Shown: one piece after another, positions 1 through 64,000 of the stretch | How the letters are laid out: each line of letters opens with the position of its first letter | Position numbering within the stretch: the stretch's first letter is position 1 | NCBI GenBank assembly: GCA_022703625.1 | Contig: JAKLDH010000002.1 | Span: forward strand, 1,462 to 65,461 | Origin: Cyanobacteriota bacterium | GTDB taxonomy: Bacteria; Cyanobacteriota; Vampirovibrionia; Gastranaerophilales; UBA9971 | Direction of reading: 5' to 3' | DNA length: 64,000 nt | The notes under the pieces: generated by a model | What the model was told of the DNA's origin: nothing | Database searches by the model: none | The model's input: the letters and a program-made list of their open reading frames with translations, nothing else | Translations under genes and position numbers: made by a program

Positions 1-168
1 AAATGTACGGTCATAGCTCACAGGTATATGCTTTCCTGTGGCTGTTTTATAGCATCTTTTCTCATTATGATTATGCAGTCCCATTGTTTTTGACCTTGCA
101 GATGCTAAATCACATGTAAACAAACTAAAAATAGTAAATAATACCAATAAAAGAGTGTATTTTTTCAT
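1..168 (-). CDS. lipoprotein-like hypothetical protein, N-terminal part only (gene runs off left edge)
   Basis: ATG at 168..166. Translation by eye gives MKKYTLLLVLFTIFSLFTCDLASARSK..., a signal peptide with lipobox-like LFTC. The frame is open to position 1. The ORF is below the ORF-track size cutoff. Confidence 0.35.
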   Translation of the reverse strand, partial: MKKYTLLLVLFTIFSLFTCDLASARSKTMGLHNHNEKRCYKTATGKHIPVSYDRTF

Positions 169-221
169 AATTAATATCCTCATATTATTAAACTAACTGA
201 CAAATAGGGATTCGTCAGGGT

Positions 222-641
222 TTAAATTATGAGGACAACTGTTTTAAGAGCATTTAAATTATTACAAGCTATTGGCTTATAATCAGGTAAAAATATATTA
301 TTTTCAGTAACATTAAAATCTATTTCTATGGCATTAAAGTCAGAAATGTCAGCTATAATATCATTAAGTTGGTTTTGGTTATATGTAATTGTTTGATTCA
401 AATTCTTAGCTTTAACAAAGAAATCCTGGCATTCGTTGCAACTCTGAACATTAAAGATTGCATTTTCCTCTAAATTATTAATTAAATCACTACAGCAACT
501 TTCAAATCCAAGTATATTAAGTCCTATATGATTGTCAGAACCGGAACAAAAAGCAACTGCGCTAAGATTACCTGCACCAAGCAGCAGGTAAAAACCTAAA
601 CATATCCATATTATGAACTTTTTGTACATACCGATTTTCAT
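222..641 (-). CDS. secreted hypothetical protein with scattered Cys motifs (CC, CNEC)
   Basis: 139-aa ORF with an N-terminal hydrophobic signal-like segment (FIIWICLGFYLLLGAGNLSAVA) and Cys pairs. No recognisable family. Confidence 0.5.
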   Translation of the reverse strand: MKIGMYKKFIIWICLGFYLLLGAGNLSAVAFCSGSDNHIGLNILGFESCCSDLINNLEENAIFNVQSCNECQDFFVKAKNLNQTITYNQNQLNDIIADISDFNAIEIDFNVTENNIFLPDYKPIACNNLNALKTVVLII

Positions 642-938
642 TGGAATTTTTTACATCTAGTTTAGCTTATATTAGAATTATGTTATATTATATGATTTTT
701 GTCCACAGGATATTTGTTTCTTAATGTAAAATTAAAGCTTTGGAATGTCCACAAAACTGCATTAGTTACCAGCACCAAAACCAAGAATGCCAAAAACAAA
801 AACCTGAACAAATAAAAAATAACATTCCTTTCCTCCATTTTCTATTACAACTAACGACCATTAAATTATTTATACCATATTTTTTTATAAACAAAAAATG
901 GTGTACAATTTTTATTAATTGTTAATTACGGGTGTGGA

Positions 939-1358
939 ATGGCTTTGGCGAAAGGTTTATATAGGTTTTCGATAATATCATTTATGATGGTATTGCAGTT
1001 TGCCTTAATAACTTCAGGTTTATCTGCTCCCTTATGCTGCCATAATTTCTCAGCAAAAGCTGATATTATGAATCAGGAATGTGCCTGCTGTCAAAATACA
1101 TTGATTAATTTTAATCAGCAGGAGTGTCCTTATTGCAAGGAAGGATGCGTTTGTAAACACCATAAAAAGCGGAGTAAACAAATCCCTGCCCCATTAGCAC
1201 AGATTTTTTCGATTTTAGAAGAAATATCTTATGCTGGTATTTATGTAATACCTTCTGCCTTGCATAGAGAAAAAGAGTGTTTTAAGAATTTTATACGGAC
1301 ATATACGCCAAAAAGCAATAAACTCGATATTTTGCGAACTATTGTGATGCTGAACTAA
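939..1358 (+). CDS. Cys-rich hypothetical protein (CC, CxCC, CxxC, CxC motifs), putative metal-binding
   Basis: 139-aa ORF with a hydrophobic N-terminus and motifs PLCCH, ECACCQ, CPYCKEGCVCKHH. It lies upstream of the Cys-repeat protein and copA. Confidence 0.5.
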   Translation: MALAKGLYRFSIISFMMVLQFALITSGLSAPLCCHNFSAKADIMNQECACCQNTLINFNQQECPYCKEGCVCKHHKKRSKQIPAPLAQIFSILEEISYAGIYVIPSALHREKECFKNFIRTYTPKSNKLDILRTIVMLN

Positions 1359-1432
1359 AAAGCAGGAGAGATTAACCGTTTAATTTATTTTTTATAGTTC
1401 AGTAATTAGAAAATTTAGAAAGGAAAATTTAA

Positions 1433-1822
1433 ATGAAAAATAAGTCATTAATTATTGCTTTAGTATTTGTTTTAACAGTTATGGCAGGATTTATCCTTGC
1501 AGAAAAAAGTTTTGCTTGTACAGACTGTGCGAAAAACGTTAAATGTGAAAAATGCGTAAATGGCTGCAATGATAATTGCCAAGCCTGCGAAAAGTGCAGG
1601 GAACATTGCTCCAATTGTCAAACCTGTATAGACAAAGGCTGCACACAATGTGCTGATTGCGTTCAATGCTGCCCAAACTGTGAACAGTGTAATTGTTGCG
1701 AAAAATGCGCTGAACATTGCTCCAAGTGTCAGGTATGTCAGGAAAAAGGCTGCAGCCAGTGTGAAGAATGCGTAGAATGCTGCGAAGATGGTAATGATTG
1801 TTGCCAAAACTGCAATAAATAA
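1433..1822 (+). CDS. secreted cysteine-repeat (metallothionein-like) protein
   Basis: 129-aa ORF with a signal peptide (LIIALVFVLTVMAGFILA). I counted 32 Cys, mostly as CxxC. It has an internal tandem repeat (CEKCREHCSNCQTCIDKGCTQCADCVQCC / CEKCAEHCSKCQVCQEKGCSQCEECVECC). An RBS aaagga lies upstream. The gene sits directly upstream of copA. Confidence 0.75.
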   Translation: MKNKSLIIALVFVLTVMAGFILAEKSFACTDCAKNVKCEKCVNGCNDNCQACEKCREHCSNCQTCIDKGCTQCADCVQCCPNCEQCNCCEKCAEHCSKCQVCQEKGCSQCEECVECCEDGNDCCQNCNK

Positions 1823-1841
1823 TAGATAGCTGAATATCGGG

Positions 1842-1871
1842 GAGGGGTTACTTAATGTAATCCCTCTTTTT
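1842..1871 (+). terminator. rho-independent terminator after the Cys-repeat gene
   Basis: Stem GAGGGGTTAC (1842-1851) / GTAATCCCTC (1857-1866, with one G:T pair), loop ttaat, then TTTTT (1867-1871). Confidence 0.6.
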
Positions 1872-1948
1872 AATGAGCTAATTGCCCATCTCTATATTTT
1901 TTTAATTTATATTCTTGAGATAATAAATTAAAAAGGGAGAAGTTAAAA

Positions 1949-4126
1949 ATGACAAAAACAACTGTTAAATTGAATATAAGAGGCATGAGCTGCGCCGGAT
2001 GTGTAGCCAAAATCGAAAAATCCCTTAATGTAAATAGTGGGATACTTGAATCCAGCGTTAACCTGACATTAAAAAACGCTACAATAATTTATGACAGCGA
2101 TAAAACAAATTTATCCCAGATTAATAAACAAATTTCTGATATTGGATATGAAGCCACGGAAGATGAACCCTCGGAGGAAGACGAGGGTAAGGAGTATAAA
2201 AACCAGAAGAAAAATTTTATGCACAGCTTGATATTAGCCCTTCCCGTCCTTGTAATCAGTATGGCAGGCGTTGATTTTGTTTATAAAAATTACTTAATGA
2301 TGGTATTATCTATCCCTGTAATATTTGTTTTTGGTAGGCAATTTTTTATTGGTCTGTATAAAGGAATTAAAAACAAATCTGCTGATATGAATACATTAAT
2401 TGCTGTTGGTACAGGTGCTGCATTTTTATACAGTGCAGCTGCAACACTATTTCCTGAGTTATTCACTTCTATCGGCATTGAACCTCATGTTTATTATGAA
2501 GTTGCCACAATAATCATCGCCCTGATCCTTATGGGAAGAATGCTTGAAGCTAAAGCAAAAGGTAAAGCATCATCAGCAATTAAAGGATTATTAACCCTGA
2601 GCCCTAAAATAGCCAGAATTATTGAAAATGGGAAAGAAAAAGAAGTTTCAATTGATGATTTAAAGGTAGGGAATATAATTCTTATTCGACCCGGCGAAAA
2701 AATTGCGGTTGACGGTGAAATTATTGAAGGAGCTTCAAGCGTTGACGAGTCGATGATTACCGGTGAAAGTATGCCTGTTGAAAAACATACAGGCGATAAA
2801 GTAATCAGCGCAACGATTAATAAAACAGGCAGTTTTAAATTCAGAGCTACCCAGGTTGGAAAAGATACAACTATTAACCAGATAATAAAACTCGTAGAAA
2901 ACACTCTCGCCTCTAAAGCCCCGATACAAAGGCTTGCTGATACAATTAGCGGGTATTTTGCAATAACAGTAATAGTAATAGCAATAATTACAGGCATAAT
3001 ATGGATGTTTATTAAGCCTGAATTGGCGATTGTCGCATTTGTTTCCGTTCTTATTATTGCCTGTCCCTGCGCATTGGGACTTGCAACGCCGACTGCTGTT
3101 ATGGTAGGCGCAGGATTAGGCGCACAAAGGGGAATATTGATTAAAAACATTGAAAGTCTTGAGATAGCAAATAAAATAGACACTGTTGTTTTTGATAAGA
3201 CAGGAACTATAACTAAAGGAGAAATGCAGGTTGCTGATATTTATACAAATATTGATGAAAAAGAACTGCTTTATTACGCAGCATCAGCAGAGAGCCTGTC
3301 AGAACATCCTATTTCTATTGCAATAGTGCAAAAAACAAAAGATAAAAATATACAACTTACAAAACCGGAAAATTTTGCGTCGGAATCAGGGCTTGGAATT
3401 ACTGCTAATATTGATTCAAGACAAGTTATAATAGGCAATAAGGGTTTTCTAAATAATAATTGGATTAATACAGATGAGTTCTCCGACAGGATTGATGAAT
3501 CTTTAAGCAAGGGACAGACTGCAATTATGGTTGCATATGACAGTGCTGCTAAAGGAATAATTGGTATTTCAGATACTATAAAGCCTGATTCAGCAGATGC
3601 TGTTAAAAAATTAAACTCAATGGGTATTAAAACAATTATGCTGACAGGGGATAACCCTAAAAGTGCGGCTGCAATAGCAGAAAAAGTAAGTATTAAAGAA
3701 TACATAGCCGAGGTTTTACCACAGGACAAGGCTAAAAAAGTAAAAGAACTGCAAGAAAAAGGCAATAAAGTTGCTATGGTAGGCGACGGGATTAACGATG
3801 CCCCCGCTTTAATTCAGGCGGATGTTGGTATTGCAATAGGCACTGGAACAGACATTGCAATAGAATCATCTGATATAACCCTTATCAAAGGAAGCCTGAA
3901 AGATGTTGCTGAATCTATAATATTATCAAAGCAAACTATAAAAACAATCAGACAGAATCTTTTCTTTGCGTTTATTTACAATGTTCTGGGTATTCCAATT
4001 GCAGCAGGGGTTCTTTATCCGTTTTTTGGGATTTTATTAAACCCGATGATTGCGGCAGCAGCAATGTCCTTAAGCTCTGTATCGGTTGTTACAAACAGCT
4101 TAAGACTTAAAAATATAAAATTTTAA
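1949..4126 (+). CDS. copA: copper-translocating P1B-type ATPase
   Basis: 725 aa. N-terminal HMA domain GMSCAGC, TM CPC motif ([13 protein letters not shown]), phosphorylation site FDKTGTIT, hinge [10 protein letters not shown], and TGES (ITGESMP). RBS aaggga. Confidence 0.95.
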
Positions 4127-4130
4127 TAGA

Positions 4131-4478
4131 TTATTCACTTTGTTCAGGTTGCTCAGGCATATTTTGCATCATCCCGCCTCGCATCCGTCCGGGCATTTGT
4201 CCGGGCTGCATTTGTTGTTTCTGTTGCATCATTTGGCGCATCATCGGACACTGGAACTCGACAGGTAACCTGCCTGTCTGCATATAATTTATCCATTGAA
4301 AACAAATCATTCCGGCGATTATTACTGCATAAATAATTAAAATCCATCCAAAAACTGCTCCAACTATTTTTTTCCAATTCTCTTCTTTTGTAGCAGCAGT
4401 TATGAGCCAGTAGCCTACGCCAAAACCTATTGCGATAATAATAAATTCCAATAGTGCGAACATTAATGTAGCTAACAT
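4131..4478 (-). CDS. small membrane protein with Met/Gln-rich C-terminal tail (putative Cu(I)-binding)
   Basis: Start moved to the internal ATG at 4478, which is preceded by AGGAGG. Two or three hydrophobic helices, then CPMMRQMMQQKQQMQPGQMPGRMRGGMMQNMP. Convergent with copA with a 4-nt gap. Confidence 0.6.
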   Translation of the reverse strand: MLATLMFALLEFIIIAIGFGVGYWLITAATKEENWKKIVGAVFGWILIIYAVIIAGMICFQWINYMQTGRLPVEFQCPMMRQMMQQKQQMQPGQMPGRMRGGMMQNMPEQPEQSE

Positions 4479-4584
4479 CTTTTTCCTCCTGTAGTCTGTG
4501 ATTTTAATAAACAATCATAAATATTCTAAAAACAACAGAGCCGGTAGATTGATAAATTTATTAGGAAATAATATCTATTGGGAA

Positions 4585-5307
4585 TTACCTTTGAGCATCT
4601 TTATTTATTACATCGCCCCGCTGACCAGTCTGGAAATTAAACTTGTACTGATAATTATCAAGTTTTTTGATGTCGAGTAGCTCTTCTGGAGGAGTATTTA
4701 GCAATTTTATACTTAAATCATTAGCCAATTTTTCAACTCTATCAAGGTCTTCAGGATTCACGTCCTTGTTTTCTGCTTTTGCCTTGCGAATTTTACTTTC
4801 AAGTTCCGCCTGTTCCTGTGGGAATACACCATCTTTTAAATGTACGCTGTAAGCTTCTCCTGTTGATATTCTCTGGATTATAAATCCATCGCCAATTTCA
4901 GGCTGAATGCTCAATGTTCCAAAGTTAGTTCTTGCGCTTGTCATCATAGATGCAGTATCCACCCAGCAAGGACCGTTTTTTGAAACAACTCTCAAGTCAG
5001 TCCTGTCAATTACTCCATCGGGAAAGAGCCTTTCAAGAACTGCTTTTATCTGGACATAAGAAATAACAAGTCCGTCGCATAAGTGCCCATGGATAAGTGC
5101 AAGGTCTTTAAGCGAAATATCCTTGGTTTTTAATGCATATCTGCCCAATGCACTTTCCGTATCAAGAACATTTATAGGCTGGTTATATTTCGCATTAACT
5201 GCCCACTCTGGATAATACCAGTGTGAAACCAAATTTGATTTCGGTGTACAAGCGGTAATCATTCCTGAAAATAATAATATAATTAATAACAAATTGATTT
5301 TTTTCAC
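4585..5307 (-). CDS. lipoprotein with FmdE-like motif
   Basis: 240 aa with a lipobox (LFSGMITAC). The HGHLCDG motif resembles the HGHxCPG signature of the FmdE domain. Family assignment is by motif only. Confidence 0.5.
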   Translation of the reverse strand: MKKINLLLIILLFSGMITACTPKSNLVSHWYYPEWAVNAKYNQPINVLDTESALGRYALKTKDISLKDLALIHGHLCDGLVISYVQIKAVLERLFPDGVIDRTDLRVVSKNGPCWVDTASMMTSARTNFGTLSIQPEIGDGFIIQRISTGEAYSVHLKDGVFPQEQAELESKIRKAKAENKDVNPEDLDRVEKLANDLSIKLLNTPPEELLDIKKLDNYQYKFNFQTGQRGDVINKDAQR

Positions 5308-5308
5308 C

Positions 5309-5776
5309 TTACTTCCTCTCTACAGGTTGTAATTTGCCGTCAATATTTTCATATTTTCCACATTTTCCTTTTTCTCCTGGTTCGATAATACATTCATTTG
5401 GGCAATTAGGACATTTAACAGTTTTGCCTTCCTGTTTTCTTTGTTCTTGTCTGGTGGGAGGTTTATCCTTTTTTATCAGAATATTATCTATAGCAAAAGC
5501 ACCGGATACAGACAATAAAAGTATAATGCCTACTATTGCGAAAAGCCTTTTTACCTGTTTTCTTACGACATAATAAGGCACTATGTGCAAAACTAGAAAT
5601 ATAAGAAACGGAATTGCCATATATTTATGCAAAGCCCAGGCTGAAGATTTATGCATTAAATGCTCAAATCCGTATTCTTTAACCATTGCATAACCGCTTA
5701 TAAAATAGAAAATTATGAGTAGAAGCAGTAACCAACCTGATATTTTGGCAATTTTTAATAGATTTTTTTTAGTCAC
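5309..5776 (-). CDS. membrane protein with C-terminal Cys cluster (CPNCPNEC...KCGKY)
   Basis: 155 aa with about 4 hydrophobic helices carrying His residues and a soluble Cys-rich tail. It is 1 nt from the downstream gene, so operonic. Confidence 0.55.
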   Translation of the reverse strand: MTKKNLLKIAKISGWLLLLLIIFYFISGYAMVKEYGFEHLMHKSSAWALHKYMAIPFLIFLVLHIVPYYVVRKQVKRLFAIVGIILLLSVSGAFAIDNILIKKDKPPTRQEQRKQEGKTVKCPNCPNECIIEPGEKGKCGKYENIDGKLQPVERK

Positions 5777-5785
5777 TTTAATTCC

Positions 5786-6469
5786 TTACATTGAAAAACC
5801 AAATATATGCGTAGCTACATAAAAGATTCCTGCAAGAATAAATATTACCCCTGTAATCTTTCGCATCCAGAATTCAAATTTTACAAGGCTGTTATAGGCT
5901 TTGCCCACGGAATTCATACTGAACGCAATAATAAACGCAAATAAAATTACCGGCAATCCTGTTCCTATGCCGAAAGCCAGAGGCAATACAAGTTTTGAAT
6001 TGTGCTCTAAAGATAAGGAAATCAGGCTTCCAAAGAAAAGAGCCGCTGATATAGGACAAAACGACAATGCAAAAAGTATCCCAAGCAGCATTGCCCCTAA
6101 AATTCCAAATTTGGATGCTTTATCCTGTAAATTTCCACATGTAACTCCTGCGGAAAAATTTAATTTAATGATTCCAAGCAGGATTATTCCTACTATAATC
6201 AGGACAGGCCCTAAAATTATGCCCATATATTCCTGAAGGAAAGTTGCCACAGCGGGAACTGACAAAAGCCCCGCCACAATTAACATACCTACAAGCACAT
6301 AACTGAGCACCCTGCCAAATGTGTACAGGAATCCTGATAAAACTGTTCTGTAAGGGCAAGTTACATTCTTTCCTATATAAGAAACAGCAGCTATATTAGT
6401 TGCAAGCGGACAAGGGCTAATTGAAGTTAATATACCGAGCCATAGGGCTGATAACATTGCTAAAAGCAT
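5786..6469 (-). CDS. CcdA/DsbD-family transmembrane thiol-disulfide electron transporter (possibly ArsG-like)
   Basis: 227 aa, polytopic. Conserved TM cysteines are in SISPCPLATN and LSFCPISAALFFG, typical of the DsbD_2/CcdA family. It is paired with the upstream Trx-like gene. Confidence 0.8.
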   Translation of the reverse strand: MLLAMLSALWLGILTSISPCPLATNIAAVSYIGKNVTCPYRTVLSGFLYTFGRVLSYVLVGMLIVAGLLSVPAVATFLQEYMGIILGPVLIIVGIILLGIIKLNFSAGVTCGNLQDKASKFGILGAMLLGILFALSFCPISAALFFGSLISLSLEHNSKLVLPLAFGIGTGLPVILFAFIIAFSMNSVGKAYNSLVKFEFWMRKITGVIFILAGIFYVATHIFGFSM

Positions 6470-6474
6470 CTTTA

Positions 6475-6927
6475 TTACTCCATAATTTTATTAATTTCTT
6501 TAGTAATATATTGCTTAAATTCACCCTCATTACCCAGCTTTGTCCATATTTTATCCAGGTTTTTTGATTGTATTTCTTTACCAGCATTAATTTTTGACAG
6601 GACAACAGACTTTGTATAAAGCCCATAATCTTTAAAATAATGCTTATTATTTACTTCATCAAGATTTACAGCTTTATAGATAACTTTGCTGTTGTTTAAA
6701 GCATTTACCGCCTCCTGAGTAAATTTTTCAATTTTTTGACAGCTTACGCATCTTGGCTTTGCATAAAAATAATAAACAGTTATGCCATCCTGCATTTTAA
6801 CTTCCGATTTTACCGGCACAATATTCTTTACAGGCGTTTTTTCCGGTTTATCCCAGGGAAAAGTGAACCCCATAAGTAATAATGCCGGGATAATCAAAAG
6901 CCCTGATAATAAAATTCTTCTAACCAT
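6475..6927 (-). CDS. membrane-anchored thioredoxin-like protein (CVSC), possibly ArsF-like
   Basis: 150 aa with an N-terminal anchor LLSGLLIIPALLLMGF and a CxxC motif (PRCVSCQKIE) in a Trx-fold-like context. The gap to the CcdA-like gene is 5 nt. Confidence 0.65.
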   Translation of the reverse strand: MVRRILLSGLLIIPALLLMGFTFPWDKPEKTPVKNIVPVKSEVKMQDGITVYYFYAKPRCVSCQKIEKFTQEAVNALNNSKVIYKAVNLDEVNNKHYFKDYGLYTKSVVLSKINAGKEIQSKNLDKIWTKLGNEGEFKQYITKEINKIME

Positions 6928-6991
6928 TTAATACCTCCTCCGAAAATTTTGATTAATAATATTATGAGCTTATTTCTTTAATATTTCTAAT

Positions 6992-7312
6992 TTAGCAACA
7001 GCCACCGCAATCACAAGAATTTTTATTTGGCGCGCAATTTATATCACAAGAATTTTTATCTGAACAGCATTCTTCATTTGCTGATAAATATCCTTTGATT
7101 TCATCAACGGACGGGACTTTTCCCGAAATTTTCACCTTTCCGTCAACCGCCAAAGCAGGTGTCATCATTACTCCAAAATTCATAATCTCGGTAATATCTT
7201 TCACCTTTTCAATTTCAAACTCAATTCCGAGTTCTTTTGCAGCTTTTTCTGCTGCTTCGGCTAATTTTTCACATTTGGGACAGCCTGTTCCTAAAATTTG
7301 TATTTTTTTCAT
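6992..7312 (-). CDS. thioredoxin-fold redox-active disulfide protein with Cys-rich C-terminal tail
   Basis: [17 protein letters not shown]... is the small glutaredoxin-like/Trx family signature. An extra tail reads EECCSDKNSCDINCAPNKNSCDCGGCC. Its start overlaps the arsC stop (ATGA). Confidence 0.8.
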   Translation of the reverse strand: MKKIQILGTGCPKCEKLAEAAEKAAKELGIEFEIEKVKDITEIMNFGVMMTPALAVDGKVKISGKVPSVDEIKGYLSANEECCSDKNSCDINCAPNKNSCDCGGCC

Positions 7313-7731
7313 TGTTTTCCTCCTTTTTTAAAGTAACTATGTATTTTATCTTTAATCTGATCCCTGACTTCCGTAAACGCTTTTAATAATTCTTCCTGAG
7401 TTCCAATTGCTTCGGCAGGGTCAAAAAAGCTCCAGTGAAGCCTCTCTGCCTTTCCGGGGAATATCGGGCAGGATTCTTTTGCGTTATCACACACTGTTAT
7501 TATTATGTCGAAAGTTTGATTAATGTATTCGTTAACCGATTTAGAAGTATGATTAGATATATCAATTCCTATTTCTTTCATTACTTTTATGGCATTGGGA
7601 TTAACCTCTGTAGGATTTACTCCTGCTGAATACACATCATATTTATCACCATAAAATTGACGCATTAATCCCTCCGCCATTTGTGAACGGCAGGAATTGC
7701 CCGTGCATAAGAATAAGACTCTCTTTTTCAT
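7309..7731 (-). CDS. arsC: arsenate reductase, LMW-PTPase (thioredoxin-coupled) type
   Basis: 140 aa. P-loop [14 protein letters not shown] (CX5R) plus downstream Cys pair [15 protein letters not shown] overlap with acr3. Confidence 0.92.
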
Positions 7732-8783
7732 GCTCCAACTCCTGTAAAATATTTTTGCTCAAACCATTTTGATAGGTTTACCAGATTAACCAGCACAGGC
7801 ACTTCGACAAGTGGACCGATAACAGCAGCAAACGCAACACCAGAGCCTATACCAAAAACCGCTACCGCTACGGCTATTGCCAGTTCAAAATTATTACTTG
7901 CAGCAGTAAAAGATAATGCGGTTGATTTTGGATAACCTTCTTTGAGCTTTATACTCAGGAAAAAGCTGAGTAAAAACATTACAACAAAATAAATAAGCAG
8001 TGGTATAGCTATTTTAATCACATCAAAGGGGATTTGTACGATTAAATTACCTTTCAGGCTGAACATTACAACAATTGTAAATAATAAGGCTATAAGCGTT
8101 ATAGGACTGATTGCAGGTATCAGCTTGTTTGAATACCAATCAAATCCCTTGAATTTTATTGCGGTATAACGTGTGATTATTCCTGCTATAAATGGAATTC
8201 CAAGATAAATAAACACACTTTCAGCAACAAGTCGGGGGTCAACGTTGACAATACTGCCCTCAAGACCTATTAATGGAGGAAGTATGGTTATAAAGAACCA
8301 CGCATATACGCTGTAAAAGATAATTTGAAAAATACTGTTAAACGCCACAAGTCCTGCACAGTATTCCCCATCGCCATCAGCCAGAGTGTTCCAAACTATA
8401 ACCATCGCAATACAGCGGGCAATACCGATTAAAATCAAACCCACCATGTACTCAGGCTGTCCTGATAGAAAAGTTATGGCAAGCAGGAACATTAAAATTG
8501 GACCTATTATCCAGTTAAGGAACAATGAAAGCCCTAAAACTTTAATATCTTTAAAAACAAGCGGCAAATCCTCATATTTAACCTTGGCAAGAGGAGGATA
8601 CATCATTAAAATTAAGCCAATAGCAATAGGAATATTAGTTGTCCCAACCTGAAATTTATTTATAAATTCTTCAGTTCCCGGAATAAAATATCCCAAACCA
8701 ATGCCTAATGCCATTGCAAGAAATATCCATAATGTCAGGTTTCTATCAAGAAAATTTAATCCGCAGGTTGCTTTTTTATGCAT
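7728..8783 (-). CDS. acr3: arsenite efflux transporter, ACR3 family
   Basis: 351 aa, about 10 TM helices, with the conserved GIARCIAMV motif. Operon context with arsC/arsR/arsA. Confidence 0.9.
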
Positions 8784-8808
8784 TTATTTTTCTCCTCTTA
8801 CACTACAT

Positions 8809-9108
8809 CTAACAACACTTGCCGCTTTTACCATTAGAGCAATCGCAGGTAGGTTCAGTTCCCATTAATTTGCCCATAATAATAGCGTATGCGCAACCGA
8901 CTCCTGTTTTAACTTCGATTGCGCCAGCCGGACAATTTTTTGCGCATGCTCCGCATTCCATACAGGAATCCTTATCAATAATTTCTGCTTTGCTTCCCTT
9001 TATATCAAATACTCTGTGCGGGCAAACGTTCACGCACATTCCACAACCAACACACTTGTCAGGCATATATTTTAGGGTTGAAACATTCTTTAAATATTTA
9101 TTTTTCAT
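8809..9108 (-). CDS. hgcB: HgcB-like 2x[4Fe-4S] ferredoxin with C-terminal Cys pair
   Basis: Start chosen at ATG 9108, which forms an ATGA overlap with the upstream stop. Clusters CVGCGMCVNVCP and CMECGACAKNCP, then GVGCAYAII...EPTCDCSNGKSGKCC-end, matching the HgcB architecture. Confidence 0.75.
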   Translation of the reverse strand: MKNKYLKNVSTLKYMPDKCVGCGMCVNVCPHRVFDIKGSKAEIIDKDSCMECGACAKNCPAGAIEVKTGVGCAYAIIMGKLMGTEPTCDCSNGKSGKCC

Positions 9109-10058
9109 AATATTATTACCCCCACGCATATAGATAAAATAATTGAAGGAACAGCGTATTGCATTTCCTTTATCACGCCTGAAAATGATGTATAAGTTGA
9201 TGCTCCTGTAAAATTCATTGCATAAAATGCGGACATGGCAGGAAAAACAAGCAAATAGCCTAAGTCATGCAATAAATTCTCTCCCGGTAAAAACAGGCTT
9301 GCCATAATAAGTCCCAATAACCAGCCTTTAAATGCAAAAGCCCTGCCCGGAATCCATGGCAATAAAACCGGAGTAAGAACACACCCTGCGATTAAAGCGC
9401 CTAAATAAGCATACAAATCTTTTATCCCAAAATGCTTAATCCCTATAAAATTTAGCAAGAAAAGCAATAGTAAAACAATGATAGAAGGTTTTATAGCGGC
9501 TGTTAATTCCAGTGGTGTTAAAACCAGACGGTCAATCATATTAAATTGCACTGTCCGCATTTCTTTTGTTGCTTTCATCCCTGCATTAATAAATTCTTTT
9601 ATGTCCTTTGCCCTAACAGGTCCATAAGTCACCTTAAAACCTGAATCTTTTAAAACTTCATGTGCGGATATTCCTACTGCTCCCAGTTGTGGAACTATAA
9701 TTGATTTATGGGAAACAACCTCAGCTAATTTCACCTCGGCAATACGGTTAACAAGCTCATTTGTGGCAAAAGTTCCTTTTGCAGCAGCACACCATACATT
9801 GATTCCTTTAGTATCAAGCACAAGTATCCATGCATTCAGGTCTTGAAGTTCTTTTCTAAGGGTATCAACGGTCAACTTGTAGTTTGCTGTAACGAGAACA
9901 GGCGAGTTGGAATCGGGGTTTCCAACAGCATATAATCCCGGAGTTAGTATATAACTCATCCTGTTTATGCCCCAGCGAGCTTTCCACGAATTTACAACAT
10001 CGCTAAAGGTTAATTGGGTTGAAATTTGAGGGATATTTTTATTAGAAAAATGTACCAT
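9105..10058 (-). CDS. hgcA: HgcA-like corrinoid protein (cap-helix NVWCAAAKG) with C-terminal transmembrane domain
   Basis: 317 aa. The N-terminal soluble half reads GLYAVGNP..SPVLVTANYKLT...LDTKGINVWCAAAKGTF. The C-terminal half has several hydrophobic helices. Cap-helix codons lie at 9777-9800. The gene overlaps the upstream permease by 17 nt. Confidence 0.75.
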   Translation of the reverse strand: MVHFSNKNIPQISTQLTFSDVVNSWKARWGINRMSYILTPGLYAVGNPDSNSPVLVTANYKLTVDTLRKELQDLNAWILVLDTKGINVWCAAAKGTFATNELVNRIAEVKLAEVVSHKSIIVPQLGAVGISAHEVLKDSGFKVTYGPVRAKDIKEFINAGMKATKEMRTVQFNMIDRLVLTPLELTAAIKPSIIVLLLLFLLNFIGIKHFGIKDLYAYLGALIAGCVLTPVLLPWIPGRAFAFKGWLLGLIMASLFLPGENLLHDLGYLLVFPAMSAFYAMNFTGASTYTSFSGVIKEMQYAVPSIILSICVGVIIL

Positions 10059-18660: not shown

Positions 18661-20128
18661 TAATTCGCCCCCATGTTTCTGATGTAAATATGACCTTTTG
18701 TAAGATTTTTTCTATTTCATTAGTTCTTAAACCCTTCTCTGAGAGCTTCTCATATATCTCTTCATAAGAATTTGCTTCCTGTATCATTTTAATTACAGGT
18801 TTTAAAACCGTATCCGCCTGTGCCTGCAACTCATTGTCAGAAAAAGAATCTATAAACTTATCTATTGTCTGCTGGTCAGGAAACTGCGATTCTGTAAATT
18901 CTTTAAAAGCAGGCTGTGGCTTTTCAGGTGCATTTACCTCTAAAACCTCAATATCATCTTCATCAAAGCCGTATGTTTTCATTAAATATTTTTTTGTAAA
19001 TCTGACCCCGGGAATTTCAGAAATTTTTTTATCCCTGTCAGCAATAAGGTTTAAATCCGCATCTTCTTCTTCAAATAGTGAAAATATAGGAATATTATTC
19101 TGTCCTGTGAAATTAAATTGATAAATCCACCTGATGAGTCGGTTTAATGTCCTTTCAACTATCTTTTTATCAGCTTCAATGATATCCTGCCTGACGCCCA
19201 TATGCGTATTTGAAGCTGCATAACTACCTGTACTTCCTATTTCAGTTGTTAAAGTCTGTCCCAGAATAGCTTTTGATATTTCAGCGTTCATTTTATCAAC
19301 CAGCCTCTCATAAACATCAGATGAAGAGGTTTTAACTGATTCCTTTAACTCAACGCTGGAATCATCCGGGATAACCACAATCGCATCGTGAACCATTTTT
19401 TGCAGCATAATTTTAAGGTTTTCTGAATCCTTCTCTGTTGTTCTCCTTGGATGTTTGCCGACTAAAAACGGCATCCCGTATTTTTCTGTAAACAATGACC
19501 AGAACTTTACCCCGCCTTTTTTAAAGGTAATATTCCAGAATATTCTTGATAAAGTTCTTTCACCGTATGGATTTAAATAGCTGGGATTGTACTGCGGGCA
19601 TAGAAATTTCTTTTCCGGCAGTTCTTCTCCGTAAGGATTATCTTTGGTTTTTAATTTCAGCCTGTTCTCATCATCAAAAACAAACCATTCAGGCGGTTTA
19701 GCTATAATGTCAGACGGCAGGATTAAGCTCCCTTCCTGCTTCCACATAACTTCAAGGGGCTGAAAACCAAATAAAACGCAGTCAAGGATTTCAGAGATTA
19801 TCGTGTTTAAATCAAGATTATTGAATAAATTTTCAATAATATCTGCCTGTTTGGATTTGGATTTGCCTCTGTCTATCTCCCATTCAAGTGATAAAACACC
19901 TGATTTTCTTGACTGCACGCAAGCCCAAACGTGCGGGTCTGATAAATAATCCCTGTAAATCTTAATATCCCTGCCCTGTTTCCTTAAAATTGGGTCAGGA
20001 TCAGGAAGGTATTTTAAAATTGAGTAAAAATCAATTGAGCGGCCTCTTGTTGCAATTTCAGAAGCGAGAGTCTTTTTTGACTCGCTAAAACATACATATT
20101 CACGCTCATTTAGCCAAAGTTTCTTCAT
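18647..20128 (-). CDS. portal protein (Mu gp29/DUF935-like)
   Basis: 493 aa. N-terminal pattern YLPDPDPILRKQGRDIKIYRDYLSDPHVWACVQSRK. Located between terminase and gpF. Confidence 0.85.
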   Translation of the reverse strand: MKKLWLNEREYVCFSESKKTLASEIATRGRSIDFYSILKYLPDPDPILRKQGRDIKIYRDYLSDPHVWACVQSRKSGVLSLEWEIDRGKSKSKQADIIENLFNNLDLNTIISEILDCVLFGFQPLEVMWKQEGSLILPSDIIAKPPEWFVFDDENRLKLKTKDNPYGEELPEKKFLCPQYNPSYLNPYGERTLSRIFWNITFKKGGVKFWSLFTEKYGMPFLVGKHPRRTTEKDSENLKIMLQKMVHDAIVVIPDDSSVELKESVKTSSSDVYERLVDKMNAEISKAILGQTLTTEIGSTGSYAASNTHMGVRQDIIEADKKIVERTLNRLIRWIYQFNFTGQNNIPIFSLFEEEDADLNLIADRDKKISEIPGVRFTKKYLMKTYGFDEDDIEVLEVNAPEKPQPAFKEFTESQFPDQQTIDKFIDSFSDNELQAQADTVLKPVIKMIQEANSYEEIYEKLSEKGLRTNEIEKILQKVIFTSETWGRINGLD

Positions 20129-21525
20129 TAGTAATCATCCAAATCTATGTCTTCACAGTAATCTTCTGAGATTTTTAAGGTTTCCCAAGTATTTCCTGAA
20201 GTTGCAATAATCGGGCCATCATCTCTTTGAATGCCATGCAGGGCAAGAGCTAAAGCCCAGAACCTGTCAGCGTGGCCTCTTGCTTCACTTCGTTTGGCGT
20301 CAAACCTGATGTTTCCTGCTGAAGTAATTTCTTTTTTCACTGAATGCAGGTCTTCCCTGATTTCTCTTTCTGATGGAATAAATACTTTCCTGTCTTCAAA
20401 ATTTATTCTCAGATTAAATGCCAGATCCTCCTTGACATTGGGAGTAAATTTAACACCTTCAACCCTGTAGCCATAATCTTCTGTTGCTTCTTCAGCCATT
20501 TGATCGCCTAATCCGGTTGAGTCTATACAACAGCGCACAAGGTTTTTATGGTTAAGTATTTCGTATAAAATCTTTTGCTGTTTTCTATACTTTGTTTTTG
20601 GAAGAACAATAATATCCCTTGTGTAACTAATCTGTTCAAGTTTTTCCAGCACCCAGATAACAGTCAAATCTTTTTGCCTGCCTATATCCATCCCTACATA
20701 CAACTCGCCTGTTACATCTTCAAGAGGTTTAAACAGTTTCTTTTTATCCATTTCGCAAGAAAAGATGAGGTCATAGTCAAGAAATGCTGTTGTTTCATCA
20801 ATTGGCTCACAGCAGAATTCCTGCAGCCAGGTATAATCATCGCCGCATTTTATCCGCTCATGTTCCATCCATTCCTGTCTTTCTTTTTCTGTAGTAGTCC
20901 TTTTCTTGATTTTATCGACAAATCCTTCATCAACCGCAAGCTGAATGGGTGTTGTATGTAATGACCAGAAGCCTTTACCCTGTTTGGCTTCTTCAACAAA
21001 TTTAAAAAACCTGCAGCTTTGTCCGTTATGTGTGGATAAAATCCTTAAGGGATAACCCCAGGTTGTACAGGGCTCTGCTGCTGACCATAACTGTTGCGGA
21101 TTGTTATGATGCGCAAATTCATCAAGTACGATTTTTCCTTCCTTACTCCTGAATTGCTTGGGATTTGAGCTTAATGCGTGGATTTTAGTCCCGTTTGAAA
21201 ATTCAATGACAGATGCTTTAATATTCTGCTCTGAGTCAACCACAACATTTCCAAGCGATTTTGCAGCTTTATCAAATAATTCAGTCCACTGTTCGCAATA
21301 TTTAATGTATTCACTTGCAGCGGATTCATCGGTTGATGAAAACCAAACTTCGGGAACAGCACCTGAAACGCAATCTCTTACATCTTCATAGCTCTGTACA
21401 TAGGTTGCGCCGATTCTTCTTGATTTTTCCCAAATCTTGAATTTGGAATTATCCTCCAACCATCTTTGCTGGTAAGGGAGGAAGTACTCGTTAAGGTTAA
21501 TATTGTTAATGTCTATTTTATCCAT
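20128..21525 (-). CDS. terminase large subunit (Mu gp28-like)
   Basis: 465 aa with a Walker-A-like SRRIGATY and a nuclease C-terminal half. Synteny with the portal gene. Confidence 0.85.
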   Translation of the reverse strand: MDKIDINNINLNEYFLPYQQRWLEDNSKFKIWEKSRRIGATYVQSYEDVRDCVSGAVPEVWFSSTDESAASEYIKYCEQWTELFDKAAKSLGNVVVDSEQNIKASVIEFSNGTKIHALSSNPKQFRSKEGKIVLDEFAHHNNPQQLWSAAEPCTTWGYPLRILSTHNGQSCRFFKFVEEAKQGKGFWSLHTTPIQLAVDEGFVDKIKKRTTTEKERQEWMEHERIKCGDDYTWLQEFCCEPIDETTAFLDYDLIFSCEMDKKKLFKPLEDVTGELYVGMDIGRQKDLTVIWVLEKLEQISYTRDIIVLPKTKYRKQQKILYEILNHKNLVRCCIDSTGLGDQMAEEATEDYGYRVEGVKFTPNVKEDLAFNLRINFEDRKVFIPSEREIREDLHSVKKEITSAGNIRFDAKRSEARGHADRFWALALALHGIQRDDGPIIATSGNTWETLKISEDYCEDIDLDDY

Positions 21526-21948
21526 TTATGACTTTCTCCTTAAACCCAAAATTTTCTCTTCTATTTCCTGTATAACTTCAGGAGTTAAGCCTTTTTTGCC
21601 TTCGTCAGTCAACTTTTTATCAACCACATCTTCGTATTCCTTGACCTTCATAATTGAAGGCAGCATCCGGATAAATGCATACATTCTTCCGGTGTCGACT
21701 TTTTCACCGCTTACAAGGTCTTCTCTTATCCTGCTCATTAACTCTCTTGCAAATTCGTACAGTTCTTCATGAAATAACTGCTTGCTGTCAAGGAATCTGT
21801 CTTTTTTGGAATCCCAATCGCCTTCTTCCTTCCACCTGCGGATGGTTCTTTCGTTAGAACCCGTTTTGGCAGCTATTTCTTCAAGGGTCATCTGTTCAGC
21901 GATGTACATTCTTTCAGCATCAGAGTAATGCGTATCTTTTTTAGTCAT
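21526..21948 (-). CDS. small terminase-like / Mu gp27-like DNA-binding protein
   Basis: Start at ATG 21948, after GGAGAGGG. HTH reads MTLEEIAAKTGSNERTIRRWKEEGDW. It lies directly upstream of the large terminase. Confidence 0.7.
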   Translation of the reverse strand: MTKKDTHYSDAERMYIAEQMTLEEIAAKTGSNERTIRRWKEEGDWDSKKDRFLDSKQLFHEELYEFARELMSRIREDLVSGEKVDTGRMYAFIRMLPSIMKVKEYEDVVDKKLTDEGKKGLTPEVIQEIEEKILGLRRKS

Positions 21949-22141
21949 CTGCATCCCTCTCCTTTTCGTAAACCTCAATATCCTTCATAACGTTTAATAG
22001 CCTTGTAACTGTGTACATTTTTGCGGGATCAGCCTTTTCGCCTTTTTCAAGTTCTTTCGTAATCGAGTCCATTAGCGTTCCGCAAAATGTACGAATTTCC
22101 GAGTAGAAATCATCCTGAAAACAAGTTTTTTTATTGTTCAT
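21941..22141 (-). CDS. hypothetical protein, paralog of the C-terminal half of the gp27-like protein
   Basis: Start at ATG 22141, after GGGGG. FYSEIRTFCGTLMDSITKELEKGEKADPAKMYTVTRLLNVMKDIEVYEKE aligns with LYEFARELMSRIREDLVSGEKVDTGRMYAFIRMLPSIMKVKEYEDV of the next gene. Confidence 0.55.
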   Translation of the reverse strand: MNNKKTCFQDDFYSEIRTFCGTLMDSITKELEKGEKADPAKMYTVTRLLNVMKDIEVYEKERDADD

Positions 22142-22406
22142 ATTCAACCCCCTGCTTCTTTCCCATACTTTCTTTCCGTATAAACGGACACCACAAATTG
22201 GCATCAATCTTGTTTTCCATTCTTGATAAAATGCCTGTGTGCTGCCTGTTTGTTTCAAGCAGGTCTTTTAAAACCGCAAAATTATTCCTGATAATTTCTT
22301 CAAAGGTTTTCACCTGCGACTTGTGGTAAATGTACCAGATGGCAAAAACCACTGCCGGAAAACCGATATTTTTTACAAGTTCGATAAATACAGCTGTTTC
22401 GCTCAT
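22131..22406 (-). CDS. small membrane protein (first gene of leftward late operon)
   Basis: 91 aa with one N-terminal TM helix (IGFPAVVFAIWYIY). No family recognised. Confidence 0.5.
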   Translation of the reverse strand: MSETAVFIELVKNIGFPAVVFAIWYIYHKSQVKTFEEIIRNNFAVLKDLLETNRQHTGILSRMENKIDANLWCPFIRKESMGKKQGVEYEQ

Positions 22407-22495
22407 GTCTAACCTCTTTTGTTCGCAGCATCAAATCCCTTAAAAACAAGGTTGGGATTCAATTTAATGCTTTTTAAATTTATTTATTTATATTT

Positions 22496-22680
22496 GCAGG
22501 GTAACAAATCCGGCGATTACGTTTCAAATAAACTTTGACTTTACTTTTACCCTGTAAACAAAAAGTCATTGTTCCATGAAAAAGAAAAGTCATTTTACAT
22601 GGTAAATTGACTTTTTTTTTACCTTGTAAATTGAAATTGCTTTTCTCTTTGAAATGAAATTAAAAAATTTGTTACCCTGC
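22496..22680. promoter_or_regulatory. divergent late control region: 14-bp perfect inverted repeat flanking two 24-nt direct repeats
   Basis: GCAGGGTAACAAAT (22496-22509) and its exact reverse complement (22667-22680). Direct repeats TTGACTTTACTTTTACCCTGTAAA (22535-22558) and TTGACTTTTTTTTTACCTTGTAAA (22607-22630). AAAAGTCATT occurs twice (22561, 22586). Confidence 0.5.
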
Positions 22681-22738
22681 CTTTTACGTTCCAAAAATTT
22701 TTTTTAAAAACCATTCATTAAAAATTAGGAGGCAGAAC

Positions 22739-22936
22739 ATGACAAACGAAACAACTACAACAACAGGCAAAAAGTTTTACAAATCAAAAACCTTCTGGGT
22801 AAACCTTCTTTCTTTAGGCGGATTAATAGTCCAGTCTCAGACAGGGTTTGTTCTTCCTGCAGAACTTCAGGCGGGCATTCTTAGTGTATTAAACGGCATT
22901 TTAAGATTCACAACAACTGAACCTATAGAAAAGTAA
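22739..22936 (+). CDS. small membrane protein (holin-like candidate)
   Basis: 65 aa, RBS aggagg, two hydrophobic segments. It is the first gene of the rightward late operon. Confidence 0.45.
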   Translation: MTNETTTTTGKKFYKSKTFWVNLLSLGGLIVQSQTGFVLPAELQAGILSVLNGILRFTTTEPIEK

Positions 22937-22948
22937 GGAGAGGTTTTA

Positions 22949-23968
22949 ATGAAAAAATTCTTTGAAATCTTTAGAGCGGGAAAATACCCGCAGGGAACTT
23001 TCACAGAAAAGGATATTGAACTCCTTGCAAAAAACTATGACCCCAAATTCTGTGAAGCACCAATAACCCTTGACCATGACCAGAGCGGACCTGCTTATGG
23101 ATGGATAGAAGAATTAAAAGCGGAAAACGGTGTATTAAAAGCACTATTCAGGGATGTTTCCGGTGAATTAAAAGAACTCGTCCTGACAGGCAAATACAGA
23201 AAAGTTTCTGTTGAAATATATAAAGACCTTGAAGGCAAGGGACCGTATTTAAAGTCTGTTTCTTTTCTTGGTGCTGCAATACCGCAGGTTAAGGGAATGG
23301 AACCGGTTGAATTCAAAGAGGGTGAGTCAGAAACCTATATCTTTGAAACTGAAGAACCTGAAAAGCCAAAAGAAGAAAAAGAACAAACGGTCAAAAAAGA
23401 AGAATTTACTACACTGCAGGAAATAATAAAACTGCAAAACCAGATTTCGGACATTGAAAGCAGGGTGGCTCACATAATTGACCAGCCCAATAAGGATGAC
23501 AAACTTGTTGTTTCCCTTCAGGAAAAAGTGCAGGAACTGTCTGCACAAATGAAAAAATTTGAGGAATCGGAAACAACAAGACAAAAGACCGAACAGGAAT
23601 TGTCTGAACTGAAGATTAAAGTTAAAAAGAATGAATTTGAGCAATTCCTCAATGAACAAAAACTAACAGGAAATTTGACACCAGCTCAGAAAGATTTAAG
23701 TTTAAAACTCTTTACTGCGCTTGATAATGTCAAAAAATTCGATGAATCAGACTGTGTTGAGGAATTTAAAAAATTAATCAAAACTTTGCCTCAGCAGGTT
23801 GAATTAAACGAGATTGCAACCAAAAGCAAGCAGAAAAAAGAACAGGAAGAGTTTCTGGATTTTGAAAATGCAAGTGAAGAAAGCCTTGCAATATACCAGG
23901 AAGTAAAGCAGCTTGCTGAAAAAGAAAACATCTGCTTTAAAGACGCACTATTACGACTGTACAAGTAA
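22949..23968 (+). CDS. head protease/scaffold protein (Mu gpI-like)
   Basis: 339 aa. The N-terminal domain is followed by a long charged coiled-coil C-terminal half. It is positioned immediately before the major capsid gene. Confidence 0.65.
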   Translation: MKKFFEIFRAGKYPQGTFTEKDIELLAKNYDPKFCEAPITLDHDQSGPAYGWIEELKAENGVLKALFRDVSGELKELVLTGKYRKVSVEIYKDLEGKGPYLKSVSFLGAAIPQVKGMEPVEFKEGESETYIFETEEPEKPKEEKEQTVKKEEFTTLQEIIKLQNQISDIESRVAHIIDQPNKDDKLVVSLQEKVQELSAQMKKFEESETTRQKTEQELSELKIKVKKNEFEQFLNEQKLTGNLTPAQKDLSLKLFTALDNVKKFDESDCVEEFKKLIKTLPQQVELNEIATKSKQKKEQEEFLDFENASEESLAIYQEVKQLAEKENICFKDALLRLYK

Positions 23969-23991
23969 AACAACAATCATGAGGTACTAAA

Positions 23992-24906
23992 ATGGGCAGA
24001 TTAGAAGACCTACGAATAAACGCATACCTCTCGGAGGTGGCACGGGGATACAGTAATTCGGCATTTATAGCTGATGCACTATTTCCTGAGATAACATCAG
24101 AACTTGAAAAAATTGATATCTTTGAATTTAACAGGGAAGCATTTTCTGTTTATAACACAGAACGTGCAATTAGAGCCAACTCTAATGTTGTTAGCCCTAA
24201 AGGATTTAACAAAAAGACAGCGACTCTGACAGAACACGACCTCGCTTACCCTATTGATTATAGGGAAGAAGAGGAATCGAAAAAGGTTAAGCTGCAACTG
24301 CACGCAACAAACGTTGTTACAGAAGGACTAAAACTTAAACAGGAAAAATTGTGCGCTGATTTAGTCCAGAATCCTAACAATTATCCTGCAGGAAGCAAGA
24401 TTACACTTTCCGGCACATCAAAGTTTAGCGATCCAGCTTCCAATCCGGTAACTGTTATTGATGATGCAAAGGATGCTATCGCAGGAAAAATTGCGCAAGA
24501 CCCAAACACAATGGTCATAGGACATGAAGCGTGGAAAACCCTAAAAAGGCACGATGTAATTAAGAAATTAATAAGTGACAACCAGAACAAGATTGTTACT
24601 CTTAATTTCCTGAAAGAAGTCTTTGAAATCCCGAATATTGTTATCGGCAGAAGCGTTTTTGTCGATGAGCAGGGCAATTTTGTAAAAATTTGGGGAGATA
24701 ACATTATTCTCGCTTATGTTCCCCAGCTTACTTCAAGAACAGAGTATGACCCATCATTTGCCTATCTCGTCAGGAAGAAAAACTCCATGAATATTGACGA
24801 ATACAGGAAAGAAGGCAATAAACTCAGGTATATCAGGGCAACAGACATATACACACCGTTTCTGGTAGGACCTGAAGCAGGTTACTTAATTTCAGATACC
24901 AACTAA
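23992..24906 (+). CDS. major capsid protein (Mu gpT / capsid E-like)
   Basis: 304 aa. The call rests on position after the scaffold gene, on size, and on sequence pattern. Confidence 0.75.
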   Translation: MGRLEDLRINAYLSEVARGYSNSAFIADALFPEITSELEKIDIFEFNREAFSVYNTERAIRANSNVVSPKGFNKKTATLTEHDLAYPIDYREEEESKKVKLQLHATNVVTEGLKLKQEKLCADLVQNPNNYPAGSKITLSGTSKFSDPASNPVTVIDDAKDAIAGKIAQDPNTMVIGHEAWKTLKRHDVIKKLISDNQNKIVTLNFLKEVFEIPNIVIGRSVFVDEQGNFVKIWGDNIILAYVPQLTSRTEYDPSFAYLVRKKNSMNIDEYRKEGNKLRYIRATDIYTPFLVGPEAGYLISDTN

Positions 24907-24924
24907 GGCTGAAAGGAAACAATA

Positions 24925-25194
24925 ATGAGCAAATACAAAGTAAAAGGAACAGACATTCTCCATAACAAAAAACTTTATCCGGCTGGTTCAGAGATTGAAC
25001 TCAAAGATGAAGATGCTGAAAAAATAAAGGATTACCTTATTCCGATTCAGGAAAAGAAATCAAACACTACCAAAAACAATGAAAAAACTAGCAAAACCAC
25101 AACCAACACTGCTAAGACTACTTCTGAAACTATCAAAACCACTTCCGAAACAACGCCGGAAGTAACAGAAGAAACAAACAAGGAGGCTAAATAA
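24925..25194 (+). CDS. hypothetical head-module protein with Thr/Lys-rich low-complexity tail
   Basis: 89 aa, RBS aaagga. Tail reads KTSKTTTNTAKTTSETIKTTSETTPE. Confidence 0.5.
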   Translation: MSKYKVKGTDILHNKKLYPAGSEIELKDEDAEKIKDYLIPIQEKKSNTTKNNEKTSKTTTNTAKTTSETIKTTSETTPEVTEETNKEAK

Positions 25195-25532
25195 TGGAAA
25201 AAACATATAAACCTCTTTTAATGGACTCAATTAAAGCAGCCGTAGACATCGAAAAACAAAGATTTATCAACTTCAACGGCAACTACTGCGGCGATAAACA
25301 AAAAGCATACGGAGTTTCAGATGTTGAAATGGAAGCCGGACAGTATGCACCAATTGCTTTAAACGGAATACTCCTAATTAAAACATCAGGTGTATTAGCA
25401 GTAGGAGATAAAGTAACTTCTGATGCAGTTGGCAAGGCCAAAAAAGCAGGGGACGCTGACCCGCTTAACGGCTACGCACTTGATGCTGCCTCCGGGGCAG
25501 ATGAAGTAATCAGAATAGCGAAAGGAATTTAG
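25194..25532 (+). CDS. DUF2190-like head protein
   Basis: 112 aa. The pattern GQYAPIALNGILLIKTSGVLAVGDKV is typical of this small phage family. Confidence 0.6.
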   Translation: MEKTYKPLLMDSIKAAVDIEKQRFINFNGNYCGDKQKAYGVSDVEMEAGQYAPIALNGILLIKTSGVLAVGDKVTSDAVGKAKKAGDADPLNGYALDAASGADEVIRIAKGI

Positions 25533-25964
25533 ATGTACTGCATTCTTGATGACATAAAAAAACAGGTTCAGGAAACCACGCTGATAGAGATTACGGACGA
25601 TAGTTTATCCGGTCAAATCAATGAAGATGTGGTTAATGAAACAATCCTGTACGCTGATACCCTGATTGACGGGTATCTAAGAGGCAGATACACCCTTCCA
25701 CTTTCAACCTTACCTGAAATTATTAAGGTTATAGCAATTGATTTAAGCATTTACAGGCTGTATTCAAGGCGGTTCCACACTGATATGCCTGATTCCATTA
25801 ACGATAAATACAAAAACGCAACTAAACTGCTGGAACAGATTCAAAAAGGAGTTGTTTCTTTGGGTATAGAAACTGTGGGAACACCGCCTGAACTTGGCGA
25901 ATACAGGGTATATACAACACTCGAAGAGAGAATTTTTACTAAAGACTTACTGGACACTATGTAA
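25533..25964 (+). CDS. head-tail connector protein (Mu gp36 / DUF1320-like)
   Basis: 143 aa. MYCILDDIKKQV...LIEITDD...INEDVVNETILYADTLIDGYLRGRYTLPL is the DUF1320 signature. Confidence 0.75.
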   Translation: MYCILDDIKKQVQETTLIEITDDSLSGQINEDVVNETILYADTLIDGYLRGRYTLPLSTLPEIIKVIAIDLSIYRLYSRRFHTDMPDSINDKYKNATKLLEQIQKGVVSLGIETVGTPPELGEYRVYTTLEERIFTKDLLDTM

Positions 25965-25978
25965 GGACTATCAAAACC

Positions 25979-26398
25979 ATGATTAAGACCATTGAAAACC
26001 AGATAATTTCAAGAATAAAACAGGATATTCCTGAGCTTCATGTGGAAGGATTTCCCGAAAAGCCATCAGAATTCAGGCTTACTCATCCTAAAGGAGCGAT
26101 TCTTGTCCACTACCAAAGCGGTAATTACTCGGAACCCAAAAGTCTTGGCTACATTGTTCAGGATAAAAAACTTGAGTTTTCAGTCACCGTGGTTACAAAG
26201 AACCTCAGAAGCCACGAAGGAGCATACTTTTATTTGGATAAGGTACGAGAAATCCTTACAGGATATAGACCTGATAACTGCTCAAAAATGCAGCCTACAA
26301 AAGAAAGTTTCTTAATTGAAACAGCTGGAATCTGGCAATACTCAATCAATTTCACATTAACAACACCAGTAATAGAAAAATACGAAGAGGTGATATAA
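25979..26398 (+). CDS. Mu gp37-like head-tail joining protein
   Basis: 139 aa. The call is based on position between gp36-like and sheath, so it is weak. Confidence 0.5.
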   Translation: MIKTIENQIISRIKQDIPELHVEGFPEKPSEFRLTHPKGAILVHYQSGNYSEPKSLGYIVQDKKLEFSVTVVTKNLRSHEGAYFYLDKVREILTGYRPDNCSKMQPTKESFLIETAGIWQYSINFTLTTPVIEKYEEVI

Positions 26399-27634
26399 AT
26401 GCCTGCAAACTTTTTACACGGAGTTGAAACAATAGAAATAGATAAAGGGGCACGTCCCATCAGGACAGTAAAGACGGCTGTCATCGGACTTGTCGGCACA
26501 GCACCTGTTAATACAGTGGATGCTGAGTATAAAACGGTAAATAAACCTGTTTTAATAACCAACGACAAAGATGCTGCCTTATATTTCGGACAACTGACAG
26601 CAGGATTTACCATCCCTGCAGCATTAAATGCAATATTTGACCAAGGAGCCGGAATAATTATCGTGGTAAACGTGTTTGACCCGGATATCCATACATCAAT
26701 CGCTGATGTCCAGCTTTCGGATATTATCGGCGGAGTTGACGCTCAGGGCAAACGTACAGGTTTGCAAGCATTAAAAGACAGCTATTCGTTACTTGGTTTT
26801 TTCCCAAAAACAATAATTATCCCAAAATATTGTGAAGATGCTGCAGTAGTCACTGAAATGGACGCTGTAGCAGACAAGATAAGAGCAATTGGACTCGTGG
26901 ATGCGCCTGTCGGAACCGGGGTGCAGGCTGCCATATCAGGCAGGGGAGATGACTCCATAAACTTTAATTTTTCCTCCGACAGGCTTGTTTTTTGTTACCC
27001 GCAATTAAAAGTTTATGACACATCGACTAATACCCCTTACCTCGAACCTTACTCCCCTCGATTGGCCGGTGTAATAGCAGCAAAAGACATCGACAGGGGC
27101 TATCACTGGTCTCCTTCCAATACTGAAATCAAGGGAATTATCGGCGTGGAAAGAAACCTGACTTCGATGATAAATGATCCCGAAAGTGAGGTAAACCTCT
27201 TAAACGAAGCAGGAATCCTGACCGTCTTTAATTCCTTTGGTTCAGGCTTTAGAACGTGGGGAAACAGAAGTGCAAGCTATCCTTCAAACACATTCCCAAC
27301 CAACTTTATAAATATACGAAGGACGGCAGATATTATCCACGAAAGCGTGGAATACTCAATGTTGCAATTCATTGACTACCCGATTGATAACGGTTTAATA
27401 GATTCAATTTGTGAGTCAGTAAACGCTTTTATCCGCACTTTAATCGGCAGGGGAGCATTGATAGACGGCAAATGCAGGTTTAATCCTGACAAGAACCCGC
27501 CATCTGAAATAGCAAACGGGCATTTGACTTTTGACCTTGAGTTTATGCCACCCACTCCGGCGGAGCGGATAACCTTTGAAAGTTTTATAGATATAAATTT
27601 ATTAAGGAGTTTGGGAAATGAGAATGTACTTTAG
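26399..27634 (+). CDS. contractile tail sheath protein
   Basis: 411 aa. N-terminus MPANFLHGVETIEID...VIGLVGTAP is typical of sheath proteins. The tube gene follows. Confidence 0.85.
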   Translation: MPANFLHGVETIEIDKGARPIRTVKTAVIGLVGTAPVNTVDAEYKTVNKPVLITNDKDAALYFGQLTAGFTIPAALNAIFDQGAGIIIVVNVFDPDIHTSIADVQLSDIIGGVDAQGKRTGLQALKDSYSLLGFFPKTIIIPKYCEDAAVVTEMDAVADKIRAIGLVDAPVGTGVQAAISGRGDDSINFNFSSDRLVFCYPQLKVYDTSTNTPYLEPYSPRLAGVIAAKDIDRGYHWSPSNTEIKGIIGVERNLTSMINDPESEVNLLNEAGILTVFNSFGSGFRTWGNRSASYPSNTFPTNFINIRRTADIIHESVEYSMLQFIDYPIDNGLIDSICESVNAFIRTLIGRGALIDGKCRFNPDKNPPSEIANGHLTFDLEFMPPTPAERITFESFIDINLLRSLGNENVL

Positions 27635-27810
27635 TCAATTTAGAATTATGCAGGTTCGACCAGATAAGCACGACCTGTGCCTTAACTGCGAAAATATGGA
27701 AATTTGTCCTTTGATAAATGCACTGCGGGACGATCTGGCAGTAATCAGGCACAAAAAAATCAGAATTGACGATTTGCAGATTTTACAAAGAACACAAGAG
27801 GGCATCATAG

Positions 27811-28332
27811 ATGAGCAAAATTCAAATAAACAGATTAACAAACGCCAATATTTATATGGACGGAAATAACCTGCTTGGCCGAGCTGAAGAAATCCAGCTT
27901 CCTCAGATAAAACATAAAATGTCAGAACATAAAGCCCTTGGAATGATAGGTTCTGCCGAGTTTTTTTCCGGTATAGACAAACTGGAGTGCAAAATAAAGT
28001 GGAATTCACTTTACCCGGAAGTTATGAGAAAGGCAGCTAACCCATTTAAAACCGTCCAACTTCAAGCAAGGGCAAGTCTTGAAACATACAATTCAATGGG
28101 CAAACTGGCAGAAGTTCCTGCTGTTGCATATATATCAGGAACATTTAAGGACTTTCCGCTCGGCAATATAAAAGCTGGGGACAACTCAGAATACGAAACC
28201 AATATGGCGGTTAATTACGCAAAATTAATTGTCGAGGGCGAAGAGATATTTGAAATCGACATCTTAGAAAACATCTATAAGGTCGGTGGTGTCGATATTT
28301 TGCAGGATTACAGAAATAATATAGGTGCTTAA
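27811..28332 (+). CDS. tail tube protein (P2 FII-like)
   Basis: 173 aa. MSKIQINRLTNANIYMDGNNLLGRAEEIQLP is the FII family pattern. Confidence 0.85.
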   Translation: MSKIQINRLTNANIYMDGNNLLGRAEEIQLPQIKHKMSEHKALGMIGSAEFFSGIDKLECKIKWNSLYPEVMRKAANPFKTVQLQARASLETYNSMGKLAEVPAVAYISGTFKDFPLGNIKAGDNSEYETNMAVNYAKLIVEGEEIFEIDILENIYKVGGVDILQDYRNNIGA

Positions 28333-28989
28333 ATGAAACACATCGTCCTTTATTCAAACGGCGCACAGTCAGCTTATACGGCTTATTTTGTAGCCAAAAA
28401 ATACGGCACAAAAAACCTTGTCCTGTTATACAACCCCACAGGAGCCGAACATCCTGATTCAAAAAGATTTGCTTCTGATATTTCAGAACTTATAGGAGTT
28501 GAAATAACCGAAATATCCTGCGGGATGGATTTATGGGAATTAATTGAAAAAGAAAAGTTTATCCCAAATCCAAGAGCAGCATTTTGTACAAGGCAATTAA
28601 AGGTTATACCTGCCAGAAAATACTTTAAAACATTAAAAGAGGACTTTAGAGTTTATCTTGGCTATACAAAAGATGAAAAATGCAGGGCGGAAAGGTTTTT
28701 AGAAGCCAACCCTGATCTAAATGCTAGATTTCCCATGATCGAAAAAGATTTATCAGCAGAGGATGCAAAGAAAAAACTTATCAGGCTTGGTATAAAGCTG
28801 CCAGAAAGCTATCTATACTTTGAACACAACAACTGCATCCCCTGCGTAAAGGGCGGAAAAAATTATTTTAAACAGGTTTTGAAATATTTTCCGAAGCAAT
28901 ATCAAAAAATGGCGGAACTGGAAAAACGTTTTGGCCACACGGTTTTAAAAAACATTTCACTTGAAGAATTAACAAAGGAGGTCGCATGA
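28333..28989 (+). CDS. PAPS-reductase/PP-loop-like protein inserted in the tail module
   Basis: 218 aa. It has a degenerate PP-loop (VLYSNGAQS), CTRQLKVIPARKYF, GYTKDEKCRAERF and a C-terminal NNCIPCVKGG. This order of motifs matches the PAPS reductase family (PF01507-like). Confidence 0.6.
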   Translation: MKHIVLYSNGAQSAYTAYFVAKKYGTKNLVLLYNPTGAEHPDSKRFASDISELIGVEITEISCGMDLWELIEKEKFIPNPRAAFCTRQLKVIPARKYFKTLKEDFRVYLGYTKDEKCRAERFLEANPDLNARFPMIEKDLSAEDAKKKLIRLGIKLPESYLYFEHNNCIPCVKGGKNYFKQVLKYFPKQYQKMAELEKRFGHTVLKNISLEELTKEVA

Positions 28990-29294
28990 AACACATTACA
29001 CTTCCATCAGGCAAACAGGCAAAAATTGACGACGGCAAGGGATACCATCTCCTGCAGTCACAACGAAAAGCCAAAAACACAGATGAGATTCCATATGCAC
29101 TCATTGCGGAACTCGCAGAAATTGACGGGCAAAAATTGCCTTATGAAGACATTTTACAAATGTCCTTAAACGATGTTTCAACACTGCTGAACGCAATTAA
29201 TGAAGCATCAGATGATAAACCGTTGGGAAAGTCTTCACAGCAAAATCAATCCTTATCTTCTGCTCCGCAACAAACACAACATTATCAGAAGTAA
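28986..29294 (+). CDS. tail assembly chaperone (zero-frame product)
   Basis: 102 aa, located between tube and tape measure. It contains the slippery site (see next features). Confidence 0.7.
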   Translation: MKHITLPSGKQAKIDDGKGYHLLQSQRKAKNTDEIPYALIAELAEIDGQKLPYEDILQMSLNDVSTLLNAINEASDDKPLGKSSQQNQSLSSAPQQTQHYQK

Positions 29295-29374
29295 AAGAGA
29301 TGAGCCTGTCAGAACTTGCCTTCTGGATTAATGAAACAGGTAGTCTGTTAAAGGAATTACATAGTGAACAATGA
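28986..29374 (+). CDS. tail assembly chaperone, -1 frameshift-extended product
   Basis: Predicted fusion ...PLGK/VFTAKSILIFCSATNTTLSEVKEMSLSELAFWINETGSLLKELHSEQ*. It ends 11 nt inside the tape-measure gene. This is the canonical G/GT-type arrangement. Confidence 0.6.
29225..29231 (+). promoter_or_regulatory. -1 programmed ribosomal frameshift slippery heptamer G GGA AAG
   Basis: GGGAAAG is in the correct X XXY YYZ phase of the chaperone frame. The -1 frame is open from 29219 to the TGA at 29372-29374. Confidence 0.7.
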
Positions 29375-31391
29375 TTTAAAAGTCGGAATAACAATACAAG
29401 CAACTGACAAAGCGTCAAAAGCCATCAAAGGAATCACCGAGCAGACAATGAAGCTCGAAGATGTCACAAGAAAACTTGACGCTTTTGGTAAGACCTCGCT
29501 TATTGCAGGCGGTGTATTAACCGCCGGGCTTGGGCTGTCTGTGAAAACTGCATCCGACTTTGAATCAGCAATGAAGCGTGTAAAAGCCCTCTCCGGATCC
29601 ACAAACGAACAGTACAAAGCATTAACCCGAACAGCAAGGGAGCTTGGCGCATCAACGGTGTTCTCGGCAACGCAGGCAGCAGAAGCTATGCAGTTTCTGT
29701 CAATGGCAGGATACAGGGCAAATGAGCAGATTGATGCAATGCCGGGGTTATTAAACCTTGCTGCAGCTTCTCAGGAAGAATTGGGAACTACTGCTGATAT
29801 AGTTTCCAATATTATCAGCGGGTTTAATATGCAGGCGAAAGAATCTACAAGAATCGCTGATGTGCTTACAAACCAGACAACTTCATCAAACGTGACTCTT
29901 TGGGAAATGGGAGATGCAATGAAATTCACTGCTCCTATGGCATCAGCCCTGCAGATTTCAATAGAAGAAGCATCTGCTGCAATCGGAATACTTGGTGATG
30001 CGGGTATTAAAGGAGGAATGGCAGGACGTAACCTGAATATCATCATTGCCAGATTAACTGACCCTCCAAAAGAAGCTGCAGATGCAATAAACCAGCTCGG
30101 AGTAAGTGTGCTTGATTCAGCCGGAGAGTTCAGGGGGCTGCAGGCAATACTTTCTGATGTAAAAACAGCAACAGAAAATATGACATCAGCACAAAGAGCA
30201 GCTATATTGTCGCAAATAGCAGGGCAGGATGCAGCTAAATCCCTGTTAAACCTTGTATCCCAGTCCAATACCAAACTTATTGAATACACAGAAAACAATA
30301 AAAAAATGGGAACTGCTGCTCGTGTTGCTCGAGAACAAAATGAAAGTTTTACAGGTGCATTAAAGGAACTGCGCTCGGCAGTAGAAGAACTCCAAATAGC
30401 AACCGGAAATACACTTCTACCAACCTTAACTGGCGGAATAAGAGTCGTTAAGTCCATAGTTGATTTAATTAACCTTATTCCAACACCAATAAAAGGCATT
30501 GGAGTGGTGATTTCAGCGGTTGCAGGTATAACGCTGGTTACAGTCGGGGCATTAAGTCTTGCCCTATCAGCCCTGTTAAATACTCTGAATATTCTTGCTC
30601 CGGCGTTCACTGCAAGGTTAGTCCCTGCAATGTGGAGTGCGGTTTTAGCATCACGTGCGTGGCTAGTCTCAACCTATCAGAATATTGCAGCATCAAAAAT
30701 CTGGACAATATCCTTAAAGGACTCTTTGCTCTGGCTTAATGCCAACAAACTGGCAATATTAACCAATACAAGGGCATTAATAATCAATTCAGCACAGGGA
30801 TTACTGGTAGCGGTTAAAAATATCTGGAAATACACAGGAGCTTTAGCAATCCAGAAAGCGTCATTGCTAGTCAGCACAGCAGCAAATTTGGGTTTTGCAG
30901 GTTCGTTCAGGGCATTGGGTGCTGCAATTATTGCAACTCCTTTAATTGGCTGGATAGCAGGACTTGTAACATTGGCAATAATCCTTGTGCAGAACTGGGA
31001 CAAAGTCGTTGCGGTATTTAAAAAATTCCTGAATTTGGCTTCTAATGTACCTGGTCTTGGTTTCCTTAAAAACTTTGGAGGAACTCAAACTCCTGTAGCA
31101 CAGAGTGCAGGGAAACTTCCAAAATACGATATCGGCAGCAGGTTTATTACGCAGACCGGACTTGCAATAGTCCATCAGGGCGAAGAAATTGCCCCAGCCG
31201 GAACAGTTAAAAACATATTCAACAGGCAATCAGGCGGAAGCGTTGTATTAAATTACAACCCCACAATTTCAGTAATTGGTGGCGGGGAAGGGGCAAAATC
31301 AGACTTTGCCAAAATCCTGAACCAGCACAAGGACGAGATAGTTCGCATTATTACAAAAGAAAACGAAAGACGAATGAGGTTAGCCTACTAA
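29364..31391 (+). CDS. tail tape measure protein
   Basis: 675 aa, GTG start 8 nt after AAGGA. It has an Ala/Gly-rich helical N-terminal part and hydrophobic segments, and sits after the chaperone. Confidence 0.85.
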   Translation: MNNDLKVGITIQATDKASKAIKGITEQTMKLEDVTRKLDAFGKTSLIAGGVLTAGLGLSVKTASDFESAMKRVKALSGSTNEQYKALTRTARELGASTVFSATQAAEAMQFLSMAGYRANEQIDAMPGLLNLAAASQEELGTTADIVSNIISGFNMQAKESTRIADVLTNQTTSSNVTLWEMGDAMKFTAPMASALQISIEEASAAIGILGDAGIKGGMAGRNLNIIIARLTDPPKEAADAINQLGVSVLDSAGEFRGLQAILSDVKTATENMTSAQRAAILSQIAGQDAAKSLLNLVSQSNTKLIEYTENNKKMGTAARVAREQNESFTGALKELRSAVEELQIATGNTLLPTLTGGIRVVKSIVDLINLIPTPIKGIGVVISAVAGITLVTVGALSLALSALLNTLNILAPAFTARLVPAMWSAVLASRAWLVSTYQNIAASKIWTISLKDSLLWLNANKLAILTNTRALIINSAQGLLVAVKNIWKYTGALAIQKASLLVSTAANLGFAGSFRALGAAIIATPLIGWIAGLVTLAIILVQNWDKVVAVFKKFLNLASNVPGLGFLKNFGGTQTPVAQSAGKLPKYDIGSRFITQTGLAIVHQGEEIAPAGTVKNIFNRQSGGSVVLNYNPTISVIGGGEGAKSDFAKILNQHKDEIVRIITKENERRMRLAY

Positions 31392-31810
31392 TGTACGCAC
31401 AGCTTGGAAATATACGGTTTGACTTAATAACTTACTTTAACGGCTTTGATGAGGCTAAAAGCTATACCTTCGCTGAACATGCAAGGATTGAAAAGAAGCC
31501 GAGGCTGCAATACACCGGCGAAAGCCTTGAAGAGCTGAATATAAAGCTGAATTTTCATTCCAGCTTTTGCAACCCAGAAACAGAAATAGAAAAGCTAAAA
31601 ACACTTGCTAATACACATCAGCCACAACCTTTTATACTCGGCAACGGCAAATACATAGGCACTTATGTGATGCAGGAAATATCATCAACGCTTGAACAGA
31701 GTGATAAACAGGGCAATATAATTTCAATCCAGACGCAGCTAAAGCTCAAGGAATGGACAGGGCAGATAAAAGCAGACGCAAGACCAAAGCAAGGGCTTAA
31801 AACACGATGA
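31391..31810 (+). CDS. tail protein (P2 gpU-like)
   Basis: 139 aa. MYAQLGNIRFDL... pattern, in P2 order T-U-X-D. Confidence 0.75.
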   Translation: MYAQLGNIRFDLITYFNGFDEAKSYTFAEHARIEKKPRLQYTGESLEELNIKLNFHSSFCNPETEIEKLKTLANTHQPQPFILGNGKYIGTYVMQEISSTLEQSDKQGNIISIQTQLKLKEWTGQIKADARPKQGLKTR

Positions 31811-32025
31811 CACAGGAATACTATGAGTACATAACGAAACAAGGCGACAGATGGGACTCGATAGCGTGGCAGTTTTACACCAACGCCTCACTTTACGAGC
31901 CAATAATCAAAGCTAATTCTCACGTACTTATAGAGCCAACCCTGCAATCAGGCATAAAACTCAAAATCCCTGTAATAGAACAGCAAAATACAATCGAATT
32001 CCAGCTCCCACCGTGGAAAAAATAA
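31807..32025 (+). CDS. tail protein X (LysM-like, P2 gpX-like)
   Basis: 72 aa with GDRWDSIAWQFY motif. Confidence 0.75.
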   Translation: MTQEYYEYITKQGDRWDSIAWQFYTNASLYEPIIKANSHVLIEPTLQSGIKLKIPVIEQQNTIEFQLPPWKK

Positions 32026-32037
32026 GAGGTCAGATTT

Positions 32038-33006
32038 ATGAAACCGACATTTCGACTGCTATACGAAAATCAAGATATAACCGTAGACGTTGCACCGTAT
32101 GTTCTGAGCATAGAATACACTGACTCAGAACACGGACAGAGTGATGAAATCCAAATTAGTCTTGAAGATACGGACAAATTATGGCAGGGAAACTGGTATC
32201 CAAGTAAGGGAGATACGCTAAATCTTCAAATAGGATACGCTGGCGATAAACTCCTCAACTGTGGCAGTTTTGAAATTGATGAGATTGAATACGTTTCCCC
32301 TCCTGATGTAATTACCCTGAAAGCACTTGCAACCAATATTAAAAAAGCTCTGAGGCAGGAAAACAGCGTTGCTTATGAAAATAAAACCCTGAAGCAAATA
32401 GCTCAGGAAATTGCAGCAAGGCATAGGCTAAAGCTGGTCGGGGATATTAAGGAAATCAGGGTTAAACGTATTACACAGAATAAGGAGCGGGATTTAACCT
32501 TCCTGAAAAATCTAGCAGAGCAGTATGGATACATATTTAAAATAGCTGATGAGCAGCTTGTGTTCTATGAAACACAGAAACTAAAAGACGAGAACGCAAC
32601 GCTAATCTTAACCAAGCAGGAATTAAGCTCAATTAATTTAAGAGAAAAAGCTCACGAAAAATACCGTGCCTGCTCGGTTTCCTATCACGACCCGGAATCA
32701 AAGACAGTAATTTCAACAATTATAAGGGCAAACGATGTTGTAAACGGGGATGTATTAAAGCTCAACACTCGCTGTGAGAATAAAGAACAGGCAATTATAC
32801 AGGCACAGGTGGCATTAGCTCAGAAAAACGTTTCTAAAATAGAAGGTTCACTGTCTTTGGAAGGTTCTCCTTACCTTGTAGCAGGCAGCAATATTGAGCT
32901 TAAAGGTATCGGAAACTTTTCAGGCAAGTATCACCTGACGCAGGTTAAGCATCTAATTGATAAAAATTCAGGTTACACAACGAATTTGGAGGTCGAATCA
33001 TGCTGA
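32038..33006 (+). CDS. late control gene D-like tail protein (P2 gpD-like)
   Basis: 322 aa. The call rests on position and size. Confidence 0.75.
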   Translation: MKPTFRLLYENQDITVDVAPYVLSIEYTDSEHGQSDEIQISLEDTDKLWQGNWYPSKGDTLNLQIGYAGDKLLNCGSFEIDEIEYVSPPDVITLKALATNIKKALRQENSVAYENKTLKQIAQEIAARHRLKLVGDIKEIRVKRITQNKERDLTFLKNLAEQYGYIFKIADEQLVFYETQKLKDENATLILTKQELSSINLREKAHEKYRACSVSYHDPESKTVISTIIRANDVVNGDVLKLNTRCENKEQAIIQAQVALAQKNVSKIEGSLSLEGSPYLVAGSNIELKGIGNFSGKYHLTQVKHLIDKNSGYTTNLEVESC

Positions 33007-33512
33007 GATATGGAATAGTAACAAATATAGATGAAAAGGAGTGCAGGGCAAGAGTGCAGTTTGGCTCGGATGAGTTGACCTCTTACTGGCTGGCTATTTT
33101 GCAGGCAAAAACACAAAAAGATAAATTCTACTTTATGCCGGATATCGGAGAACACGTTGCCTGTCTTATGGATGAACGCTCTGAAGCGGGGGTGATACTT
33201 GGAGCAATATATTCAGAAATGGACGAGGTGCCTGTTGTTTCAAAGAATAAGTTCAAAATAAAGTTCCAGGACGGAGCTGAGATTGAATATGACAGGAAAG
33301 AAAATGAATTAAACCTAATATGCCCGAATATCAATATTACAGGAATGATAAACCACACAGGACTGCTTTTTAATTCGGCAGGTATATTATCGGATGGCGA
33401 TATAACTGACCATACAAGTAGTATGCAGACTATGAGAAACATCTATAACGGGCACGACCACATTGGAAACGAGGGAAGTCCTACTTCCCCACCTAATCAG
33501 GAGATGAACTAA
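33000..33512 (+). CDS. baseplate spike/assembly protein V
   Basis: 170 aa. MLRYGIVTNIDEKECRARVQF... is the gpV OB-fold N-terminal pattern. Confidence 0.75.
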   Translation: MLRYGIVTNIDEKECRARVQFGSDELTSYWLAILQAKTQKDKFYFMPDIGEHVACLMDERSEAGVILGAIYSEMDEVPVVSKNKFKIKFQDGAEIEYDRKENELNLICPNINITGMINHTGLLFNSAGILSDGDITDHTSSMQTMRNIYNGHDHIGNEGSPTSPPNQEMN

Positions 33513-33871
33513 TGGCAACTTTACAGGACATAAAATATGCAGACTGGCAGCCAAAGCTGAACCAAATCGGTGAAATATCAGAAGGCATCGATGATATTAA
33601 CCAGTGCATTGCCATAATTTTAAGCACACAAAAAGGCTCGGTTCCGCATCGTCCTGATTTTGGCTCTGATATTTACAAATACATTGATTATCCGGCAAAT
33701 GAAGCTGTCCCGAATATTATCAGGGAAGCGATTGATGCCATTAAAAAGTGGGAAACTCGCATTGATATTAATAATGTAACAGCAACTATTATTCAGGAAC
33801 AAGTAAAAATCCAGATTGAATGGCAGTTAAAAGAAAGCGATTTAACTGCAAACACAGAGGTTATTCTATGA
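33512..33871 (+). CDS. baseplate protein W (GPW/gp25 family)
   Basis: 119 aa. IAIILSTQKGSVPHRPDFGSDIYKYID motif. Confidence 0.8.
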   Translation: MATLQDIKYADWQPKLNQIGEISEGIDDINQCIAIILSTQKGSVPHRPDFGSDIYKYIDYPANEAVPNIIREAIDAIKKWETRIDINNVTATIIQEQVKIQIEWQLKESDLTANTEVIL

Positions 33872-34974
33872 CATTACCCGAACCCAACTTCATAGACAGA
33901 GATGCAGACAGCATTACCAGAGAATGGATAGACCTGTATGAACAAAAAACAGGCAAAACTCTGCAACCGGCACAGATTGAACGGCTGTTAATTGATGTTG
34001 GGGTTTACAGGGAAAACCTTCTCAGGATAAAAATGCAGGAAACAGCAAAACAAAACCTTGTTAATTACGCATCATATCCTGTACTAGATTATCTTGGCGA
34101 ACTTGTCGGAGTCCAGCGACTTCCGGCAGTGAAATCTAAAGCAGTTTTAAGATTCAGCCTGTCCGAACCTCTTTCTGTAGAGGTTAGAATATCCAAAGGA
34201 GCGCAGGTTGAAACAAAAGACGGCAAAATCATCTTTAGCACGGATGAGGACGCTGTCATTAAAGTCGGTGAAGAGTTTGCAGAAGTAGCAGCGTCTGCAA
34301 ATATCGAAGGCTCCATTGGCAATGGTTATCTCACAGGTGAGATAAACAATCTCATCACGCCTGTCAGCTATGTTGATAACGCTGAAAACATTGATGAATC
34401 ATCAGGCGGAGCTGATGAAGAGACGGATGAGCAGCTAAGGCAGCGAATCAAGGAAGCACCCGAGAAATATTCTAATGCCGGCAGCAAAGGTGCTTACAGT
34501 TTCCACGCCAAATCTGCGCATCCTTCCATCATTGATGTTTCGGTAATCACTAAGCAGGCGGGCGTGGTTGAGATTTACCCTCTGACGAAAGAGGGCAACC
34601 CGGGTTCTGAAGTTATTGGGGTTATTCAGGACTACCTTAGCGATGAGCGAGTACGGCCACTAACTGATCAGGTGCTTGTCTCATCGCCGGAGCGGGTTGA
34701 TTTTGAAATTATCGCAAACCTCATACTTTACACTTTCGCTGATGCTGAAAGTGTTCAGACTCAGGTAACTGAAAAACTGGAAGCGTACAAGGCTGATTTA
34801 AAGACAAAACTCGGCAAGGACATAGTCCCAACCCAGATTATTGCCCTGTTAAACAGCATTTACGGTGTTTACAGGGTGGAATTAACCACGCCTTTTTATC
34901 AGGAGCTTGATACAAGCCAGTGGGCTAACTGCACAGGTTACACGGTAACAATCGGAGGCTACAGCGATGGATAA
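33868..34974 (+). CDS. baseplate protein J
   Basis: Start at ATG 33868, with an ATGA overlap with gpW. 368 aa, in P2 order W-J-I. Confidence 0.8.
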   Translation: MTLPEPNFIDRDADSITREWIDLYEQKTGKTLQPAQIERLLIDVGVYRENLLRIKMQETAKQNLVNYASYPVLDYLGELVGVQRLPAVKSKAVLRFSLSEPLSVEVRISKGAQVETKDGKIIFSTDEDAVIKVGEEFAEVAASANIEGSIGNGYLTGEINNLITPVSYVDNAENIDESSGGADEETDEQLRQRIKEAPEKYSNAGSKGAYSFHAKSAHPSIIDVSVITKQAGVVEIYPLTKEGNPGSEVIGVIQDYLSDERVRPLTDQVLVSSPERVDFEIIANLILYTFADAESVQTQVTEKLEAYKADLKTKLGKDIVPTQIIALLNSIYGVYRVELTTPFYQELDTSQWANCTGYTVTIGGYSDG

Positions 34975-35488
34975 TTTATCCCCAATTAACGATATATCCT
35001 CAAAAGCCTTTGATGATTTGTTTGCAAGGTATAACGCCCTTGGAACAGACAAGATGCTTGTTTATCTGGTGGATACTGTAAATGCTTCAGCCCTCCCGCA
35101 TCTTGCAGAGCAGTTCCATATCCTTGGCAATGAAGGCTGGCTTTATGCTCAGACTGAGCAGGAAAAGCGTGCATTAATCAAAAATGCTATTGAACTGCAC
35201 AGGTATAAAGGCACAAAGTATGCCTTGCGTAAGATTCTGGAAATCCTCAACCTTAACGGCAAAATCAGGGAATGGTTTGAATATGAAGGCAACCCATATC
35301 ACTTCATAGTAAGCCTTGATTTGCGGAACAGAGGTTATGAGCAAACAACCGAAGAGCAGTTGCTGGATTTGATAGAAGAAACCAAGAATGCCCGCTCTGT
35401 TATGGAAATACTTGAGGTGAACCTGACCAATCAGGCAAATTACAGGCTAAGAACGGCAATGATTACAAGCGAAGAGGTAATTATCTGA
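34967..35488 (+). CDS. tail protein I (P2 gpI-like)
   Basis: 173 aa. The pattern LPHLAEQFHILGNEGW...HRYKGTKYAL is typical of gpI. Confidence 0.75.
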   Translation: MDNLSPINDISSKAFDDLFARYNALGTDKMLVYLVDTVNASALPHLAEQFHILGNEGWLYAQTEQEKRALIKNAIELHRYKGTKYALRKILEILNLNGKIREWFEYEGNPYHFIVSLDLRNRGYEQTTEEQLLDLIEETKNARSVMEILEVNLTNQANYRLRTAMITSEEVII

Positions 35489-36183
35489 TGCCGGAATTCT
35501 ATTCATTAATCACAAATATCGGCATACAAAGGGTTAATGAGGCACTTGCTGCCGGGACCAAGATTGACCTTGCATTTATTGCTGTCGGAGATAGTAATGG
35601 GGCATATTATGAACCGGATATTGAGCAGGCTTCGCTTGTAAACGAGTGCTGGCGAGGTGAGATAAGTGAAATCGGAGTAGATTCCCAGCTTTATGCAAAA
35701 GCCTTAATTCCATACGATGTCGGAGGTTTTTACATCAGAGAAATCGGTGTATTCGACTCTGAAGATAACCTTTTGATAATAGGCAAGCAGCCTGAAACAT
35801 ACAAACCTGTTGAAGGCGAAGGCTCAATCAAGGAACTCTGGGTAAAAGTGATTTTGGAAGCAATTAACCCTGATGTAATCGAACTTAAAATCGACCCAAC
35901 TATCCAGATGGCAAGCGTGCAGTATGTCCAGAACCTATTTACAAGTTTCCAAAACCATACACACCCTGATTTAATGCCAATCTGGCTCTACGACACGAAT
36001 TCCAATGGGGTTGTGGATTCCTGCGAGTTTGTGGATGGAGGTGAGTTTACAGACGGACAGGTTATAACAATACCGGAACCGCCAGAAGTGCCGGAATTAA
36101 TAATGAGCACAGCAATCTATGACCAGAATAACAACGGAATAGTTGATGAAGCAGAAAATATTGACGCAGGTGAATTTAATTAA
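35488..36183 (+). CDS. tail fibre protein (collar-domain N-terminus) with two EF-hand/dockerin-like loops
   Basis: 231 aa. N-terminus MPEFYSLITNIGIQRVNEALAAG is P2 gpH-like. C-terminal repeats YDTNSNGVVDSCEFVDGGEF and YDQNNNGIVDEAENIDAGEF. Confidence 0.75.
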   Translation: MPEFYSLITNIGIQRVNEALAAGTKIDLAFIAVGDSNGAYYEPDIEQASLVNECWRGEISEIGVDSQLYAKALIPYDVGGFYIREIGVFDSEDNLLIIGKQPETYKPVEGEGSIKELWVKVILEAINPDVIELKIDPTIQMASVQYVQNLFTSFQNHTHPDLMPIWLYDTNSNGVVDSCEFVDGGEFTDGQVITIPEPPEVPELIMSTAIYDQNNNGIVDEAENIDAGEFN

Positions 36184-36206
36184 TTAGTTAAAAAAAAGGA
36201 GATTTT

Positions 36207-36890
36207 ATGGGCACAATTCAAATCAAAAGGGGATTATCGGCAAACTTGCCAACCTCAGCAGCAAGCGGTGAAGTATTATTTACCACTGACACAAAATGTT
36301 TTTATGTGGGAAACGGAATCGGTACAGCATTAACAAAATTTGAAAACGCTACCCAGCTTGCAAATTACCTTGCGGGCAAGTCTGATGTCGCTCATACCCA
36401 TATATCTGACAATATCACAAACTTTAGCACAGCAGTTGATGCAAGGATTACCCTGCAAAAGGGAGTTGCAAACGGCATCCCAACACTTGATTCTGGCGGT
36501 AAAATCCCGACAACGCAAATCCCTGCAACCTTTAAAGAGGCGCAGGTTGTAGTTGATATTGCAGCACGTAACGCATTAAGTGCATTTTCAGGAATGCACG
36601 CCCTGGTATTAAATGCAGAAGCTGATCCTTCAGTCGAAGCAGGAGGCGCAGAATACGTCTATGACGGGACAGCGTGGCAGAAAATATCCGAGTTAAACGA
36701 CCTTGATATGGTTATCTACTGGGAAGATATCCAGAACAAACCTGATTATCTTGGCAGCTTTAGCAATCTTCCGGACACTCCTGAAACATATACTGGACAG
36801 GCAGGCAAAATTGTCGCTGTAAATCAAGCTGAAGACGGGGTTGAATTTATTGATACTGTTACAAATAACGTGGATGGGGGAAGTTTCTAA
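36207..36890 (+). CDS. tail fibre/receptor-binding protein with Mtd-N/hyaluronidase-N-like N-terminus
   Basis: 227 aa. IQIKRGLSANLP...GEVLFTTDTKCFYVGNG. Ends ...NNVDGGSF. Confidence 0.6.
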   Translation: MGTIQIKRGLSANLPTSAASGEVLFTTDTKCFYVGNGIGTALTKFENATQLANYLAGKSDVAHTHISDNITNFSTAVDARITLQKGVANGIPTLDSGGKIPTTQIPATFKEAQVVVDIAARNALSAFSGMHALVLNAEADPSVEAGGAEYVYDGTAWQKISELNDLDMVIYWEDIQNKPDYLGSFSNLPDTPETYTGQAGKIVAVNQAEDGVEFIDTVTNNVDGGSF

Positions 36891-38395
36891 TGACTATTAT
36901 TCGCTTTAGGCGAGGAAATAAGGCTGACCTGCCTGAACTTGCGCCATCAGGAATGCCCCTGTGGTGCGAGGATACAAAGGAGCTTTATCTTGGTACAGGC
37001 GATGATGTTCATTTAATAGGCAGCAGTAATACAGGCAAGGCAGGCGGTAATTTAACTCCATATTCCGTAAATTACGGCAATTATGATGCCGAGGGCTATG
37101 CTGATTTGATAGAAAAGGTTTCCGATACTGAAATAAGTTTCAAGGTCGGAGGCGTTTATCCGAATATGGGCGTAACATTCCCAAACGGCAATCATTATGA
37201 GATATCATCCATCCAGAATATTACAGGATTAAACGATAACAGCATTTACACCTTCATAATTTTCGAAGAAAACCTTGCAGAGTTGGAAGACGGGACATTT
37301 TTCGCTACAGCAACGCCTTTTAAATTAAATTACCCGTATATAAATTACATAGAAGACAATTTACTCACGGGATTTACTTCCAATATAAAAGATGGGATTA
37401 CTTTATCAGCAAGCCATAGCAGTAGTTCAGCTTATCTTGCAGCAGATGATAACGACAGTTCAAAATGGCCGGGTGCCGGACATAGAACACTTTGCGGCAA
37501 CCCTTATCCGTTCGTTCCGGGAAGCGGTGGTGCGGTTAATTTCTATGTTACTTTTGATACGCCAAGAAAATTATGGAAAGTCCAGATTCTACAGGGCTAT
37601 ACATGGTCAGCAAGCGGAAAACTTTATATCTCTGAAGATAACGGAGTCACATGGATTGAAGTTGGCGGTATTAACGGCGGTAACGGTTCATTTTTTACAA
37701 AAGAGTTTAAAAATTTCTCCCAATACAATGTAAACAAGGTCTGGTTTAATTTTACAGGCGGAACCGCATGGCATAGCGCAGGCGGAGATTGCGGAACCTG
37801 CGGTATGGATACCTATACCATTAAACTTTTTGAAGCTGAAGAGCTTGAGCTGCCAGGCGGTAATCTAACTGAGGATTTAATCCTGCCTACAACTCCTGCA
37901 AATGGTGATCTGGCATTACTCATAAATCAGAATCCTTTAAAACCATACTTAAGGCAAAATGATGCCTGGATCGAAAAGCAGTTTGTTAAGGTTGGTCAGG
38001 TTCAAAAGCTGTCAGATTTACTCGGAACGCCAATAAGTTATGCATTTAACGGGTATAATATCTCTCCATTAATTGATATTCCTGTAGCTACAAGACAAAT
38101 AATTGAACATAACCATAATATTGGAAGTTATTGCTTTGGGGATGCTGAACTTGTTTGTATAGCAACATCAGGCGGGTATTCAGAAGATGAAACCCTGACA
38201 GAATTTTACGCAAGAACTCCTGATAATAACTTTGCTATTAACAGACCCTATTTTAAAAACAATTTTGTGGTCAGGCACGGCACATGGCATATTTCAAACG
38301 GACTTTTTACCTCTGTAACCAAAGATTACAAGTCAACGCTGGAAATATTAGCGACTAAATTCAAGATACGCTTCATAACCAAAAGAGGATTTTAA
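36890..38395 (+). CDS. tail fibre/receptor-binding protein with same N-terminal domain and discoidin-like segment
   Basis: 501 aa. IIRFRRGNKADLPELAPSGMPLWCEDTKELYLGTG. The central ASHSSSSAYLAADDNDSSKWPG resembles F5/8 type C (carbohydrate-binding) domains. Confidence 0.6.
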   Translation: MTIIRFRRGNKADLPELAPSGMPLWCEDTKELYLGTGDDVHLIGSSNTGKAGGNLTPYSVNYGNYDAEGYADLIEKVSDTEISFKVGGVYPNMGVTFPNGNHYEISSIQNITGLNDNSIYTFIIFEENLAELEDGTFFATATPFKLNYPYINYIEDNLLTGFTSNIKDGITLSASHSSSSAYLAADDNDSSKWPGAGHRTLCGNPYPFVPGSGGAVNFYVTFDTPRKLWKVQILQGYTWSASGKLYISEDNGVTWIEVGGINGGNGSFFTKEFKNFSQYNVNKVWFNFTGGTAWHSAGGDCGTCGMDTYTIKLFEAEELELPGGNLTEDLILPTTPANGDLALLINQNPLKPYLRQNDAWIEKQFVKVGQVQKLSDLLGTPISYAFNGYNISPLIDIPVATRQIIEHNHNIGSYCFGDAELVCIATSGGYSEDETLTEFYARTPDNNFAINRPYFKNNFVVRHGTWHISNGLFTSVTKDYKSTLEILATKFKIRFITKRGF

Positions 38396-38397
38396 CT

Positions 38398-38937
38398 ATG
38401 GCTTTCAGAAATTGTAGAATACTAAACAGAATCACGCACGAAAACTTCTATGGTCGTATTGACACTGAATTTGAAGGCAATGATTTCTATGAACTGATGG
38501 AAATACCTGATGATGGCAAGATTTATGAACCAGCAGAAAATTCACCATACTATCAGGAAAAAACGGTTGGGTTTGAAGAATTAAAGCAATCTTTGCTGGA
38601 AAAAATCGCTGATCTTAAGAATACGCCTTTTTCCATAACTATAACAGATATTGACGGGGTTGAAGGCAGTTATTTTGTTGATTTGCAGGATTCAACCATT
38701 TTAAAAATTCTGGTGCTGGTAAAAAAAGCAGAGATTATCGCTCAGGCATCAGATGAATTTATTAATGCCGACAATGGAATCGCTGAATATAAAACGTTCA
38801 GCCTTGAAGCGATTCAGGGAGTGCAGGCAGAAGTTATTCAAAAGGATGATTTTCTTAAATTAAAAGCAAATCAGGTTAAACTTGCCCTGAATATCGAGGC
38901 TTTAGAAAGCATAGAGCTAGAAATAAACAACTTATAG
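38398..38937 (+). CDS. hypothetical tail-fibre-associated protein
   Basis: 179 aa, adjacent to the fibre genes. No family recognised. Confidence 0.5.
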   Translation: MAFRNCRILNRITHENFYGRIDTEFEGNDFYELMEIPDDGKIYEPAENSPYYQEKTVGFEELKQSLLEKIADLKNTPFSITITDIDGVEGSYFVDLQDSTILKILVLVKKAEIIAQASDEFINADNGIAEYKTFSLEAIQGVQAEVIQKDDFLKLKANQVKLALNIEALESIELEINNL

Positions 38938-38946
38938 GAGGTCATT

Positions 38947-39342
38947 ATGTTAGAGGCTAAATTACAAAACTTTGTTGAAAAAGAACTCTCCTGCAGGTGC
39001 TGCGGGAAACTTATCATCAACCATGAAACACTGATATGCCTGCAGGCGTTCAGGTATTTCCTTAATCGCAAATATGGCAGGAATATCATGATAACACCTT
39101 CTTGCGGGACACGCTGCTATCAACACAACATTGATGTTGGCGGAGCTAAAGGCAGTTTCCACTTAACGGGGCAGGCATTTGATATAACATCGCCTGATAT
39201 AACTTACAGACAAATTTACGAAGCTGCTTTAGAAAGTAAATTGTTTTCAACCGTTATCAGGTACGATAAATCCTTGTTTGTCCACGTGGATACAAGAAAA
39301 AGAAAAAATTATGCAATTGAAAGCTGGGTTGAAAACAAATGA
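38947..39342 (+). CDS. endolysin, peptidase M15A (zinc D-Ala-D-Ala carboxypeptidase-like)
   Basis: 131 aa. SFHLTGQAFD and VHVD are the H-x6-D ... H zinc ligand pattern of Peptidase_M15_3. Confidence 0.8.
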   Translation: MLEAKLQNFVEKELSCRCCGKLIINHETLICLQAFRYFLNRKYGRNIMITPSCGTRCYQHNIDVGGAKGSFHLTGQAFDITSPDITYRQIYEAALESKLFSTVIRYDKSLFVHVDTRKRKNYAIESWVENK

Positions 39343-39394
39343 TTCTTGTGTCGAAACGATACGAAATAGCTGGAAATCTCACTAATTCTGCACA

Positions 39395-39414
39395 TTGCAC
39401 GGTAATGTGTGATT
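39395..39414 (+). promoter_or_regulatory. cassette leader L1 (subfamily A): TTGCACGGTAATGTGTGATT
   Basis: It lies 24 nt upstream of ATG 39438. Related copies are at 40668, 41540, 61153(-) and 61870(-). TAATGT could be a -10 element. Confidence 0.45.
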
Positions 39415-39437
39415 GTCAGAATAAAGGAGAAGTACTT

Positions 39438-40328
39438 ATGACAACAAAAAACACAAACGAAGAAGTCATTTTTAAGAGCAGAAAAGACTTTAGAGCATTT
39501 GTAGCAGAAGATGGTAATGAAATGCTTGAGGAAATTATGGGATCAAAAATCCAAATCCTCTCGGTCTCAGAAAGTTCATTAGGGGAACAGCCGGATATTC
39601 TGGCAGTAGCGAATATCCACGAAAAAACAATTATCGAGTGCGACTTAAAACAGAATATTAAGACACTTGCAAACCTGTTAATGCATACGGCAGCGTACAA
39701 AGCAAAGCATATTATCTGGTGCATTAATCAGGAAACACCGGAGGCAATGGAAACAGCTAATATGCTCAGTAAGTTTAACCAACATGAAGTGAAGCTATAT
39801 GTGGTTAAATGCCATATTGAAAACAATGAGGTCAAGCTAAAAGCACTCATAAAGCCAGACCCGAATAATTACCAGAAGCCAGCAGGCAAAATAACCGACA
39901 CAAAACAAAAGCAAAATGAATTCTGGCAGGCATTTAGCGGTTACATTAACGATAAAAACCTTCCCATAAAAATAACCCCTGCACCGCAACACTGGCAGTA
40001 CATAACAATCGGCATATCAGGAGTATCTATCCAGCTCACTGTTAACACTTCAAAAAATAACCTCGGCTGTGAACTCCTGATTGCCAATAATAAGGAACTT
40101 TTCAAAAAACTAGAAGTTGATAAAGCACGGATTGAAAAGCAGCTTAAAAATATAAATCTGGACTGGCAGGCACTTGAAGGTAAAAAATCCTCCCGCATAA
40201 GAACCACGCTGGACTTTGATATTACTGATAAAGAAAACCTCGAACAGGGGTTTATCTGGCTGATTGATACTGCCAACAGGTTTAAGGAAGTGTTTACAGA
40301 ATATCTAAAAGGAGAAGCCAATGGATAA
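39438..40328 (+). CDS. PD-(D/E)xK-like N-terminal domain + DUF4268-like C-terminal domain protein
   Basis: Start at ATG 39438, after AAGGAG. The C-terminal half (FWQAFSGYINDKN...HWQYITIGISGVSIQLTVNTSKNNLGCELLI...LDWQALEGKKSSRI) fits the DUF4268 pattern. The N-terminal half is homologous to 60157..60594. Confidence 0.65.
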   Translation: MTTKNTNEEVIFKSRKDFRAFVAEDGNEMLEEIMGSKIQILSVSESSLGEQPDILAVANIHEKTIIECDLKQNIKTLANLLMHTAAYKAKHIIWCINQETPEAMETANMLSKFNQHEVKLYVVKCHIENNEVKLKALIKPDPNNYQKPAGKITDTKQKQNEFWQAFSGYINDKNLPIKITPAPQHWQYITIGISGVSIQLTVNTSKNNLGCELLIANNKELFKKLEVDKARIEKQLKNINLDWQALEGKKSSRIRTTLDFDITDKENLEQGFIWLIDTANRFKEVFTEYLKGEANG

Positions 40329-40563
40329 TGCTGAAAAAATTGCAAGGCTTGAAGATATACAGACTAAAATTGAAGAACAGGTTTATGAGGCAAGGGGTTT
40401 ACTCGAAGGCACAGGCATAACCCTGCAGCGAGCGGAGCGTTACTGGATAGCCCAAATCCTGACAGCACTTGATAATGATGACGAGTATGTCGGCGGATCA
40501 ATGTTTAGCCTGCAGGACTCAATAAACGAATTAAAAGGGGAAGATGATGCAGACAGTGAGTAA
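40321..40563 (+). CDS. hypothetical acidic protein
   Basis: 80 aa. It overlaps the upstream gene by 8 nt, so it is probably translationally coupled. Confidence 0.5.
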   Translation: MDNAEKIARLEDIQTKIEEQVYEARGLLEGTGITLQRAERYWIAQILTALDNDDEYVGGSMFSLQDSINELKGEDDADSE

Positions 40564-40577
40564 ATGTAACCATAAAG

Positions 40578-40615
40578 GACTGCCGTACCTTTCCGGCAGC
40601 CCTTTCTTTCTTTTT
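40578..40615 (+). terminator. rho-independent terminator
   Basis: Stem CTGCCG (40580-40585) / CGGCAG (40594-40599), followed by a T-rich run CCCTTTCTTTCTTTTT. Confidence 0.6.
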
Positions 40616-40667
40616 CGAATGTGTTCTTATGATACGGTTATTGCACAAATGGCTTTAAAAACAGAAA

Positions 40668-40687
40668 ATGCACGGTAATCTGTGAAT
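40668..40687 (+). promoter_or_regulatory. cassette leader L2 (subfamily A): ATGCACGGTAATCTGTGAAT
   Basis: Preceded by CTTTAAAAACAGAAA, shared with L3. It lies 28 nt upstream of ATG 40716. Confidence 0.45.
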
Positions 40688-40715
40688 ATAGAGAATAAAC
40701 AAAAGGAAAACAAAG

Positions 40716-40877
40716 ATGAATAAAGAATTACAAAGAATCGCAAAAACAATATTAGACCTTGAAACCTTAGAAACCAGAAACTCAGACAGCCTTGATTTTA
40801 AAGAGCAGGCAGTCTGGAATATCAAGGAAGCCTTAGAACAGGCTTACAAAGCAGGACAGCAATCAGTAAGTAAATAA
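40716..40877 (+). CDS. small conserved hypothetical protein (53 aa)
   Basis: Below the ORF-track cutoff. MNKELQRIAKTILDLETLETRNSDSLDFKEQAVWNIKEALEQAYKAGQQSVSK. A close paralog lies at 60959..61123(-), which supports a real gene. Confidence 0.65.
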   Translation: MNKELQRIAKTILDLETLETRNSDSLDFKEQAVWNIKEALEQAYKAGQQSVSK

Positions 40878-40892
40878 ATAAAGGAGATCAAA

Positions 40893-41120
40893 ATGATTAA
40901 AGTAACTATGAGTACACTCCCTGAATTACGAGAAGTACAGGTAAACCCGCAGGATATAGAAATCAAAGACGGAAAATATTACGTAAACGGCATACAACAT
41001 TCAATCACAGTAAGCGGAGCAGAAATACTCCATATCTTTTATCAAGGAGCACAGTTTGCCTTAGATAAAAAAGTAACTAAAAAGCAAGCAGCTGAAACAT
41101 TAACAATAATAAAACGATAA
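40893..41120 (+). CDS. hypothetical protein
   Basis: 75 aa, RBS aaaggag. Confidence 0.5.
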   Translation: MIKVTMSTLPELREVQVNPQDIEIKDGKYYVNGIQHSITVSGAEILHIFYQGAQFALDKKVTKKQAAETLTIIKR

Positions 41121-41131
41121 GGAGAATAACA

Positions 41132-41455
41132 ATGACACAGGAAAAAACAATTGAAACAATTTATTACCAGTGCAGCAGTCAATCCTTAGTTTACAGAGAG
41201 CTTTATATCCTTAATAATAAAAAGATAAAGCTTGAAATTAAATCGGATTCTTACCGCAACCAGTGCTATGCAAGGACTTATGTATTAAAAGATGACGAGT
41301 GGAATATTTTATACAACGTGCCTTATGCCGAGATGGAAACTAAAGAAGGCTTAATATACCATCATGATTATAAAAAATGCCCACAAAAGGCACACAGCGA
41401 GTTTAGAAGCGATATTTTAAGGCTTAAAGACCTGACAAAACAACTATTGTCATAA
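41132..41455 (+). CDS. hypothetical protein, family shared with 61233..61568
   Basis: 107 aa, RBS aaggag. Shared core KLKLEIKSDSY(R/H)xQCYAR(T/A)YVLK(D/N)DEW. Confidence 0.65.
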   Translation: MTQEKTIETIYYQCSSQSLVYRELYILNNKKIKLEIKSDSYRNQCYARTYVLKDDEWNILYNVPYAEMETKEGLIYHHDYKKCPQKAHSEFRSDILRLKDLTKQLLS

Positions 41456-41463
41456 TTAATTAA

Positions 41464-41493
41464 CCTGCCATCTTCCGGCAGGCTTTTCCTTTG
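41464..41493 (+). terminator. rho-independent terminator
   Basis: Stem CCTGCC (41464-41469) / GGCAGG (41477-41482), then CTTTTCCTTTG. Confidence 0.65.
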
Positions 41494-41539
41494 TGTCGAA
41501 ATGATTCTTCTTAACCTGAAAACACTTTAAAAACAGGAA

Positions 41540-41559
41540 ATGCACGCTATTGTGTGAAT
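41540..41559 (+). promoter_or_regulatory. cassette leader L3 (subfamily A): ATGCACGCTATTGTGTGAAT
   Basis: TTTAAA lies 16 nt upstream of TATTGT, giving -35/-10-like elements. It is followed by GTAAGCAATAAAGGAG and ATG 41583. Confidence 0.5.
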
Positions 41560-41582
41560 GTAAGCAATAAAGGAGCAAAACA

Positions 41583-41792
41583 ATGATGACACTTACAGAT
41601 AAAGAAAAAAGAAACTTTGAAAAATTTAGAGCCGAGTTAACAAGAATCTCCCAAAAGTATGGGGTAGCTATAAAATCAATAGGCGGGTTAATGGTGGGTG
41701 ACATAGCAGATATCGAATATAACGACGACCCTGAAAGCGGAGATTTATATCCTGAGATTTTAATGTGGCAGGAAGACGTAGAGGAGTTATAA
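41583..41792 (+). CDS. hypothetical protein, family shared with 60606..60953
   Basis: 69 aa. Shared core YG(V/I)A(I/V)KSIGG...IEY(N/S)DD(P/E)xSGDL. Confidence 0.65.
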   Translation: MMTLTDKEKRNFEKFRAELTRISQKYGVAIKSIGGLMVGDIADIEYNDDPESGDLYPEILMWQEDVEEL

Positions 41793-41794
41793 AA

Positions 41795-42004
41795 ATGAAA
41801 AGTTACAGAATGACTGACACATGGGAACTCGAAGAATCCTACACACTTACTGAACCGGAACTATATAAACTTGCATACGACTTATACTGCGGAGAACCGG
41901 TGGGAGAAGAATTAAAGCAGGCGAAAAAAGAATTCGGCAGTGATATTCCGAAAGTTATCGCCTATGTTGAAAAAGAATGCGGGTGGAGAGCAGAGACAAT
42001 ATAA
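41795..42004 (+). CDS. hypothetical protein
   Basis: Start at ATG 41795, after GAGGAG. 69 aa. Confidence 0.5.
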   Translation: MKSYRMTDTWELEESYTLTEPELYKLAYDLYCGEPVGEELKQAKKEFGSDIPKVIAYVEKECGWRAETI

Positions 42005-42097
42005 ACAACTAATTGTTTTTATAATCAAACGTTTATATTCAAATGTAAAAAATCCTCTAAAATCTGAATTTTAATCACTTAAAAAGTTTTTATATTA

Positions 42098-42994
42098 ATG
42101 GGAAGTATGCATGCGGGAAGTAATTTGGCCTTAAGAGTAGCAGAATTTAATCCAATAAATACAATACAGGATAGTAAATATAATGCTGTTCCGGTTAATA
42201 ATGCAAATAATTTTATATTTAATAAGCTGAAGGAGGATATAGACAGACTTGACTGCAAAACCAACCCGCACAGCCATACCGACCAAGCCCTGCTTTACGC
42301 TTTAAGTCCACTTCCCCCAGCGAGACGAATAGGCTCTCTTCCTGATACATTGGAAGAAAAAAATTATCTAAGAGCAGGACTGTTACTTAGTATGGCTGCT
42401 GCTAACTTCCCCGGTGATTTAAGGGAGATAGGTATTGCTATTAAAAATCCCTTCCAGAAAAATTCTTTTCAGCACGAATTGTCATTATTTAGGGGAACCT
42501 TTTTAAAAAGATTCCTTGATAATCCATTTATCGAGAAGATTGATAAAACCTTATTTTCTACAAAATTCGGCGAAAAAATAATGGATACAGTTAAAATTGA
42601 AATTGATGATCTTAAATCGATAAAAGGCCCAACTCCTAAAACAGTTTTAAAGGCATTTAAATTCTCCGGCAATGGGGTACAAAAACTGATAGGAAATTCT
42701 CTCTTAAGAATACCAATACTAGGAGTAGCTTTTGGAGGACTTCTTGAATTGCCAGCTATTATAAAATCAGTAACCGATACAAAAGGTTCAGCTTTAGAAA
42801 AAGGAAAATCTCTGAGTAAACAATTAATAAAATCTGCTGGTTATGTTGGATTATCAACATTAGCAATTGGCATTGGTGGAGCTTTATTATTCCCACATGG
42901 TGCAATTTTAGGACTTATCGGAATGGGTGTTGGCTCTAGTATTGCTTTAGTTGCATCTAAAGCACTGAATAAGCAAGTGGATAAATTAGCTTGA
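42098..42994 (+). CDS. membrane protein with Gly-zipper-rich C-terminal helices (AT-rich cargo)
   Basis: 298 aa. The C-terminal region reads LGVAFGGLLELPAII...LAIGIGGALLFPHGAILGLIGMGVGSSIALVA. No clear RBS, so the start is uncertain. Confidence 0.5.
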   Translation: MGSMHAGSNLALRVAEFNPINTIQDSKYNAVPVNNANNFIFNKLKEDIDRLDCKTNPHSHTDQALLYALSPLPPARRIGSLPDTLEEKNYLRAGLLLSMAAANFPGDLREIGIAIKNPFQKNSFQHELSLFRGTFLKRFLDNPFIEKIDKTLFSTKFGEKIMDTVKIEIDDLKSIKGPTPKTVLKAFKFSGNGVQKLIGNSLLRIPILGVAFGGLLELPAIIKSVTDTKGSALEKGKSLSKQLIKSAGYVGLSTLAIGIGGALLFPHGAILGLIGMGVGSSIALVASKALNKQVDKLA

Positions 42995-43264
42995 TTTACT
43001 AATATATTCTCTATAACCTCTTACTGTTTCTCTAAGTCCTTTCTGAACCAGTTTATTAGTCACTTTTTCTGCAGCAGCGTCAACATCTTCAGGAGTTATT
43101 TCATTTTTTTCGAGTTGACGTTCTACCTTGTCACAAAATATTCCAAGATGGTTTAATTTTGTGCCATTAGCTTTTTTGACTAAGTCTTGTACTTCTTTTT
43201 CGCCTTTAAACCCAATTTTATTACCCGTATAATTCGGTATTGCAAAACTTACTTTATTAATCAT
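42986..43264 (-). CDS. hypothetical protein
   Basis: 92 aa, convergent with and overlapping 42098..42994 by 9 nt. Confidence 0.45.
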   Translation of the reverse strand: MINKVSFAIPNYTGNKIGFKGEKEVQDLVKKANGTKLNHLGIFCDKVERQLEKNEITPEDVDAAAEKVTNKLVQKGLRETVRGYREYISKSS

Positions 43265-43389
43265 ATTAAAACCCTTTATTATTTTTTTATCTGATTATAT
43301 AAACCCTGAACATAAAAAAAATTGCTTCTTTTTTTTATTTGAATTTAAACAAAAGTAAACTTAATCCCAATTACTGAGTCTATATCCCA

Positions 43390-43431
43390 ATATGCACGCT
43401 AAAATCACAACGATTAGCAAGCATAAGGAGG
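43390..43431 (+). promoter_or_regulatory. cassette leader L4 (subfamily B): ATATGCACGCTAAAATCACAACGATTAGCAAGCATAAGGAGG
   Basis: Near-identical to 59034-59074(-) and related to 62111-62152(-). It contains the -10-like TAAAAT and the RBS. Confidence 0.5.
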
Positions 43432-43438
43432 TAGAACC

Positions 43439-43753
43439 TTGCAGGAAAATAATTTTAAGACTTTATTGAACGGAGCCAGAAACGATTTAAAAATCGCAGT
43501 TGATGACCTTTTTAATGCGATAGAAATTATCCACGAGGATGTCGAACATCTTAAAGTAAAAACATCCAGACCGGACAAACTTGCAGCTTCGTTACTGTTG
43601 GATTATTTAGGCTGGGAAGAAGGAAATCCCAAAAACAATCTTGAAAGAATTTGCGAAAAAGAAATCCAGCAATATATGAAATGGCTTGAATATTATTGTC
43701 AAAAAGAAGGAATAACGAAGGAGCAGGCGTTAAAGGAAGTTATTGAAGGTTAA
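43439..43753 (+). CDS. hypothetical ~105-aa protein, paralog family member 1
   Basis: TTG start 7 nt after AAGGAGG. It is homologous to 44030..44356 and 58707..59027, with shared DLKIA(V/I)DD, LKVKTS(R/K)PDK and KW(L/I)(E/D)xYC motifs. Confidence 0.65.
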   Translation: MQENNFKTLLNGARNDLKIAVDDLFNAIEIIHEDVEHLKVKTSRPDKLAASLLLDYLGWEEGNPKNNLERICEKEIQQYMKWLEYYCQKEGITKEQALKEVIEG

Positions 43754-43962
43754 AACTTCAATAATTCATAGGGTTCTAACCCAAGGGCAGTCGCTATTCT
43801 TTTTACTTTAGACAATGTTATATCATTTTGAGCCGTTTCAATCATGCTGATTGTTGAGCGGGAAACGTTGGCATCACAGGCTAAATCTTCCTGAGATAAA
43901 CCTTGTTCCTCACGTAAAAATTTGATACGTTTTCCAACTTTTTTGATATATTGCTTGTCCAT
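43750..43962 (-). CDS. XRE-family HTH protein (70 aa)
   Basis: Start taken at ATG 43962 (MDKQYIKKVGKRIKFLREEQGLSQEDLACDANVSRSTISMIETAQNDITLSKV...). The longer ORF-track form is antisense to the next gene. Its stop overlaps the convergent gene's stop. Confidence 0.7.
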   Translation of the reverse strand: MDKQYIKKVGKRIKFLREEQGLSQEDLACDANVSRSTISMIETAQNDITLSKVKRIATALGLEPYELLKF

Positions 43963-44029
43963 AAGAAAATTGTCAGTTATACTGGCATTAGATACAACCA
44001 GCCACACTGACAGAAAAGGAGGTGAAATA

Positions 44030-44356
44030 TTGCAGCATATGGATTTTAAAGACAAACTACAATCGAGCGGAAATCTATTAAAAATTGCAGTCAATGATTT
44101 TGTAGGATTTATGGAACAATTCCACGATGAGTTGCAAGTTATTAAAGGCAACCCGCTAAAGCCTGACAGAAAATCAGCACTTGCCCTGCTGGAATACATA
44201 AGCTATGAAGATTCCAGAATAAAAGAAACAGTTGAAACACTTGGCGGGCAACAATTGGAAAAATATTTTGAATGGATTAATGCTTACTGCAAAGAATATA
44301 ACTGCACTCAAGAACAGGCATTAAAGCGTGTTCTTGAAGGAACAGAAAAAATATAA
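44030..44356 (+). CDS. hypothetical ~105-aa protein, paralog family member 2
   Basis: TTG start at 44030, 7 nt after AGGAGG. This is the same TTGCAG start context as 43439. The next ATG at 44039 is an alternative start. Confidence 0.65.
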   Translation: MQHMDFKDKLQSSGNLLKIAVNDFVGFMEQFHDELQVIKGNPLKPDRKSALALLEYISYEDSRIKETVETLGGQQLEKYFEWINAYCKEYNCTQEQALKRVLEGTEKI

Positions 44357-44383
44357 AAGGCGGGATTTTATATTTCCCGCCTT
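44357..44383. terminator. bidirectional hairpin terminator between convergent genes
   Basis: Perfect 9-bp stem AAGGCGGGA (44357-44365) / TCCCGCCTT (44375-44383). Confidence 0.6.
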
Positions 44384-44415
44384 TCGCTATATGAATATGG
44401 AGGATTTCTTTCGTT

Positions 44416-44718
44416 TTAGGATGCAAGCCGTTCCGATTCTTCGTTTCTTTTATGTAACCACGCCAAGCGTTTTATATAGCATTCCGTAACCTCACACTCA
44501 AGAGCCAACTGCATTCTGCTTTTCTTGCTACCGTCATAATTCCTGCAAATATAGCTATTCCTGATTTTTTTAAGTGCATTGCTCGGTATGTTAATTACTA
44601 CCCCTGGCAGGTCATTTAGTAGCGTCAGTGCAAATTCTATTCCATATAAATCTGCAATTATTCTTATGTCTTCATTTGGTAAATCTTCAAGATTTAAATT
44701 TTGTTGCCAGATTTTCAT
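44416..44718 (-). CDS. Mor-family transcription activator
   Basis: Start at ATG 44718, after AAAGGAG. The C-terminal HTH reads RNSYICRNYDGSKKSRMQLALECEVTECYIKRL. A paralog lies at 58408..58710. Confidence 0.75.
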   Translation of the reverse strand: MKIWQQNLNLEDLPNEDIRIIADLYGIEFALTLLNDLPGVVINIPSNALKKIRNSYICRNYDGSKKSRMQLALECEVTECYIKRLAWLHKRNEESERLAS

Positions 44719-45086
44719 ACCGTAAATCTCCTTTTGAATCATTATTTAGAGTGAATTTATATTCAAATGAAAGCCTGCGCCTTCCTGAGAAAACTCAGGC
44801 TTTCTGATTAACAAAGGAACATTGGTTGAAAAATCTGGACAGGATAGTTAAGCAACTATCAGCCTAATTTGTGAATCTTTTTTGTATCCCTTACCTGCCT
44901 CCCGTGTTTATATCTATATTATATATTTATTTATATATTCAAACTTCCTCTATTTGGAGTATTTACAGCCCTCAATCTCTTTATTTATATCACTTCATGC
45001 CATTTATAAATGGTCAAATTTACACTATTACTAAAAAATTAAACAATAAATGTTTTTTTTGCTTATTTTTCGTTAAAATTAAACAT

Positions 45087-45599
45087 TTAAAACCTTCTAA
45101 CTGCTCGTGCCGGATTAAAAGGGATATATCTATCCTTAAGAGATTTTTCAAGAATACTTCCAAGCAACTTCACAATATTATCAATGCTTTTGGGAGAAAG
45201 ACCTTCAGTCAATTTCTGTTCAATAAACTGGTCAATATTTTCCGGCTTAATTTGTGTAACCCTAAATTCAATAAAAAATGGAATAAGATGTTTATTCAGA
45301 CTGCATTTATAGGATTTAAAAGTGGATGCTGTACATTTGTTTTCAGCTTCACGCATAAAGTTTTTTGATGCGGTTTCAAACCCTATTATTCCTTTTCTTA
45401 ATTGGGGTCTTTTGGTTTTCCTGACATTAGGAATATGCCTATATTTATCCCAGCTTAATTTTTGGATAATTTTGTCTGATAAGAGTTTATCAAGGATTTT
45501 AGCTATTTCATTCTCGTTTAAATCAGTCATTACAGCAATATCATCCAGCGTGAATATGTTTAGCCCTTTTATTATTTTCAAAACTTTGTCTTGAATCAT
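45087..45599 (-). CDS. wHTH + integrase SAM-like core-binding domain protein (no catalytic domain)
   Basis: 170 aa. FMREAENKCTASTFKSYKCSLNKHLIPFF...ENIDQFIEQKLTEGLSPKSIDNIVKLLGSILEKSLKDRYIPFNPARAV is the N-terminal SAM-like domain pattern of tyrosine recombinases. The ORF stops right after it. Confidence 0.7.
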   Translation of the reverse strand: MIQDKVLKIIKGLNIFTLDDIAVMTDLNENEIAKILDKLLSDKIIQKLSWDKYRHIPNVRKTKRPQLRKGIIGFETASKNFMREAENKCTASTFKSYKCSLNKHLIPFFIEFRVTQIKPENIDQFIEQKLTEGLSPKSIDNIVKLLGSILEKSLKDRYIPFNPARAVRRF

Positions 45600-46281
45600 T
45601 CTTTAATATCTCCTTTATTATGTTTTCATCAATCAATTCAATATTATTGGTCTTGGCAACAGCTTCCAGTCTGCTAATAATTCGCACAATCTGCCTGAAC
45701 CTGTTTGCCTGGGTGTGAATAAAATTTACAGCAGGTTCTGTTATTTCTACTTCGCAAAGCTGTGTAACTATATCCTGTACATCATTTACAGAGAACGCTT
45801 TAAATTGGATTATTTCTGACAGCCTGTCATATAAATGCCTGTATTTTTGCAGTTTCTTTTCAGCTAATGTCATTCCAACAAAAATAATCGGGACATTCGT
45901 TTTATCATGAATGTCCCGAATTGTTTCTATTGTTTTCTGGTCGCCTGCAAGGTAATCAACCTCGTCAATAATTATCATCTGAGGTCGCTCTATAAGTTTA
46001 TTTACAGCCTGTTTAAACAATTCTGATGTCCAGTATTGCGGAATCTCTCCGAGTTCCTCAACAAGTTCTTCAAGAAACCATCTCCCGCTCATAAGGTTTG
46101 CGCTTCGTATGTAGACAGCATCATTTTGTGCTGCAAGCCATAAGGCTGTTCGTGATTTTCCAAGTCCCGGCTCTCCATAAACAAGTGCCATTCTTGAAAC
46201 CCCGTCAGGTTTATTCTGCAGGGAATTTATCAGGGCTATAAAGTTTTTAACGTTTTGTGTTTTTACAAAGATTTTACGCAT
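45541..46281 (-). CDS. MuB/TniB-like AAA+ transposition ATPase (copy 1)
   Basis: Start at ATG 46281 by comparison with copy 2. Walker A GEPGLGKSRTA and Walker B IIIDEVD. Confidence 0.8.
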   Translation of the reverse strand: MRKIFVKTQNVKNFIALINSLQNKPDGVSRMALVYGEPGLGKSRTALWLAAQNDAVYIRSANLMSGRWFLEELVEELGEIPQYWTSELFKQAVNKLIERPQMIIIDEVDYLAGDQKTIETIRDIHDKTNVPIIFVGMTLAEKKLQKYRHLYDRLSEIIQFKAFSVNDVQDIVTQLCEVEITEPAVNFIHTQANRFRQIVRIISRLEAVAKTNNIELIDENIIKEILKNDSRQSFENNKRAKHIHAG

Positions 46282-46288
46282 ATATATT

Positions 46289-48304
46289 TTATTCTCCATA
46301 TATCATTCTAAATTCATCACTGTTTTTGTAGTTCTGCAACCACTTTCGCTCTTCTGCTGAAGTGCAGCCATTCTCCATAAGCCACTCGTAGCGTTCATAG
46401 TTATTCAAAAATACAGGACGCAGTTTTTCTGGAATTGCTATCGGTTCTTTTTTAACTCCTTCCGGTGGAATTTCTTGCGGGATAGTTTCTTCAATCATTT
46501 GTGTCTCTAAAAATTTGATATCTTCTTTAGGCAGGTATTTTTTGATTGTCCGAAGTGTTCGATTACGTAATTGGGCTGGCTTTTTAATCTTTTGGATAAA
46601 ATCTTCCCTGTCTTTAATATCGCCAAGATGATATGCCATCGGGTGCGTTCCTGTAACTCTTTTTGCTGTGCATAAATATTCGCCTCTTGTTGAATAGACC
46701 TTGATTTTACTGAGGTTAAATAGACTGTATCTAATCATTACTCTGTCCCTGAGTCCGTATAAAGCATCGCTGTTGTAATCAGTGTTTAAAAACCTTATGC
46801 CGTTGCGATTTATTGTCTTTACCTCATGCGCCATCATTAGCTCATCAAGCTCATTGATGCCTATATTCTGCCTTATTCTACCCTCAAAAACCTGCTTTAT
46901 GCTCATTGTTCTATCATTAGGACATGGCTGGGAGTGCCTGTAGCTTAACCACGCATCAACAAACCGGATTGTTTCTTCAACAGTCGGGATATATCCCTGA
47001 TTGATTTTGTCATATAACTCTTTATGCAGTTTTTCATTGCGTTTCATATGAGCCGGTTTGTTTGCGATATTGCTGCCGGTGTATGTGGGTAGCAGTTTTT
47101 CAAACTCTTCCTGAAATTCTTTGAAGAAGCGTTCTATGACTTTAGCCCGGGCATTGTAGGGCTTGGCATAAACAGGCTTTATTCCAAGTTTGGTGTATAT
47201 TCCACTAAATCCGGCTTCTGTGAAGTCAGTTGATTTGGAAAAATATTTTGCTTTAAAAGCCTTTCCATTGTCCTGATAAACAATTCTTGGAATCATATCA
47301 AGGTTAATAATTGCCATACGCAGGGCTGAAGCTATACATTGGGTATTCTCTTCAAGCATAATTTCATATCCACACAAATAACCTGACTTCCAGTCAAGGA
47401 AGGCAACAATAACCGCCCTGCACGGTCTGCCTGTAAAGGGATTTAAGACAAGGAAGTTTAAACGGTGTCCGTCTGCTACTAAAACATCCCCGACTTCAAT
47501 TTTTGAAATGTCCCTGGATAAATATGGTTCGACCTTATCCCGAAGTGCCTTTTCCCCTTCTCGCATAAGTATCCACTTGTCATAATTCTGTCTCCTGAAA
47601 TATTCTGCGTATCTACGGAAGGTTATTGGTTTTGGAATATCTTCAATTCCTTTCTTTTCAAGAATATGGGTTGTAAGTTTTATTGCCTTACCAATGCTGA
47701 ATTGGTTTGGATGCAGGAGCAGTTTTAAAAATATTCCGATTTCTTCTTCTGTCAGCGTAGTTTTATACTCATCTGAATTTGTGTAATGGTACTGTGGGAC
47801 AAGAGCTTCCCAGTTTTCGTATTCAGAATAAAGTTTGTTCCAGCGCAGCAGGCTGCCTCTGGAGGTTTTACCAATAAGTCGGAACACATTTTTAAGATAT
47901 TCACCTGAGTTGTACAAATCAAGGAATAATTTATCCCCTTCGTGTTTTGGACTATGTTTATTCCTGAATTTTATCCATTCCTGAATCAAATCAACTTTTG
48001 CAAGAGCAACAGTCTTTGCCTGCGCCGGAATGAATCCTGATTCAGTCTGAACAGGTTTTTCAATCGGCAGAAGAATGTCATGATTTACCGTTTCAACTAT
48101 TTCCCTGTAATAAGTGTTTTTGTAAACCTCCTGAACCTGTGGCTCAAGGGAGGATAAAAGTATCTCATAACTTTTTCCTCCCTGAGTTTTTGTTTCCCTG
48201 AAAATATATTTACCTTTGCTTAAAGCTATTCTTAATGCTCGTGAAGTTACCTGTTTTATTTCTGCGATTGTTTTCAGGTCAACCCATAAGTTATTATCAC
48301 TCAT
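46289..48304 (-). CDS. Mu-type DDE transposase (copy 1)
   Basis: 671 aa. N-terminal HTH-like region, and DDE candidates in VLVADGH, YQDNGKAF and AKVIERFF. Confidence 0.85.
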   Translation of the reverse strand: MSDNNLWVDLKTIAEIKQVTSRALRIALSKGKYIFRETKTQGGKSYEILLSSLEPQVQEVYKNTYYREIVETVNHDILLPIEKPVQTESGFIPAQAKTVALAKVDLIQEWIKFRNKHSPKHEGDKLFLDLYNSGEYLKNVFRLIGKTSRGSLLRWNKLYSEYENWEALVPQYHYTNSDEYKTTLTEEEIGIFLKLLLHPNQFSIGKAIKLTTHILEKKGIEDIPKPITFRRYAEYFRRQNYDKWILMREGEKALRDKVEPYLSRDISKIEVGDVLVADGHRLNFLVLNPFTGRPCRAVIVAFLDWKSGYLCGYEIMLEENTQCIASALRMAIINLDMIPRIVYQDNGKAFKAKYFSKSTDFTEAGFSGIYTKLGIKPVYAKPYNARAKVIERFFKEFQEEFEKLLPTYTGSNIANKPAHMKRNEKLHKELYDKINQGYIPTVEETIRFVDAWLSYRHSQPCPNDRTMSIKQVFEGRIRQNIGINELDELMMAHEVKTINRNGIRFLNTDYNSDALYGLRDRVMIRYSLFNLSKIKVYSTRGEYLCTAKRVTGTHPMAYHLGDIKDREDFIQKIKKPAQLRNRTLRTIKKYLPKEDIKFLETQMIEETIPQEIPPEGVKKEPIAIPEKLRPVFLNNYERYEWLMENGCTSAEERKWLQNYKNSDEFRMIYGE

Positions 48305-48419
48305 TATTATTGCCTTTTACTTAAATTAACTCATTGGCAATGATAACTCTCCTATCACAAAAATAAAGTCTATTTCCGAGAGATGTGTCAGGTTTGAAAC
48401 ACTTTTAAATGGAAAAAAC

Positions 48420-48824
48420 TTAATTAATTCCAAAAAATTTTTTATTGCCTTGCTGCAATTTGAGGAACTCAGCTCTTAATCTTGTGGCTATATCTTCATT
48501 TGAGTCTAATAAATATATTTTATCTGGACAGATGATATTTTCATTTTCTTCACCTTTATTGTTGCTACTATCAAAATAAGAATAATCTGTGTAAACATCA
48601 TAAATTCCGTGATTTAAAATTTTCTGAACATAATATTCAAAGGAATTTTTTATATTATAAAAAAAGCATATTTGTCTATGGTTTCCATTTTGTTCAATTC
48701 CCTGAGCATCAACTTCCCTTACGGTTTTTCCACGGTCAGAAATATCAGAACTATTTGCAAATACATGTACATCAGCTAAATCTGCTGGATTGTAATATAA
48801 CCAGTCACAGTGAGGATGAAGCAA
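48420..48824 (-). pseudogene. AT-rich ORF with TTG start and no RBS; possible gene remnant
   Basis: 134-aa ORF with no recognisable family and no SD. It lies between the two head-to-head transposase genes. Confidence 0.25.
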
Positions 48825-48858
48825 ATAATACCTATGTTTATTGTATTTAATCAGGCAA

Positions 48859-49071
48859 TTCGAGTCAAAATGCAGACTTGGAAATCAGGCATAAACTCTT
48901 GATATATTTACATTTAATGCCTGTTGAATCAGTTTGAGCCATTTTGCAGTTTTTGCCTTTTTTCTGCAAAATTTAGGATGAGCCAAAATCCGTAGATAAT
49001 CCTCAAGTTTACTGTTGTGGCAGGATTTAAGGCATTGCAAGAATTGTGCAATTAGTTCGAGCCATTTTGCA
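48859..49071 (+). repeat. direct repeats of a 16-bp motif TTYGAGYCAWWWTGCA (3 clear copies + 1 partial)
   Basis: Copies at 48859-48874 (TTCGAGTCAAAATGCA), 48933-48948 (TTTGAGCCATTTTGCA) and 49056-49071 (TTCGAGCCATTTTGCA). A partial copy, GATGAGCCAAAATCCG, lies at 48977-48992. The second and third copies share about 25 bp including flanks. Confidence 0.6.
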
Positions 49072-49269
49072 TTTTTGAAAAGCTGGAAATAGCCGGAAGT
49101 TCGTTTTAAAAATTTTACAATTATCAGGAAGTTTTAAATAAAATATTCCTGCTTCTATTTATTTGAATGATTCAGAACAGACATAAATGTCGGAAAATGA
49201 CTTTAATTCTGAGCTATAGGATTTATAATGCCAATGACGCACTAATCCAAGCGAAAGAGGCAAAATATT

Positions 49270-51279
49270 ATGAATCCCAATATTATCTGGATTGATTTAA
49301 AAACAGCAGCGGAGATAAAAGATATTACTCCACGAGCCTTGAGATTAGCTCTTGCAAAGGGTAAATATACTTCTCGAGAATCCATTACTCAAGGCGGAAA
49401 AAGCTATGAAATTCTTTTATCTTCACTTGAGCCAAGAGTTCAGGAGATTTACAAAAATAAATATTATCAGGAAATAGTTGAACTGGAAGCCCAGATTATT
49501 CATATAACAAAACCTGAACCAATCGAATCAGGCTTTATTCCTGAAACAGCCAGAACAGTTGCACTTGCAAGATTAGATTTAATTCAAGAATGGCAACGGT
49601 TTAGAAAAGAGCATAAGCCTAAGAATAAAGGTGATAAACTATTTCTTGATTTATACAACTCAGGAGAGTATCTTAAAACTATTTTTCAGCTAATCGGTTC
49701 AACCTCAAGAGGAAGCCTTCAACGCTGGCATCGAAGTTATACAGAATATGAAAGCTGGGAAGCTTTAGTTCCTCAGTATAAATATACAAGTTTTAACGAG
49801 TATAAAACAATTTTATCGGAAGAAGAAATTGGAATATTTTTAAAAATTCTCCTGCACCCGAATCAATTTAATATCGGCAAGGCAATAAAACTTACAAAAC
49901 ATATTCTTGAAAAAAGAGGGTTTACTGATATACCTCAGCCGATTACATTTCGCAGATACGCTGAGTGGTTCAGGAAAAACAATTATGACAAGTGGGTTTT
50001 AATTAGAGAAGGTGAAAAAGCACTTGCTGATAAAGTTTCTCCATATATAAAAAGAGATATTTCAAAAATCAAAGTAGGTGAAATTCTTGTAGCTGACGGT
50101 CATAAGCTAAATTTTCTTGTACTAAACCCATTTACAGGCAAACCCTGTAGGGCAACAATTGTAGGTTTCTTAGACTGGAAATCAGGATATTTTGTAGGTT
50201 ATGAAATTATGCTTGAAGAAAATATTCAATGCATCGCCTCAGCTCTTAGAATGGCAATTATTAACCTTGATATAATTCCTCTTATTTCTTATCAGGATAA
50301 CGGCAGAGCTTTTAAAGCAAAATATTTCAGCGAATCCGCTGATTTTACGGAAGCAGGATTTAACGGAATATACACTAATCTTGGAATAAAACCAGTCTAC
50401 GCTAAACCTTACAATGCTAAAGCGAAGGTTATCGAAAGATTTTTTAAAGAATTTCAGGAAGAATTTGAAAAACTTCTGCCTACATATATAGGAAGCAGTA
50501 TAGAGAATAAACCGGCACATATGAAAAGGAATGAAAAATTCCACCTTGAATTGTATAACAGAATTAACAAGGGCTACGTTCCAACAATTGAAGAAGCAAT
50601 AAAGCTAATCGACTGCTGGCTTGATTACAGACACTCTCAACCCTGCTCCAATGATAGAAGCAAAACAATAAAAGAAGTTTTTGAATCAAGAGAACGGCAA
50701 AATATAGATAAGTCAAAACTTGATGATTTGATGATGGCTTATGAGGTAAAAACTATCCACCGTAACGGCATCAGGTTTTTAAGCTCCGATTATAACAATG
50801 ATTCACTTTATGGCTTAAGAGACAGAGTAATGGTTAAATACAGCCTGTTTGACCTCTCCAAAATTAAGGTTTATTCAACAAAAGGCGAATATTTATGCTC
50901 AGCTAAAAGAGTAACAGGAACTCACCCAATGGCTTATCATATGGGTGAAGTTAAAGATATGGAGGATTTTAAGCAAAAGATTCAAAAACAAAAACGGCTT
51001 AAAAATAGAACTTTAAGAACTATAAAGAAATTCTTACCTAAAGAAGATATTAAATTTCTTGAAACCCAGATGGATTTAGAAAGAATAGAGCAGGAAATCC
51101 CTGCAATAGAAGTCAAAAGCGAACCTCTGATTTTAGAAGATAAATTAAAACCTGTATTTATGAATAATTACGAAAGGTATGAATGGCTTATGAAAAATGG
51201 ATGCACAAGTCCTGAAGACCGCAGCTGGCTTCAAGAGTATAAAAATAGCGAAGAATATCAATTAATCTATGGGGAATAA
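49270..51279 (+). CDS. Mu-type DDE transposase (copy 2)
   Basis: 669 aa, collinear with copy 1 and roughly three-quarters identical by eye. Confidence 0.85.
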   Translation: MNPNIIWIDLKTAAEIKDITPRALRLALAKGKYTSRESITQGGKSYEILLSSLEPRVQEIYKNKYYQEIVELEAQIIHITKPEPIESGFIPETARTVALARLDLIQEWQRFRKEHKPKNKGDKLFLDLYNSGEYLKTIFQLIGSTSRGSLQRWHRSYTEYESWEALVPQYKYTSFNEYKTILSEEEIGIFLKILLHPNQFNIGKAIKLTKHILEKRGFTDIPQPITFRRYAEWFRKNNYDKWVLIREGEKALADKVSPYIKRDISKIKVGEILVADGHKLNFLVLNPFTGKPCRATIVGFLDWKSGYFVGYEIMLEENIQCIASALRMAIINLDIIPLISYQDNGRAFKAKYFSESADFTEAGFNGIYTNLGIKPVYAKPYNAKAKVIERFFKEFQEEFEKLLPTYIGSSIENKPAHMKRNEKFHLELYNRINKGYVPTIEEAIKLIDCWLDYRHSQPCSNDRSKTIKEVFESRERQNIDKSKLDDLMMAYEVKTIHRNGIRFLSSDYNNDSLYGLRDRVMVKYSLFDLSKIKVYSTKGEYLCSAKRVTGTHPMAYHMGEVKDMEDFKQKIQKQKRLKNRTLRTIKKFLPKEDIKFLETQMDLERIEQEIPAIEVKSEPLILEDKLKPVFMNNYERYEWLMKNGCTSPEDRSWLQEYKNSEEYQLIYGE

Positions 51280-51281
51280 AA

Positions 51282-52082
51282 ATGAAAAAGACTTTTGTCA
51301 GAACTCAAAATGTTAAAAACTTTATCTCGCTTATGAACTTGCTTCAAAGTAAACCTGATGGAGTTCCAAGAATGGCGTTGGTTTATGGAGAGCCTGGACT
51401 TGGTAAATCAAGAACAGCTCTTTGGTGGGCTGTAAAAAATGATGCAGTATATTTAAGAAGCTCCAATATGATGTCAGGAAGGTGGTTTCTGGAAGAGCTT
51501 GTTGAAGAACTGGGTGAAACTCCTTATTACAAAACATCAGATCTTTTTAAACAATGCGTAAACCAGCTTCTTCAAAATCCAAGAACTATACTGATTGATG
51601 AAATAGATTATTTAACAGGAGATTCAAGAACAATAGAAACCATCAGGGATATTCACGACAAAACCAATGTTCCAATTGTTATGCTTGGAATGAATAAAGC
51701 AGATAAAAAAATTATGCGATACCGCCACGTTTATGATCGTTTAAGCGAAATCCTCAAATTTGAATTATTTTCATTAACTGAGATACAAAGCATTATAACT
51801 CAGCTGTCAGAAGTTGAAATTACTGAGGATGCAGTAACTCTTATTCACTCTCAGGCTAATCGCCTGCGGCAGATAGTCGGGTTGATTAATAAAGCTGAAA
51901 AGTTAGCTCAGGCAAACGGTTTATCAAGAATAAATGCAGAAATTTTAAAAACAGGTGCCAGTGAAATTTTAGCTGAAACAAAAGTAATAAAAGATATAAG
52001 GAATGAGCTTATACAGCTCCCGCATTCGCAAAGGAGTAAAATTGATGAAAGACAAAATCCTCAAAATAGTCAAAGGGCTTAG
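51282..52082 (+). CDS. MuB/TniB-like AAA+ transposition ATPase (copy 2)
   Basis: 266 aa with GEPGLGKSRTA and LIDEID motifs. Confidence 0.8.
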   Translation: MKKTFVRTQNVKNFISLMNLLQSKPDGVPRMALVYGEPGLGKSRTALWWAVKNDAVYLRSSNMMSGRWFLEELVEELGETPYYKTSDLFKQCVNQLLQNPRTILIDEIDYLTGDSRTIETIRDIHDKTNVPIVMLGMNKADKKIMRYRHVYDRLSEILKFELFSLTEIQSIITQLSEVEITEDAVTLIHSQANRLRQIVGLINKAEKLAQANGLSRINAEILKTGASEILAETKVIKDIRNELIQLPHSQRSKIDERQNPQNSQRA

Positions 52083-52560
52083 AAAATTTACTATTGAAGA
52101 TATATCCATAATTGCAGAACTTGATGAAGAGGAAATTTATCCTTTAATTGAGCAGATGGTATCGGAGCAGAAAATAATTCAAATAAGCCATGATCAGTAT
52201 ATGAAAGCTGAAAAAATTATAAAAACAAAAAGGGAAACAACTAAAAAAGGAAAAATCGGTTTTAAAAAAGCGGCTCAGAATTTTATGACAGAGGCTGAAA
52301 ATAAATGTACGCCATCAACTTTTAAATCCTATAAAAGTGCATTTAATAAACATTTAAGCCCATTTTTTCAAGAATTTAGAATATGCGAAATTAAACCTGA
52401 AAATATTGATGAATTTATAGAACAAAAAATAGAGGAAGGGCTTTCAAATAAAACTATAGATAATATTGCCAAATTACTTGGCAGTATTCTGGAGAAGGCT
52501 CTTAAAGACAGGTATATTCCTTTTAATCCTGCAAGAGCGGTTAAAAAGCTTTATCTATAG
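52045..52560 (+). CDS. wHTH + integrase SAM-like core-binding domain protein (copy 2)
   Basis: Start at ATG 52045, after AAAGGAG. It is collinear with 45087..45599 and again ends just after ...FNPARAV. Confidence 0.7.
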   Translation: MKDKILKIVKGLRKFTIEDISIIAELDEEEIYPLIEQMVSEQKIIQISHDQYMKAEKIIKTKRETTKKGKIGFKKAAQNFMTEAENKCTPSTFKSYKSAFNKHLSPFFQEFRICEIKPENIDEFIEQKIEEGLSNKTIDNIAKLLGSILEKALKDRYIPFNPARAVKKLYL

Positions 52561-52561
52561 C

Positions 52562-53503
52562 TTAAGATCTTATTGTCCATAAAACTTTGTCTATTTTTCT
52601 TGGTGTCCAGAAATCAGTTTTAAATGCATTATTTAGTTCTATGGTCTTTTCTCGCAAAATAGCAGTTAACTCAACAAAATCTCTATTTTTTATCGCAATA
52701 GGATTTATATCTTGAACAATTTTGTTTAAAGACGATATATTTTGCAAATTTATGACCAAAAATTGATCAACAGTTCCGTATATTTCTGGAAATAGTAAAG
52801 ATAATAATCCTGAAGCTCCAGCTACACCCAAGCCTTTTATTTCGGAGGCAAGTTTTATCATTGTAAAAGATTCTTCTTTATCTGAAACAAAAAGAATACG
52901 TGAAATTATTTCATCAATTTTAGCATTATCATTTTGGTAAGCTTTTTTAAAAGCTGCTGTAGTTGTAGCGTATCTATTTGGAGCTGTGTATTTCCATTTG
53001 AAATATTTATTAAGTAAAAAGTCATACCAAGAGTTACCAAGTTCCAATTTGTCCAAATCGTTGGGTTTTCTTACGACACAAAGCTTTTCTTCAAGCTCAA
53101 TTTCAATATTATAATTTTCATCTTTTACTCTGGAATAATAACTTGATAAAGCATTAGTCCATTTTTCTTCATCACAACTATTCCATAATGAAGTAATAGA
53201 AATTAAATTCGCATTATTAGATTTAGCAATTTTAATTAATTCTGTATGTGTTTTGATTGGAATAAACTTAAAATCTTCCAGAGATTTAAGTTTATTCATT
53301 GTTTCTCTACTCCCAGTGATAAGCCATTCAAGGTCGACATTGAATTTTTCATAAATATTTACAAAAAATTTCAGATCGGGTTCTTTTTCCGATGCTTCAT
53401 ATAGATTAATATCTGATTCTGGAATATTTAACTCCAGAGCAAATTGAGATATATCAAGATTTTTTAAATTTCTGAATTCTTTTAATCTATTTCCAAAAGT
53501 CAT
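52562..53503 (-). CDS. XRE-HTH fusion protein with uncharacterised C-terminal domain (HhH-like GLGVAGASGLL motif)
   Basis: 313 aa, visibly AT-rich. The N-terminal HTH reads FGNRLKEFRNLKNLDISQFALELNIPESDINLYEASEKEP. The C-terminal domain of about 230 aa is unassigned. Confidence 0.6.
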   Translation of the reverse strand: MTFGNRLKEFRNLKNLDISQFALELNIPESDINLYEASEKEPDLKFFVNIYEKFNVDLEWLITGSRETMNKLKSLEDFKFIPIKTHTELIKIAKSNNANLISITSLWNSCDEEKWTNALSSYYSRVKDENYNIEIELEEKLCVVRKPNDLDKLELGNSWYDFLLNKYFKWKYTAPNRYATTTAAFKKAYQNDNAKIDEIISRILFVSDKEESFTMIKLASEIKGLGVAGASGLLSLLFPEIYGTVDQFLVINLQNISSLNKIVQDINPIAIKNRDFVELTAILREKTIELNNAFKTDFWTPRKIDKVLWTIRS

Positions 53504-53558
53504 AATTTACTCTTCTGAATATTCGTTCGGTACTATTACTGGATAGTGTGAAAATTCG

Positions 53559-54251
53559 TTAAAATACGCTTTTTCCATGCCATACAACTTTACCTATAAC
53601 TGCAAAAGAATCTTCATCTTTTAAATCAACTTCAAAAGTCGGATGCTCAGGATTATCACTCTTTATTTGAAGTTTTTCTTTAGGCATTAAAGAAAGCCTT
53701 TTAACTAGAAGAGTATTATCAAATCTGACAACAAAAATACCATCTCTGATACGTTTATCCGAGGTGTCTATCATAATCAGATCGCCATTTTTAATGGTAG
53801 GCTCCATCGATTCGCCATGAGCTGTAAATATAACTAAATCAGGCTTAGAGCCGCAAATATTTTTATTAAACCAATCAATTTTAAAAGCAAAATGGTCTAT
53901 AACTGTTTCTTCATCAACAATACATCCATGCCCGGCAGCCGCTCTAATATCATAAATAGGAATATACACATAATCGCTGCTGCAGACATCAAAGTTTTTC
54001 TTGCTTTCTTCTGTTGCAAACATTGCACCTTTTCCAAAAAGAAGCCATTCTGTATTTGCACCCAAATGTTCCGCAATAAGAGCCAAATATTCTACGGTAG
54101 GCTTTCGCTCACCTTTTTCATAATTACTTATAGATTTATACGGGACATTTATCATTCTGCTTAACTCTGAGACGTTAAGAGCAGACTGCACCCTGATTTC
54201 TCTGAGTCTGTCACCTATATTATTTAATGCTTTAATTTTTTGTTCGCTCAT
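53559..54251 (-). CDS. CI/LexA-like repressor (XRE HTH + S24 peptidase)
   Basis: 230 aa. HTH LNVSELSRMINVPYKSISNYEKGERKP. S24 catalytic context HGESMEPTIKNGDLIMID and LLVKRL. Confidence 0.85.
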   Translation of the reverse strand: MSEQKIKALNNIGDRLREIRVQSALNVSELSRMINVPYKSISNYEKGERKPTVEYLALIAEHLGANTEWLLFGKGAMFATEESKKNFDVCSSDYVYIPIYDIRAAAGHGCIVDEETVIDHFAFKIDWFNKNICGSKPDLVIFTAHGESMEPTIKNGDLIMIDTSDKRIRDGIFVVRFDNTLLVKRLSLMPKEKLQIKSDNPEHPTFEVDLKDEDSFAVIGKVVWHGKSVF

Positions 54252-54275
54252 TTGTTCCTAAAAAATACTTAACAT

Positions 54276-54338
54276 ATGTACTATCTTGTATTGACAAGTT
54301 GGTACAAATGGGAATAGAATAATTAAACAAATGTACTA
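54276..54338. promoter_or_regulatory. early operator/promoter region (TGTAC-core repeats; TTGACA-18-TAGAAT)
   Basis: ATGTACTA at 54276-54283 and 54331-54338, and GGTACAAAT at 54301-54309. The -35 TTGACA lies at 54291-54296 and the -10 TAGAAT at 54315-54320, facing the ner-like gene. Confidence 0.5.
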
Positions 54339-54361
54339 ACTCTAATATAAGATTACCACAA

Positions 54362-54550
54362 ATGAATAAAAAAACTAGACTCGGTTGGTTTAAAAGTAAA
54401 CTTTTGCATAGAAACTTAACAATCGCTGATATCGCTATGGAGCTTGGTATCAGCGAAAGGCAAGTTTATAAACTTATTTGTGGTGACCATAAAAATGAAA
54501 AGTTTAAACAGTGGGTTATTAAACGTTTGGGCAATCCTATTTGGTTGTAA
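54362..54550 (+). CDS. Ner/Cro-like small DNA-binding protein
   Basis: 62 aa. HTH LTIADIAMELGISERQVYKLICG. Located between repressor and transposase. Confidence 0.65.
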   Translation: MNKKTRLGWFKSKLLHRNLTIADIAMELGISERQVYKLICGDHKNEKFKQWVIKRLGNPIWL

Positions 54551-54565
54551 ACAAAGGAAGAACAA

Positions 54566-56533
54566 ATGAGCAGGGAAACAATAAATACGAATAATTCGCT
54601 TTGGCTCGATGAAAATCAAGCCTGTTCTCTGCTTGGATTAAAACCGGATACTTTGAGGAAGAAATGCAGAGCCGGTGAGTATATTTTCAAAATAGTTAAA
54701 AAGTCTAAAACAAGTGAATATAAAGTGCTTTTGTCTTCTCTGCCAGAGCTTTATCAAAGCAAATATCAAAGCAGGTTTTTAAAAACTTCTGAATCTAATT
54801 TTGACCCGAATGTATATAATGATGCTCCTGATTGGGCAAAACGTCAGGCAGAAAAATATGTAACTATAATCAAACGTTCTGAAGGATTAAGAGGCAAAGA
54901 ATTAAAAGCTTTTATAAATGAATGGAATAAGGTTAATCCTGAATTTAGAACATCTTACGCCAGAGTTAATGATGCAAGGCTTAAATACTACACTGGCGGA
55001 ATTTCTGCATTACTTGCACAGTATGGAAAAACAGCAGGCAGCACAGTTGTTAAAGATAATCATTTTGAATATTTCAAAAGTCTGTATCTTAAAGAAGGTG
55101 CTCCTTCTCTTTATACCAGCTGGTTTTACACTTTAGGCTATGCCGTTAGAGTTGATGGAATCATAAAAGAAGCATTTCCTTCAAGATTTAGCTTTAAAAG
55201 AAGACTTTTACAGGAAATTCCAGAGCAGTCTATTTATCTTGCCAGATATGGTGAAGCTAAATGGAACAGAAGATATTCAAACTATATTGATAGAGATTAT
55301 TCTGGCATTAGATGCGGAAGTGTTTGGACATCAGACCATGCACAGCTCGATGTTGCTTGTGAAATAGAAGACGGCAGAGTTGTATTTCCATGGATTACTG
55401 CTTGGAGAGATTTTAAAGGAGGTAAATGGTTAAGCTGGATTTTACAGCCTGACAATCCTAATTCTGACCATATTTTTCAAACTTTTTACTATGCAGCAGA
55501 CGAGTACGGCATTCCTGAAGATATCATTATCGATAACGGTAAAGATTACAGAGCTAAGGATTTTGCAGGCGGCAGAAAAGTTCATAAAATTTCCGTTGAT
55601 GAAGTTAAAACAAATTCAATGCTTGATAATCTTGGAGTAAAAGCCCATTTTGCACTTCCATATAATGCTCAGACTAAAACTATTGAAAGAGATTTTCTTA
55701 AAATTAAAGAACTCTTCTCTAAGCATATGCAGGGTTACAGGGGCGGAAATGTAACAGAGCGTCCTGAAAAACTGAAAATTGAAATTAAACAGGGCAAGAT
55801 ATTGAAATTTAGTGAACTAAAAGAAATATTTAATGACTTCATAGAAAACGTATTTAATAAATACCCTTCAAATGGCAAGATTCTTCAGGGCAGATCATCT
55901 GATGAATTATGGGCGGAAGAATTTAGAGAAAAAAGAGTTGTTTCAAAAGATGCATTAAAGCTATTCTGCACAAGAACTTCAAAGACCTTCTCCATTACAC
56001 GAAACGGAGTAAAGGATTCAGAGCTTGGAATAACCTATTGGGCAGACTGGATGATTGGTGTAAAAGGCGAAAAAGTTTATTTAAGAAGAGATATAAAAAA
56101 TTACAATGAAGCCTGGATATTTAAAGCTGATAATGATGAATTTATAGGGAAGGCTCAAGTTTCTGAACTTGTCCCTGCACTTGCTTCTACTGAAATTGAA
56201 AAGAGCGAATTTAAAGAAGCTATGGCTGTTAAAAAACGTAATAAAAAAATAGCTAAAGCATATGCTAAAACTCAAGAAACAGACGTAAACGACAGAATGC
56301 TTAATCTGAAAGCAGCTGTTGGAGATAAAGAATACAAGGCAGAGCCTAAAATCTCCAAGATAGCTAATACAAAAATGGATAAAGTTATCAGAAAACAAAA
56401 TGATATTGAAAAAATAGGAACTTACGATTTATCAGGATTTGTGGATAAAAAACCTGAAAAGAGAAAGATTTACCTGTTTGAAAGCGACAAAGAATTAGAT
56501 GAACTGGCAATGGGAGCAGGATATGGATCTTAG
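54566..56533 (+). CDS. Mu-type DDE transposase (MuA-like, third lineage)
   Basis: 655 aa with an N-terminal HTH region. DDE candidates in WTSDHAQLD, IIDNGKDY and TKTIERDF. It is only distantly related to copies 1 and 2. Confidence 0.85.
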   Translation: MSRETINTNNSLWLDENQACSLLGLKPDTLRKKCRAGEYIFKIVKKSKTSEYKVLLSSLPELYQSKYQSRFLKTSESNFDPNVYNDAPDWAKRQAEKYVTIIKRSEGLRGKELKAFINEWNKVNPEFRTSYARVNDARLKYYTGGISALLAQYGKTAGSTVVKDNHFEYFKSLYLKEGAPSLYTSWFYTLGYAVRVDGIIKEAFPSRFSFKRRLLQEIPEQSIYLARYGEAKWNRRYSNYIDRDYSGIRCGSVWTSDHAQLDVACEIEDGRVVFPWITAWRDFKGGKWLSWILQPDNPNSDHIFQTFYYAADEYGIPEDIIIDNGKDYRAKDFAGGRKVHKISVDEVKTNSMLDNLGVKAHFALPYNAQTKTIERDFLKIKELFSKHMQGYRGGNVTERPEKLKIEIKQGKILKFSELKEIFNDFIENVFNKYPSNGKILQGRSSDELWAEEFREKRVVSKDALKLFCTRTSKTFSITRNGVKDSELGITYWADWMIGVKGEKVYLRRDIKNYNEAWIFKADNDEFIGKAQVSELVPALASTEIEKSEFKEAMAVKKRNKKIAKAYAKTQETDVNDRMLNLKAAVGDKEYKAEPKISKIANTKMDKVIRKQNDIEKIGTYDLSGFVDKKPEKRKIYLFESDKELDELAMGAGYGS

Positions 56534-57398
56534 AATTGAACTTAAAAAACTAATGCAGGAAAAAGGCTACAGCTTTCAGGCTGTGTCTCGTGCAACAGCA
56601 ATTTCAGCCACAACTCTTAATTTGTGGCTGAATAATAACTATGTCGGCAATCTTGATAAAATATCAGATTCTATTCACAGCTTTATTATTAGAGAAAAAG
56701 AAAGAAGATATAAGCAAACAATTCCGTTTGTTGAAACCAGTATTGCAAAAAATATTTTTGAAATAGCACAAATTTGCCATATTAATGGTGAAATTGGAGT
56801 CTGCTACGGCAGAGCAGGACTTGGCAAAACCTTTGCGGTTAAACAATATGCAAGGCAAAATTCTGACGTAATTTTGATTGAAACAGACCCCGGCTTTTCT
56901 ACAAGGACAGTTCTTTTAGAATTACATAAAAGACTTGGGCTTTCAGCTAAAGGAAGTCTTTATGCAATGACTCTTGAAATCATTGAGAGGCTTGAAAAAT
57001 CAGGCAGGCTTATTATTGTTGACGAGGCTGAAAATCTTCCGTATAAAGCACTGGAATTGTTAAGAAGAATTCACGATAAAACTGAAGCCGGAGTGTTACT
57101 TGTCGGTCTTCCTGCTCTTGTTGAAAACCTAAGAGGATTAAAAGGGCAGTATGAACAGCTTTATTCAAGGGTTGGCGTGTCAAAAAAACTTGAACCGCTT
57201 CAGTTTAATGATACAGAAATGATTTTAAAAGAAGTTTCTCAAGATATTGATGCAATAAGTGCTTTTCACGATTTATCAAAAGGAAATACCAGAGTTTTAT
57301 CAAAATTGATAATGAGATCAGCAAGAGTGGCTATTATCAATAAAACTTCTGTTGATAAATCAATAGTTGAAGAAACTTTCAAGATGCTTATTGTGTGA
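56523..57398 (+). CDS. MuB-like DNA transposition ATPase
   Basis: Start at ATG 56523, after GGAGCAGG. N-terminal HTH (KGYSFQAVSRATAISATTLNLW), Walker A GRAGLGKTF and Walker B IIVDEAE. Confidence 0.85.
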   Translation: MDLRIELKKLMQEKGYSFQAVSRATAISATTLNLWLNNNYVGNLDKISDSIHSFIIREKERRYKQTIPFVETSIAKNIFEIAQICHINGEIGVCYGRAGLGKTFAVKQYARQNSDVILIETDPGFSTRTVLLELHKRLGLSAKGSLYAMTLEIIERLEKSGRLIIVDEAENLPYKALELLRRIHDKTEAGVLLVGLPALVENLRGLKGQYEQLYSRVGVSKKLEPLQFNDTEMILKEVSQDIDAISAFHDLSKGNTRVLSKLIMRSARVAIINKTSVDKSIVEETFKMLIV

Positions 57399-57405
57399 GG
57401 ATTTT

Positions 57406-57579
57406 ATGAAAAGTAAAGAAAAGATTTTTTATACATTTTTAATAATCCTATCAATATTCACTCTTGGAGTTCAAGTTGGAATTCATCATGGACGAGAACT
57501 TCAAAGGGTTGAAGATATTAGAATTCAGCGTATGCAGGAATATATTTTCAAAAATATGGCAAGATGCGAGGCTATATGA
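57406..57579 (+). CDS. small single-TM protein (kil-like position)
   Basis: Start at ATG 57406, after GAGGA. 57 aa with TM segment FYTFLIILSIFTLGVQVGI. Confidence 0.45.
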   Translation: MKSKEKIFYTFLIILSIFTLGVQVGIHHGRELQRVEDIRIQRMQEYIFKNMARCEAI

Positions 57580-58016
57580 TTACTAAAAATCAGATTAAAA
57601 AACTTCAAACTTTAAAAAAAGTCCTCAGCCTTTCTGATGACATATACAGGGATGTTCTTGAAATGTCTTTTAATGTTAATTCCTGTACAAAATTGACATC
57701 GGAGCAAGCAGGTATGCTTATTGATGATTTTGAAAATTCTGCAATTCAACTGGGATTATGGAATAAGCCAGAGTTGAAGTTTGAAAATCTTTCAAACAGA
57801 AAATCTATGGCAACTCCAAAACAGTTAAGAATGATTGAAGCTATGTGGAGGGAGGTGAGTTATCGAGAAGACGATGAATTTGTAAAGCAATCGCTTAGAA
57901 AGTTTCTGTCAGGTCATTTTTACGTTAGCGATTTAAGATTTATAGACAGAGCAAAAGCAAGCAAAATTATTAATGCGATTAAAAATATTAAAAAAAGTTG
58001 TTTAAAGACCAGTTAA
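57576..58016 (+). CDS. GemA/gp16 (DUF1018) family protein
   Basis: Start at ATG 57576, with an ATGA overlap. MITKNQIKKLQTLKKVLSLSDDIYRDVLE... is the family pattern. Confidence 0.7.
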   Translation: MITKNQIKKLQTLKKVLSLSDDIYRDVLEMSFNVNSCTKLTSEQAGMLIDDFENSAIQLGLWNKPELKFENLSNRKSMATPKQLRMIEAMWREVSYREDDEFVKQSLRKFLSGHFYVSDLRFIDRAKASKIINAIKNIKKSCLKTS

Positions 58017-58051
58017 ATGTAGTTTAAACCTAATTTAAAGGAGATTCAAAA

Positions 58052-58291
58052 ATGGAAATCAAAGAAAAAGTTTTAGCAGTAATTGGAAGCCAAATTTCAG
58101 ACATAAAGGATAAATTAACCGAATCAAAGGTTAAATTTGCTGAATGCTGCTTAAATGAAGAAGAATGGCAAATCAGAATTAAGTACGAAAAAATGTGCAA
58201 AATTTATGAAGGACAAATAGCTGTTCTTGAAGGACTGGAAAGAACTTTGGAAAATGATATCTTTGTCATAGCTCTTCCAATGAAAATTTAA
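58052..58291 (+). CDS. hypothetical early protein
   Basis: 79 aa, RBS aaaggag. Confidence 0.5.
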   Translation: MEIKEKVLAVIGSQISDIKDKLTESKVKFAECCLNEEEWQIRIKYEKMCKIYEGQIAVLEGLERTLENDIFVIALPMKI

Positions 58292-58407
58292 AGGTCGAAA
58301 CAGGATTGCGTGAGCAGGAGTAAAACTCATTTTAAAGCCATCCCTGCTCCGGCTTTCCTGTCGCAGAGTTATGCTCTGCCTAATGAGATCAAATTTAAAG
58401 GATTTTT

Positions 58408-58710
58408 ATGGAACTTAAACCATGGATGCAAAATTTAATGCCGGCAGATATGCCAAATTCCGAATTAAAAGAACTTGCTGAAGAATTTGGCATTCAATCT
58501 GCGTTGGAAGTTATTTCAGCGTGGGCTGGTCTTATTGTAAGCGTTCCAAAACAACCTTTTAGGGATTTATTAAACAAATATATTATTAACAATTATGATG
58601 GTACAAGGGCATCAATTGTTAAACTTGCCAAAGAATGCGAAGTTACTGACAGATATATTTACTATCTTTTAAAAAAGTTGAAAACGGCTAAAAATAGCTC
58701 TTCGATTTAA
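58408..58710 (+). CDS. Mor-family transcription activator
   Basis: 100 aa. NNYDGTRASIVKLAKECEVTDRYIYYLLKK is the C-terminal HTH. Paralog of 44416..44718. Confidence 0.75.
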   Translation: MELKPWMQNLMPADMPNSELKELAEEFGIQSALEVISAWAGLIVSVPKQPFRDLLNKYIINNYDGTRASIVKLAKECEVTDRYIYYLLKKLKTAKNSSSI

Positions 58711-59027
58711 ATTTCACCTTTTATTATTAAGTTTAAAACTTCCTCCTGTGAGAAATTATGCTCTTCACAGTACGAGTCAATCCATTTTAAATATTGTTTA
58801 ATTTGTTTATCGCAAAGTATTTCAAGATTCTGCTTGGCTTTGCCTTCTTCCATTGCTAAATATTCAAGCAATGCCTGTGCCGTAGGCTTATCAGGTTTTG
58901 AAGTTTTTACTTTAAGTTGGTCAACATCATCGTGAATTTTTTCAACTATTCCGATAACATCGTCAATTGCAATTTTCAAGTCATTGCCGACACCGTTAAG
59001 ATAGATTTTAAAGTCGATTTCGCTCAT
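58707..59027 (-). CDS. hypothetical ~105-aa protein, paralog family member 3
   Basis: Start at ATG 59027 (MSEIDFKIYLNGVGNDLKIAIDD...). It converges on and overlaps mor by 4 nt. This is the same arrangement as member 2 and mor in prophage 1. Confidence 0.65.
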   Translation of the reverse strand: MSEIDFKIYLNGVGNDLKIAIDDVIGIVEKIHDDVDQLKVKTSKPDKPTAQALLEYLAMEEGKAKQNLEILCDKQIKQYLKWIDSYCEEHNFSQEEVLNLIIKGEI

Positions 59028-59033
59028 AAAATA

Positions 59034-59074
59034 TTCCTTATGCTTGCTAACAGGTGTAATATTAGCTTGCATAT
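59034..59074 (-). promoter_or_regulatory. cassette leader L6 (subfamily B)
   Basis: The reverse complement is ATATGCAAGCTAATATTACACCTGTTAGCAAGCATAAGGAA, near-identical to L4. It overlaps the 3' end of the upstream AlbA_2-like gene. Confidence 0.5.
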
Positions 59075-60132
59075 GGGGATTTAGGTTTACTTGTGTCGGA
59101 ATATAATGTTTTGTCTTGTTTTATAAAATCAATTAATTCATTCTTATCATTAAAAATAAAAATTTTTTCATACTCATTTAATGCGTGTTTATTAAAGTAA
59201 TTTAAATCATAACCGGATAATTTTAAATTAGTGAAAATTTTATAAACTTTGTAATGAAAAGAATCTTCCAGAAAAAATCTGATTTCATTTAATTTACTAT
59301 AATCTATGTAAATATCATCACTAAGAATGTCTTTAACATAATAAACACTGCTATCTGGAAAAGGAAAATAATATCGAGCACCATCAACGCTTACAAACTG
59401 GCAGGTTGTAAGCGTTGTAGAATGATATTTAAAACTCAACTCATCAAGAAATACATCTTTTTTAGGCAAATGGTTTGCAAAAGAATAATTTTCTCTTCCT
59501 TTAGACTTAGAAGTTATAGTAAATTCAGGAAAATATTTGTAATAAAGCTGTAATCCGTTTATTTCGTCTGTGAAGTAATTCCAATTTTCAAAATCATCTA
59601 TATATGTATTTAGCCTTTCTAAGATGGATAAATTTAAACCAAATCTTTCTTTCCACATTTCAGCTATTTCATATTCAGAAGCTGTTGAATTAATTGGTGT
59701 GTTAGTTGGTCCACTTCTTGTGTAGATAACTCCTGCTCTTATTATTTTAGCTCTTATTATTTTAGCTTTTCCTTTTTCAGTTTTATCTTTTATTAAAAAA
59801 AATGGTTTAAATTTTGAATTTTTTATAATTAAAATATCAATTTCATGGTTATTGATATTAAGCGTTTCTAATTCTAATACTGGAATTTTATTTATATTAG
59901 ATGATTTAATAGTATCAATAATTTTTTCCAAATTTTTTCTTTTAGTATCGTTTTCAATACCTAAAATATTTCCGGTATTATCAACTCCAAATATAATATA
60001 ACGGTCTTTATCACATAACGAATTTGATAAACAAAGAAGGTCATGCACAAAATCAAGAGTATTATCATAATACTCTCTTTTAAAATCTAAATATTCACTC
60101 TCAGGTTCATTCAAAAGCAATTTTATATTCAT
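59062..60132 (-). CDS. AlbA_2 (Schlafen-like) domain protein, candidate defence/abortive-infection cargo
   Basis: 356 aa, very AT-rich. The N-terminus LLNEPESEYLDFKREYY...YIIFGVDNTGNILGI fits the AlbA_2 pattern. The C-terminal ~220 aa are unassigned. It contains an in-frame 15-bp tandem duplication at 59735-59764 (AKIIRAKIIR). Confidence 0.6.
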   Translation of the reverse strand: MNIKLLLNEPESEYLDFKREYYDNTLDFVHDLLCLSNSLCDKDRYIIFGVDNTGNILGIENDTKRKNLEKIIDTIKSSNINKIPVLELETLNINNHEIDILIIKNSKFKPFFLIKDKTEKGKAKIIRAKIIRAGVIYTRSGPTNTPINSTASEYEIAEMWKERFGLNLSILERLNTYIDDFENWNYFTDEINGLQLYYKYFPEFTITSKSKGRENYSFANHLPKKDVFLDELSFKYHSTTLTTCQFVSVDGARYYFPFPDSSVYYVKDILSDDIYIDYSKLNEIRFFLEDSFHYKVYKIFTNLKLSGYDLNYFNKHALNEYEKIFIFNDKNELIDFIKQDKTLYSDTSKPKSPYAS

Positions 60133-60156
60133 AAATTTTATTTTAACTAAAAAATA

Positions 60157-60594
60157 TTAAATTCTCACCAACTTGACTGCCGGTAGTGAATCATTAATTT
60201 TATATGCTTCTACTTTCATGACTATAAATTCCGTCTTCCAACCTGCTCTTTCGTTAAGCCAGTTAAGGATGTATCGGGTTTTATCATCGAGGCTCTTTAC
60301 CAACCAGACGGCTTTGTTTGCATTATTGCCTGCTGCTATGGCTAAAAGATTTTTAAAATCCTCGTCAGTCGGCTCATCAAGGTTAATCATAACTATAACT
60401 TTGTTATGGCTCATATTTTCTTCTGCATAAATATCAGGACGAACTTCATCAGGAATAATGCTGTGGTGTCCTATGTTTACAAGCTCGATATTAAGAGCAT
60501 CTTCAAGTTCTCTAGGGTTTTCAAGGAGCCAATTTCTGACATCCTGATTAGTTTTAAAGATTTCGTTTATGTTGATTTCAATTAAGTTTGCCAT
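60157..60594 (-). CDS. PD-(D/E)xK-like protein homologous to the N-terminal half of 39438..40328
   Basis: Start at ATG 60594, after AGGAGA. 145 aa. RPDIYAEE...VIVMINLDEPTDEDFKNLLAIAAGNNANKAVWLV parallels QPDILAVA...IIECDLKQNIKTLANLLMHTAAYKAKHIIWCI. Confidence 0.55.
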   Translation of the reverse strand: MANLIEININEIFKTNQDVRNWLLENPRELEDALNIELVNIGHHSIIPDEVRPDIYAEENMSHNKVIVMINLDEPTDEDFKNLLAIAAGNNANKAVWLVKSLDDKTRYILNWLNERAGWKTEFIVMKVEAYKINDSLPAVKLVRI

Positions 60595-60605
60595 AGTTCT
60601 GTCTC

Positions 60606-60953
60606 CTACTCTGCCCATTTAACGCTGGGAATAAGGTCACCGCTGGTTTCATCATCACTGTATTCAATTTCCTGAATCTTGCCGATTTGAATTCCGCCGA
60701 TTGATTTTACTGCGATTCCGTACTCTTTTGATAATTCGGTTAATTCTCTGATAAATGCCTGATAATTAGTTTCTTTACGTTTTTTAACTGCCAGTATATT
60801 TTTAAGTTCAGGCGATAAATCTTTAGGTTTAAAGTTTTCAGGAGCTTTTAACACCTCATCAATCTCAGCGTAAACGGTTTCCATCATTTCAACATCTGCG
60901 GTTATTTCGTCCTGAATCTCAATTAATAATTCTGTATCTTTTTTGTTTATCAT
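60606..60953 (-). CDS. hypothetical protein, family shared with 41583..41792
   Basis: 115 aa. The C-terminal half is homologous (EYGIAVKSIGGIQIGKIQEIEYSDDETSGDL). Confidence 0.6.
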   Translation of the reverse strand: MINKKDTELLIEIQDEITADVEMMETVYAEIDEVLKAPENFKPKDLSPELKNILAVKKRKETNYQAFIRELTELSKEYGIAVKSIGGIQIGKIQEIEYSDDETSGDLIPSVKWAE

Positions 60954-60958
60954 GACTG

Positions 60959-61123
60959 TTATCCTTTAATTATTGATTCTTGCCCTTTTTTATATGCCTG
61001 TTCTAAAGCCTCTTTGATATTCCAAACTGCCTGTTCTCTAAAATCAAGGTGGTCGCTGTTTCTTGTCTCTAATGTTTCAAGGTCTAATATTGTTTTTGCT
61101 ATTTTTAAAAGTTCTGAATTCAT
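60959..61123 (-). CDS. small conserved hypothetical protein (54 aa), paralog of 40716..40877
   Basis: Translated by eye: MNSELLKIAKTILDLETLETRNSDHLDFREQAVWNIKEALEQAYKKGQESIIKG. Below the ORF-track cutoff. Confidence 0.65.
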   Translation of the reverse strand: MNSELLKIAKTILDLETLETRNSDHLDFREQAVWNIKEALEQAYKKGQESIIKG

Positions 61124-61152
61124 AATCTTAAATCCTTGTGTTTATTGCTTAC

Positions 61153-61172
61153 AATGACAGTTTAGCGTTCAA
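61153..61172 (-). promoter_or_regulatory. cassette leader L7 (subfamily A)
   Basis: The reverse complement is TTGAACGCTAAACTGTCATT, followed by GTAAGCAATAAA as in L3. It lies just downstream of a hairpin terminator. Confidence 0.45.
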
Positions 61173-61196
61173 TTCTCATACTTCAAGCTGAAAGAC

Positions 61197-61224
61197 GGAA
61201 GTTTCAGCTATTCTGAAACTTTCC
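61197..61224 (-). terminator. hairpin terminator after 61233..61568
   Basis: GGAAAGTTTCAG / CTGAAACTTCC stem with one bulge and loop AATAG on the minus strand. The T-tract is weak. Confidence 0.45.
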
Positions 61225-61232
61225 TACACATA

Positions 61233-61568
61233 CTAAAACAGGATTTTTTCGGCATAATGCTTGAGTTTTTGAATGTCCTCTTTGAAATTTCCTTCTGCAA
61301 CAGCCGGCTTGTTTTTGTAATCGCTTTTGTAAATCAGTCCTTCAGGTGTTTGCATAATGCTATATGGGATTGAATAAACCTGAATCCATTCATCATTTTT
61401 CAAAACATAGGCTCTGGCATAACACTGGCTGTGATAAGAATCTGATTTGATTTCAAGTTTTAATTTTTTATCTTCTATTTGATAGATTTCTCTGTAAGAT
61501 ATAGCTTGATTACTGGATTTATAGCAGACTTTTTCGATAATATCTTCTTTTAGTTTAACTTTAGCCAT
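61233..61568 (-). CDS. hypothetical protein, family shared with 41132..41455
   Basis: 111 aa, RBS aaggagag. Confidence 0.65.
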   Translation of the reverse strand: MAKVKLKEDIIEKVCYKSSNQAISYREIYQIEDKKLKLEIKSDSYHSQCYARAYVLKNDEWIQVYSIPYSIMQTPEGLIYKSDYKNKPAVAEGNFKEDIQKLKHYAEKILF

Positions 61569-61580
61569 TATTCTCTCTCC

Positions 61581-61844
61581 TTATATTTCAATTAAAAAGC
61601 TTTCAGGTATGTTAAGAGCTTTAAAATCTTGTTCTGTAATTTCGTTGTAAAGTCTTGCTGTCTTTATATCTTCTATGGTTCTTAGGTTATCAAGGTTTGT
61701 TGCGTATAATCTGCCGTTTGTGTCGATTACTTTAGCTCCTGTGGCATCAGGTGCGTCAACGTAGCCTAAGTTATATGTTTTTATTAATATTGCGATACTT
61801 TTCTTTTTGTAATCGTAAACCTTTGTACCGTATGCTAAATCCAT
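61581..61844 (-). CDS. hypothetical protein
   Basis: 87 aa, RBS caggag. Confidence 0.5.
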   Translation of the reverse strand: MDLAYGTKVYDYKKKSIAILIKTYNLGYVDAPDATGAKVIDTNGRLYATNLDNLRTIEDIKTARLYNEITEQDFKALNIPESFLIEI

Positions 61845-61869
61845 CTTTTTATCTCCTGTGTTCTGCTAA

Positions 61870-61886
61870 CATTGACAGTATGGCTC
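61870..61886 (-). promoter_or_regulatory. cassette leader L9 (degenerate subfamily A)
   Basis: The reverse complement is GAGCCATACTGTCAATG, followed by TTAGCAGAACACAGGAG. GATACGAAA lies about 60 nt upstream, as in L1. Confidence 0.35.
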
Positions 61887-61951
61887 TTCTTTCTCAAAAT
61901 GGAAGCCCAAAGTCGGAACTTTAGGCGTGTTTCGTATCAATAGGACATATT

Positions 61952-62104
61952 TTATTGCTTTTCCATTTCCTGAAGAGCCAAATTCAAGGAATTAATTGCA
62001 TTTTTAAGATTTTCTTTGTTTTCCTCATTCCAATCTTGAGTATCAATGGCTTCAAGAATTTCTTTAGCCTCAATTCCTTCTTTAATAGCTAGTTCAATGT
62101 TCAT
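61952..62104 (-). CDS. small acidic hypothetical protein (50 aa)
   Basis: Translated by eye: MNIELAIKEGIEAKEILEAIDTQDWNEENKENLKNAINSLNLALQEMEKQ. RBS taggag. It is headed by leader L10. Confidence 0.45.
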   Translation of the reverse strand: MNIELAIKEGIEAKEILEAIDTQDWNEENKENLKNAINSLNLALQEMEKQ

Positions 62105-62110
62105 TTGGTT

Positions 62111-62152
62111 TCTCCTATAATTACTAACCATCAGGAATTTTAGCTTGCAAAA
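62111..62152 (-). promoter_or_regulatory. cassette leader L10 (subfamily B-like)
   Basis: The reverse complement is TTTTGCAAGCTAAAATTCCTGATGGTTAGTAATTATAGGAGA. It aligns with L4 and L6. Confidence 0.4.
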
Positions 62153-62177
62153 CCCGAAAGTAAAGTCCTATGTGTTT

Positions 62178-62726
62178 TTATGATTCGGGAATATATTCCA
62201 TGGGATTAATAGGAATATTATTTTTCCTGATTTCAAAATGAATATGCGGTCCCGTTGACCTCCCTGTACTTCCCACAATTGCTATTTGTTGCCCTTGCGT
62301 TACTTTATCACCTTTTTTAGCCAACATTTTTGAGCAGTGGGCATATCGGGTTAAAAATGAATTATCATGCAGAATATCAACGCAAAGCCCATAAGCTCCA
62401 AATTCTTCCGCCCTAACCACAACTCCAGCCTTAGCTGCAAGAATAGGAGTTTTATTAGCCGGATTGTCCGCTATATCAATGCCTGAATGATAATAAGTTT
62501 CGCCTTTTGAGTTTTTTCTTTTTTCGCCAAATGGTGCTGATATTCTTCCCGTCATAGGTTTTATGAATTCTGCTTTTTCCTCTATTTTGCTTAACAGGCT
62601 GTTAATTGCAAAACTCAGGTTATTCCAGTTTTTGGAAAAGCCTGTAAAGCCTTCTTTTTCAAGTTTTTCTTTCTGAGATTTAATTTCTTTTATTGTAGGA
62701 ATTAGTTTTTCTAATGAATTTGCCAT
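62178..62726 (-). CDS. M23 family metallopeptidase (endolysin/tail lysin candidate)
   Basis: 182 aa. HSGIDIA and GSTGRSTGPHIHFEI are the M23 zinc-site motifs. Confidence 0.85.
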   Translation of the reverse strand: MANSLEKLIPTIKEIKSQKEKLEKEGFTGFSKNWNNLSFAINSLLSKIEEKAEFIKPMTGRISAPFGEKRKNSKGETYYHSGIDIADNPANKTPILAAKAGVVVRAEEFGAYGLCVDILHDNSFLTRYAHCSKMLAKKGDKVTQGQQIAIVGSTGRSTGPHIHFEIRKNNIPINPMEYIPES

Positions 62727-62734
62727 TTTCCCTC

Positions 62735-63325
62735 CTAATTAAGTGCCGTCCAGCTTGAGTTTGCATAAATGTAAACCTTGCTGTCAGTTGTGTTAAAGTA
62801 CATATCAATTCCCCAAGGCTCTGGATGCGATGCCTGAACTCCTCGCCAATTTGGTTTCTGGTCAATCTGGTCTTGAATTGATGACCTTGCGTTTGCAATA
62901 TAAGAAAGCTCTGTAGCTGAAACACTGCTTGCAGAAACTTTACCGCTTGAGTTTGAAATCAGGGCTTTATCCTGTGCGAGATTATTCTCAACTATTGTTG
63001 AAGCTCCGCCTGTAATACTTGCCTGCTTTGAATTAATCTGGTTTTGAACAGATGATGTAACACCTGATAAATGCCCGAGTTCTGTCGATGAAACCGAACT
63101 TGATATAACCTTGCCTGAAGCATCGCTAACAAGAGCCTTGCTTGCAGTTAAATTCGCATCAATCAAAGCTGATACCGCACCACTTGAAGCTCCGCCTTTT
63201 ACGACATTTTTTGCAGTTGCTTTTTTAGTAATTGGAGTGCCTGTCGGGTCATCGACTATCGGCAAAATGTCAGTATTTTCAACCGTTGTCAGTTCTGATA
63301 ATTGTGTAATTGTTTTGTCGCTCAT
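62735..63325 (-). CDS. tail fibre protein with tandem ~50-aa repeats
   Basis: 196 aa. Two repeats: LTASKALVSDASGKVISSSVSSTELGHLSGVTSSVQNQINSK and LAQDKALISNSSGKVSASSVSATELSYIANARSSIQDQIDQK. Confidence 0.7.
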   Translation of the reverse strand: MSDKTITQLSELTTVENTDILPIVDDPTGTPITKKATAKNVVKGGASSGAVSALIDANLTASKALVSDASGKVISSSVSSTELGHLSGVTSSVQNQINSKQASITGGASTIVENNLAQDKALISNSSGKVSASSVSATELSYIANARSSIQDQIDQKPNWRGVQASHPEPWGIDMYFNTTDSKVYIYANSSWTALN

Positions 63326-63339
63326 AAATCCTCCATAAA

Positions 63340-64000
63340 TTAACTTTGTATAAAATAATCTCCGTCATTAGTTATTAAATACCCGCTGGCATCTTCCAGC
63401 AGAACTCTTTGCGTTTTGTTGTTGTCCAGAACATTAACAGCAGGCGGAGCACTGCCTAAAATATCCTGATAAATCGACTCATTGTATTCTCTTGCAACGA
63501 TTTCGATAAAATCCTGCTGGGATTCAATCATCCTTATAATTCTGTATTTCTTATCAGAAAAACCTAAAATGTAGTCTGTCAGCTCAATTACATCTCCGAC
63601 AGTTCTATTCAAGCATTTTCTTGAAGTTTTAAAAGAGATAAACATCTGGCAGGTCTGGGATTGATTTAGGTAATACCACGCAAGCCTTGAAGCCTGATTA
63701 AAGTTTGTTACTCCGATTAAATCCTGAGTTTGAATAAAGGGGCGAGCTTGCCTTAAGTATTTATTAGCTTCTGCTCTGGCTTCAATAAAAGTCCATTGGT
63801 GTTCTTTGCTTCTAAATCTGATATTTACAATGTCAAATATCTCATCCATAGGAAGCCACCACGCTTTTAAGTCGTTGATGTCTTCGGCTGAGAGTTTTTG
63901 GCTGGCTGTTTCAGGCTTATCAATAAACACAAACCATTTATTATTCTGCTTAACCATATTGCCCCTGCAGGTTTTAAAGATTTCCATGCACCATTCAAGA
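63340..64000 (-). CDS. host-specificity (J-like) tail protein, C-terminal part (frame open to window edge)
   Basis: The frame stays open upstream of the listed Met to position 64000. The segment VGDVIELTD...KYRIIRMIE...IEIVAREYNESIY resembles the central tail fibre/J family. Confidence 0.55.
   Translation of the reverse strand, partial: LEWCMEIFKTCRGNMVKQNNKWFVFIDKPETASQKLSAEDINDLKAWWLPMDEIFDIVNIRFRSKEHQWTFIEARAEANKYLRQARPFIQTQDLIGVTNFNQASRLAWYYLNQSQTCQMFISFKTSRKCLNRTVGDVIELTDYILGFSDKKYRIIRMIESQQDFIEIVAREYNESIYQDILGSAPPAVNVLDNNKTQRVLLEDASGYLITNDGDYFIQS

Follow-up and report, generated by a model that had tools for sequence, protein, structure and literature searches.

What role does a repeated intergenic sequence play that opens one short operon of small genes after another in two different prophages? 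The window, i.e., the whole stretch of 64,000 nucleotides analysed here, carries two Mu-like prophages, P1 and P2, and in both of them a ~110-bp terminator/promoter-like module stands at the head of short accessory operons, in the interval that separates the lysis gene from the transposase operon. As the earlier note had recognised, the two phages have different lysins (M15 in P1, M23 in P2) and different tails (sheath, tape measure and baseplate in P1, a Phage-tail_3/J-like protein in P2), and the region is indeed an array of short units, each with a promoter-like leader and most of them bounded by predicted terminators.

Extent and copies of the leader module

Eight leaders, five of A-type (~110 bp) and three of the shorter B-type, are each followed by tightly packed small genes (Table 1). 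Every copy lies between genes, with a Shine-Dalgarno sequence and a start codon at its end; leader-bearing gaps measure 95–152 nt, and genes within the units are 2–15 nt apart or overlap. The conserved unit is longer (~100–115 bp) than previously described and runs from the two ‘extra boxes’, GATACGAAA and TGTGTCGAAA, through to the ATG. These boxes proved to be the two halves of a single 17-bp imperfect palindrome, TGTGTC-N5-GATACR, which is followed in 5′ to 3′ order by a weak −35, TAnnnT, an invariant TGTSAWTGT, the Shine-Dalgarno sequence and the ATG.

The presence of a related leader at the head of each unit is real: an nhmmer model built exclusively from copies on other contigs recovered all five A-type leaders (E = 2e-15 to 3e-8), and the only further hit in the window at E <= 10 was 49163-49272 (E = 1e-3). 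The motif is likewise significant against a shuffled background. TGCAMGSTAW occurs nine times in the window, compared with 1.45 expected, a count reached in 0 of 100 shuffles; six of the nine matches are leaders (39396, 40669, 41541 and 43393 on the forward strand, 59071 and 62149 on the reverse strand). The opposite-strand leaders reported for P2 are present, but the copy at 62111 is B-like and has an inverted palindrome. The promoter region of the late operon (22.4–22.75 kb) lacks the motif, as had been stated, and contains a different palindrome, TTTACnnnGTAAA.

Nor is the leader confined to the cassette array. Related sequences immediately precede the transposase genes of P1, P3 and the related loci L130 and L131, and the perfect TATAAT of a transposase-upstream copy aligns with TAnnnT of the leaders. 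Given this association with P1-type transposase genes, the leader looks like an early-type promoter; this is also the place where an early promoter must be, which supports the promoter reading.

Table 1 Coordinates of the array features in P1 and P2 and of leader-related sequences at transposase genes
Feature	Position	Strand	Details
P1 A-type leader 1	39343..39437	+	begins 5 nt past M15 lysin stop; nhmmer E = 1.9e-15; palindrome TGTGTCGAAACGATACG 39347-39363; TGCACGG 39396-39402; -10-like TAATGT 39403-39408; core TGTGATTGT 39408-39416, then Shine-Dalgarno; ATG at 39438
P1 unit 1	39438..40563	+	two genes: 39438-40328 (296 aa; DUF4268; full-length PADLOC PDC-S11 match), 40321-40563 (80 aa, without known family)
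Predicted intrinsic terminator closing unit 1	40580..40599	+	CTGCCG...CGGCAG, then T-rich tail
P1 A-type leader 2	40612..40715	+	nhmmer E = 2.7e-8; palindrome 40620-40636; -10-like TAATCT 40676-40681; core TGTGAATAT 40681-40689; ATG 40716
P1 unit 2	40716..41455	+	DUF6900 protein 40716-40877; 75-aa ORF 40893-41120; phrog_10108 protein 41132-41455
Predicted intrinsic terminator closing unit 2	41464..41482	+	
P1 A-type leader 3	41484..41582	+	nhmmer E = 3.4e-14; palindrome 41492-41508; -10-like TATTGT 41548-41553; core TGTGAATGT 41553-41561; ATG 41583
P1 unit 3	41583..42004	+	two 69-aa ORFs: 41583-41792, 41795-42004
P1 leaderless module	42098..43264	mixed	42098-42994 (+), 298 aa, C-terminus hydrophobic, Gly-rich; 42986-43264 (-), 92 aa
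P1 B-type leader	43380..43438	+	TGCACGC 43393-43399; TAAAAT 43400-43405; TTAGCAAGCATAAGGAGG; TTG start 43439
P1 paralogue pair	43439..44356	+	104-108-aa all-alpha family: 43439-43753, 44030-44356
XRE HTH gene	43750..43962	-	between the two all-alpha paralogues
Hairpin	44359..44381		GGCGGGA-N9-TCCCGCC, between convergent array and early operon; read from the sequence as a bidirectional terminator
Mor-like late transcriptional activator	44416..44742	-	phrog_836, E = 8.7e-8; last gene of P1 early operon
Leader-related sequence directly 5′ of P1 transposase gene (46289-48304)	48302..48425	-	blastn to P3 copy 72%/71 nt, E = 6e-4 (alignment A8)
Leader-related sequence directly 5′ of transposase gene 49270-51279	~49152..49272	+	nhmmer E = 1e-3; degenerate palindrome 49158-49174; perfect TATAAT 49224-49229; palindrome-to-core 63
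Mor-like gene	58408..58710	+	convergent with 58707-59027
P2 B-type leader and family gene	58707..59084	-	leader 59084-59028; TGCAAGC-TAATAT 59071-59059; 106-aa member 58707-59027
Schlafen/AlbA_2 protein	59062..60132	-	356 aa; PADLOC PDC-S50 match; GC 24.9%
P2 A-type leader, long form	61124..61238	-	spacing 63; nhmmer E = 5e-13; palindrome 61230-61214; hairpin GTTTCAG...CTGAAAC; core TGTCATTGT 61159-61151
Genes under leader 61124-61238	60157..61123	-	60959-61123 (DUF6900), 60606-60953, 60157-60594 (PDC-S11 N-terminal half)
P2 A-type leader, long form	61845..61954	-	spacing 64; nhmmer E = 1.6e-13; palindrome 61949-61933; embedded terminator-like hairpin 61926-61905; core TGTCAATGT 61877-61869
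Genes under leader 61845-61954	61233..61844	-	61581-61844, 61233-61568
P2 B-type leader after M23 lysin	62105..62187	-	inverted palindrome 62171-62187; TGCAAGC-TAAAAT 62149-62137; ATG 62104

Terminators and promoter signals

Both hairpin terminators noticed earlier are also predicted here, directly 5′ of two leaders (40580-40599 and 41464-41482), and several long-form leaders contain terminator-like hairpins of −9 to −17 kcal/mol; the terminator is positioned just upstream of the module in P1 and embedded in it in P2. Because predicted terminators precede or sit within leaders, the genes downstream would need a new promoter. The invariant columns in 29 aligned copies are the palindrome's TGT, an A corresponding to the −11 A and T-G-T-.-A-.-T-.-T, and those in eight B-type copies are TAA.AT, which reads as the sigma-70 −10 pattern.

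A generic sigma-70 scan gave 13 promoter-like sites in the region against 18.9 expected, i.e., without enrichment, and flagged only one of the eight leaders (62105-62187, TTTACT-16-TAAAAT). Neither the −10 assignment nor the start site is unambiguous: a TAnnnT whose last T is the first of the core suits the P1-type, L002-type, B-type and transposase copies, whereas in the L090-type subfamily the −11 A requires either a 2-nt shift of the hexamer or an SAWTGT hexamer with an upstream TG. The leaders are promoter-like; we infer their promoter activity and a start site.

The distance from the palindrome to the core is 53–55 in 22 copies and 63–64 in nine, with none in between; pattern scans of IMG/VR yielded 12 real loci out of 16 for a gap of 45–56 and none out of 21 for gaps of 27–44 and 57–80. 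The long spacing form arises through differing inserted sequences with differing hairpins, and in B-type copies the palindrome is 36–37 bp from the −10, which is 11–12 bp (not 10.5) below the short class. Both orientations occur (62171-62187 and position 9936 of L084). A palindrome at such a quantised distance implies a dedicated DNA-binding factor, which presumably exists and might either activate or repress; common descent of the copies means, nevertheless, that few indel events, and not helical-phase selection, may underlie the two spacing classes. No palindrome-binding factor encoded in all leader-bearing loci, most of which are partial, was found. Two proteins proposed earlier for this role are poor candidates: for the Mor-like activator (39% identity between 44416-44742 and 58408-58710) the late promoter palindrome differs and some leader-bearing relatives have no array-adjacent Mor gene, and for the XRE protein there are leader-bearing relatives without an XRE gene.

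Cargo of the arrays

The five protein families said to be common to both regions were confirmed, with identities of 83% (40716/60959), 52% (41132/61233), 44% (41583/60606) and, against 58707, 52% for 43439 and 39% for 44030; the fifth pair, 39438/60157, is a distant match of the N-terminal domain (30% over 97 aa, E = 4e-6), both proteins matching PADLOC PDC-S11. The cargo may be partly defence-like, as the PDC-S11/DUF4268 protein (E = 4e-38) and the PDC-S50 Schlafen-like protein (E = 2e-80) both belong to PADLOC candidate families. A PD-(D/E)XK-like motif was read by eye in the N-terminal region of the 39438-40328 protein. Type IV restriction enzymes and the modification-dependent nucleases MdgA/MdgB are found together with DUF4268 (PMC4619093; bioRxiv 10.1101/2025.02.28.640651). 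The remaining array families are without known function, and the suggestion of anti-defence cargo was not supported: these two sole functional leads point to defence instead.

Most array units have a phage-like GC content. Only the gene 59062-60132 (24.9%) appears to be recently acquired; it lacks its own leader and is missing from the same position in L002 and L085.

Related phages and exchange of units

About 15 related Mu-like phage contigs, all uncultured, carry two to four leader copies each in the same genomic place, and the leaders in these relatives head at least six different first-gene families. The copies are confined to a single phage lineage and are all related by descent; loci related to the array come, among others, from MAGs labelled Melainabacteria/Gastranaerophilales. 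Compared across these contigs, the array is a syntenic module of one Mu-like phage lineage, using a small recurrent pool of gene families.

The breakpoints of homology between P1 and L084 (39346, 40653, 41491/41586 and 43393) lie at leader edges, the B-type leader 43380-43438 being a recurrent one, and the DNA homology blocks shared by P1 and P2 begin inside leaders. An L084 leader that heads DUF6900 shares 85% identity with P1 leader 3, the leader in front of the 41583 family. The leaderless module is found in L083 too, and its 298-aa gene is inverted in L084. The view of mobile promoter-plus-gene cassettes therefore stands in so far as leader and gene travel together, with blocks and breakpoints placed as above. 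That of a moron array stands for units common to phages differing in tail, lysin and early region, but this is not a free-floating moron collection.

Interpretation of the leaders

On balance, the leaders are probably composite terminator/promoter modules of the early-promoter type, under control of a dimeric DNA-binding factor and serving also as recombination joints. The array, flanked on one side by the end of the late tail-lysis operon and on the other by the convergent early operon, which extends from the transposase to the Mor-like activator, would be divided into two to four short operons, each opened by a composite module that combines a terminator or hairpin for the preceding unit, the palindrome, a weak −35-like hexamer, TAnnnT abutting TGTSAWTGT and a short conserved 5′ UTR with a strong Shine-Dalgarno. 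Host sigma-70-type RNA polymerase would initiate at each module, so that the units would be transcribed independently of the late operon, and a dimeric protein on the palindrome would set the output; should TAnnnT be the −10, the palindrome would be centred at ~−60 or −70, two positions that differ by one helical turn, and would resemble a class-I-type upstream site. The P1-type transposase operon would be driven by the same promoter type, and the cassettes would thus be wired as early, not late, genes. As a repeat, the module would also provide homology for recombination, which would re-pair leaders with other genes and shuffle units within and between phages. We infer both this recombination role and the timing of cassette expression.

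Alternatively, the leaders could be copies of the early promoter with the palindrome as a repressor operator, the cassettes being silent in the lysogen and firing with the transposase operon upon induction or infection; they would then be early lytic genes for host takeover or anti-defence, as the earlier note guessed. We regard this as unlikely, though the likeliest of the alternatives. It would explain the leader-related sequences in front of the P1, P3, L130 and L131 transposase genes, whose operons must be off in a lysogen, and the best −10 (TATAAT) and weakest palindrome being those of the transposase copy. The palindrome, however, is centred ~50–60 bp 5′ of the −10-like element, clear of the core promoter, and is kept across phages with unrelated early regions (transposases 23% identical), where an immunity-specific operator is expected to diverge. 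Moreover, P2 has a CI/S24 repressor and c-ner operators of the ATGTACTA type, not the palindrome, and the two cargo genes of defence-candidate families are most sensible if prophage-expressed.

It is improbable that the leaders act as RNA in a long late transcript, i.e., as processing sites, stabilisers or translational enhancers and not as promoters. No terminator intervenes between the P1 lysin stop and leader 1, which starts 5 nt past it, conservation extends through the 5′ UTR to the Shine-Dalgarno, and local inverted repeats exist in some subfamilies (60.6% of cells paired in the L090 type, 53.7% in shuffles), all of which would suit such a role. On the other hand, RNAalifold gave zero conserved pairs for 29 A-type and eight B-type copies, an Rfam search of the leaders returned no match, and predicted terminators lie before or inside leaders. 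A palindrome in either orientation, at a quantised core distance, is a property at the DNA level, and the same element is found ahead of the early operon's first gene, a place with no upstream transcript.

We give very little credence to the palindrome as a recombination or transposition site for a recombinase or transposase, with the array built site-specifically, either in the manner of integrons or out of end-derived relics, and with an incidental promoter-like part. Homology breakpoints do coincide with leader edges, P1-type elements encode phage-integrase SAM-like domain proteins beside the transposase and ATPase genes, and a degenerate palindrome occurs within their left-end region; but leaders are equally present in L002, L085, L108 and P2, all without an integrase-like gene, the leader alignment has no attC-like conserved hairpin, and the palindrome is unlike the terminal sequence TGTATTTTATCATG at the phage–host junctions of L130 and L131. 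Breakpoints at several leader positions, furthermore, are what homologous exchange predicts, and not a fixed crossover point. Finally, the repeats could be functionless copies of one intergenic region, duplicated neutrally along with genes that were themselves duplicated or transferred. This would fit the common descent and restriction of the copies to one phage lineage, but is scarcely credible given specific leader columns invariant in 29 copies from ~15 phages beside flanking genes that are unrelated or have 30–50% amino-acid identity, the same leader before non-homologous genes and the discrete length classes.

Comparison with known systems

Read as composite terminator/promoter modules, the leaders would be a temperate-phage counterpart of the mobile regulatory cassettes of T4-type phages, found also in related phages and reshuffled at module edges. 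Experiments have demonstrated that the promoter-early stem-loops (PeSLs) of T4-type phages act as promoters and terminators and that mini-circles occur (Arbiol et al. 2010, PMC2839356; Comeau et al. 2014, PMC4122927); for the leaders, promoter and terminator functions are predicted from sequence. Like the leaders, PeSLs are repeated intergenic composites that reach from the upstream stop codon to the Shine-Dalgarno and start of the next gene, combine a sigma-70-type promoter with a stem-loop terminator of variable position, and occur in a plastic region of small genes whose functions are not known, where homologous exchange shuffles genes between related phages. T4-like phages are lytic, whereas those described here are temperate, transposable and Mu-like; the putative promoter here is not of consensus strength, the module type also precedes the transposase operon, and the leaders carry a 17-bp palindrome at 53–55 or 63–64 bp in place of the merely AT-rich upstream region of PeSLs.

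Morons, the promoter-gene-terminator units of lambdoid and other temperate phages (the Hendrix/Juhala concept), are classically acquired singly, each with an unrelated promoter and usually a different base composition. The units described here resemble them as autonomous units at the end of the late operon, with their own promoter-like sequence and terminator and with cargo unrelated to virion production, and one gene (59062-60132) has deviant GC and presence/absence polymorphism. In contrast to morons, there is a single conserved leader family, mostly phage-like GC and recurrence across the whole lineage.

In phage Mu, a host factor (IHF) has a site upstream of the early promoter, Pe, the middle and late promoters depend on Mor and C, and a com-mom accessory operon lies at the right end; the dyads recognised by Mor and C are centred near −43.5 and overlap the −35. 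The phages in the window are likewise transposable, with a Mor-family activator (phrog_836) encoded last in the early operon, an accessory operon that follows the tail and lysis genes and would have a regulated promoter to itself, and a weak −35 combined with a putative upstream protein site. Unlike in Mu, the palindrome centre would be at ~−60 or −70, the late promoter region has a different palindrome and the late module runs in the opposite orientation to the early operon.

In work by Rousset and colleagues from 2022, P2-like and P4-like prophages are said to carry defence hotspots. The arrays are similar in being a fixed slot of a prophage family with variable genes, anti-phage defence candidates (PDC-S11/DUF4268 and PDC-S50) among them, but differ in being punctuated internally by a conserved regulatory repeat and in drawing on a small recurrent gene pool, compared with the very diverse one of the hotspots.

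Leader modules in the small-gene arrays of Mu-like prophages

Nearly all of the window (GC 36.9%) is Mu-like prophage DNA. The elements that carry the small-gene arrays are Mu-like prophages encoding a DDE transposase, an AAA ATPase, Mor and GemA. Two of them, P1 and P2, are mirror images in layout, and their transcription units are headed by related intergenic repeats, referred to here as leaders (A type, about 110 bp; B type, shorter). The data are best fitted by a family of composite modules in which a predicted terminator or hairpin is joined to a presumed promoter of the early type.

Positions of the prophage modules, leaders and related features in the window
Feature	Element	Position	Strand	Content or remarks
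Leftward module	P1	~15.5-22.4 kb		terminase, portal, DNA methyltransferase
Palindrome TTTACnnnGTAAA, three copies		22546, 22594, 22618 (region 22546-22640)		24-bp period; related half-sites nearby
Rightward late module	P1	22.9-39.34 kb		tail sheath, tape measure, baseplate and fibre genes; M15 lysin last
Small-gene array	P1	39.34-44.36 kb		adjoins convergent early operon on minus strand
A-type leaders	P1	39343-39437, 40612-40715, 41484-41582	+	
Predicted terminators	P1	40580-40599, 41464-41482		just 5' of palindrome
B-type leader	P1	43380-43438	+	
Early operon, other genes	P1			AAA/TniB-like ATPase, integrase-SAM-like protein, Mor-like activator (44416-44742)
DDE transposase	P1	46289-48304	-	Mu-transposase C-terminal domain; early operon
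Early genes	P2	54.4-58.7 kb	+	S24 repressor, Ner-like, transposase, ATPase, GemA, Mor-like
Small-gene array	P2	58.7-62.2 kb	-	convergent to early genes; M23 peptidase and J-like tail protein precede it
A-type leaders	P2	61238-61124, 61954-61845	-	
B-type leaders	P2	59084-59028, 62187-62105	-	
Homology block 1	P1/P2	40666-40874 vs 61174-60965		77% identity
Homology block 2	P1/P2	43380-43702 vs 59084-58764		70% identity
Mu-type transposase and AAA ATPase sets (three)		45087-48304; 49270-52560; 54566-57398	-; +; +	

Architecture of the leaders

The earlier note had described a conserved short motif with extra shared boxes upstream and hairpin terminators before two of the units. The motif stands well above background: where 1.45 are expected, TGCAMGSTAW has nine occurrences, a number not attained in any of 100 shuffles. 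Alignment of the sequences upstream of the unit-initial genes revealed a conserved unit far longer than the short core. The extra boxes are real: each is one half of a single imperfect palindrome of 17 bp (TGTGTC-N5-GATACR), beyond which conservation extends through a weak -35-like hexamer, a -10-like TAnnnT and an invariant core, TGTSAWTGT, followed by AAGCAATAAAGGAG up to the ATG. Both hairpins are likewise predicted as terminators in P1; P2 and several relatives have terminator-like hairpins (-9 to -17 kcal/mol) with a T-rich run after them, placed between the palindrome and the -35-like hexamer. Genes within the units overlap or are separated by 2-15 nt, as against 95-152 nt at the leader gaps. 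The layout thus described combines a promoter-like -10 pattern with a predicted terminator or hairpin and ends at the Shine-Dalgarno sequence and start codon, the promoter being read from sequence. A profile built solely from copies on other contigs recovered all five A-type leaders of the window (E = 2e-15 to 3e-8), and its only further match there at E <= 10 was 49163-49272.

In the alignment of 29 copies, the palindrome has an invariant TGT, a single invariant A precedes the core by five columns, and the core itself is constant at T-G-T-.-A-.-T-.-T. This A and the first core T match the -11 A and -7 T of the sigma-70 -10 hexamer. The -10-like hexamers are TAATGT, TAATCT and TATTGT in P1, TAAACT and TACTGT in P2, and TAAAAT and TAATAT in the B type, whose invariant positions (eight copies) are TAA.AT and whose three leaders in the window have the segment TGCAMGC-TAAnAT...TTAGCAAGCATAAGGAGG in common. 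In one subfamily of related contigs (L090-type), the hexamer meeting the -11 A/-7 T match is shifted 2 nt downstream (nAATGT), and SAWTGT with the TG preceding it is a possible alternative extended -10 element in nearly all A-type copies; the exact -10 element and start are therefore ambiguous. The -35-like hexamers are weak, and a generic sigma-70 scan flags one of the eight leaders (62164-62137).

RNAalifold returned no conserved pairs for the A-type and B-type leader alignments, and an evalue-mode Rfam scan of 38-64 kb gave no match. In the L090-type leaders (L091 7650-7684, L104 9688-9722, and those of L093, L096, L103 and L108) the -35-like hexamer lies between the arms of an inverted repeat (up to 12-13 bp) in which some changes are compensatory; the signal is moderate (paired cells 60.6%, versus 53.7% in shuffles and 22-41% in slid controls). 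The window's own leaders lack this repeat.

Leader-like sequences upstream of transposase genes

The region upstream of the 49270-51279 transposase gene, which belongs to a third transposase-bearing element (P3), aligns over the whole leader with one clean 10-column insertion (palindrome-to-core spacing of 63); the left half of its palindrome is degenerate, and a perfect TATAAT occupies the TAnnnT position. Its homologue in P1 (48302-48425, minus strand) likewise precedes the transposase gene. Searches with the P3 transposase found only two loci (the P1-type elements L130 and L131), whose upstream regions align to the leader, at a level below nhmmer significance. At both loci, about 450 bp separate the phage-host junction from the transposase gene with no other gene between them, so the early promoter must lie in this interval. 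We consider this position the strongest positional argument that the leader would be a promoter, and one of early rather than late type. The divergent late promoter region (22.4-22.75 kb) contains neither the leader palindrome nor a leader match, as the earlier note had stated for the structural operon. The palindrome TTTACnnnGTAAA repeated in that region differs from that of the leaders and is a plausible target of the Mor-like late activator.

Distribution in related phages

We have identified related arrays on about 15 distinct contigs by protein searches (two array families), the palindrome-and-core DNA pattern and nhmmer filtering. They are IMG/VR viral and MAG contigs with GC of 29-38%, the MAG titles naming Melainabacteria and Gastranaerophilales and also other taxa, probably owing to binning noise. 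Each of the ~15 contigs carries two to four leaders. Without exception, these are placed after the last of the late genes and before the convergent early operon, and share the direction of the late genes. The copies are all confined to the 3-5 kb array between lysin and early operon, apart from the related sequence upstream of transposase genes. The first gene after the leader belongs to at least six families, including the DUF4268/PDC-S11, DUF6900, 41583, 61581 and 40893 families, and the order of families varies from phage to phage among these contigs. No DNA similarity to the array was found in cultured phages (blastn, INPHARED).

Spacing of the palindrome and candidate regulators

Palindrome and core are 53, 54 or 55 bp apart in one class (22 copies) and 63 or 64 bp apart in the other (nine copies), with nothing between. 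The palindrome centre is 48-50 or 58-59 bp upstream of the first TAnnnT base, i.e., at about -60 or -70. Before B-type leaders the palindrome also occurs inverted (62171-62187 and in L084), with a distance of 36-37 bp to the -10 element. Scans of IMG/VR for the palindrome and the core hit real leaders at 12 of 16 loci for gaps of 45-56 and at none of 21 for the control gaps of 27-44 or 57-80. The inserted sequences that produce the long form differ, as do their hairpins (at least four solutions); this points to a constraint of one helical turn on the palindrome-core distance. Since the copies are related by descent, the independent spacing events are few.

The palindrome is kept in phages of either early-region type, whose transposases share only 23% identity. 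On this account an immunity-specific operator is less likely than a site for a host factor or for a conserved, array-encoded factor. By informal comparison, the half-sites resemble those of CRP (TGTGn/nCACA) but are spaced one base too far apart, and the NtcA, IHF and LexA consensuses do not fit.

Of the phage-encoded candidates, a Mor/C homologue is present in P1, P2, L002, L084, L085, L090 and L108, and was not seen beside the arrays of L093 and L096, both of which are partial loci. The Mu Mor/C site is a dyad centred near -43.5 that overlaps a poor -35 element; the leader palindrome is wrongly positioned for such a site and is absent from the late promoter region. In the P2 repressor-Ner intergenic region (54252-54361), ATGTACTA occurs twice and GGTACAA once; these repeats, likely operators of the CI-type repressor, are unrelated to the leader palindrome.

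Sigma-54 promoters have an invariant GG at -24 and GC at -12 (TGGCAC-N5-TTGC); P1-type copies read TGCACG-N4-TGTG without these doublets, and the other subfamilies have no similar sequence there. The terminal TGTATTTTATCATG at the L130 and L131 phage-host junctions is unrelated to the palindrome, which speaks against a transposase end site. An integron-type array fares no better: there is no conserved attC-like hairpin, the cassettes carry promoter-like leaders, and an integrase SAM-like domain fragment occurs in P1-type elements only, being absent from leader-bearing P2-type phages.

Homology breakpoints at leader edges

The five protein families reported in the earlier note as common to both arrays were all recovered, four clearly and one as a distant relationship. 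DNA homology between the P1 and P2 arrays is restricted to two blocks, both of which begin inside a leader and run through the gene. A comparison of P1 with L084, a closer relative than P2, placed further breakpoints at leader edges. Towards the end of the lysin gene homology is lost; it returns at 39346, where the palindrome region begins, and L084 has an extra 101-aa gene there, between lysin and leader 1. It resumes again at 40653, inside leader 2, breaks at 41580-41586, the boundary of leader 3 and its gene, where L084 has an extra gene between the two, and is restored at 43393, where TGCACGC of the B leader begins. Over ~100 bp, P1 leader 3 (in front of the 41583 family) shares 85% identity with the L084 leader in front of DUF6900. 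P2 and L002 likewise part at TGCAAGC of the B leader.

Such breakpoints follow the pattern of the PeSLs of T4-type phages, composite promoter/terminator repeats through which homologous recombination shuffles modules (PMC2839356, PMC4122927). Like PeSLs, the leaders cluster in a plastic region of small genes, mostly with no known family or only a DUF. PeSLs, however, belong to lytic T4-type phages and contain consensus early promoters, whereas the leaders reside in Mu-like prophages; they are an analogue rather than a member of that class.

The first interpretation of the arrays, as morons with a conserved promoter-like leader exchanged between phages, was partly right. Exchange at leader edges agrees with the breakpoints, and the presence or absence of single genes between adjacent genes of related phages (59062-60132, 60157-60594 and the 101-aa gene of L084) is moron-like. 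Morons deviate in base composition, however, and in the array only 59062-60132 does so (GC 24.9%, versus 33-36% in its neighbours), the other array genes (31-44%) being mostly phage-like (phage blocks 34-41%). P2 has both this gene and 60157-60594; neither occurs at the corresponding place in L002 or L085. 59062-60132 lacks its own leader and looks like the one classical, recently acquired moron, inserted into the array.

Cargo genes

The same gene (59062-60132, minus strand) encodes a Schlafen/AlbA_2 protein matching PADLOC PDC-S50 (E = 2e-80). The product of 39438-40328 contains DUF4268 (Pfam E = 6e-26) and matches PDC-S11 of PADLOC over its full length (E = 4e-38); by eye, its N-terminal region has a PD...DxK-like motif (D53, D69, K71). 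The P2 protein 60157-60594 and short forms in L084 and L094 match the N-terminal half of PDC-S11 only. DUF4268 is reported to co-occur with GmrSD-type type IV restriction enzymes (PMC4619093) and has also been reported in the modification-dependent defence nucleases MdgA and MdgB (bioRxiv 10.1101/2025.02.28.640651).

The DUF6900, phrog_10108 and 61581 families, the 69-aa pair and the duplicated 104-108-aa family beside the XRE gene lack functional annotation. No known Mu early gene was matched among these families. No significant PDB sequence or profile match was obtained for the 104-aa family, the phrog_10108 family or the DUF4268 protein, and NCBIfam likewise gave no match. Structure prediction gave an all-alpha model for the 104-aa family (pLDDT 72.7), to which no PDB fold matched; for 39438-40328 the single-sequence prediction (pLDDT 54) was too poor to use. 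Among cultured phages, relatives of the phrog_10108 family are only hypothetical proteins in Pseudomonas YuA-like phages.

Two further modules were noted within the P1 array. An XRE HTH gene (43750-43962, minus strand) is flanked by two 104-108-aa all-alpha paralogues (43439-44356), and the divergent intergenic region 43963-44029 has an inverted repeat, TGTCAG...CTGACA, that L084 and L088 conserve. The arrangement points to a small module under autoregulation and distinct from the A-type leaders. The other (42098-43264) consists of a gene for a 298-aa protein with a hydrophobic Gly-rich C-terminus and a 92-aa antisense neighbour, and recurs in L083 (1245-2497) and, inverted relative to P1, in L084 (8943-9827). 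The 298-aa gene has no Shine-Dalgarno sequence and an AT-rich upstream region.

Proposed role of the modules

We propose that the leaders would be composite modules, terminator and promoter in one, with a promoter of the phage's early type and, upstream of it at a quantised distance, a putative palindromic protein site. They would punctuate a conserved accessory slot of a Mu-like lineage and would also act as homology joints for shuffling. The defence-like cargo suggests cassettes expressed in the prophage, and the link to the transposase suggests early-lytic ones; which of the two applies would therefore depend on the sign of the palindrome factor, activator or repressor.

A more far-reaching reading, which we put forward tentatively and regard as rather unlikely as a whole, is that the leaders mark out a small and portable regulon in transposable phages of an uncultured clade. 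The 17-bp palindrome, one or two helical turns ahead of an unusual core promoter, would be read by one putative dimeric factor, from the host or the array, which would couple the transposase operon to defence and accessory cassettes, while the 110-bp module would serve as the recombination joint for cassette trade among unrelated Mu-like phages. If true, temperate phages of Melainabacteria-like hosts would have a PeSL-like shuffling system that comes with its own regulatory input.

Should the modules work as proposed, the principle of mobile regulatory cassettes, so far a matter of lytic T4-type phages, would also apply to temperate transposable phages and organise their accessory and defence region, in an unexplored phage-host group of poorly known bacteria. 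The leader is a compact signature, palindrome and core at a fixed distance, with which pattern scans already separate true relatives from background, and is usable for finding similar arrays and their cargo in metagenomes. The small conserved proteins of the array, a defined set, join the PDC-S11/DUF4268 protein with its nuclease-like motif and the PDC-S50 Schlafen-like protein as candidates for defence or takeover functions. With one palindrome and two spacing classes, the array would also be a clean system for promoter architecture in little-known hosts.

The third transposase set and neighbouring features

The transposase, ATPase and integrase-like genes of P3 are 60-75% identical to the P1 set and head to head with it. 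At 48842, TGTATTTAATCAGG is similar to the terminal TGTATTTTATCATG of the L130 and L131 phage-host junctions, and collinearity with L130 extends over the following 430 bp; 48842 is therefore the probable start of P3, which would abut P1 or be inserted into it. P3 is truncated at 52560, the point at which P2 begins (52560-52562). The three transposase sets look like nested or adjacent insertions of transposable prophages. The strongest sigma-70-like site of the region, TTGACT-17-TACAAT (48868-48840, minus strand; 10/12), is directed leftward out of the presumed P3 end and faces a 134-aa ORF (48420-48824, minus strand) with no family match, upstream of the P1 transposase gene. Beside the P1 portal gene, a DNA methyltransferase (17695-18660, minus strand) matches phrog_67 (E = 2e-71); it is possibly relevant to the DUF4268 protein of the array, which is of a kind linked to modification-dependent restriction.

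Follow-up and report, generated by a model that had tools for sequence, protein, structure and literature searches.

Two facing Mu-like prophages in a Gastranaerophilales chromosome carry transposition modules of a tRNA-preferring family

How did two head-to-head copies of a module consisting of a Mu-type transposase gene (A), an ATPase gene (B) and a third gene come to lie in one bacterial chromosome, with a further transposase–ATPase pair close to the second copy? We addressed this question for a 64,000-nt stretch of Gastranaerophilales DNA (the window; coordinates are positions in it, marked w where they are set beside those of other loci). The window holds two distinct Mu-like prophages whose left ends lie face to face. 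The best overall explanation, to which we give a probability of roughly 0.6, is that these are two facing Mu-like prophages with modules of a tRNA-preferring family, that prophage 2 belongs to a lineage with two modules per genome, and that the proteins have the roles proposed below. All open reading frames listed in an earlier reading of this DNA (the original prediction) are present where it placed them.

The window begins with host chromosome (1..15542, strand not assigned), in which Pfam searches identified genes for a P-type heavy-metal ATPase, an arsenic operon (ArsP, ArsA, ArsD) and a DsbD-like membrane protein, the last gene ending at 15542. Prophage 1 (15569..48410 on the minus strand, ~15.57–48.4 kb, exact ends uncertain) combines Mu-like head genes with a myovirus tail, as judged by PHROGs and Pfam. 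A gpG-like gene (15571-16014) is followed, up to 22.4 kb, by minus-strand genes for Mu F, the portal, the terminase and two DNA methyltransferases, and then by plus-strand genes for the protease, major head, sheath, tube, tape measure, baseplate, fibre and an M15 endolysin (22.9–40.3 kb). The Mu-type morphogenesis genes comprise matches to Portal_Mu, Phage_Mu_F, Mu-like_Pro_N and Mu_Gp36 as well as the G-like gene. After small genes comes a Mor-like gene (44416-44742, minus strand), the only member of the c/ner–gemA–mor set in prophage 1, with neither c nor ner beside A1. The module itself lies on the minus strand and consists of third gene copy 1 (45087..45599; 170 aa, winged helix plus a SAM-like tyrosine-recombinase core-binding domain), the AAA+ ATPase gene B1 (45541..46299; AAA_22/TniB matches, Walker A GEPGLGKS, Walker B IIIDEVD) and A1 (46289..48304), encoding a DDE transposase of the MuA/TnsB type with rve and Mu-transpos_C domains. 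The A1 leader (48305..48410, minus strand) contains a block conserved throughout the family, TGTTTCAAACCTGACACA, at 48384-48401. Prophage 1 is 83% identical to the related locus L094 at the nucleotide level from w48409 to w45478; homology of the leader to the closest relative ends at ~48409, and the left arm of ~330 bp found in relatives is missing. Judged only by comparison with L094 and a second relative, L009, prophage 1 appears to have lost its left arm, and it is probably immobile. Its candidate termini at 15569 and 48401 have unequal 5-bp flanks, CGATA and CTTTT, as read directly from the sequence. Seed searches and local alignment for inverted repeats of the A-upstream regions returned only AT-rich chance matches in 15.3–16.1, 44.6–45.4 and 52.0–53.7 kb. 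An empty site for prophage 1 was not found, as all five contigs with the host flank also contain the prophage.

The second copy of the module lies on the plus strand and comprises A2 (49270..51279), B2 (51282..52082) and third gene copy 2 (52003..52560; 171-185 aa, winged helix plus core-binding domain). As originally predicted, the corresponding genes are paralogues, for which BLASTP gave 75% identity over 671 aa with two gaps for the DDE transposases, 67% over 223 aa for the AAA+ ATPases and 60% over 170 aa for the third proteins; the assignments of A2 and B2 agree with Pfam. The modules are in mirror order with arms 73–80% complementary at the DNA level, and the DNA upstream of A1 and A2 can indeed be aligned over ~100 bp at ~70%, the same block being kept family-wide. 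The mirror symmetry also extends past the modules, which had been missed before: the Mor-like genes at 44416-44742 (minus) and 58408-58710 (plus) match each other, as do 43439-43753 and 58707-59072, 41583-41792 and 60606-60953, 41132-41455 and 61233-61568, and 40716-40877 and 60959-61123, at 39–83% amino acid identity. The further transposase–ATPase pair, A3–B3, was described as unrelated, which it is not: A3 is a distant homologue of A1 and A2 (23–24% identity, E 1e-20). Mu-transpos_C (PF09299) occurs in all three transposases and AAA_22 in all three ATPases, and alignments show intact D-D-E triads in A1 (in ADGH, QDNG and VIERF), A2 and A3 (in SDH, IDNG and TIERD).

Prophage 2, which is of siphovirus type, runs from 48842 to past the end of the window, so that its right end lies outside. 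One nucleotide past its third-gene stop begins the AT-rich minus-strand gene already noted there (52562..53503, ~30% G+C), which encodes an HTH protein (RstR/spr1629-like repressor or antitoxin); it is peculiar to prophage 2 and is missing from the related locus L010. In the prophage 2 lineage, a classical Mu set of c, ner, A, B, a small membrane protein gene, gemA and mor stands directly behind the A–B–third module. Domain searches recovered all six gene types of the c-ner-A-B-gemA-mor region predicted at 53.6–58.7 kb: a c-type repressor of the S24/LexA type (53559..54251, minus strand; HTH_3 and Peptidase_S24, 59% identical to its L010 homologue) and, on the plus strand, a small ner-like HTH protein (54362..54550) kept upstream of every A3-type gene, the classical MuA-type transposase A3 (54566..56533; Mu I-gamma HTH and Mu-transpos_C), the MuB-type ATPase B3 (56499..57398; N-terminal HTH and AAA_22), GemA (57564..58016; PF06252, E 2e-18) and a Mor-type late activator (58408..58710; PF08765), the homologue of the one in prophage 1. 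A convergent middle/late region (58707..64000, minus strand) encodes an SLFN_AlbA_2 moron, DUF6900, an M23 endolysin and a J-type tail fibre. Beyond the window follows a siphovirus tail module with a 925-aa tape measure, and the part of the morphogenesis genes that was seen covers tail and lysis only.

The c-ner-A3-B3-gemA block does not represent a third element. All nine A3-type loci with enough upstream DNA (the window, L010, L088, L089, L090, L091, L108, L117 and L118) have the order A-B-third followed by (c) ner-A-B-gemA-mor, at 50–76% protein identity. L117 and L118 are 97–98% identical over ~12–13.6 kb spanning both transposase sets and adjoin two different tRNA-Ser genes, the identity beginning at TGTAATTTAACG, 60 and 94 bp past the tRNA. 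On these sequence comparisons, the A–B–third module and the classical Mu set form one mobile unit rather than nested or adjacent elements. Transposases that are just 24% identical would require composite ends or sites used by both, and no such features were identified. The IMG/VR contig of L091 stops short of the right end, with a small recombinase gene after a G-like gene at its far end. Among the scenarios offered originally, the closest was that copy 2 opens a second, related prophage; this part holds, and that prophage does include both the mor gene at 58408 and the convergent late region. Its other part, an interruption by foreign DNA just behind the third gene, does not, as the Mu block is a conserved feature of the lineage that moved together with the module in L117 and L118.

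An autonomous A–B–third transposon might instead hitch-hike at the left ends of Mu-like phages, outside the phage machinery. We consider this unlikely, but it is the alternative that survives best. In sister branches of the family the elements are small transposons whose cargo varies, among them 6.8-kb elements near tRNA-Asn and a subgroup with a four-gene core; A3 follows in only 6 of 88 family copies; and the outer left arm of prophage 2 has TTTTGCA-type repeats as in elements with the A–B–third module only. Yet neither third gene is followed by the left arm or terminus in inverted form, and coding sequence directly adjoins the third-gene stop. In prophage 1 and the loci L007, L009 and L094, moreover, mor and phage genes follow the module immediately, and there is no A3 set. 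The A–B–third module can therefore be the sole transposition system of a phage, and A3–B3 is not needed for the phage life style, a point that counts against the overall explanation given above. For this window, the proposal of a three-gene transposon present twice fails likewise, because the third genes leave no room for a right end and synteny runs on into phage genes.

Accidental nesting, in which a classical Mu-like phage transposed into or beside a resident A–B–third phage behind its third gene, is quite improbable. The block from 52.56 to 58.4 kb does resemble a self-contained Mu early region and has no counterpart in prophage 1, where the distance between the third gene and mor is only 345 bp. 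Against this, the gene order recurs in every assessable locus at the divergence given above, and in L117 and L118 both sets were found as a single near-identical unit at two sites. The distance from the third gene to what follows is 1 nt to the next gene in the window, 6 bp to c in L010 and ~330 bp to ner in L088–L091, which have no c; gaps as short as 6 bp to ~330 bp leave no room for a second attL.

The left end of prophage 2 is fixed to the base at w48842/3, as a TGT-type terminus, and interrupts a host gene. The segment 48420..48842 was intergenic on the original map; it is in fact the 3′ fragment (423 bp, ~140 codons, minus strand) of a host gene, here called gene X, whose full size is ~228 aa (homologue P0002, 228 aa, 70% identity) and which is intact in L175, upstream of rplC. 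Nucleotide homology between L175:623-990 and w48841-48474 ends at the prophage 2 junction, which indicates that the left end of prophage 2 cuts the 5′ side of the gene. At the same position, MEGAHIT contigs break (at 48842, and also at 48982, which is 48842+140) and contig k141_591021 begins. A reading of the 134-aa ORF between the prophages as a phage regulator was rejected, as it is this truncated host gene. A search for the 5′ half of gene X, which would mark the right end of prophage 2, found nothing, and Rfam and tRNA scans of the DNA between the prophages were negative. The left arm (48842..49269, plus strand) starts with the terminus 5′-(T)TGTATTTAATCAGG, which resembles the left end TGTAATTTAACGACC defined by the L117–L118 comparison, and includes a conserved block at 49168-49185. 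It carries four direct copies of GAGYCAWWWW[GC]C[AG], starting at 48862, 48936, 48980 and 49059, three of them within longer units AATCAG..TTYGAGYCAWWWWGCA; a 16-mer of this repeat gave 70 chance matches and no related ones in IMG/VR. The conserved block ~100 bp upstream of A was also considered as a general terminus and rejected, given the longer left arms of L117/L118, L012 and L094. Prophage 2 is thus inserted 441 bp away from prophage 1, in a host gene whose remaining 423-bp piece is all that lies between the two, so that of the two arrangements suggested originally, Mu next to Mu is correct and Mu in Mu is not supported.

The facing arrangement could also have arisen in assembly, if two related phage genomes had been joined at their similar left ends, as a chimera or by fold-back. 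The DNA does come from a metagenome-assembled genome, and assembly ERZ27257480 splits between the two module copies. The overlap of two ENA-graph contigs is exactly k, however, and the join is unbroken in a JGI contig of 55 kb and in the NCBI Gastranaerophilales MAG contig of 67 kb to which the window's proteins are annotated. Neither junction has a shared repeat, the 0.97 kb between A1 and A2 is asymmetric and contains the bona fide interrupted host gene, and the host–prophage 1 junction is identical in five contigs from 4–5 samples. We therefore regard an assembly artefact as very improbable. Least credible of all is an inverted duplication: Mu-type intramolecular replicative transposition does place inverted copies on either side of an inverted segment, which is established Mu biology, and divergent pairs are seen again in L014, L017 and L132, but the copying of one phage nearby is effectively refuted by a protein identity of just 60–75% between the copies with saturated synonymous sites (pN 0.16–0.24, pS ~0.75), by different tails (myovirus and siphovirus) and by unlike early regions. 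With nonsynonymous change well under the saturated synonymous change, copies 1 and 2 diverged long ago.

The A–B–third module marks a large family in Melainabacteria, which includes small cargo transposons as well as whole phages; GTDB genomes contain 442 relatives, almost all of them from Gastranaerophilales/Melainabacteria MAGs. A tRNA or tmRNA gene on the same strand lies within 1.6 kb upstream of 38 of 115 copies, compared with none on the opposite strand and ~3.6 expected (P ~3e-28), while about two thirds of the copies have no tRNA in those 1.6 kb. Members insert 40–140 bp downstream of tRNA and tmRNA genes with the transposase-proximal end toward the tRNA. One near-identical terminus occurs at this distance past Ser, Leu and Tyr tRNAs and the tmRNA; in one subgroup the terminus begins TATAGG. 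New copies are stacked on older ones at the same site in L120 and L133. The three-gene transposon proposed originally does exist in sister branches of the family, as small cargo transposons. Within the window, no tRNA gene was found beside either prophage. As neither sits at a tRNA site, we infer that a second, less specific pathway must exist.

What directs the module to tRNA genes may be the third protein. Its 12 homologues are all ~170 aa, and its AF2 model (pLDDT 81) combines a winged helix with a tyrosine-recombinase core-binding domain, with integrase N-terminal and core-binding domains as the top PDB matches. The catalytic domain of a tyrosine recombinase is wholly absent, and some relatives have a full Xer-like, possibly active recombinase in the third-gene position. 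By analogy, the protein recalls TnsF, a tyrosine recombinase that has lost its activity and selects targets for Tn7-type elements (PMC10293859). The third protein would accordingly be a DNA-binding target selector, which would bring first B and then A to DNA beside tRNA genes, as TnsD or TnsF does in Tn7-like elements. Purely by inference, a division of labour between two transposases may be envisaged for the double-module phages: A–B–third would set up lysogeny at safe sites, and replicative transposition in lytic growth would fall to A3–B3, controlled by c/ner. If true, these would be temperate phages that establish lysogeny near tRNA genes with one transposase set and grow replicatively with the other, a classical Mu set; to our knowledge, such a two-transposase life cycle is not known for any phage. 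A broader proposal is tentative and rather doubtful, namely that a new TnsA-less, TniQ-less Mu/Tn7-type class in Melainabacteria uses a recombinase-derived selector for tRNA and tmRNA genes in general, that some members have merged with Mu-like phages, and that these follow such a life cycle. A literature search found no paper describing A–B–third elements or double-transposase phages. If confirmed, they would offer a natural system for the exchange of target-selection modules between phages and transposons, a small insertion system guided by protein, whose class of targets is broad yet safe, and a first view of temperate phages in uncultured Gastranaerophilales.

With the Mu group (Mu, D3112/B3-like siphoviruses, BalMu-1), the elements have in common a MuA-type DDE transposase with Mu-transpos_C and a MuB-type ATPase. 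Prophage 2 has the same c/ner/gemA/mor order, and its left end likewise starts TGT with repeated sites, its right end being outside the window; in prophage 1, the genes for the portal, F, the protease, gp36 and G are Mu-like. The best identity to any sequenced phage is ~25–30%, and INPHARED contains no close phage relatives. Unlike in the Mu group, A1 and A2 stand right at the left end, with no c/ner beside them, and a recombinase-derived third gene comes after B; the near-random target choice typical of Mu phages is contradicted at the family level by the preference for sites downstream of tRNA genes; and one lineage has two transposase/ATPase pairs.

With Tn7-like transposons that use TnsF (Tn6022-like; Faure et al. 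2023, PMC10293859), the module shares a TnsB/TnsC-type core in one operon (rve plus Mu-transpos_C; AAA_22/TniB) and the stacking of copies at one site. At the family level, insertion is likewise specific in site and orientation, past a conserved host gene, and the third protein may, like TnsF, be a selector derived from a tyrosine recombinase that lost catalysis. Unlike in Tn7-like elements, there is no TnsA and no TniQ/TnsD in the module or the neighbouring proteins scanned, the third genes giving only winged-helix and integrase core-binding (SAM-like) matches. The selector here consists of a winged helix and core-binding domain only (170 aa) and lacks the zinc fingers of TnsF, the targets are many different tRNA and tmRNA genes rather than comM, and a whole phage can serve as cargo. 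Tn5053/Tn402 (TniA-TniB-TniQ-TniR) has a comparable three-gene core, again without TnsA, of transposase, TniB-like ATPase and a third gene for targeting or resolution, with PF05621 matches of the ATPases here being weak, but the present elements have no TniQ and no serine resolvase, and their target is not a res site. Insertion of a Tn7 type downstream of tRNA genes is also known within the same phylum from the tRNA-homing CRISPR-associated transposons (V-K, I-B2, I-D) of cyanobacteria; unlike these, the present elements have no CRISPR/Cas and place one terminus type behind several tRNA species. Transposable phages are random integrators and Tn7-like elements are site-specific. The A–B–third elements appear to join both modes, in that a whole phage shows a Tn7-style, orientation-specific preference for tRNA genes, the likely selector is predicted to be a tyrosine recombinase stripped of catalysis, and one lineage holds two complete transposase/ATPase sets per genome.

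Two copies of an A-B-third module, each encoding a MuA/TnsB-type DDE transposase (A), an AAA+ ATPase (B) and a small DNA-binding protein (the third gene), face each other in the window, and the ORFs named in the original prediction are all present where they had been placed. A1 (46289-48304, minus strand) and A2 (49270-51279, plus strand) share 75% protein identity over 671 aa with 2 gaps, B1 (45541-46299, minus) and B2 (51282-52082, plus) share 67%, and the third genes of copy 1 (45087-45599, minus) and copy 2 (52003-52560, plus) share 60%. About 100 bp 5' of A1 and A2 is also alignable, and this block is kept in every relative examined. As pN between the copies (0.16-0.24) is held far under the saturated pS (about 0.75), their divergence is old and both have been maintained. 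The region at 53.6-58.7 kb codes, as expected, for an S24 repressor, a ner-like HTH protein, A3 (54566-56533, plus), B3, GemA and Mor. A3-B3 had been taken for an unrelated MuA/MuB pair; A3 is instead a distant homologue of A1, given their 24% protein identity (E 8e-22). Pfam detects Mu-transpos_C in A1, A2 and A3, rve and the Mu I-gamma domain in some of them, and AAA_22 in all three B proteins, with additional weak TniB matches in B1 and B2. D-D-E residues are seen in the alignments of all three transposases, for example ADGH / QDNG / VIERF in A1 and SDH / IDNG / TIERD in A3.

An all-vs-all comparison of the window ORFs reveals that the genes left of copy 1 are mirror-image homologues of those right of 58.4 kb: a Mor-like pair (44416-44742, minus, and 58408-58710, plus), 43439-43753 and 58707-59072, 41583-41792 and 60606-60953, 41132-41455 and 61233-61568, and a DUF6900 pair with 83% identity (40716-40877 and 60959-61123). 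Copy 2 is thus the start of a second phage, similar to phage 1 in its middle region, and on this comparison 52.56-58.4 kb is an additional stretch in phage 2 relative to phage 1. The late module of phage 1 comprises Mu-type head genes and a myovirus tail (sheath, tube, baseplate). That of phage 2, beyond the window, has a tail of siphovirus type (925-aa tape measure, 1089-aa protein, Tail_L-like protein, J-type fibre). Two DNA methyltransferase genes (15986-16930 and 17695-18660, both minus) lie inside the phage 1 head/packaging operon, and its tail-fibre gene (36207-36890, plus) has an Mtd_N (major tropism determinant) domain, with no reverse transcriptase noticed nearby. Both phages carry a repeat of ~35-47 nt (CTTTAAAAACAGrAAATGCACG...) upstream of small genes (40653-40699, 41525-41571 and, inverted, 61141-61175 and 24139-24170), a candidate middle/late promoter or Mor site common to the two. 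Two very AT-rich genes (about 25-30% G+C) specific to phage 2, one for an SLFN_AlbA_2-domain protein (59062-60132, minus) and the other for an RstR/spr1629-like HTH protein (52562-53503, minus), are probably morons and both may have a defence or immunity role.

The two phages are neighbours 441 bp apart and are not nested. The earlier interpretation was partly right: a second related phage does lie next to the first, and a record of Mu-in-Mu transposition is not supported. A 134-aa ORF between them (48420-48824, minus) was considered as a phage gene and rejected; it is the 3' part of a ~228-aa host gene (gene X), of which the database protein P0002 is a full-length homologue (70% identical). 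The related locus L175 has the complete gene upstream of rplC, and L174 has a relative amid housekeeping genes. Window positions 1-15542 are host DNA with an arsenic operon and a P-type ATPase; the host gene at 1433-1822 (plus), adjoining the heavy-metal ATPase, contains two 87-nt cysteine-rich internal repeats that are 76% identical. The window DNA is also present in a number of metagenome assemblies and on a 67-kb contig of a Candidatus Gastranaerophilales MAG at NCBI.

The closest relative of phage 1, L094 (A 92% identical; 83% nucleotide identity from 48409 to 45478), lies 528 bp past tRNA-Ala; its left arm, ~330 bp long and containing ATGGGA repeats, is shared by L009, even though that element lies at tRNA-Val. 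Homology of the window to L094 ends ~10 bp before the conserved block, and the stop codon of gene X is 18 nt past that block. On the other side, the host gene stop (15542) and that of a G-like gene (15571) are just 28 bp apart. The candidate termini, TGTTTCAAACC (48401, minus strand) and TGTTATTCAAG (15569), have TGTT..TCAA in common, and their flanking 5-mers, read from the sequence, do not match. Phage 1 is present in 5/5 contigs with host flank. We infer that this prophage is fixed and no longer has its left arm, which it would have lost.

At the left end of phage 2, nucleotide homology to L175 spans 48474-48841 and ends there, with the reading frame open across the junction, and to the right the sequence is (T)TGTATTTAATCAGG. 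This terminus is similar to the L117 end and is followed within 230 bp by four direct copies of GAGYCAWWWW[GC]C[AG]. Two contigs from a single MEGAHIT assembly come together at this point: k141_591021 starts at 48842 and k141_420600 ends at 48982 (48842 + k - 1). In another sample, a SPAdes contig (ERZ795055 NODE_275) ends near 48896 by contig-length arithmetic rather than by direct reading. At least one assembly, and probably two independent ones, thus break exactly at this terminus. From these breaks we take the phage 2 left end to adjoin more than one flank in the communities sampled, the expected product of an actively transposing or packaged Mu-like phage. The host-phage 1 junction is, by contrast, identical in 5/5 contigs, which suggests a mobile phage 2 and a fixed phage 1. 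The best sigma-70-like match in 48.2-49.4 kb, TTGACT-17-TACAAT (48840-48868, minus), points outward from the terminus with its -10 element straddling the junction, and could drive transcription through the host gene fragment into A1; promoter-like sites in this interval are no more numerous than in shuffled controls.

A3-B3 belongs to phage 2 rather than being a separate pair. Its A-B-third module and the (c) ner-A3-B3-small protein-gemA-x-mor set behind it point the same way, and this layout recurs in L010 (a MAG, 59-76% identity), in the IMG/VR contigs L088, L089, L090 and L091 and in the metagenome contigs L108, L117 and L118, hence in 9/9 A3-type loci with enough upstream sequence, the window counted. 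The third gene is separated from the next gene by 1 nt in the window, 6 nt in L010 and ~330 bp, without a c gene, in L088-L091, and such short gaps leave no space for a separate Mu attL. L117 and L118 are 97-98% identical across the fetched 12-13.6 kb, both transposase sets included, yet each follows a different tRNA-Ser gene and their flanks are unrelated; identity starts at 5'-TGTAATTTAACGACCGG, 60 and 94 bp past the tRNA, followed by three direct repeats. This identity at two sites, the strongest evidence on the point, shows a recent move of the double set as a single unit whose left end lies outside the A-B-third module. The left arm of this double-transposase phage also includes a gene resembling class A beta-lactamases (L117 8922-9809, minus, and L118; PF13354, E 1e-39).

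With one genome scanned per GTDB species, 442 A1/A2 relatives were found, nearly all of them in MAGs of Gastranaerophilales, Melainabacteria or Vampirovibrio and often several to a genome; no close sequenced phage was found (best identity 25-30%). The family comprises 6.8-kb elements with variable cargo adjoining tRNA-Asn, a four-gene-core subgroup with unrelated cargo, phages with the module alone (phage 1, L007, L009, L094) and double-module phages (6/88 copies with enough downstream DNA). Of the 115 A copies with >=1.6 kb of upstream DNA across all fetched loci, 38 are preceded by a tRNA or tmRNA gene at no more than 1.6 kb; it shares the strand of A in 38/38 and is on the opposite strand in none. 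The tRNA density of the same loci predicts ~3.6 (binomial P 3e-28). Fifteen kinds of gene are represented, namely 14 tRNA specificities and tmRNA. One subgroup has a near-identical terminus, TATAGGTTTTCAGGACA, 40-140 bp past Ser, Leu and Tyr tRNAs and tmRNA, usually directly behind the terminator. Incomplete older ends are stacked before complete elements at the same tRNA (L120 2472-2510; L133 about 9610-9661), indicating repeated insertion at one site that cut the earlier resident. About two-thirds of all family copies have no tRNA within 1.6 kb upstream, and neither window phage has one at its insertion site, so another insertion pathway must exist.

Facing family pairs also occur in L014, L017 and L132, often with a degraded partner; with A at the left end, 10-kb flanks can reveal facing pairs alone, so any excess over other arrangements is putative. 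Resident ends may attract newcomers, the spot may be permissive, or the arrangement may be due to chance. Duplication as the origin of the window pair is excluded by the divergence and the different tail types.

The sole Pfam domain of the third genes is integrase N-terminal SAM-like, and a profile search likewise matched only integrase N-terminal domains. All 12 database homologues are 169-176 aa long, hence the short form is maintained and is not a pseudogene. The AlphaFold model (pLDDT 81) has a winged helix (residues 1-54), a disordered linker and a four-helix bundle, for which the best structural matches are the core-binding domains of integrases, Tn1549 Int and lambda Int among them. Some relatives have a full Xer-like recombinase at this position, with conserved R, R, H and Y (L009, 384 aa; L014 and L017, about 572 aa), in some cases with an extra Mu I-gamma-like HTH; in other subgroups the winged helix alone remains. 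A tyrosine-recombinase catalytic domain encoded on its own (~180 aa; R, HxxR, H and Y all conserved in it) accompanies 29/166 family copies, for example at L027 8806-9345 (minus), L086 7669-8211 and the L091 contig end, and has no homologue in the window. It is divergent and upstream of A in the tRNA-Asn subgroup and follows the G-like gene in some related phages. Third genes have only a winged helix in the tRNA-Asn branch and a core-binding domain in some others; with the catalytic domain encoded separately, this hints at a split recombinase.

In the most likely mechanism, the third protein would bind DNA at or near tRNA genes and recruit B, and B would activate A close by in a fixed orientation. 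In double-module phages, A-B-third would put the prophage in a harmless site, and A3-B3 under c/ner control would replicate the genome by transposition after induction. The weakness of this model is the need for both transposases to act on one pair of ends; the phage 2 left arm has one repeat family, not assignable to A2 or A3. Alternatively, A-B-third could be a hitch-hiking element travelling with the phage.

A literature search found no published description of either the family or the two-set lineage. What is new here is a tRNA-seeking Mu/Tn7-type family in Melainabacteria and a phage lineage with two transposase sets. The tRNA-directed insertion of the family is like that of Tn7 and unlike that of Mu. 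In Tn6022-like elements, TnsF is a tyrosine recombinase turned Tn7 target selector (PMC10293859), and the third protein may be likened to it by analogy, as a lead to its role.

Follow-up and report, generated by a model that had tools for sequence, protein, structure and literature searches.

A winged-helix and integrase core-binding protein as a candidate target selector of Mu-type transposition modules found next to tRNA genes

Two Mu-type transposition modules in the window, by which we mean the whole 64-kb stretch of DNA analysed here, carry as their third gene a short gene, X, whose product joins a winged helix to the core-binding (CB) domain of tyrosine integrases. X is conserved at this short length under selection and is not a decaying fragment. 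As to its function, we see about an even chance that X is a non-catalytic third subunit of a Mu-type machine made of a transposase (A) and an ATPase (B), acting as the target selector.

The third gene and its module

The window carries three MuA/MuB-type modules, laid out as follows.

Module 1, minus strand (A, B and X1, then a Mor-like gene):
46289..48304, minus strand: A1, MuA-like DDE transposase, 671 aa (Mu-transpos_C 8e-15, rve, phrog_310 5e-102)
45541..46299, minus strand: B1, MuB/TniB-like AAA+ ATPase, 252 aa (AAA_22 1e-17, TniB 3e-8, phrog_296 8e-43)
45087..45599, minus strand: X1, third gene of module 1, 170 aa, stop codon at 45087-45089; winged helix, linker and core-binding domain
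44743..45086: 344-bp spacer from X1 to the Mor-like gene, without a catalytic-domain remnant
44416..44742, minus strand: Mor-like late activator downstream of X1 (phrog_836 9e-8)
48305..48841, minus strand: upstream region of A1, with a leader and an orphan 134-aa ORF (48420-48824)
Module 2, plus strand (A, B and X2):
48842..49269, plus strand: left end of the module-2 element, with the terminus 5'-TGTATTTAATCAGGCA at 48842, then repeats, then the A2 leader
49270..51279, plus strand: A2, MuA-like transposase, 75% identical to A1
51282..52082, plus strand: B2, ATPase of module 2
52045..52560, plus strand: X2, third gene of module 2, 171 aa, 60-61% identical to X1
52562..57398: downstream partner of module 2, comprising a 313-aa HTH gene (minus strand), an S24 c-type repressor (minus strand) and a second MuA/MuB pair
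Module 3, classical set:
53559 to 58710: c-repressor, A', B', gemA and mor
54566-56533 and 56499-57398, plus strand: second classical MuA/MuB pair

In alignments, D278, D345 and E391 of A1 form an invariant DDE triad, and the Walker A and Walker B motifs are invariant in B1 and its relatives. Mor, lysis, tail and head genes come after A and B in the X-bearing prophages, which are thus Mu-like prophages; the MuA-type DDE transposase, the MuB-type ATPase and the phage late genes together place X in a Mu-like early module. The ATG of X1 lies 10 nt downstream of a Shine-Dalgarno (SD) sequence, AAGGAG, within the final 59 nt of the ATPase gene. For X2, the longest ORF begins at 52003, but AAGGAG is found 8 nt ahead of the ATG at 52045, and X2 homologues also begin at the position matching 52045, which gives a protein of 171 aa and a 38-nt overlap with the ATPase gene. 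The initial annotation of this DNA had described both copies as the third gene of a DDE/AAA+ module, with a start inside the ATPase gene and, in copy 1, 344 bp of non-coding DNA behind it, and the gene order, the overlaps and the spacer all bear this description out.

In the same genome, a further module (module 4, on contig C1), whose A and B are 83% identical to those of module 1, has a third gene of 364 aa at the same position after A and B. Its product begins like X, with this winged helix and CB domain, and continues into a Phage_integrase domain; a Mor gene comes next. We refer to such genes as the long form and to X as the short form.

The CB domain of X was recognised by the Pfam profile Phage_int_SAM_3 (PF14659) with 31.0 bits in X1 and 39.7 bits in X2, against a gathering score of 22.6 bits; the match in X1 covers residues 74-127. 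An AlphaFold2 model of X1, with a mean pLDDT of 86.6, showed the following parts.

45426..45599, minus strand: residues 1-58, winged helix (DSSP helices at 2-13, 18-25 and 29-41, strands at 45-47 and 53-55)
45393..45425, minus strand: residues 59-69, basic disordered linker (pLDDT below 50)
45090..45392, minus strand: residues 70-170, tyrosine-integrase core-binding (SAM-like) domain, ending in the NPARAV motif

Within the last of these, AlphaFold2 placed a four-helix bundle at residues 74-155, and Foldseek equated the bundle with integrase CB domains (2kd1, 3nrw, lambda Int 1z19 and Tn1549 Int) at a TM score by target of about 0.8 and an rmsd of 1.3-1.8 Å over about 99 columns. The N-terminal domain of X1 matched winged-helix regulators in Foldseek, and X gave a weak match to phrog_633, 'transcriptional regulator'. 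X thus has a winged helix and a single CB domain, with no Cys clusters. No TniQ domain was matched in X by Pfam at E ≤ 0.1, and a survey of ORFs with Pfam found neither a TniQ nor a TnsA gene in the module. The catalytic domain Phage_integrase (PF00589) was absent from both X1 and X2 in the Pfam search, and tblastn with the catalytic half of the long form detected no remnant downstream of either gene. Because the ORF stops after the CB domain, with neither a PF00589 match nor a remnant behind it, X is not a recombinase. Pfam, AlphaFold2 and Foldseek therefore agree with the earlier view of both copies as proteins of about 170 aa with a wHTH-like N-terminal region and a CB domain; the domain assignment held in profile searches of both copies, as did the claim that a tyrosine-recombinase catalytic domain is lacking.

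The partner arrangement after module 2 (HTH gene, S24 repressor and second MuA/MuB pair) was seen again in other genomes. Two tandem MuA/MuB pairs were present in the window (49270-57398), in loci L001, L008, L108 and L112-L115, and altogether in 21 of 43 surveyed loci; from the other side, all eight A'-homologue loci with upstream DNA had the arrangement. In two-pair elements the A-B-third-gene module lies at the extreme left end and is directly followed by the classical A'-B'-gemA-mor set, whose A'-B' genes are only 24% identical to the first A-B set. A c repressor and ner separate the two pairs in the Gastranaerophilales examples, and about 400-570 bp do so in the gut clade. Since the third gene abuts or overlaps the repressor gene, there is no space for a separate element end between the pairs. 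The second classical pair in many members may mean that one pair serves targeted integration and the other replicative transposition. We also note two orphan ORFs without a family match, one of 134 aa (window 48420-48824, minus strand) and one of 270 aa (L008, 3377-4189), both located between the left-end repeats and the A leader, a moron-like position within the transposon end. Another short-form module, in L109, has a gene for an Mrr-type restriction endonuclease (4214-5125) after X and a Mor-sized gene.

tRNA-adjacent insertion, element ends and exchange of the third gene

With the transposase as the entry point, we collected some 80 further loci and looked in each for A, B, the third gene and tRNAs; where public records name a host, it is a Candidatus Gastranaerophilales MAG. 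Adjacency was counted in the 45 non-redundant loci that had an intact A gene and at least 1.5 kb of upstream DNA. In 36 of these 45 loci, a tRNA or tmRNA gene in the same orientation lay within 3 kb upstream of A, and in 24 it lay within 1.2 kb. An opposite-orientation tRNA was seen in 1 of the 45 loci, and the remainder of these loci contained 2 tRNAs in 632 kb. The clade is thus tRNA-adjacent, and its insertion is not random. The genes used were those for tRNAs of Met, Ser, Arg, Val, Pro, Ala, His, Asp, Asn and Leu, plus tmRNA. When related elements were compared, conservation started at 5'-TGTA(A/T)TTT, 38-177 nt past the tRNA 3′ end and just beyond the terminator, and at one host tRNA-Met site related elements had inserted at two different positions. 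Oriented TGTA termini at variable spacing, together with two positions at one tRNA-Met, fit DDE transposition and not site-specific recombination.

In a gut-metagenome subclade the third gene has no CB domain, yet tRNA adjacency was found there too, so that adjacency as such does not depend on a CB domain. Third proteins in this subclade that are at least 80% identical adjoin different tRNAs (Met, Arg and Ser), which indicates that a single tRNA identity is not simply encoded. The recognised feature may be common to tRNA genes or may be something indirect.

A few of the retrieved loci had an unusual structure. Stacked elements were seen in L048 (about 9580-9645), where one left end has inserted into that of a different related element, 62 nt in, and in L050 (about 2560-2660), where the left end is preceded, at a distance of ~45 nt, by an inverted end-like repeat belonging to another element. 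In L010 (8220-15110), an A-B-long-form module is followed by opposite-strand, defence-like cargo and not by phage genes; the cargo consists of T5orf172, a DEAD/ResIII helicase, Bro-N and an MmeI-type restriction-modification enzyme. This locus has no tRNA within 1.4 kb upstream, and its left region holds a threefold ~200-bp repeat between two copies of a ~100-bp leader.

For the genome under study, the left terminus of the module-2 element could be placed at 48842 from contig C8 (reverse strand), on which a tRNA-Met gene and a further 137 nt precede a final 111 nt that match the window without a difference from 48842 on. The match starts exactly at the TG of the terminus, with no identity to its left. 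The same type of terminus occurs in 25 or more other loci. Repeats in the same orientation lie in this left end at about 48859, 48933, 48977 and 49056, and the repeats that the initial annotation had seen at 48859-49071 are thus the subterminal repeats of the module-2 element. On contig C79, the module-2 terminus is joined instead to the upstream region of A1. With two left flanks (C8 and C79), module 2 has two junctions in the sample; either there are two copies, or the strains differ, or transposition into prophage 1 is still going on. The module-2 left end cuts off the DNA upstream of A1, and prophage 1 has no terminal repeats of its own there. Within the window, neither X-bearing module adjoins a tRNA, the module-2 left end meeting inverted prophage-1 DNA; between these head-to-head modules, neither ARAGORN nor BLAST with all 36 tRNAs of the genome found a tRNA or tRNA fragment. 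Module 4 is located after tRNA-Ile/tRNA-Ala.

A search of the retrieved flanks for right ends, as the reverse complement of each locus's left terminus, found none; the 38-kb IMG/VR record behind L097 stops within the phage head genes and contains no right end. A 5-bp target-site duplication was not found. Three candidates were rejected. A right-end candidate on contig C76 (TACA/TTAGC) lies in host-like DNA without prophage homology, inside a common hairpin repeat, and was attributed to chance; a left-end-like 16-mer on C78 falls within a coding region; and a ~190-bp repeat after several tRNAs, considered as a miniature derivative of the element, has hundreds of copies genome-wide and is not tRNA-specific. 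Repeats of ~170-190 bp with GC-rich internal hairpins and inverted ends, present in hundreds of copies (for example C130 10775-10967 and C68 28879-29047), look like a MITE or REP-type element. This repeat ends many contigs and is probably the reason for the MAG being in 166 pieces.

The third gene overlaps the end of B in every surveyed locus, and its variants have in common only the winged helix (residues 1-65), to which HMM matches between them were confined. C-terminally, they carry a CB domain alone (X, and a variant that an insertion brings to 342 aa), a CB domain plus a catalytic domain that is either degenerate or partial, a 160-aa domain without a Pfam or PDB match (gut clade, 220-242 aa in total) or several winged helices. 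The gut-clade protein (L042 12650-13315 and 21 relatives) was modelled at a pLDDT of 90 with the same winged helix and a second domain of helices and a beta-sheet, in which Cys, Arg and Trp positions are conserved; PDB searches with this 160-aa domain gave no match at E ≤ 0.001. X forms a single clade (93/97), but in the A tree the modules that carry it are dispersed among those with a long form. In that tree, L001, which carries X, is sister to L008, which carries a long form, Y (100/97). The left ends of these two loci are 76-86% identical, and their third genes, X vs Y, about 40% identical. The scatter of X in the A tree, together with shared ends but different third genes in L001 and L008, indicates that the gene moves as a cassette. 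Short-form modules with a known flank (module 2 through C8, and L001) both come after tRNA-Met, and L008 comes after tmRNA, which is suggestive of the short form going with tRNA-Met in these two cases only.

We further modelled the complex of B1 with X1, which gave an ipSAE of 0.64 compared to 0.19 for the best control. Among solved complexes, 58 of 80 came up to this mark, as did 2 of 110 mismatched pairs; these counts are rough, since we used our own alignments. Runs of the B1 and X1 model shared at least 50% of contacts, with a partner pLDDT of at least 81. In the predicted interface, X1 contributes helices 1-2 of its winged helix (residues 5, 8-9, 11-13, 19, 22-25 and 58), and B1 contributes residues 9-11, 50-65 and 81, in the N-terminal part beside the Walker A region. 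As a prediction, the model supports binding of B by the winged helix of X, and the modelled contact would fit the conservation pattern, with a constant ATPase plug and a variable DNA-reading head.

Proposed function and its alternatives

If X is the target selector, its CB domain would bind DNA at or near the 3′ part of the tRNA gene. Tyrosine integrases, the source of the CB domain, are a class known for using tRNA genes as attachment sites. The winged helix would hold B, such that X positions or nucleates B on the adjoining DNA; B would then recruit the A-bound element ends, and insertion would land beyond the tRNA terminator, always in one orientation, with no need for the chemistry of a tyrosine recombinase. 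Forms of 364 aa (long), ~325 aa (partial) and 170 aa (short) would represent domestication stages of one integrase-derived selector, whose gene would be exchanged between modules as a cassette. Several points speak against the selector: CB-less third genes are likewise found beside tRNAs, third proteins at least 80% identical adjoin different tRNAs, neither X-bearing module of the window adjoins a tRNA, no right end or target duplication was found, and a distance that varies from 38 to 177 nt contrasts with the fixed spacing of Tn7 or CASTs, being far looser. The selector could instead be an N-terminal domain of A, B itself or a host factor.

The initial annotation had suggested an end-binding or target-selecting factor. 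The second half of this suggestion gains circumstantial support from oriented tRNA-adjacent insertion, the modelled ATPase contact and cassette swapping, whereas the first half is disfavoured by the ends of L001 and L008. Extending the selector reading to the whole group is more doubtful, and we offer it tentatively: a widespread family of Mu-like phages and related transposons in Gastranaerophilales MAGs, human-gut and other metagenomes might lysogenise at a safe site downstream of tRNA and tmRNA genes by means of A, B and an exchangeable selector, the winged helix of which plugs into B and the DNA-binding part of which was captured from a tRNA-targeting tyrosine integrase and domesticated stepwise, from a degenerate to a partial to an absent catalytic domain.

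An unlikely but still appreciable alternative is that X is an end-binding, transpososome-assembly or regulatory protein, with the left-end repeats (48859-49071) or the A-B-X promoter as its targets. X would then resemble an architectural factor or a Ner/c-type regulator, and some other component would provide the tRNA targeting. In its favour, the winged helix is a domain typical of transcription regulators, in line with the Foldseek matches and the weak match to phrog_633; phages of the module-1 and module-4 types have no c or ner genes upstream of A; and CB domains bind DNA at recombination sites. A protein that binds ends should co-vary with them, though, and L001 and L008, with shared left ends and sister A genes, differ in the third gene, which argues against an end-binding role. 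In addition, the first repeat lies 17 nt from the terminus, resembling a transposase L1 site, and the winged helix is modelled on the ATPase, where it would not be free for DNA.

We consider it improbable that tRNA adjacency stems from A, from B or from some property of the host (strong transcription of tRNA loci, for instance, or their terminators), with X unrelated to targeting and engaged, for example, in transposition immunity or in control of the second MuA/MuB pair. Such a role would accommodate the CB-less third genes found next to tRNAs, the near-identical third genes at different tRNAs, the variable spacing to the tRNA and the second A'/B' pair of many elements. It is harder to reconcile with the third gene being the only other universally conserved member of the operon, overlapping B in every locus, and with the conserved domain of its product being modelled on B.

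The remaining alternatives concern the relation of the short form to the long form. The long form comprises about 48 clusters, which are sharply apart from ordinary integrases. In 38 long forms, read by alignment to the Tn1549 integrase, K replaces Arg-I in 36, N or D takes the place of His-II in 37, and D that of His-III in 34; Arg-II and Tyr are retained, and the canonical set of catalytic residues was not found. Since non-canonical residues occur throughout the long forms, catalysis looks dispensable in the gene family. An exhaustive profile search also identified complete intermediates of ~325 aa, directly after a B gene, whose catalytic domain ends ahead of the Tyr region, and a second, distant stand-alone CB gene behind another A-B pair. 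The long form could nonetheless be an atypical active recombinase, used for example in cointegrate resolution or excision, with the short form as its non-catalytic partner or competitor; the invariance of Tyr and Arg-II in the 38 long forms and the conserved, non-random nature of the substitutions (K, N/D and D) would agree with this. We give this possibility little credence, as X-bearing elements have neither a long form nor another integrase in the module, complete 325-aa forms lack the Tyr-bearing segment, and the change of Arg-I to Lys is also that of the R225K chains of the Tn1549 integrase, to which the long-form family aligns.

The short form itself fell into ten 90% clusters of 169-176 aa, with 54-85% identity between clusters, and the stop position is kept in all ten, each ending 3-9 residues after NPARAV. 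Across 15 pairs of short-form genes, pN was 0.14-0.26 and pS was 0.58-0.82 (saturated), a sign of strong purifying selection. The full-length homologues in the same module position show that the short form is an evolutionary truncation of an integrase-derived family, and the shared stop motif, the low pN relative to pS and the complete intermediates show that it is not decaying. The initial annotation had held that full-length integrase homologues in related elements would mark both copies as truncations; such homologues are present, including on contig C1 of the same genome, but the truncated form is conserved and selected. That both copies are non-functional remnants of a truncated integrase gene, as the full-length homologues at the same position might suggest, is thus highly improbable, given a length and stop kept across clusters 54-85% identical, pN much below pS, intact SD sequences and no catalytic-domain debris downstream.

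Comparison with known systems

The combination of a CB-domain protein with a DDE/AAA+ module had been thought undescribed in the initial annotation. It has a precedent in TnsF of Tn6022, which descends from a tyrosine recombinase, is no longer catalytic and selects the target for a DDE/AAA+ transposon (Faure et al. 2023, Mol Cell; PMC10293859). TnsF binds comM and directs the Tn7-like element through TniQ; it has an active-recombinase relative in the Tsy element and a fusion form without the catalytic domain, and it combines N-terminal zinc fingers, tandem CB domains and a partial catalytic domain in a TnsA-B-C-Q element (PMC10293859). Like TnsF, X is recombinase-derived, non-catalytic and encoded with a DDE transposase and an AAA+ ATPase, a likeness of function only, and the catalytic-loss series of TnsF parallels the long, partial and short forms described here. 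Unlike TnsF, X consists of no more than a winged helix and a single CB domain, 170 aa in all and without zinc fingers, and lies directly after a MuB-like gene, without TniQ or TnsA, in Mu-like prophages beside tRNA or tmRNA genes. tRNA genes are also recurrent targets of Tn7-like elements (PMC9881144). In our literature search we found no description of tRNA-directed Mu-like phages, and in the GenBank phage collection no isolated phage encodes a relative, the only match being to the CB part of an ordinary Bacillus phage integrase (E = 8e-4).

X resembles TniQ/TnsD in being third after transposase and ATPase (compare the tniA-tniB-tniQ order of Tn5053-like elements) and in having a conserved N-terminal part that is predicted to sit on the ATPase and a variable, probably DNA-binding C-terminal part. 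It differs in build, the TniQ core being helical with a zinc finger where X has a winged helix and a CB domain. With integrase CB domains (lambda Int 75-356, Tn1549 Int and the NESG structures 2kd1, 2kob and 3nrw), X shares the four-helix fold and the Pfam families; it departs from ordinary integrases in being without a catalytic domain and in carrying an N-terminal winged helix, which they do not have.

The operon as a whole resembles the A/B operon of phage Mu. A has Mu-transpos_C, the DDE triad and an I-gamma-like domain, B is an AAA+ ATPase, and Mor, lysis, tail and head genes follow. Phage Mu inserts almost at random with a 5-bp target duplication and, to our knowledge, has no such third subunit, whereas the clade described here is tRNA-adjacent and many of its members have two A/B pairs.

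If the selector reading is true, X would represent a second, independent domestication of a tyrosine-recombinase DNA-binding module by a DDE transposon, after TnsF, with intermediates still extant, and it would explain lysogeny of a transposable phage without mutagenesis of the host. A, B and X, at ~1,100 residues in total, would then provide oriented insertion of large DNA beside tRNA genes without CRISPR or TniQ, which would be of interest for genome engineering, and the swappable C-terminal domain would be a natural handle for retargeting. In textbooks, Mu-like phages stand for near-random insertion and Tn7-like elements for guided insertion; a Mu-type machine with an integrase-derived guide, if that is what A, B and X form, would link the two.
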